Shown here: in pieces, positions 1-17,786 of the stretch
How the letters are laid out: every line of letters begins with the position of its first letter
Numbering within the stretch: the first letter of the stretch is position 1
Source: Candidatus Thorarchaeota archaeon
GTDB taxonomy: Archaea > Asgardarchaeota > Thorarchaeia > Thorarchaeales > Thorarchaeaceae
DNA: 17,786 nt
Reading direction: 5' to 3'
Assembly: GCA_048882485.1 (NCBI GenBank)
Contig: JBHLRP010000064.1
Location: 1-17,786, forward strand
The notes under the pieces: model-generated
What the model was told of the DNA's origin: nothing
Seen by the model: the letters and a program-made list of their open reading frames with translations, nothing else
Database searches by the model: none
Made by a program: the position numbers and the translations under genes

Positions 1-198
1 AACGGAGCCTGCCAGAAGCACAAGTATCAAACCAATTGCTATTCCCCAAGCAAGAGATTCACCAAGATTGGTTACTCCTAGCATTATTGGCAAAGCAGCA
101 TACAGAACCAATATCCAGACAATCACGAAGAAGATGAATGCTGCGATGCATTTGGTTCTTCGAGGATTTCTCCTGAGCAGCGGTTTGCTGTAACCCAT
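1..198 (-). CDS. Membrane protein, 5' part only (runs off the left window edge)
   Basis: Manual translation from ATG at 198: MGYSKPLLRRNPRRTKCIAAFIFFVIVWILVLYAALPIMLGVTNLGESLAWGIAIGLILVLLAGSV, open to position 1. Basic N-terminus followed by two hydrophobic helices. Not in the ORF track because it has no stop in the window. Confidence 0.75.
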   Translation of the reverse strand, partial: MGYSKPLLRRNPRRTKCIAAFIFFVIVWILVLYAALPIMLGVTNLGESLAWGIAIGLILVLLAGSV

Positions 199-255
199 TA
201 ATCTATGCCCGTGGTTAATTAGCCATCTAGGCTAATAGCCTTTAGCAACACTTGC

Positions 256-357
256 CTAAACCAAGTCTCTTGGAGTGTCTAGCAACCTCTCCCATTCATC
301 CAGCCCAGCATTGTCAAAGTGCTTCTCAATGATGCTTCTATCATATTTCTCAGGCAT
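256..357 (-). pseudogene. 33-aa ORF, probable N-terminal remnant of a class I SAM-dependent methyltransferase
   Basis: GGAGGGG lies 6 nt upstream of ATG 357. Translation MPEKYDRSIIEKHFDNAGLDEWERLLDTPRDLV* (TAG 256-258). The F/Y-D-x4-5-EWERL pattern recalls methyltransferase N-termini (recognition from memory, not searched). In-frame read-through stops again after 7 codons. Confidence 0.4.
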
Positions 358-434
358 GGAATGCCCCTCCAAACAAGAAGCAAGGTGCCATATCTTTGAT
401 TAATGTCTTTGGTCAACTAGAATCGCATATTGAA

Positions 435-454
435 GGGAGGAGACGAATCCTCCC
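435..454 (-). terminator. GC-rich hairpin downstream of tbp
   Basis: GGGAGGA (435-441) and TCCTCCC (448-454) form a perfect 7-bp stem with a 6-nt loop, 25 nt past the tbp stop, flanked by short pyrimidine runs on the minus strand. Confidence 0.45.
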
Positions 455-479
455 CAAATGAAGAAAAGAGTGGGACTTT

Positions 480-1067
480 CTAGTCGTCCTCATCAAGATC
501 CCACTCTTCTGGGATCCTCATGACTCCAAGCTCTAGAAGGCGGTCCATAACCTTGAGAGCCGCCTCATCAATCTGAGGCTCGAACTTGGCACCAGTGATA
601 ACGAGTTTGCCTGAGCCGAACAGAAGTATCACGACCTTGGGGTCTCTCATTCTATAAATCAGACCTGGGAACTGCTCCGGTTCGTAGAGCGTGTTCTCAA
701 GCTTCATTGCTGCCAACTCAAGGTTGAGCTCCGCACCAAGACTGGCACTCGCTACGATGTTCTGAACAACAATGATTGGCTTTCCTGTTATCTCTATGCC
801 TGCCTCTTTGATGTTTTTGACGATCTTATTGACAGCACGCTTTGCCTCCTTCTCACTCTTAGCGCCTGTGCACACCATCTTGCCAGAGTTGAAGATCAGT
901 GTGGCTGTCTTTGGTTTCTTCAATCGGTATACAAGTCCGGGAAACTGTTCCGGGTCGAACTCGACGTTTGGCATAGTAGCCGCAATCTCATCGAGGTCAA
1001 GCCTCTGATTGAGAATGACGGAAGCTACGACGTTCTCTATTTTGGTCTTTGGTTTTGGAACTGGCAT
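480..1067 (-). CDS. tbp: TATA-box-binding protein (archaeal TBP), 195 aa
   Basis: Two TBP repeats (NVVAS...DPEQFPGLVYR...LIFNSGKMVCTGAK and NIVAS...YEPEQFPGLIYR...LLFGSGKLVITGAK) and an acidic tail. Start moved to ATG 1067 (MPVPKPK), preceded by GGAGAG. The 41-codon upstream extension in the ORF track runs through promoter-like DNA. Confidence 0.98.
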   Translation of the reverse strand: MPVPKPKTKIENVVASVILNQRLDLDEIAATMPNVEFDPEQFPGLVYRLKKPKTATLIFNSGKMVCTGAKSEKEAKRAVNKIVKNIKEAGIEITGKPIIVVQNIVASASLGAELNLELAAMKLENTLYEPEQFPGLIYRMRDPKVVILLFGSGKLVITGAKFEPQIDEAALKVMDRLLELGVMRIPEEWDLDEDD

Positions 1068-1079
1068 CGAAAATCTCTC

Positions 1080-1137
1080 CCTTATAAGGTTTATAAGGCC
1101 TGCATCCGGTTTTTTTGCTTTTATATGCCTTATAAAC
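1080..1137 (-). promoter_or_regulatory. tbp promoter region with multiple TATA-like boxes and an 11-bp inverted repeat
   Basis: Palindrome CCTTATAAGG 1080-1089; GTTTATAAGGC 1089-1099 with perfect inverted copy GCCTTATAAAC 1127-1137; a further ATATAAAA and an A8 run between them on the minus strand. Confidence 0.65.
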
Positions 1138-1281
1138 ATGTGTACAAAGGCGTTCATTCCAGCAGAATGACGGAATTTGGACCCAGTCAACTGGTTTCTA
1201 TTGATGGGTTAGAAATCAGACATGAATGAGCCTTCCTGAAACGCGTAAGCTAATGCTTGGTGAACATATGTAGCGCACCGC

Positions 1282-1662
1282 CTACTCTTCAACATAGGAA
1301 TCCGCCCAAGTCTGCATTCTTCTGACTGATGGTATCTCATCTAGAGTGCGATAAATGAACATCCCATTCTGTGATGCCCTCTCAAGTTCAATGAGAGCTC
1401 CCCTGGAATCGGCTAGCAGGTACAACGCATCGCAAAGGTCAAGCCAAGGTGCATCCCATTGCATGTAGTCATTCCAGTGCATTGAAACACCTTTCTCATT
1501 TGCACGTATGTCTACCCAATGGAGTAGATGAGGTATTAGAGGAAAGTGACCTTTTTTCCATATGTGAATTCCAGCGTCAATTGCACTTTCGACATTTTTC
1601 TCCATTTCTTCAGTTGTGGGCGCGGTGTATGGTCCCGCAACGTAGATCTTCATACTCTCCAT
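1282..1662 (-). CDS. DUF4406 / nucleoside 2-deoxyribosyltransferase-like fold protein
   Basis: KIYVAGPY N-terminal motif, GHFPLIPH, and LDLCDALYLL...SRGALIELERA...G pattern typical of this family. Alternative start ATG 1653. Confidence 0.8.
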   Translation of the reverse strand: MESMKIYVAGPYTAPTTEEMEKNVESAIDAGIHIWKKGHFPLIPHLLHWVDIRANEKGVSMHWNDYMQWDAPWLDLCDALYLLADSRGALIELERASQNGMFIYRTLDEIPSVRRMQTWADSYVEE

Positions 1663-1726
1663 TTCTTTTCACCAAGTACAAGTCGATTTACTAGACAAGA
1701 AAGACTAGAAGACTCATTGAGATTAT

Positions 1727-2161
1727 TTATCCAAGAGACCCCCCAATCAAGACATCGCGTATCGCCCTACGGTCTATTATGTCTTCTAGGTAAGAAGCCA
1801 AAGCAACAGTGATTACTACACAGATAAGGGGCAACACAATGACACCCAAAAGCTCTTCAAATATGCCTAGCAGCGCAATGTCACCAAAAAGCGCAATTAC
1901 GTAGAAGTGAGTAAGCAGCATGAAGGCCAAATTGCAACTTCCTAATTTGAGTGGATATTCCCATAGGCCTCCTTTAAGATTTCCATAGGCCCACAACACC
2001 AAGACGAATATGAACACTGCAATCTCTGCAATTGGCAAACGGCCAGTAGACCAGAGGATATCAAAAGTGAGAGCGACGACAATAAGGACCATCTGATACA
2101 CATCATCGAAGCGTTGTGCGCGTGTTTTCTCACTCAATTGGCATTTCACACTCCAATTCAA
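1727..2161 (-). CDS. Hypothetical multi-pass membrane protein, probably with a premature stop (full length to 1691)
   Basis: At least four hydrophobic segments. The start may be TTG 2137 (GGAGTGTGA upstream). After TAA 1727-1729 the frame continues IISMSLLVFLV to TAG TAA (1693-1688). Confidence 0.7.
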   Translation of the reverse strand: MNWSVKCQLSEKTRAQRFDDVYQMVLIVVALTFDILWSTGRLPIAEIAVFIFVLVLWAYGNLKGGLWEYPLKLGSCNLAFMLLTHFYVIALFGDIALLGIFEELLGVIVLPLICVVITVALASYLEDIIDRRAIRDVLIGGSLG

Positions 2162-2225
2162 TCAAAGAAACGCCCAGCTACTATAAGGTATCGAAAAGAA
2201 AAGCGAGCCTCACCTTTGCCTACTT

Positions 2226-3962
2226 CTAGGTGGAATCTTCTTCCGAAGTCTTGAACATGCGTTTCGTATCTATATATTCCAGTAGATTGGCAAGCACCAT
2301 GAGTATCTGCTTGGCATCATTGCTGAGGGTTCCATCTACCATCGCTTTATTATGAGCTTCTATCCAAATCTTCTCCCGAGCCTGCATCAAGGCGTCTTGT
2401 TCCTCACTGTCGATCTTGTCGTCTTCAATTGCCTTTTCAATGACTTCTCCATACGCTCTCACATCAAGCACAATCGTTTCGATGAGTTTCCCTTCCTCCT
2501 TGGTAATCACTTTGTCCTCCAATGCTGTTTCCCTCAACCGGCTCCATACATATTCAGTGATTGGGTCAAACGACCAACAGCATGGTAGACTCAATGGAAC
2601 TATCACTTGCGTATCCATAATCTTGCTTGGAAACACAGGACAGCAGACTTCAATTGCTTCAGCGCTGAACTCCATCACCGTCCTATGCCTGTAGATTGCC
2701 ATTGAAGTAAGGATTGATCCGACCAATCCATTTAGGCCCAGCACAATAACAGTTGTTTCCAATCCTAAATTCGCAATCAATATCCCCCCCATTGGGATTG
2801 AAAAAACGCCCACAATCATGGTCAACGTGGGAATGAGGGAATATATCGCATTGCGATTCTCATTTGGAATTACATCCAAGTAGAATCGCGGTTGCAGCAC
2901 ATCCACGAGATACCTTGGACTAAATGAGGCTGCAAAAGCCACAGCCATTATCGAAACAGACAACAAGACAAACGTCGATTGAGGAGGATTAGTCCTTAAG
3001 ATAATATACACTCCCAGGAAGAACACAATATCAGTGAGTAGAACTGCGGCAGCAAGCCATTTTCTAAGTCTTCGAATACGCTTTGAAATCATACCTGCTA
3101 GGCCGACTCCGATTCCCCCCAGAATGAAAATGAAAGCACGAAGCAATGCCGTCCCTGCATCTGATATGGCATAGGATGCATAGAATGGGAAGAGGATTAG
3201 GCCTCCCCAGATTGCCCAACCAGCTCCTGAAATCATGAGGCCCAACACCATCAATCTTAGTGTCTTACTCTGTAGGACAGTGGTTATTCCACCTCTCAGA
3301 TATCGCGAATATGCTCGAATGTTCAATCTCTCGCGTCTAAGGTCCTTGTGATCACGAATGAATCTCAATAGCAATAGAGAGACAGCAACCATGAGACTGC
3401 CCTGGATAATGAAGAGAAGCTCCCTCTCCATAAATACAAGGAGAAATCCTCCAAGAATGAACGACATCGCTGTCAGGATTTCACTGAACATTGTATACTT
3501 TCCATAGAATTGAGAGTATGTGCTGCGATTCCTGTCTTCTTTTGCATATAGTTTGTAGTTATTATCGAACCATGCAATATAGGTGCCTGATTCAAGGCTC
3601 ACTGCTATCGCCAGAAAAGCGAAAGCAACTGTGATGGTAAAGAGATCGAACGCTTGCGAGAGAACAATGAATCCGATACCAGAGGTGATTGCAGCCATGA
3701 ACAGGCTCCATCTTTGACCTATCCAATCGCCGATAGCACCCGATGGGTAGCTAAGAATTGCTTGGATTGCGAATTGAACTGCCAATACTAGCGATAATTC
3801 AGTGACAGTAATATACTCCAGGGCCTGCAGAATCAAGAACGTGTTCGTCAGCATCACAGCAAACCCGTACAGCAGGATTATGCCGGTTGCCTTCGAGATG
3901 AATTGCCTTGCTTCTGGGCTTAATTCGGTAATGCCCAAGGCTTTGTCATAAAAGCTGGCCAT
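2226..3962 (-). CDS. MFS transporter with a C-terminal cytoplasmic extension (CC-x19-CC plus TerB-like repeats)
   Basis: MFS motif A-like PSGAIGDWIGQRW, about 12 hydrophobic helices in residues 1-425, and DVIPNENRNAIYSL in the C-terminal half, followed by about 150 soluble residues. GGGAG upstream of ATG 3962. Confidence 0.9.
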   Translation of the reverse strand: MASFYDKALGITELSPEARQFISKATGIILLYGFAVMLTNTFLILQALEYITVTELSLVLAVQFAIQAILSYPSGAIGDWIGQRWSLFMAAITSGIGFIVLSQAFDLFTITVAFAFLAIAVSLESGTYIAWFDNNYKLYAKEDRNRSTYSQFYGKYTMFSEILTAMSFILGGFLLVFMERELLFIIQGSLMVAVSLLLLRFIRDHKDLRRERLNIRAYSRYLRGGITTVLQSKTLRLMVLGLMISGAGWAIWGGLILFPFYASYAISDAGTALLRAFIFILGGIGVGLAGMISKRIRRLRKWLAAAVLLTDIVFFLGVYIILRTNPPQSTFVLLSVSIMAVAFAASFSPRYLVDVLQPRFYLDVIPNENRNAIYSLIPTLTMIVGVFSIPMGGILIANLGLETTVIVLGLNGLVGSILTSMAIYRHRTVMEFSAEAIEVCCPVFPSKIMDTQVIVPLSLPCCWSFDPITEYVWSRLRETALEDKVITKEEGKLIETIVLDVRAYGEVIEKAIEDDKIDSEEQDALMQAREKIWIEAHNKAMVDGTLSNDAKQILMVLANLLEYIDTKRMFKTSEEDST

Positions 3963-4153
3963 GAATAATCAACTCCCGGCTTGAATGCCAAAAGCAAGTG
4001 GTTTCACATTTCTATTCTGGAGTGGTTTGAGAAGCTTCTTCCTTGGGGGCGCCAGCTGGATTTTCGAGTAGACCACAGATATTTCCATTCCCCCATGGAT
4101 TCGCGCAATTTCGAGATATTGTGATGTTGGCATCCTGCGGCGATTCTCCTTAA

Positions 4154-4408
4154 CTGCAGCTTCCAATCTCTGTAATATCGATAACGCTGTTATATTATTA
4201 TAGGATTCAACTGGTCATTCCACTGATGTTTGCCATCTTCGTAGTGTTTCACATTGTATATGTGGTACTAACACTTCGTTGGTGACATGCGCCTCAGAAG
4301 CACACAACAGGCTTGATTATAATCGGGATTCTGAACGTTCCACTAGCTGTCAAGATTTCAGGAATTTTGGCTCTGCTCGCAGGTATATTGGCTGAAGGGC
4401 AGCAGTAG
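4154..4408 (+). pseudogene. Decayed membrane-protein gene with an in-frame TGA
   Basis: One frame reads LQLPISVISITLLYYYRIQLVIPLMFAIFVVFHIVYVVLTLRW*(TGA 4283-4285)HAPQKHTTGLIIIGILNVPLAVKISGILALLAGILAEGQQ*(TAG 4406-4408). Helix-like hydrophobic runs on both sides of the stop; an upstream TAA at 4151-4153; a terminator directly follows. Confidence 0.6.
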
Positions 4409-4418
4409 CTACAACTGA

Positions 4419-4451
4419 ACCCCGAAACGGGGTCCTCCTTCCTTTTTTTTT
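4419..4451 (+). terminator. Hairpin plus T-tract terminator
   Basis: ACCCCG-AAA-CGGGGT (4419-4433), then CCTCCTTCC and T9 (4443-4451), 10 nt after TAG 4408. Confidence 0.7.
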
Positions 4452-4532
4452 ATGCTCAATCAATGAATAAAGTGTTCGGCAGGATTATATCCGACCTTAC
4501 CAATATGCTGTGTTTACTCAGGAGGTATATGT

Positions 4533-4817
4533 ATGCCAATCTTTGTAATTCTCGGAAAACTCACCTCTGAAGGCCTCAAGGCTATGAAAGAATCTCCGAA
4601 GCGTCTTAAAGGCGGTCATAAACTGGCCAAAGATGTTGGAGCTGAACTCAAAGCTGTATATTACACAATGGGACGCTACGATTATGTTGCTGTTGTGGAT
4701 GCACCATCTGTTGAAGCTGCAATGAAAGGCCTATTCATACTAGGCGCAGGGGGATTAGGGAAAACAGAAACTCTCGTGGGACTAACTGAAGATGAAGCCC
4801 TGAAGCTCGTTGCCTAA
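4533..4817 (+). CDS. GYD domain-containing protein
   Basis: 94 aa with YYTMGRYDYVAVVDAP and KTETL motifs. SD GGAGGT at 4521-4526 and TTATAT at 4485-4490. Confidence 0.92.
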   Translation: MPIFVILGKLTSEGLKAMKESPKRLKGGHKLAKDVGAELKAVYYTMGRYDYVAVVDAPSVEAAMKGLFILGAGGLGKTETLVGLTEDEALKLVA

Positions 4818-4877
4818 TTCCTAGGTAGATTCCAAACGCCAGCAAAGGCACGGACTAAGCTAGAACACTCTCTGTTT

Positions 4878-5282
4878 CTAGCCACCATATTCCCTTGTGT
4901 AGTGGTCAGGATCTTCTACAACTTCTAATTCGTTGCCATCAGGGTCCAAAAAAGTCGCCGATATACTCCCCCACGGCATTTTGGTTGGTTCTTGCGAAAA
5001 GACTACTCCCTGTTTCTTCAATCTGCTACTCAGTTCATAGATATCATCTGTATCCAAAACAACTCCTGTGTGCTTTGTCTCATAGCCTCTATCCTTACTT
5101 GCATGTAATCCAATTTTGGCAAGTGGCTCATCGGGTCCGACCTCAACATGGTTGAATGCTCTTGCATCTAAAGCGATAGGAAGGCCAAGTATGTTATGAT
5201 AGAAATCAATGGCCTTCTGTATATCTGATACTTCTATCATCGTCAGCCATAGCCGAGTTACTCTTCCGGAATGCGAATTCAT
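4878..5282 (-). CDS. VOC (glyoxalase/bleomycin resistance/dioxygenase) family protein
   Basis: VSDIQKAIDFYHNILGL and EPTKMPWG...FLDPDGNELEVVE motifs. Contains no cysteine. Confidence 0.92.
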   Translation of the reverse strand: MNSHSGRVTRLWLTMIEVSDIQKAIDFYHNILGLPIALDARAFNHVEVGPDEPLAKIGLHASKDRGYETKHTGVVLDTDDIYELSSRLKKQGVVFSQEPTKMPWGSISATFLDPDGNELEVVEDPDHYTREYGG

Positions 5283-5346
5283 CTAGCTCACTGATCAATC
5301 AAGAGAATAACATCCCTATCTTTTTGTCGATAATTCCGGAGCGATT

Positions 5347-6339
5347 CTATTCTTTTTCTCTCTCGCGGTTTTCGTTGTCCCTTCGCACACCAAGCAACTC
5401 CAGAAGGGTTTCTGCATCTTCCTCATCTCTCTGTAAAATCTTGGATACCTGAGTCGGTTGAGTCATCCTATCTGCTGCTTGTTTCATCCGCTCGAGAGTT
5501 TCAATCTCTTGTGTTGACATCTCAGGCCGCCAAGGTTCGGTCAGACGCATCGAGAGTTTCTCACATATGGGCGATTCAGGCCATGCACCCGGATCATACA
5601 GAATGTAATCTTCGAATTCTGTAGGCTTCTCCTGTATGCAGGCATGCACAGCTCTTTTGACATTTTCAGCCATCATTCCAAATGATGGTTCTTCTTCTCT
5701 GATCAGACTCACGATTTTAACCTGCTTACGGAATCTCTCAATTGCCTCGAGTGATAGGTTAGCAAGATAGGGCGTTGGTGCGCTTGCACCGATTATAGTT
5801 CTTCGTTTATCATTAGCAACTCCATTCTCAACGAGGCATTGAATTGCTTCAGCAGGTTTGTGTCCATGAGCTTCACGCCAACATAACACAATGAACCTGA
5901 TGTTAGGATTCGCGACTATGTTTGCTACAATCTTTTCAATGCCAAAATTCTCTGTCTGTAATGTCCCCGCAAGAGCTGTCCCTGCCTCGATCGCTGTCTT
6001 TACTAATCGTTCAAGCTCCGGTGGAATCTTCGTATCATCGGTATCTAGTATTGCAATGACAGCTACAGGCGAGTAGTCATTCCCTCGCAAGTAGCGGCCG
6101 TCTTCCGGCGGATACTCACTGGGTGGTTCCAACTTCAACATCTCATAGCCCGTTACGATAATAGCTTGGTCAGGGCATTTTATTGCGCAAGCACCACAAG
6201 CGCAGCATTCTTGTTCGTTTATAACCCGAGCAACTTTCTGAATATCTGTATCACTGAGAGACAGGATATTGGATGGACAAGCATCAACACAAGTCCCACA
6301 TCCCGAGCATCTTGCTTGGTTGATTGTAATAGAAACCAA
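5347..6339 (-). CDS. mtrA: 2[4Fe-4S] ferredoxin fused to an MtrA-like (tetrahydromethanopterin S-methyltransferase subunit A) corrinoid-binding domain, soluble
   Basis: CxxCxxCxxxCP at residues 11-22 and 45-56. MtrA signatures SPVAV, TENFGIEKIVANIVANPNIRFIVLC, GH (His160), IIGA..PYLANL...AIERFRKQV, DPGA. TTG start with GGTGGTGA SD. Charged C-terminus with no membrane anchor. The symbol refers to the domain only. Confidence 0.88.
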   Translation of the reverse strand: MVSITINQARCSGCGTCVDACPSNILSLSDTDIQKVARVINEQECCACGACAIKCPDQAIIVTGYEMLKLEPPSEYPPEDGRYLRGNDYSPVAVIAILDTDDTKIPPELERLVKTAIEAGTALAGTLQTENFGIEKIVANIVANPNIRFIVLCWREAHGHKPAEAIQCLVENGVANDKRRTIIGASAPTPYLANLSLEAIERFRKQVKIVSLIREEEPSFGMMAENVKRAVHACIQEKPTEFEDYILYDPGAWPESPICEKLSMRLTEPWRPEMSTQEIETLERMKQAADRMTQPTQVSKILQRDEEDAETLLELLGVRRDNENREREKE

Positions 6340-6392
6340 GTATCACCACCAGCTGAAAAACATGAATTGGATGAGCAAATTCACACAAGTAC

Positions 6393-7331
6393 TTACTCAT
6401 TTGATTTAGCAAAAAGATCTGTACTCAGATACCTCTCGCCAGTATCAGGAAGGACTGCAAGAATTCGATTGCCCTTTTCGTTTGCTTTAGCCCAATCAAG
6501 CGCAGCGGCAAGTGCCGCACCAGATGAAACTCCAGCAAAAATCCCTTCACGCCTTGCGAGAGCCCGTGTTGTTTCCGCAGCTGTTTGGTAGTTAACTGTA
6601 AGGATCTCGTCAATCACGCCCTGATCAAGGACGTCTGGCACAAATCCTGCCCCTATGCCTTGTATTCTATGTGGTCCCTTCTCCCCTCTTGACAGAACAG
6701 GTGATTCCTCAGGCTCAACTGCAACTATCCGAATTCTCGGTATTTCCTTCTTCAGAACCTTACCCACTCCGGTCACTGTTCCACCAGTTCCGACTCCAGA
6801 TACAAAGCAATCCAATATTCCTTCTGTGGCTTCTAGGATTTCCGCTGCAGTGGTTTCGATGTGGACCTGTGGATTTGCGGGGTTTACAAATTGCTGAGGC
6901 ATATAGAATTTTGAGGGCTCTTTTGTGACTATCTCAGTCGCTTTTGCTACTGCGCCTGCCATTCCTTCGCCTCCTGGTGTAAGTATGAGATTAGCCCCAA
7001 ATGCAAAAAGGATCCGTCTACGCTCGTCACTCATAGTATCGGGCATTACGAGTGTGATCTCATACCCCTTCGCGGCTGCAACCATCGCAAGCCCGATTCC
7101 AGTATTGCCGCTTGTCGGTTCTACAATTGTCATCCCTTTCTTGAGTAGCCCATCTTTCTCTGCAGCCTCAATCATTGATTTGCCAATTCGGTCTTTGACA
7201 CTTGCCATTGGATTGAAAGACTCGAGCTTGACTAGCAATTCACAGCCTGTGTCTTTGCCTATTCTTTGAAGGCGTACTATAGGTGTGTTTCCAATTAAGC
7301 TAACAATGGAATCATAGATTCTCTGAGTCAT
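6393..7331 (-). CDS. cysK: Cysteine synthase A (O-acetylserine sulfhydrylase)
   Basis: IGNTP, PLP lysine motif SVKDR, EPTSGNTG, GVGTGGT, HRIQGIGAGFVP, PDTGERYLST. ATGA overlap with the cysE stop. Confidence 0.97.
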   Translation of the reverse strand: MTQRIYDSIVSLIGNTPIVRLQRIGKDTGCELLVKLESFNPMASVKDRIGKSMIEAAEKDGLLKKGMTIVEPTSGNTGIGLAMVAAAKGYEITLVMPDTMSDERRRILFAFGANLILTPGGEGMAGAVAKATEIVTKEPSKFYMPQQFVNPANPQVHIETTAAEILEATEGILDCFVSGVGTGGTVTGVGKVLKKEIPRIRIVAVEPEESPVLSRGEKGPHRIQGIGAGFVPDVLDQGVIDEILTVNYQTAAETTRALARREGIFAGVSSGAALAAALDWAKANEKGNRILAVLPDTGERYLSTDLFAKSNE

Positions 7332-8125
7332 TGCTCTCCTTTCTCCTTCTCTACCTTCATGATAAGATTCTCCAGCCTCCTAATTCTGTCCTCCAAAGAC
7401 GTCAGCGCATCCTTAACTGGATCAGGCAACGCCGCATGGTCAAGATCGATTTTGGGGATTTTCTTTCCATTCCGTGCTACAATGCGACCTGGCACTCCGA
7501 CAACTACTGAATCATCAGGAATGTCTTCAGTCACAACTGCATTTGCCCCTATTCTCACTCTATTGCCTATTCTAACCGGTCCTAGTATCCTAGCTCCAGA
7601 GCCAATGACAACATCGTTGCCAACTGTAGGATGACGTTTTTCTCTGGTCATGGTGACTCCTCCAAGAGTCACACCTTGATAGATTGTAACATTATCTCCG
7701 ATTTCAGATGTTTCGCCGATTACTACGCCGCCTCCATGGTCTATGAAGAAATCTGACCCTATCTTCGCTCCGGGGTGAATTTCGATCTGAGTCACCATTC
7801 GATTCACATGTGAAAGAAACCTTGGCACATATGGTATCCCCAACTTGTGGAGGAAGTTAGCTATACGGTGGAGGAGTATTGCCTGTACTCCTGGATAAGA
7901 TGTGATGACCTCCATTATATTGATTGCAGCTGGGTCTTTTCTGAATGCGGCCGCTATGTCGCCTGTGAAGAGTTGGGTCATCATTAATAGCTCGTCAATG
8001 GCCGCTTCTGCATCAATTGATTCTCTCTCAACAACACCTAAACTTATCAGACAGCCTATGCAGCTCTCTCTTTCCTTTTCTGTAAGCACAGAGCCGCACT
8101 GTGGGCATTCTCTCTCAACCATCAT
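7328..8125 (-). CDS. cysE: Serine O-acetyltransferase with N-terminal CxxC-x11-CxxC extension
   Basis: DPAA, YPGVQA, IEIHPGAKIG, FFIDHGGGVVIGET, YQGVTLGG, KRHPT, hexapeptide repeats, and C-terminal LDH..LPDP. Translationally coupled to cysK. Confidence 0.96.
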   Translation of the reverse strand: MMVERECPQCGSVLTEKERESCIGCLISLGVVERESIDAEAAIDELLMMTQLFTGDIAAAFRKDPAAINIMEVITSYPGVQAILLHRIANFLHKLGIPYVPRFLSHVNRMVTQIEIHPGAKIGSDFFIDHGGGVVIGETSEIGDNVTIYQGVTLGGVTMTREKRHPTVGNDVVIGSGARILGPVRIGNRVRIGANAVVTEDIPDDSVVVGVPGRIVARNGKKIPKIDLDHAALPDPVKDALTSLEDRIRRLENLIMKVEKEKGEQ

Positions 8126-8141
8126 TCATCCTCACGGCCAT

Positions 8142-8184
8142 GTTGATAACAATGTTATACATCAAGCATTGAATTGCCTTAAAA
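8142..8184 (-). promoter_or_regulatory. Putative cysE-cysK promoter with palindromic operator
   Basis: TTTTAAG at 8184-8178 (minus strand). Palindrome ATAACA-a-TGTTAT at 8146-8158 sits at the expected transcription start and overlaps GTT-gat-AAC at 8142-8150. Confidence 0.5.
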
Positions 8185-8286
8185 CTAGTTGTTTTGGCAC
8201 TTGCTTGAGGACCTATCTGTGCTTTGGTTTGGTTAGTGCAGTAACTCTCAGGAAAGTAATCATCCAAATTCAGGGATTAAACAAAG

Positions 8287-8658
8287 CTACCAAATGCCAA
8301 ACACGCCTAAATCTCGCGCTTCTGCTATAACTGACCTCCATTTTTCCATATCAAGTTGCGATTGATTGGAAAGATGCGGACTCGAATTGTTAATGGTTCC
8401 TGTTGCCGTTGCATAGCAACCAACGCAGGTCAAATTGCACCTTGATGTTATACTCATTATAAGAACTGGCGGGATTCTTAGTTTCTTCGACCTTAGTCTT
8501 TCTCTAGTCTTTTCAGCTTGTAGATATGCACGGCCAAGACGCATCGCTGCACGAAGATATCTTGGGTGATGCAAAATCCAAGGCAGGAATGTTCTCGTAA
8601 GGTCAGGGTGGAGGTTGTCAAGGAATTTACGCAGGAATGTCTGTGCCATCTTCATCAA
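8287..8658 (-). pseudogene. Truncated radical SAM protein (N-terminal fragment)
   Basis: IPPVLIMSITSRCNLTCVGCY contains CxxxCxxC. The ORF stops at EARDLGVFGIW*, just before the expected GGEP motif, and no GGEP continuation is seen in any frame in the ~160 nt before cysE. Likely start ATG 8649. Confidence 0.8.
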
Positions 8659-8711
8659 GGTGTGTTACTCCAATAGTTCCTAACGCTGCGTAAGCTGCAA
8701 TCAAATACAAG

Positions 8712-8727
8712 AGATTTACATAAATCT
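8712..8727. promoter_or_regulatory. Palindromic operator overlapping the TATA-like box of the ArsR-family gene
   Basis: AGATTTA-ca-TAAATCT perfect 7-2-7 inverted repeat containing TTTACATA (8715-8722), about 25 nt upstream of ATG 8745, in the divergent intergenic region. Confidence 0.65.
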
Positions 8728-8744
8728 GACTTATCAAAGCCAGC

Positions 8745-9122
8745 ATGCCAGATAGGAGTGGAGAAAAGAAAACCGGAATCTCGCTTTGTGGCGGGATTTC
8801 TGATTCAGCTTGCTATGCCTCTGAGTATTCTGATCGGAAGAATGCTCTTGATGATTTCTGTTCGATAAGGAGGCGAATAGATACAGGAATATTCACGTCC
8901 GGTGTTAGACTAGGAATCCTCTTGCTGCTCCTCAAGCTTAGCTCTGCATGTGTTTGCGAAATGCAATACGCTCTTGATGAGCCCCGACAATCTCTGATTT
9001 CACATCATCTACGTGCGCTTAAGAAGAAAGGTTGGCTTCAGAGTGAGAAATTCCAGAAGTGGACCTTCTATAGCATTCCTGAGAATAGAAGAAAATCTCT
9101 TTCAGCCTTCCTAAAAGGCTAG
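8745..9122 (+). CDS. ArsR/SmtB family transcriptional regulator (CVC motif)
   Basis: RLGILLLL...ACVCEM...QSLISHHLRALKKKGWL...KWTFYS winged helix-turn-helix. Three extra Cys in the N-terminal arm. Confidence 0.9.
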   Translation: MPDRSGEKKTGISLCGGISDSACYASEYSDRKNALDDFCSIRRRIDTGIFTSGVRLGILLLLLKLSSACVCEMQYALDEPRQSLISHHLRALKKKGWLQSEKFQKWTFYSIPENRRKSLSAFLKG

Positions 9123-9197
9123 GCATTCGAGTAAACGATTTGCTTTGGAATCTGAATATCGCAAAGGTAATGAGCAATCAATTCTCATTCAATTAAT

Positions 9198-9779
9198 GTG
9201 CCTATGGTGAACTCTGCAGACATGAGGGTGAATAATCAGAAGAGTGATCTATACGGAGTGAGCCCTGTGATAATCGCGGAGGTTATGGCATTTGTGACAC
9301 TCTTTACTCCCTATGCAGTCATTCCAGCACATTGGGCATGGCTATTCCTCACAGATGTCTTCTATTCTCAGCCTCTGTTCTATTCACTTCTGTGGGTCTT
9401 CACACCAAGAATTCACGATAATCTTCTCGTCGCCTTCATTCACCCGGAAATACTGTGGTCTACCGGTCCCTATAGTCTGTTTAACATAGTATTTGCATTG
9501 AAGGTTGTTCGCTATTACCAAGGAAAGGCGAACAAGCCCTCAGTCATAAAATATGGACTAATCAGTCTGTTGATGCCTTCCATTCTACTGACATGTTTAC
9601 TCTCATTAGCATCATTTGACTTGGTTATTCTTGGTCTTGTCTGGCCAATTCCCATCCAATTCCTTGTTGGCCTCGCTCTACTTCATTTCGTGAGTGGACC
9701 AACAGCTGCACCAGAAGAGGAGGAAAGCATTAGGAAGGTTTCGCTTACAATGGAAGAGCTAGATGAAATGTATGAATAG
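9198..9779 (+). CDS. Hypothetical multi-pass membrane protein
   Basis: About five hydrophobic segments, VVRYYQGK loop, PIPIQFLVG and an acidic tail. Start uncertain (GTG 9198, ATG 9204 or ATG 9222). Confidence 0.75.
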   Translation: MPMVNSADMRVNNQKSDLYGVSPVIIAEVMAFVTLFTPYAVIPAHWAWLFLTDVFYSQPLFYSLLWVFTPRIHDNLLVAFIHPEILWSTGPYSLFNIVFALKVVRYYQGKANKPSVIKYGLISLLMPSILLTCLLSLASFDLVILGLVWPIPIQFLVGLALLHFVSGPTAAPEEEESIRKVSLTMEELDEMYE

Positions 9780-9873
9780 CCTTCTCCGCTAGGGCAAGAT
9801 ACTCTTCCACTAATCAAATGACTGTCCGGTAATGTAAAGAGGAAGTCATGTCCATCATGAGTGGGTGCCAACG

Positions 9874-10707
9874 ATGAAAACTGAGGAAGGAGAATATATC
9901 GGATACGACGGGAAGAAGATGTTCATGCGTGGATGGCTTCCTGATGTAGAGCCTCGCGCATTAGTGATTGGAATCCATGGACTTGGCTCTCATAGCGGCT
10001 TAATATCTTTCGTTGGTGAATTATATGCCAATAGAGAGTATGCATTCATGGCACCTGACTTGAGAGGGTTTGGTCATTATGATGGAATCAAGGGACATGT
10101 CGAGAGCTTTGGCGAGATAATAGAGGATGTGAACGGCTTCGTGGCCCAGATGAAGGACCGGTTTGACGGGTTGAAGACATTCATGCATGGTCATTCATTT
10201 GGTGGATTGGTCACTGTGCATTATGCTGTGAAGTATTCGGACCAACTGGATGGTATCTTAATTCCCTGTCCTGCTGTATCAGAGCGACTTGAAATGGGTA
10301 AAGGTACGAGAGCGATGGCTGGCCTATTGTCTAAGGTGAATGTTAAGAGGAAGTTCGATATGGGACTGAACCTAGACCTCATCTCCAGGAACCCTGAAGT
10401 AGTGAAGCGAAACAAGGAGGATCCATTGCGGATAACCACATGTACTCCCAGGTTTGGAGCTGAGGGTCTCAAGGCTAGGGAGGAGGGCTTCAATATGGCA
10501 AACAGGATAACACTTCCAGTCATACTCCAGCAGAGTGAAAACGATCTCATCCTGGTCCCTGAGAAGAATAGGGAGTTCTTCGACAATATCGCATCTGAAG
10601 ATAAGACCTTCAAGATGTATCCTGGTTTCTATCATGAACCCTTTGAAGATCCTGGCGCTGAGGAGTTCATTAGTGACATGTTCAGCTGGCTTGACGCTCA
10701 TCTCTAG
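9874..10707 (+). CDS. Alpha/beta hydrolase, lysophospholipase / monoacylglycerol lipase family
   Basis: IHGLGSH, DLRGFGH, nucleophile elbow GHSFGG, SEND acid and YHE histidine. ATG 9874 with GGGTG upstream is preferred to GTG 9865. Confidence 0.93.
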   Translation: MKTEEGEYIGYDGKKMFMRGWLPDVEPRALVIGIHGLGSHSGLISFVGELYANREYAFMAPDLRGFGHYDGIKGHVESFGEIIEDVNGFVAQMKDRFDGLKTFMHGHSFGGLVTVHYAVKYSDQLDGILIPCPAVSERLEMGKGTRAMAGLLSKVNVKRKFDMGLNLDLISRNPEVVKRNKEDPLRITTCTPRFGAEGLKAREEGFNMANRITLPVILQQSENDLILVPEKNREFFDNIASEDKTFKMYPGFYHEPFEDPGAEEFISDMFSWLDAHL

Positions 10708-10724
10708 TTCTGCTGGTGTACAGA

Positions 10725-12017
10725 CTACTTGTATTCGACTCTGACAAGATGTGAGCTGCAACTAATACATGGGTCATATGACCGCGCAATCATCTCGAAT
10801 TGAAGTTCAATGTTCTCAGTCTTCCCACTGGAGAGAAGCTCCTCGCCACTTTTGAGTATAAACGCTTCAATGTCATCAAGAAACATAGCAGTAGGAGTGA
10901 TATAATCTGCGTATGTGGTTTTGCCCTCCTTGATTTCGTAATAATGGATGAGAGTTCCTCTAGGCGCTTCTACCGCACCCATGCCAGTACCGCTGTTTTG
11001 CCTTGGCTTAGCTACCTCCGGCACCTCAATCTCAAACAGTTCATCGACTTTCTTAATCACTGACTCTATTGAGAATACTTGCTCAATCGCTTGGGCGTGG
11101 TTGTTGTATAGGGGATTTCGATGCCATCTCTCGTTATGGATCTTATCATACGCTTTCCTAGCCTCACCCTTTAGTCGATCCCCAAGAAGGAGTACACGCG
11201 CGAGCGCCCCCACTGAAAATGGCTGTTCCTTGTATTGACAGCGTTTGGCAAAGCTGTGACTTACGACACGTTCCTTTATTACATTCTTGTAGTCCTCAGC
11301 AGGATGCTCTAGCCCATCTGAGGTGATCAATACATCTCCGTAATAGTCATAACCATGATGTGGTGGCTTGCAGCACAGGAACTGAGTTTCTCTCTCCATA
11401 TGATCTGGAATCTCTAGTCCAGTCAGAATATCAATTGTATCGATGGCAAATGGGAGAAGCTCCTTTGCCTCAGCCTGTATCTCAAGAAGTGCATTCTTGT
11501 CTGGAACCCTACCAAACCCTCCAAGAATCGGATTTTCACCGTGGATCATCCTACCCCCCATCATTCTCATGATCTTATTGCCAAAGGCCTTCATCTGCAA
11601 AGCCTGTGTCACCAAGGGCCCATGGTTCTCAGCCATTGCAATTGCATTATCAAATCCTAAGAAATCTGGCAAGGCCAGGAAGTAGAGGTGGAGGCTATGG
11701 CTCTCAATCATCTCTCCATAATGCATAAAATGTCTGAAGAGGTTTGTAGCCTCAGGCACCTCGACTTCGAGAGCCTTCTCCAATGCGCGAAGACTCGCAT
11801 ACTTGTGAGAAAGATTGCATATTGCACATATTCTTGGTACAAGATTGAGATTCTCCTCCGGCGTCTTGCCAATCACAAGTGCTTCAAAGAGGCGCGGGCC
11901 CTCTAGAATTTGAACCTCGACATTTGCTATTTTATTATCTGAGATCTCAACTCGGATTCCACCATTACCCTCAACTCTTGCTAGAGGCTTAATGTTTATT
12001 TTACCGCTACTTGTCAT
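10725..12017 (-). CDS. hydA: Group 3b [NiFe] hydrogenase (sulfhydrogenase) large subunit alpha
   Basis: ARVEG, GPRLFE, L1 PRICAIC, EAPRGTLIHYY, ITPT, L2 DPCISCSSH plus a 7-aa C-terminal extension. ATG 12017 lies just after the delta stop. Confidence 0.95.
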   Translation of the reverse strand: MTSSGKINIKPLARVEGNGGIRVEISDNKIANVEVQILEGPRLFEALVIGKTPEENLNLVPRICAICNLSHKYASLRALEKALEVEVPEATNLFRHFMHYGEMIESHSLHLYFLALPDFLGFDNAIAMAENHGPLVTQALQMKAFGNKIMRMMGGRMIHGENPILGGFGRVPDKNALLEIQAEAKELLPFAIDTIDILTGLEIPDHMERETQFLCCKPPHHGYDYYGDVLITSDGLEHPAEDYKNVIKERVVSHSFAKRCQYKEQPFSVGALARVLLLGDRLKGEARKAYDKIHNERWHRNPLYNNHAQAIEQVFSIESVIKKVDELFEIEVPEVAKPRQNSGTGMGAVEAPRGTLIHYYEIKEGKTTYADYITPTAMFLDDIEAFILKSGEELLSSGKTENIELQFEMIARSYDPCISCSSHLVRVEYK

Positions 12018-12021
12018 AGTT

Positions 12022-12819
12022 TCATCCGTTCCTCTTTTTGATATCTTCAACATACTTCAGAATCTTCTGTCCCCCGAAGTTACGAATTCTTCGGATTACA
12101 TCTTCATATGATATTCCGAAGCTGGCCAAAAGTTTGAATAGCTCATTGAAGTTCCCGTCATTGTTCGGACCCCAGCAGCCCACACAAGGTTGTCCGTGGT
12201 TCGGGCATGCTGAATCACATCCTCCCATCGTCACAGGTCCAAGACAGAATTTCTTGTCAAGCAATAAGCACTTGTTCTCGTTGAGTTTGCACTCAAGGCA
12301 GACCGGAGTTGTGATGCCCTCTGGTTCGGCACCATGAATCAGCCTGCCAATTAGTGCCATAGTTTGGGGTTGGCTTATTGGGCAACCTGGTAGATAATAA
12401 TCTACAGTTATGATTTGGTCAATAGGAGTCGCCTCTATTGGTTCAGTGAGGAACTTCACATCACCATAGACCTTCTTAAGCCTCTCAGCAAAGCTCCCAT
12501 CTCTCGCAAACATCGCCTGAGGTCCACCGGCAACAGCACAGTTGCCTAACGCAACTACAACTTTAGCTCGGTTCCTGATTTCCTTGATATGCTCAATTTC
12601 CTCATCAGTGCTGATGCTTCCCTCAACAAAGGCAACATCCAATCCATTCTCGATTGGATTCGATGATGCCATCACAAAGGATCGGATATCTGTAGTTTCG
12701 AAGAGATTCAGAATTTGGTCTTCTGTGTGAATGATGATCAGCTGATCCCCTGCACAGCCAGTAAAGCCATAGATGCCTATCCTGGGCTTTAATGTCTGCT
12801 TCCTGTTCTTCCTAGACAT
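12022..12819 (-). CDS. hydD: Group 3b [NiFe] hydrogenase small subunit delta
   Basis: GCAGDQL, VEGSI, ALGNCA, LPGCP, VCLECK...CLGPVT..GC.S.CP....CVGCWG. Confidence 0.93.
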   Translation of the reverse strand: MSRKNRKQTLKPRIGIYGFTGCAGDQLIIIHTEDQILNLFETTDIRSFVMASSNPIENGLDVAFVEGSISTDEEIEHIKEIRNRAKVVVALGNCAVAGGPQAMFARDGSFAERLKKVYGDVKFLTEPIEATPIDQIITVDYYLPGCPISQPQTMALIGRLIHGAEPEGITTPVCLECKLNENKCLLLDKKFCLGPVTMGGCDSACPNHGQPCVGCWGPNNDGNFNELFKLLASFGISYEDVIRRIRNFGGQKILKYVEDIKKRNG

Positions 12820-12820
12820 C

Positions 12821-13672
12821 TTAAATCAACTCCCTGAAATGTAGGGTGTCCCAATAGGTGAATACTGGTCCATCCATGCAGGTGTAGATGTGGTCAAGGG
12901 CACAGTGGCCGCATTTTCCAATACCACATTTCATCCTGCGTTCAAGCGTCATCTGAATCATATTCTTGGGAATCTTCAGCTTGAGCAATTCTTTGATGAC
13001 AAACTTGTACATCACAGGAGGACCACATACTACTGCCGTTGTTGTCTTTGGGTCGATGTCTGGCAGCTTCTCGAATAGCTTTGTCACCACTCCTATGCTT
13101 TCTATCCACTCTCCCGTTGGATCTTCATCCACTGTATAGAAGCAATCTATGTCATCTCGATCTCTAATCTGGAAGAACTCGCTTCTGAAAAGGAACTCAT
13201 CCGGATTTCTTGCCCCGTAGAGGAAATGGAGTTCATCAAATTGGTCCCGGTTATCTAATACGAAGTATAGTATCGAGCGCAAAGGAATTACTCCAAGTCC
13301 CCCTGCAACTATGATGATATCACGTTCCACCATTGGTTCAAGCTTGAATCCATTTCCGTACGGGCCACGCACATAGACAATATCGTTGTCCTTCTTCTTG
13401 AACAGAGCATTAGTGACTTTGCCTGTCTTTCGTATGCCCATTTCCAAGATACCTGGTCTGCTGGGCGTAGAGGAAATAGAGAAGGGAGCTTCTCCCACGC
13501 CCGGAATTGAGAGCATTATGAACTGCCCTGGCTTATAATTAAAGGACATTGCTCTCTTCATGTCGGTGAAGCGAATCTGGAAGAAGCGATGATTCTTAAT
13601 GAGGTCATACTGCCTGACAATCCTTGCTGGTTCAGGCTGATATGGGTTTTCTACTTGTTCAATAGCAGTCAT
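12821..13672 (-). CDS. hydG: Group 3b hydrogenase gamma subunit (FAD/NAD(P)-binding, 2Fe-2S)
   Basis: PGQFIML, GEAPFSISS, RGPYGNGF, VAGGLG, CGPPVM, LERRMKCGIGKCGHC...CMDGPVF. ATG 13672 overlaps the beta stop (ATGA). Confidence 0.93.
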   Translation of the reverse strand: MTAIEQVENPYQPEPARIVRQYDLIKNHRFFQIRFTDMKRAMSFNYKPGQFIMLSIPGVGEAPFSISSTPSRPGILEMGIRKTGKVTNALFKKKDNDIVYVRGPYGNGFKLEPMVERDIIIVAGGLGVIPLRSILYFVLDNRDQFDELHFLYGARNPDEFLFRSEFFQIRDRDDIDCFYTVDEDPTGEWIESIGVVTKLFEKLPDIDPKTTTAVVCGPPVMYKFVIKELLKLKIPKNMIQMTLERRMKCGIGKCGHCALDHIYTCMDGPVFTYWDTLHFRELI

Positions 13673-14700
13673 TCTTTCGGCACCTCGCATTTCGTAAGCG
13701 CCTCAGAAACTGTAAGTACGTTAATATCAACAGGGCACGTGTCAACACATCGGCCGCATCCAACACAGCTAGGTTTCCCGTATTCATGAGCGAACGCCTT
13801 CAACTTGTGAGTATACCATAATTTCAGACGATTTGCACGCAAGCCTCTGAAGTTATGACCACCAGCAACTAGGCTATATTCCTCAAACATACAGCTATCC
13901 CAGATTCTCTCACGCCTTCCTGATATGCTACTAGAGATGTCCAAAACATCAGTAACATTGTAACAGTTGCACGTTGGGCAGACCATTGTGCATTGACCAC
14001 ATGACAGGCACTTCTCGGCAAAGTAGTCCCAGACTTCACTGTTATAGCTCAGCTCGATTATGTCTGGCATTGCAGGGAAGTTAAATGAGTGCTTGAACAT
14101 TCCATTGCGATTCTCCCGCCAGTCAATATAGCGTTGGATGTCCTCGTGGGTCACATTGTCGTCAAAGAAATCTTCTTTTTCCAAAACCATGTCATGACCT
14201 AGGCTTGAACCTATCCAAACCAGAAAGAACTCATCTAAGTCCACAAAGAATAGATCAAAACCCACTTCTACGATATCTGTACCTGTGGAGTTACAGAGAG
14301 CACTATCCGAAGGCAAGCAAGAGAAACCAATGATTGCAGTGTTATTCCTAAGTCTTGAATAATACGGGTCAGGTGGATTCTCAAGGAAAACCTCATCGAG
14401 CCTAAGGATTCCATGTATCTCACATGGATGCACACCTAATATGACCCGTTTCTCAATTATTGAATATTCAGGTCTAAACCCTTCCTCGTCGAATTCGAAC
14501 ATGCTGATTTTCTTGGGATGGAGGAGCTTCTTCAATGGGATTAGTGTGTTTTCACCATTTAGAACAAGCTCATTGAAATTCTTGATTGGGGCATAGGTGA
14601 CTACACCATGTATTCGCTTCGGTCCATATAGCTTCCCAAACTCATCAAGGCTCATTAAGAACTCCTGGAGAAAATGCGACTGCATTTTGAGTATGCGCAT
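13669..14700 (-). CDS. hydB: Group 3b hydrogenase beta subunit (4Fe-4S dicluster protein)
   Basis: GVHPCE, DPYY, CLSCGQCTMVCPTCNC, WDSC, GGHNFR, CVGCGRCVDTCP. ATG 14700 with AGGTGGT upstream. Confidence 0.93.
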   Translation of the reverse strand: MRILKMQSHFLQEFLMSLDEFGKLYGPKRIHGVVTYAPIKNFNELVLNGENTLIPLKKLLHPKKISMFEFDEEGFRPEYSIIEKRVILGVHPCEIHGILRLDEVFLENPPDPYYSRLRNNTAIIGFSCLPSDSALCNSTGTDIVEVGFDLFFVDLDEFFLVWIGSSLGHDMVLEKEDFFDDNVTHEDIQRYIDWRENRNGMFKHSFNFPAMPDIIELSYNSEVWDYFAEKCLSCGQCTMVCPTCNCYNVTDVLDISSSISGRRERIWDSCMFEEYSLVAGGHNFRGLRANRLKLWYTHKLKAFAHEYGKPSCVGCGRCVDTCPVDINVLTVSEALTKCEVPKE

Positions 14701-15117
14701 ACATACCACCTAACCCAAAACAGGCTTGAGTTACTCATCAGTAAACAGATCAAGACGATTGTGTGAAAGGACACTGGAAACTGAAAAGGATTAAGGTCTG
14801 CTCGATATTTCCTGTTTAAACCAGATGAACATAAGGCGGAATATTAGAGCAAAGATTCCATCTGGCGAAAAACCTAATGCGTTCGGCAACTGAAGAATTT
14901 AGGTTTCCCAAAAGGGGCTGCAACGCTTGATGCAAAGCACTCCCAACTCGGACTTCACAGAGCGCATAAGCCTATCTCTGGTACGGTGTGGTAAATTGGC
15001 TGCTTCTCATCGAATCATATTCCGCTATAGGAAACTCTAAACTTCTCACGACAAGGCGGGTTTTCTCTTATTTGTCCTGATGGAACTGTAACATCTGCTT
15101 CAAATCTCAGATGGTGA

Positions 15118-17786
15118 TTACAGCCATGTTCCATTCCATGACATTAGGGTGAAGTCAGCAACAGTTCTCGAATACTCAGTTAGCTTCAGGATTTTCTTTA
15201 TCCACCCTGCTAGAGTCACGCCAACATTGATCTTTAGTTTTAGACTTATAGCCCAAGTACCTGATGCCCCTGATTGACCGGCGGTTAGTTGAATGCCAAT
15301 TGGGGCGTAAGCAACAGCCTCCACAAAAGGCCCGCCAACATCATACAGCAGAAATGCCAGCCTGCACTTCGCATAGGGTGTAACAAAAATCCCTGCTGAT
15401 GCAGTAATAGATGGCTTGCCGTATGAAGCGTCCCTGCCGCTTTCCCAAATTGTGCTCCAACCATTCGACCATCGGACACCCGCCTTATACCACGCGCTTG
15501 CCTGAGCCCAAGTTGAAATTGAAAATTCTCCATTTGCACTCAGCTCTACACCGACATTTACTGTCAACCTCAATTTGGCCCAGACAATAACAGATCCGGC
15601 CCAGAACGTGAATCGTGTAGACCACGTCCATAGAGTATATTCTTTCTTGATATTATAGCCAGCGGAAACTCCTGCAGAGGCTTCAACTTTAATGGCAGGA
15701 GTTATTTTCATCCATGATTCAAACCATAGTAGCTTGTATCCTGACCAGGTCCACTTTCTTTCCCATCCCATGAACCATTGAACATTTAATGTCGGGGTCG
15801 CCCTTAATGTTGCGAAAAACGGACCGTAGCTAATTGTCTTTTCGAAACGTCCTGGGGCTATTCTATAGGACCATGTCTTGGACCAGTCACTTTCAATTTC
15901 GACTTCATCTCGTTTTGCCTGAAGTGGAAGCCCAGGATCATACGTGTAGTTGATAGAGAATTTTCTATAATTTCCAAAAGCTGCTGCAAGATAGGTTTCC
16001 GAAGCTGTGATGTTCCCTTCAGTAACAATAAGGGATTCATCTACAATAACTCTTCCAGCTAGAACAGTCACATTGGCTTCCATGATGGTGCCTTCGCCAA
16101 AATCGATAGTCCAAGTAAGATCTTCGAGCTCAGCAGAATTATGTAGAATACTCCCTGCAGGCAAGTCAAAACCAATTTGCCAGTTGGATGTATAGATTTG
16201 ATCTCCGGGAAGCGATTGAAGCATCAACATCATATATTGAATTTTGGTGAAGATGAATTCAGCAGCTGAAGATGTAGCATTCTCATCGTCAGGTCCAATC
16301 CTGATTTGCCACTCAGGGAGGCCTATTATCTCAGCAAGTTGGGGTGAATTGGCCATAAGTGTGACTTTGGTTTCGTTTGTTGCACTCCAGGGGATGGTTT
16401 TGGAATCAGTGATATCTACATTAAAGCCAAGCAGAATAAGCTGTTCCATTGAAATCCCCTCATAGAGCGATGCCCTTACTGGTGCGTAATTCTGCTGGTC
16501 TGTAGATGCTGGCGCGCCGCCAAAATCGAGCTGGGTATATGTTACTTTACCAGCGTTAACAATGGCTTCGGTATGCTTCTCAGTGCCATTATATGTGCCG
16601 TAAATTGTATAAGTTCCAGGGAGAAGATGATAGAATATATGGCCCGACTCAGATACATTGATTCTTGATGATCCTTCTGGTCCTCGATAGTAGACATCCG
16701 TGAAATTCACTAGTTCCCCATCATAGTATCCCGAGATGAACAGGATTCCAGTATTGTTCTCAGTTTTGCCATAGTTGTGTGCAGCAATCGCAAGGTCTCG
16801 AATATCGATCTTTCCATCCCAATTCAAGTCTAGGTCTGCATTCCATGCTGCATCATCTATTGAATCACCCACATGGGTGGCTATCAGATCAAGATCCTCT
16901 AAGTCGACCTCACCATCATCATCACTCACATCACCCAAGAGTGAAATGTCCCTGATGGCTTGCTCAGCATCAGAAACCTCACGAACAGTTATGTTCTCGG
17001 GCACATCATACTCTACATCTTGTTCTAGGGCAGAGGGATTTTCGAAGAAAGCTCCGCGTAGGATTTCAGACAAAGGAGACTCAGGAATTGTAATAGTGAA
17101 TGACATTAGAGCGCTGCCATCATCTTGTATTGAAATATTCTGCACCATTGAGCTTTTTACCTCAGTGGTAACGCTCTCCACTTCTGAAACTACGAGAGCC
17201 TTGCCATTTGAGGAGGCTTCTGTGGCTTGGAATGAATAGCTATCATCGAAAACTAGAGGACCAAGCGGATAACTCTCAGTTGGATAATACCTATTATTCA
17301 CAATATGGAAGGTATCGTTTGTATCACTTATTGTAGCAAGGCCACTTCCAATGCCCATTTCTTCCGTTTGCATGGCAGATGCCGAGATGAATGGCACATT
17401 TGCATTGAGAACGTTTCTTGAGTCGTAGCCGTAGGTGTTCCAATAAATAACAAGATCAATATCGCTGTAATATTCTGACTCAAACTCCTCAATGTTTGCG
17501 GAGGTCTGATTGATAATATTCTCTGGCAAGTATCCCCCTCCAATTAGCCAATTATAGACAAATGACGCATATGAATCGCCAAATTCATTGTAGAATACAA
17601 TGTTCACATCTTCAGGATCTAAATAGCTTGACGCCCATGCTATGGTTCTATTCAAGAGGTTGAGTATTTCAGTACTGAATTGGGTTGGTCGATACCATCC
17701 AAAGAAAGCGTACTTTTGTGGGTCGTTGATTATCAATACATCCTTACCAACATCTGAAGATGAAGCAATTGAATTGTCTGTTGGTT
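15118..17786 (-). CDS. Large probable secreted or cell-surface protein with a dockerin-like domain (5' end outside the window)
   Basis: The frame is open upstream of the tracked TTG 17736 to the window edge (PTDNSIASSSDVGKDVL...). Duplicated Ca-binding loops GDVSDDDGEVDLEDL / DLNWDGKIDIRDL at about 16768-16941, a PEGA-like LLPGTYTIYGTYNG segment, many N-x-S/T sequons, and a Trp-rich beta-strand C-terminal region. Confidence 0.85.
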   Translation of the reverse strand, partial: PTDNSIASSSDVGKDVLIINDPQKYAFFGWYRPTQFSTEILNLLNRTIAWASSYLDPEDVNIVFYNEFGDSYASFVYNWLIGGGYLPENIINQTSANIEEFESEYYSDIDLVIYWNTYGYDSRNVLNANVPFISASAMQTEEMGIGSGLATISDTNDTFHIVNNRYYPTESYPLGPLVFDDSYSFQATEASSNGKALVVSEVESVTTEVKSSMVQNISIQDDGSALMSFTITIPESPLSEILRGAFFENPSALEQDVEYDVPENITVREVSDAEQAIRDISLLGDVSDDDGEVDLEDLDLIATHVGDSIDDAAWNADLDLNWDGKIDIRDLAIAAHNYGKTENNTGILFISGYYDGELVNFTDVYYRGPEGSSRINVSESGHIFYHLLPGTYTIYGTYNGTEKHTEAIVNAGKVTYTQLDFGGAPASTDQQNYAPVRASLYEGISMEQLILLGFNVDITDSKTIPWSATNETKVTLMANSPQLAEIIGLPEWQIRIGPDDENATSSAAEFIFTKIQYMMLMLQSLPGDQIYTSNWQIGFDLPAGSILHNSAELEDLTWTIDFGEGTIMEANVTVLAGRVIVDESLIVTEGNITASETYLAAAFGNYRKFSINYTYDPGLPLQAKRDEVEIESDWSKTWSYRIAPGRFEKTISYGPFFATLRATPTLNVQWFMGWERKWTWSGYKLLWFESWMKITPAIKVEASAGVSAGYNIKKEYTLWTWSTRFTFWAGSVIVWAKLRLTVNVGVELSANGEFSISTWAQASAWYKAGVRWSNGWSTIWESGRDASYGKPSITASAGIFVTPYAKCRLAFLLYDVGGPFVEAVAYAPIGIQLTAGQSGASGTWAISLKLKINVGVTLAGWIKKILKLTEYSRTVADFTLMSWNGTWL

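Follow-up and report, generated by a model that had tools for sequence, protein, structure and literature searches.

Gene organization and domain architecture

The window analyzed here (the whole 17,786-nucleotide stretch of contig JBHLRP010000064.1) carries on its minus strand an open reading frame at positions 5347 to 6339, encoding a 330-aa protein (P0001) in which a ferredoxin domain is fused to an MtrA-like domain (Fd-MtrA). The features of the gene are as follows.

5347..6339, minus strand: Fd-MtrA gene for P0001 (ferredoxin plus soluble MtrA-like, putatively cobamide-binding protein); TTG start at 6339-6337, stop at 5347-5349
6343..6350, minus strand: GGTGGTGA, a ribosome-binding-type motif 3 nt 5' of the Fd-MtrA TTG (direct reading)
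6142..6339, minus strand: N-terminal 2x[4Fe-4S] ferredoxin domain, residues 1-66 (Pfam, alignment, motifs)
5608..6141, minus strand: predicted MtrA-fold cobamide-binding core, residues 67-244 (Pfam, alignment, Foldseek)
5860..5862, minus strand: codon of His160, which corresponds to MtrA His84 and is the predicted lower axial ligand of cobalt (alignment)
5455..5607, minus strand: family-specific C-terminal extension, residues 245-295 (alignment; bacterial relatives match to residue ~292)
5380..5406, minus strand: tail motif LLELLGVRR, residues 312-320, within the charged tail (conserved, specific to the archaeal clade)

Aligned Fd-MtrA homologues have a methionine at the residue equivalent to the TTG start. 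The first-pass annotation had described two complete CxxCxxCxxxCP motifs N-terminal to an MtrA domain, and profile searches bear this out: two Pfam Fer4 matches (residues 4-60) cover the cluster motifs C11-x2-C14-x2-C17-x3-C21-P22 and C45-x2-C48-x2-C51-x3-C55-P56, and PF04208 (MtrA) matches residues 70-243 (E = 1.4e-39, 135.9 bits). The core retains Y83, T129-E130-N131, G133, N140, G159-H160 and P190-Y191-x2-N194, and is followed by an extension (LYDPGAWPE..IC..TEPW..., with a helix after it) that is missing in canonical MtrA. P0001 had also been described as soluble, with a charged tail in place of a membrane helix. The Kyte-Doolittle 19-residue mean peaks at 1.25, inside the ferredoxin domain, and by the same measure the C-terminal half contains no transmembrane helix, unlike canonical MtrA. 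The charged tail, however, is not featureless, as the consensus LLE[LF]LG[ILV][KR] at residues 312-320 is kept across the archaeal fused clade (alignment).

Predicted cobamide site and structural model

The proposal that His160 corresponds to the MtrA axial ligand held up in alignments, where it falls on His84 in chain 8q3v_A (MtrA of Methanothermobacter marburgensis) and on the GH of 5laa; His160 is conserved in 100% and E130 in 97% of 77 family members, in keeping with the His84 ligand and Glu54 relay of MtrA. Residues T129, E130, N131, G133, N140 and N194 coincide with the cobalamin contacts of 5LAA and are 95-100% conserved in the same 77 members (structures 5LAA, 5L8X and 8Q3V, and the roles of the MtrA contact residues, from PMC4915002). 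From these contact residues we infer that P0001 binds a cobamide, and because they are kept at this level across two domains of life, use of the cofactor is hard to dismiss.

A structure model of P0001 was of moderate confidence overall (pLDDT 73.9), with low values in the cofactor loops and 87-91 in the ferredoxin domain. In Foldseek searches, the modeled core matched 5l8x and 5laa (TM 0.85-0.88, 35-40% identity) and the ferredoxin domain matched PsaC, HgcB and FwdG-type ferredoxins. Complex prediction of residues 1-66 against residues 67-300 gave a score of 0.02 (mark, 0.32), a result that counts for neither side. Of the cysteines outside the cluster motifs, C234 is kept by 99% of family members, with Leu in its place in the canonical MtrA of the host genome, while C153 and C259 are conserved in just 53-58% of members; a three-cysteine As(III) site (C153, C234, C259) was therefore rejected as a family feature, C234 alone being conserved family-wide.

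A conserved family of soluble MtrA-like proteins

Over 90 homologues encoded in other assemblies (Thor-, Bathy- and Hadarchaeia) share this fusion; as these assemblies are independent, an assembly artifact is excluded and the fusion is genuine, as first claimed. P0001 is not the one-off that it had seemed, since it belongs to a large family that is highly conserved and has bacterial as well as archaeal members. Its core and C-terminal extension are ~50% identical to unfused proteins of ~230 aa from many anaerobic bacteria and archaea, and relatives are encoded in 352 species genomes. In a phylogenetic tree, the soluble MtrA-like family forms a compact clade at a branch length of 5.0 from the canonical MtrA of the host, with the fused members grouped in one subclade; P0001 has both the core and the extension and lies inside the clade (alignment, tree). 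A phmmer search against cluster representatives recovered the fused clade as one 50% cluster, the rest being mainly other MtrA-domain fusions.

Iron-sulfur modules accompany the family in more than one form. In a Dehalococcoidia relative (L043), the same core has been fused independently to a C-terminal PF04060 [4Fe-4S] domain and is followed by arsM-acr3, and small ferredoxin genes adjoin family members at six loci, some of these members being unfused. The majority of members have neither a fused nor an adjacent Fe-S protein. At one locus of Atabeyarchaeia-1 (L026, CP147779.1), a fused and an unfused member stand in tandem. The distribution of the family is patchy (8 of 301 Asgard genomes; 1 of 13 genomes of the same genus), like that of an accessory resistance gene. 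Our literature searches found no characterized Fer4-MtrA fusion and no report of MtrA-type proteins in ars operons. A metatranscriptome study of anoxic soils amended with arsenic confined its analysis to mtaB, mttB and similar genes (10.64898/2026.08.27.747368).

Arsenic genes around the family

Gene neighborhoods were compared across 81 related loci, counting genes within 4 kb and scoring ArsR, ArsP, ACR3, ArsE-like thioredoxin, ArsG-like proteins and ArsM as ars-type neighbors. At least one such neighbor was present at 39 of the 81 loci. The most frequent was ArsR (22 loci), followed by the ArsP_1 permease (18) and ACR3 (16; TIGR00832, 400 bits); DGC-domain proteins were found at 16 loci, ArsE-like thioredoxins at 12, ArsG-like proteins at 11, ArsM at 8 (NF008823, 359 bits) and thioredoxin-type ArsC at only 3. 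The density of core ars genes fell ~9-fold with distance, from 14.4 per 100 kb at 0-2 kb to 1.6 per 100 kb at 8-10 kb. Gene strings include ArsR>ArsM>ACR3>MtrA-like and, in fused Bathyarchaeia, ArsP>ArsR>Fd-MtrA. A family member is also found in the ars operon of a Methanosarcina (L088). A C(V/A)CE site is present in 15 of 25 ArsR proteins that neighbor the family, that of the window among them. Dithiol proteins of several kinds (DGC, GcvH-like, thioredoxin-like and CcdA/DsbD-like) abound in the operons. No recognizable ars neighbor was found at the other 42 loci, especially those of the Desulfobacterales clade. Neither MtrH nor any other pterin methyltransferase recurs beside the 81 loci, and no methyl-loading methyltransferase of the pterin or SAM type is a recurrent neighbor in the family operons, ArsM itself excepted, leaving no explanation of where a methyl group would come from or go. 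The first-pass annotation had suggested a general methyl shuttle; the family neighborhood is instead of the arsenic type and points to arsenic handling. The soluble MtrA-like proteins are an uncharacterized family of bacteria and archaea that recurs in arsenic-resistance operons.

In the window itself the arsenic link is weaker than across the family. The neighbors of Fd-MtrA are as follows.

4878..5282, minus strand: VOC/glyoxalase-fold protein, 134 aa, no cysteine; 64 nt 3' of the Fd-MtrA gene
6393..8125, minus strand: cysE (7328-8125) and cysK (6393-7331), directly upstream of Fd-MtrA with a 53-nt gap
8287..8658, minus strand: truncated radical SAM gene, 123 aa, CxxxCxxC kept; heads the same-strand run
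8745..9122, plus strand: ArsR/SmtB regulator with an As(III)-type CVC site (ACVCEM), divergent from the run that ends in Fd-MtrA and VOC

The CVC-type ArsR is the sole arsenic gene in the window, 2.4 kb from Fd-MtrA, and neither an arsenic transporter nor ArsM adjoins the Fd-MtrA gene there. This ArsR clusters with ArsR genes adjoining family members at 21 other loci; as a neighbor it is not conserved at other Thorarchaeota loci, and neither are cysE and cysK. A search of the window's promoter regions for a shared operator returned chance-level short repeats only. Within the Thorarchaeota clade (5 loci), the VOC protein alone is retained as a neighbor. It was rejected as an ArsI-type C-As lyase, having zero cysteines and scoring 27 bits against the ArsI/CadI cutoff of 116. 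Full-length radical SAM/SPASM genes adjoin fused relatives at three loci (L008, L020 and L021); their cluster is heterogeneous (AhbD/NirJ-like proteins, anaerobic sulfatase maturase and weak matches), and radical SAM was set aside as a conserved partner.

Host genome and comparison with known systems

The host is a Thorarchaeota-like Asgard archaeon. McrA, McrB, MtrD and MtrE were not found in its 90.5%-complete genome, in keeping with the earlier placement of P0001 outside methanogenesis; the organism is a non-methanogen. Profile searches likewise upheld the statement that the window holds no other mtr or methyltransferase gene. Elsewhere, however, the genome does encode such proteins: a 227-aa MtrA lies between two MtrH genes (contig C54) and a further MtrH forms a trio with RACo and a B12-binding protein (contig C10), so that each of three MtrH homologues has an adjacent corrinoid partner. 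A separate ars island (contig C13) comprises ArsM, thioredoxin, ACR3, DGC and GcvH, with no MtrA-like gene.

With MtrA, P0001 shares the Rossmann-type fold, the predicted His-Glu cobalt ligation and the nucleotide-tail contacts. It differs in the absence of a membrane anchor and of MtrB-H partners; in the added ferredoxin domain, C-terminal extension of ~50 residues and tail motif; in its long branch separate from the MtrA of the host; and in a family context of arsenic, not methanogenesis. It scores 124.1 bits against the MtrA equivalog TIGR01111 (below the cutoff of 249) and 89.8 bits against the MtxA-type methyltransferase model NF010654 (cutoff 279, not reached), and it barely passes NCBIfam NF002126, an unnamed MtrA subfamily of 186 positions (161.8 versus 161 bits, residues 67-268). 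Cytoplasmic MtrA homologues of methanogens are 60-97% identical to MtrA, whereas P0001 is only 35-40% identical to 5laa and 5l8x and, at 330 aa, carries two extra modules. Those homologues measure 170-180 aa (PMC4915002).

Corrinoid proteins with their own Fe-S clusters offer partial parallels. HgcA and HgcB, a corrinoid protein and a 2x[4Fe-4S] ferredoxin, methylate mercury, and the parallel drawn earlier between this pair and P0001 stands at the level of the cofactor set (one cobamide and two [4Fe-4S] clusters for reduction) and of a toxic metal(loid) context, but not as homology. The N-terminal domain of P0001 matches HgcB weakly (43.1 versus 99 bits; Foldseek match 9a0b_B) and scores 39.5 bits against the cutoff of 285 for HgcAB-like fusions; the corrinoid fold is of the MtrA and not the CFeSP type, with a His ligand in place of the Cys of HgcA and no membrane domain. 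CFeSP (AcsC/CdhE) of the Wood-Ljungdahl pathway also combines a methyl-carrying cobamide with a built-in [4Fe-4S] cluster for reductive reactivation, and the Dehalococcoidia relative bears the same PF04060 cluster domain. P0001 has a two-cluster bacterial-type ferredoxin instead, without homology to the CFeSP corrinoid domain, and the cobalt of CFeSP has no protein ligand. With RdhA and QueG the likeness ends at the cofactor set, as no match to their catalytic domains was found in Pfam or the PDB. Atabeyarchaeia-1 has been reported to encode two MtrA-like copies, modeled against 5L8X and of unclear biochemical activity, which we take to be the tandem pair noted above; the excerpted text of PMC11291895 considers a possible methyl-H4MPT role for Asgard MtrA-like proteins and mentions neither a ferredoxin fusion nor an arsenic neighborhood.

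Proposed function and alternatives

Because the family recurs in arsenic-resistance operons, we propose an arsenic-directed role. Our preferred reading, held tentatively and with slightly less than an even chance of being right, is that P0001 is a soluble MtrA-fold cobamide protein that is reactivated by its ferredoxin domain and uses its cobamide in a reaction with arsenic or a related metalloid, with methyl transfer favored. His160 would hold the cobalt, with Glu130 behind it, and the ferredoxin domain would supply the low-potential electrons that restore Co(I) from the inactive Co(II) state. That the Fe-S module feeds the cobalt is plausible, and fits the independent PF04060 fusion and the adjacent ferredoxin genes; the same need for electron input is seen in the classical B12-binding protein of the host genome, which has its own RACo activator. 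Recurrence in arsenic-resistance operons suggests arsenic or a related metalloid as the presumed substrate, and the putative chemistry would be cobalt-arsenic methyl transfer, either methylation of As(III) or methyl removal from methylarsenicals. The earlier terms “self-reactivating” and “methyl carrier” are best taken as presumptive descriptions of P0001. In the Thorarchaeota-like host, the gene would have left the ars island and now lies near the CVC-type ArsR, cysE-cysK and the VOC-fold protein. The review PMC13262295, with reference to Thomas 2011 and Wuerfel 2012, describes a side reaction of methanogens in which methylcobalamin and cob(I)alamin give rise to methylated arsenic and arsenic hydrides, and corrinoid proteins are suspected in anaerobic arsenic demethylation, the mechanism of which is unsolved (PMC10579292).

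P0001 could instead be a general soluble C1 methyl shuttle with no metalloid link, loaded by MtrH from methyl-H4MPT or methyl-H4F and kept active by its ferredoxin. MtrA-fold proteins are known solely as methyl carriers (PMC4915002), three MtrH homologues are present in the genome, the Thorarchaeota clade has no ars transporters beside the gene, and Asgard MtrA-like proteins have been given a methyl-transfer role of unclear kind (PMC11291895). Yet every MtrH is already paired with a corrinoid partner, be it the 227-aa MtrA or the B12-binding protein with RACo, pterin methyltransferases do not recur at any of the 81 loci, the family context is arsenic, and presence in 1 of 13 same-genus genomes is unlike a core C1 gene; we consider this reading unlikely. 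The absence of a methyl-loading enzyme from the operons would suit a Co(I) reductase of the kind seen in reductive dehalogenases and QueG, acting on an arsenic compound, for example to form volatile arsines or to cleave C-As bonds reductively. Such a role is also consistent with a cofactor set equal to that of B12 + 2x[4Fe-4S] reductases, with the scarcity of thioredoxin-type ArsC (3 of 81 loci), with the gain of an Fe-S module twice independently, and with metal(loid) hydrides reported from cob(I)alamin (Wuerfel 2012, as cited in PMC13262295). Against it, the MtrA fold, His-on ligation and the His-Glu relay are known from methyl transfer alone (PMC4915002), Pfam, PDB and Foldseek searches gave no homology to RdhA or QueG, and a family mostly lacking fused or adjacent Fe-S proteins is more easily reconciled with reactivation now and then than with a stoichiometric flow of electrons, which makes a reductase decidedly unlikely.

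There is also a slim chance that P0001 is not a working cobamide enzyme at all, being rather a thiol-based arsenic-binding or redox protein, a B12 sensor or store, or a protein recruited in this Thorarchaeota lineage to an unrelated role connected with VOC and cysteine synthesis. The near-invariant C234, replaced by Leu in the canonical MtrA of the genome, the abundance of dithiol proteins in the operons and a Thorarchaeota context unlike the rest of the family would be in line with this. Retention of all cobalamin-contact residues argues for the cofactor, however, and the variability of C153 and C259 and the lack of cysteine in the VOC neighbor argue against a thiol-based role.

Implications for arsenic cycling in anaerobes

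Returning to the preferred reading of a cobamide-dependent reaction on arsenic, the family context hints at a step in arsenic handling that is undescribed so far. To our knowledge, arsenic methylation is SAM-dependent (ArsM) and demethylation is oxygen-dependent (ArsI), and the methanogen sodium pump is the one system for which we know of biochemistry on MtrA-fold cobamide proteins. Here, the MtrA fold occurs with its own electron-input domain in a non-methanogen, within a family that is ~50% identical across bacteria and archaea and is found in arsenic operons. It is possible, though we regard it as doubtful, that Fd-MtrA and its unfused relatives form the core of a dedicated ArsR-controlled, cobamide-dependent pathway of arsenic methylation or demethylation in anaerobes. 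If so, the family would represent an analogue of HgcAB for arsenic, and possibly the missing enzyme of anaerobic methylarsenical demethylation or of methylcobalamin-dependent arsenic methylation. Demethylation of arsenicals by strict anaerobes is unsettled and bears on arsenic in rice (PMC10579292). This gap would be closed by an arsenic enzyme dependent on B12, which would also mirror mercury methylation by HgcAB, and the soluble MtrA-like family provides a concrete, expressible candidate.

Domain organization of Fd-MtrA

The ferredoxin-MtrA fusion (Fd-MtrA) and its conserved tail motif map as follows.

5347-6339, (-) strand: Fd-MtrA open reading frame, 330 aa
5380-5406, (-) strand: tail motif LLE[LF]LG[ILV][KR], residues 312-320, from comparison with homologue tails

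The start codon is TTG, with a GGTGGTGA motif ending three bases before it, and homologues carry Met at the same start position. Pfam assigned two Fer4 domains to residues 4-60 and MtrA (PF04208, E = 1.4e-39) to residues 70-243; both cluster motifs are complete (C11/14/17/21-P22 and C45/48/51/55-P56). A PDB sequence search aligned residues 67-247 to the MtrA structures 5LAA, 8Q3V and 5L8X, with His160 corresponding to His84, the MtrA cobalt ligand. Reading of the ORF, Pfam and the PDB alignment therefore bear out the two full Fe-S motifs and the MtrA domain with His160 described in the first-pass annotation. That annotation also saw a charged tail in place of a membrane helix, which agrees with the hydropathy profile (no 19-residue window of the whole protein approached membrane-helix values), and to which the short motif at residues 312-320 can be added. 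This motif may act as a docking peptide or form an amphipathic helix that binds membranes. Extended as LLE[LF]LG[ILV][KR]K, it is kept across the fused archaeal clade; the tails of unfused Bathyarchaeia and Brockarchaeota read F[LM]ELLFPK, those of Nitrososphaeria LLKLLKPQ, and bacterial family members have no tail motif. The linker from the last cluster cysteine to the N-terminal segment lining the nucleotide pocket comprises about ten residues and is strongly conserved.

Cobamide binding

Curated profile cutoffs ruled out Fd-MtrA as an mtrA equivalog (124 bits; cutoff, 249) or an MtxA-type protein (90 bits; cutoff, 279), and it barely passed the cutoff of the unnamed NCBIfam subfamily NF002126 (161.8 bits; cutoff, 161). 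In 5LAA, cobalamin is contacted by His84, Glu54, Thr53, Asn55, Gly57, Asn64, Tyr18 and the GAIPY-x-EN segment (Wagner et al., PMC4915002). The equivalents in Fd-MtrA are H160, E130, T129, N131, G133, N140, Y83 and G184-A185...P190-Y191-x2-N194, which are 94-100% conserved in 77 family members, a figure covering all but G184-A185. An AlphaFold model built from 24 homologues (pLDDT, 73.9; pTM, 0.71) was least confident in the cofactor loops, as expected because the cofactor is absent, and matched 5L8X/5LAA with TM scores of 0.85-0.88. Its N-domain matched two-cluster ferredoxins, HgcB among them, and none of the structural matches was a solved chain spanning both the ferredoxin and MtrA parts. 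Given the conserved contact residues and the match of the model to 5L8X/5LAA, cobamide binding is a prediction well supported by inference.

Source organism and role of the clusters

The window encodes an archaeal TBP, and the nearest homologues bear Thorarchaeota names. A search of the source genome (3.96 Mb, 90.5% complete) found no McrA, McrB, MtrD or MtrE, which upholds the earlier placement of the protein outside methanogenesis. The accompanying statement that no other mtr gene is present stands for the window and fails for the genome, where two corrinoid modules add MtrH and a 227-aa MtrA on contig C54 and MtrH on contig C10.

C54 (locus L094), 6161-9627: MTHFR-like protein, MtrH, 227-aa MtrA, MtrH, DUF2114
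C10 (locus L095), 3790-7080: MtrH, RACo-type ATP-dependent reductive activator, classical B12-binding protein

The classical B12-binding protein thus has its own activator, RACo, beside it, so corrinoid proteins in this organism do receive reductive reactivation. Corrinoid methyl carriers now and then oxidize to Co(II), at which point a low-potential electron is needed, a supply role ascribed to HgcB and to the cluster of CFeSP. The PF04060 [4Fe-4S] domain of CFeSP (CFeSP/RnfB type, as in the corrinoid iron-sulfur protein) is found also at the C terminus of an MtrA-like core from a Dehalococcoidia MAG (L043:73-942, + strand), with arsM and acr3 directly after it; here the family core has acquired an Fe-S module a second time, independently. 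Six loci have small ferredoxin genes no more than 4 kb from the family member, directly upstream of it in two (L056, unfused; L025, itself fused). Together, the PF04060 fusion, the nearby ferredoxin genes and the RACo pairing support the earlier proposal that the clusters of Fd-MtrA serve cobalt.

Distribution and phylogeny

Independent assemblies, among them those of Thorarchaeota, Bathyarchaeia and Hadarchaeales, hold >90 proteins with the fusion (54-76% identity), leaving no doubt that it is not an assembly artefact. Residues 67 to ∼292, comprising the MtrA core and a ∼50-residue extension absent from canonical MtrA, share ∼50% identity with unfused ∼230-aa proteins. Bacterial hosts of unfused relatives are Desulfobacterota, Acidobacteriota, Chloroflexota, Elusimicrobiota, Aerophobota, Bipolaricaulota, Armatimonadota and Nitrospinota, and archaeal hosts are Bathyarchaeia, Nitrososphaeria, Brockarchaeota, Methanosarcina, ANME-1 and Syntrophoarchaeum. 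A genome scan found relatives in 352 species-representative genomes, whose best 80 loci were retrieved.

In a maximum-likelihood tree the family was compact, and the source genome's canonical MtrA attached by a branch of 5.0 changes/site. The 14 fused sequences formed one subclade that includes two unfused Hadarchaeota sequences, so two changes are enough to explain the tree and the fusion may have had a single origin. The seven Thorarchaeota-type sequences formed one clade (SH-aLRT, 100%). Family members occur in only 8 of 301 Asgard genomes (E ≤ 1e-40) and only 1 of 13 from the same genus, the pattern of an accessory gene.

Other MtrA-domain architectures occur in the metagenome proteins P0130, P0160, P0165, P0158, P0192, P0229 and P0254. 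These are a TusA + MtrA-like fusion (48% identical, inside the family), MtrA joined to a domain resembling thymidylate synthase, and MtrA between a Cys-rich N-domain and PterinBD-DUF4346. Family members from Hydrothermarchaeota and Methanotrichaceae (L036:10220-11053 and L039:952-1857) carry a C-terminal GYF_2 domain.

Arsenic gene neighborhoods

ORFs were called at 81 non-redundant loci, neighbors within 4 kb were clustered by all-against-all BLASTP, and recurrent clusters were named by Pfam and NCBIfam.

Recurrent neighbors of family members (≤4 kb)
ArsR: 22 of 81 loci
PF03773 ArsP-type permease: 18 of 81 loci
ACR3 arsenite efflux (TIGR00832, 400 bits): 16 of 81 loci
DGC-domain proteins: 16 of 81 loci
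MTH895/ArsE-type thioredoxin-like proteins: 12 of 81 loci
CcdA/ArsG-like membrane proteins: 11 of 81 loci
ArsM (NF008823, 359 bits): 8 of 81 loci
DUF169: 7 of 81 loci
GcvH-like proteins: 6 of 81 loci
Small ferredoxins: 6 of 81 loci

At least one ars-type neighbor (ArsR, ArsP, ACR3, ArsE-like thioredoxin, ArsG-like or ArsM) was present at 39 of the 81 loci. As an internal control, the combined density of ArsR, ArsP, ACR3 and ArsM was 14.4/100 kb over the first 2 kb and dropped to 1.6 between 8 and 10 kb. Many loci are plain ars operons with a family member (L092, ArsR>ArsM>ACR3>MtrA-like; L045, ArsR>ACR3>Trx>ArsP>MtrA-like), and fused Bathyarchaeia (L009, L011, L020) show the order ArsP>ArsR>Fd-MtrA. 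C(V/A)CE, the motif with which classical ArsR binds As(III), occurs in 15 of the 25 ArsR neighbors.

Within the window the arsenic link is indirect. Fd-MtrA lies in a same-strand run of truncated radical SAM, cysE, cysK, Fd-MtrA and VOC genes (gaps of ∼160, -4, 53 and 64 nt), with an ArsR containing ACVCEM divergent from it. At other Thorarchaeota loci the upstream genes vary (a rhodanese-NIF3 fusion or an alpha/beta hydrolase), and VOC is the sole neighbor kept (five loci). An ArsI-type lyase identity for the VOC protein was rejected, as it has no cysteine and the profile search argued against it. Further features of the genome are as follows.

8287-8658, (-) strand: truncated radical SAM gene, 123 aa, CxxxCxxC retained, then 160 non-coding nt before cysE-cysK
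9198-9779, (+) strand: 193-aa ORF without Pfam match
10725-14709, (-) strand: four-gene NiFe hydrogenase cluster (large, Oxidored_q6 small, FAD/NAD + DHODB Fe-S and Fer4_22 subunits)
15118-17736, (-) strand: 872-aa ORF without Pfam match
Contig C13, 40000-54000 (L093; genes ∼2846-10946 in locus coordinates): arsenic island

The truncated gene may be a relic of a rearrangement that put cysE-cysK ahead of Fd-MtrA, and the hydrogenase resembles a group 3 (sulfhydrogenase-type) enzyme. The island encodes PadR, ArsM, a DHODH-like + Fer4 protein, Thioredoxin_3, a PF04060 protein, ACR3, a DGC-GcvH fusion and two DGC proteins, and no MtrA-like gene was found in it. Its PF04060 Fe-S protein (205 aa, immediately upstream of ACR3) may be another small Fe-S/corrinoid-type component.

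Proposed chemistry and alternatives

Our tentative reading, to which we give slightly less than an even chance, is that Fd-MtrA would be a cobamide protein, activated by its Fe-S clusters, that transfers methyl groups to or from arsenic. Methylcobalamin and cob(I)alamin are reported to methylate arsenic and to yield arsenic hydrides, as side chemistry of methanogens (PMC13262295). Anaerobic dimethylarsenate demethylation has been tied to methylotrophic methanogens and corrinoid proteins, the gene not being known (PMC10579292; 10.64898/2026.08.27.747368). The presence of a dedicated corrinoid protein in operons linked to ArsR would suit methyl transfer in either direction. That an ArsP-type permease is so often its neighbor would accord with export of arsenic once methylated; ACR3 as a neighbor would accord with demethylation to arsenite ahead of export. 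Characterized ArsP exports methylarsenite, although PF03773 is a broad family.

No methyl loader was found in the family's operons across the 81 neighborhoods, which keeps alive a model in which Fd-MtrA is purely a Co(I) reductase, quite unlikely as we judge it. That it serves as a general C1 methyl shuttle seems unlikely, and a non-cobamide or otherwise unrelated role is improbable.

The fold and cofactor logic are known from MtrA, CFeSP and HgcAB, and MtrA homologues of bacteria and non-methanogens were pointed out in 2016 (PMC4915002). A tandem fused and unfused pair in Atabeyarchaeia-1 (L026, CP147779.1) is evidently the two "MtrA-like" copies of unclear activity described for that genome in 2024 (PMC11291895). 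Our literature search, thin on subscription journals, found no published account of the ferredoxin fusion or the arsenic neighborhood. While the window itself shows only an indirect connection, the family-level arsenic lead is strong and testable.
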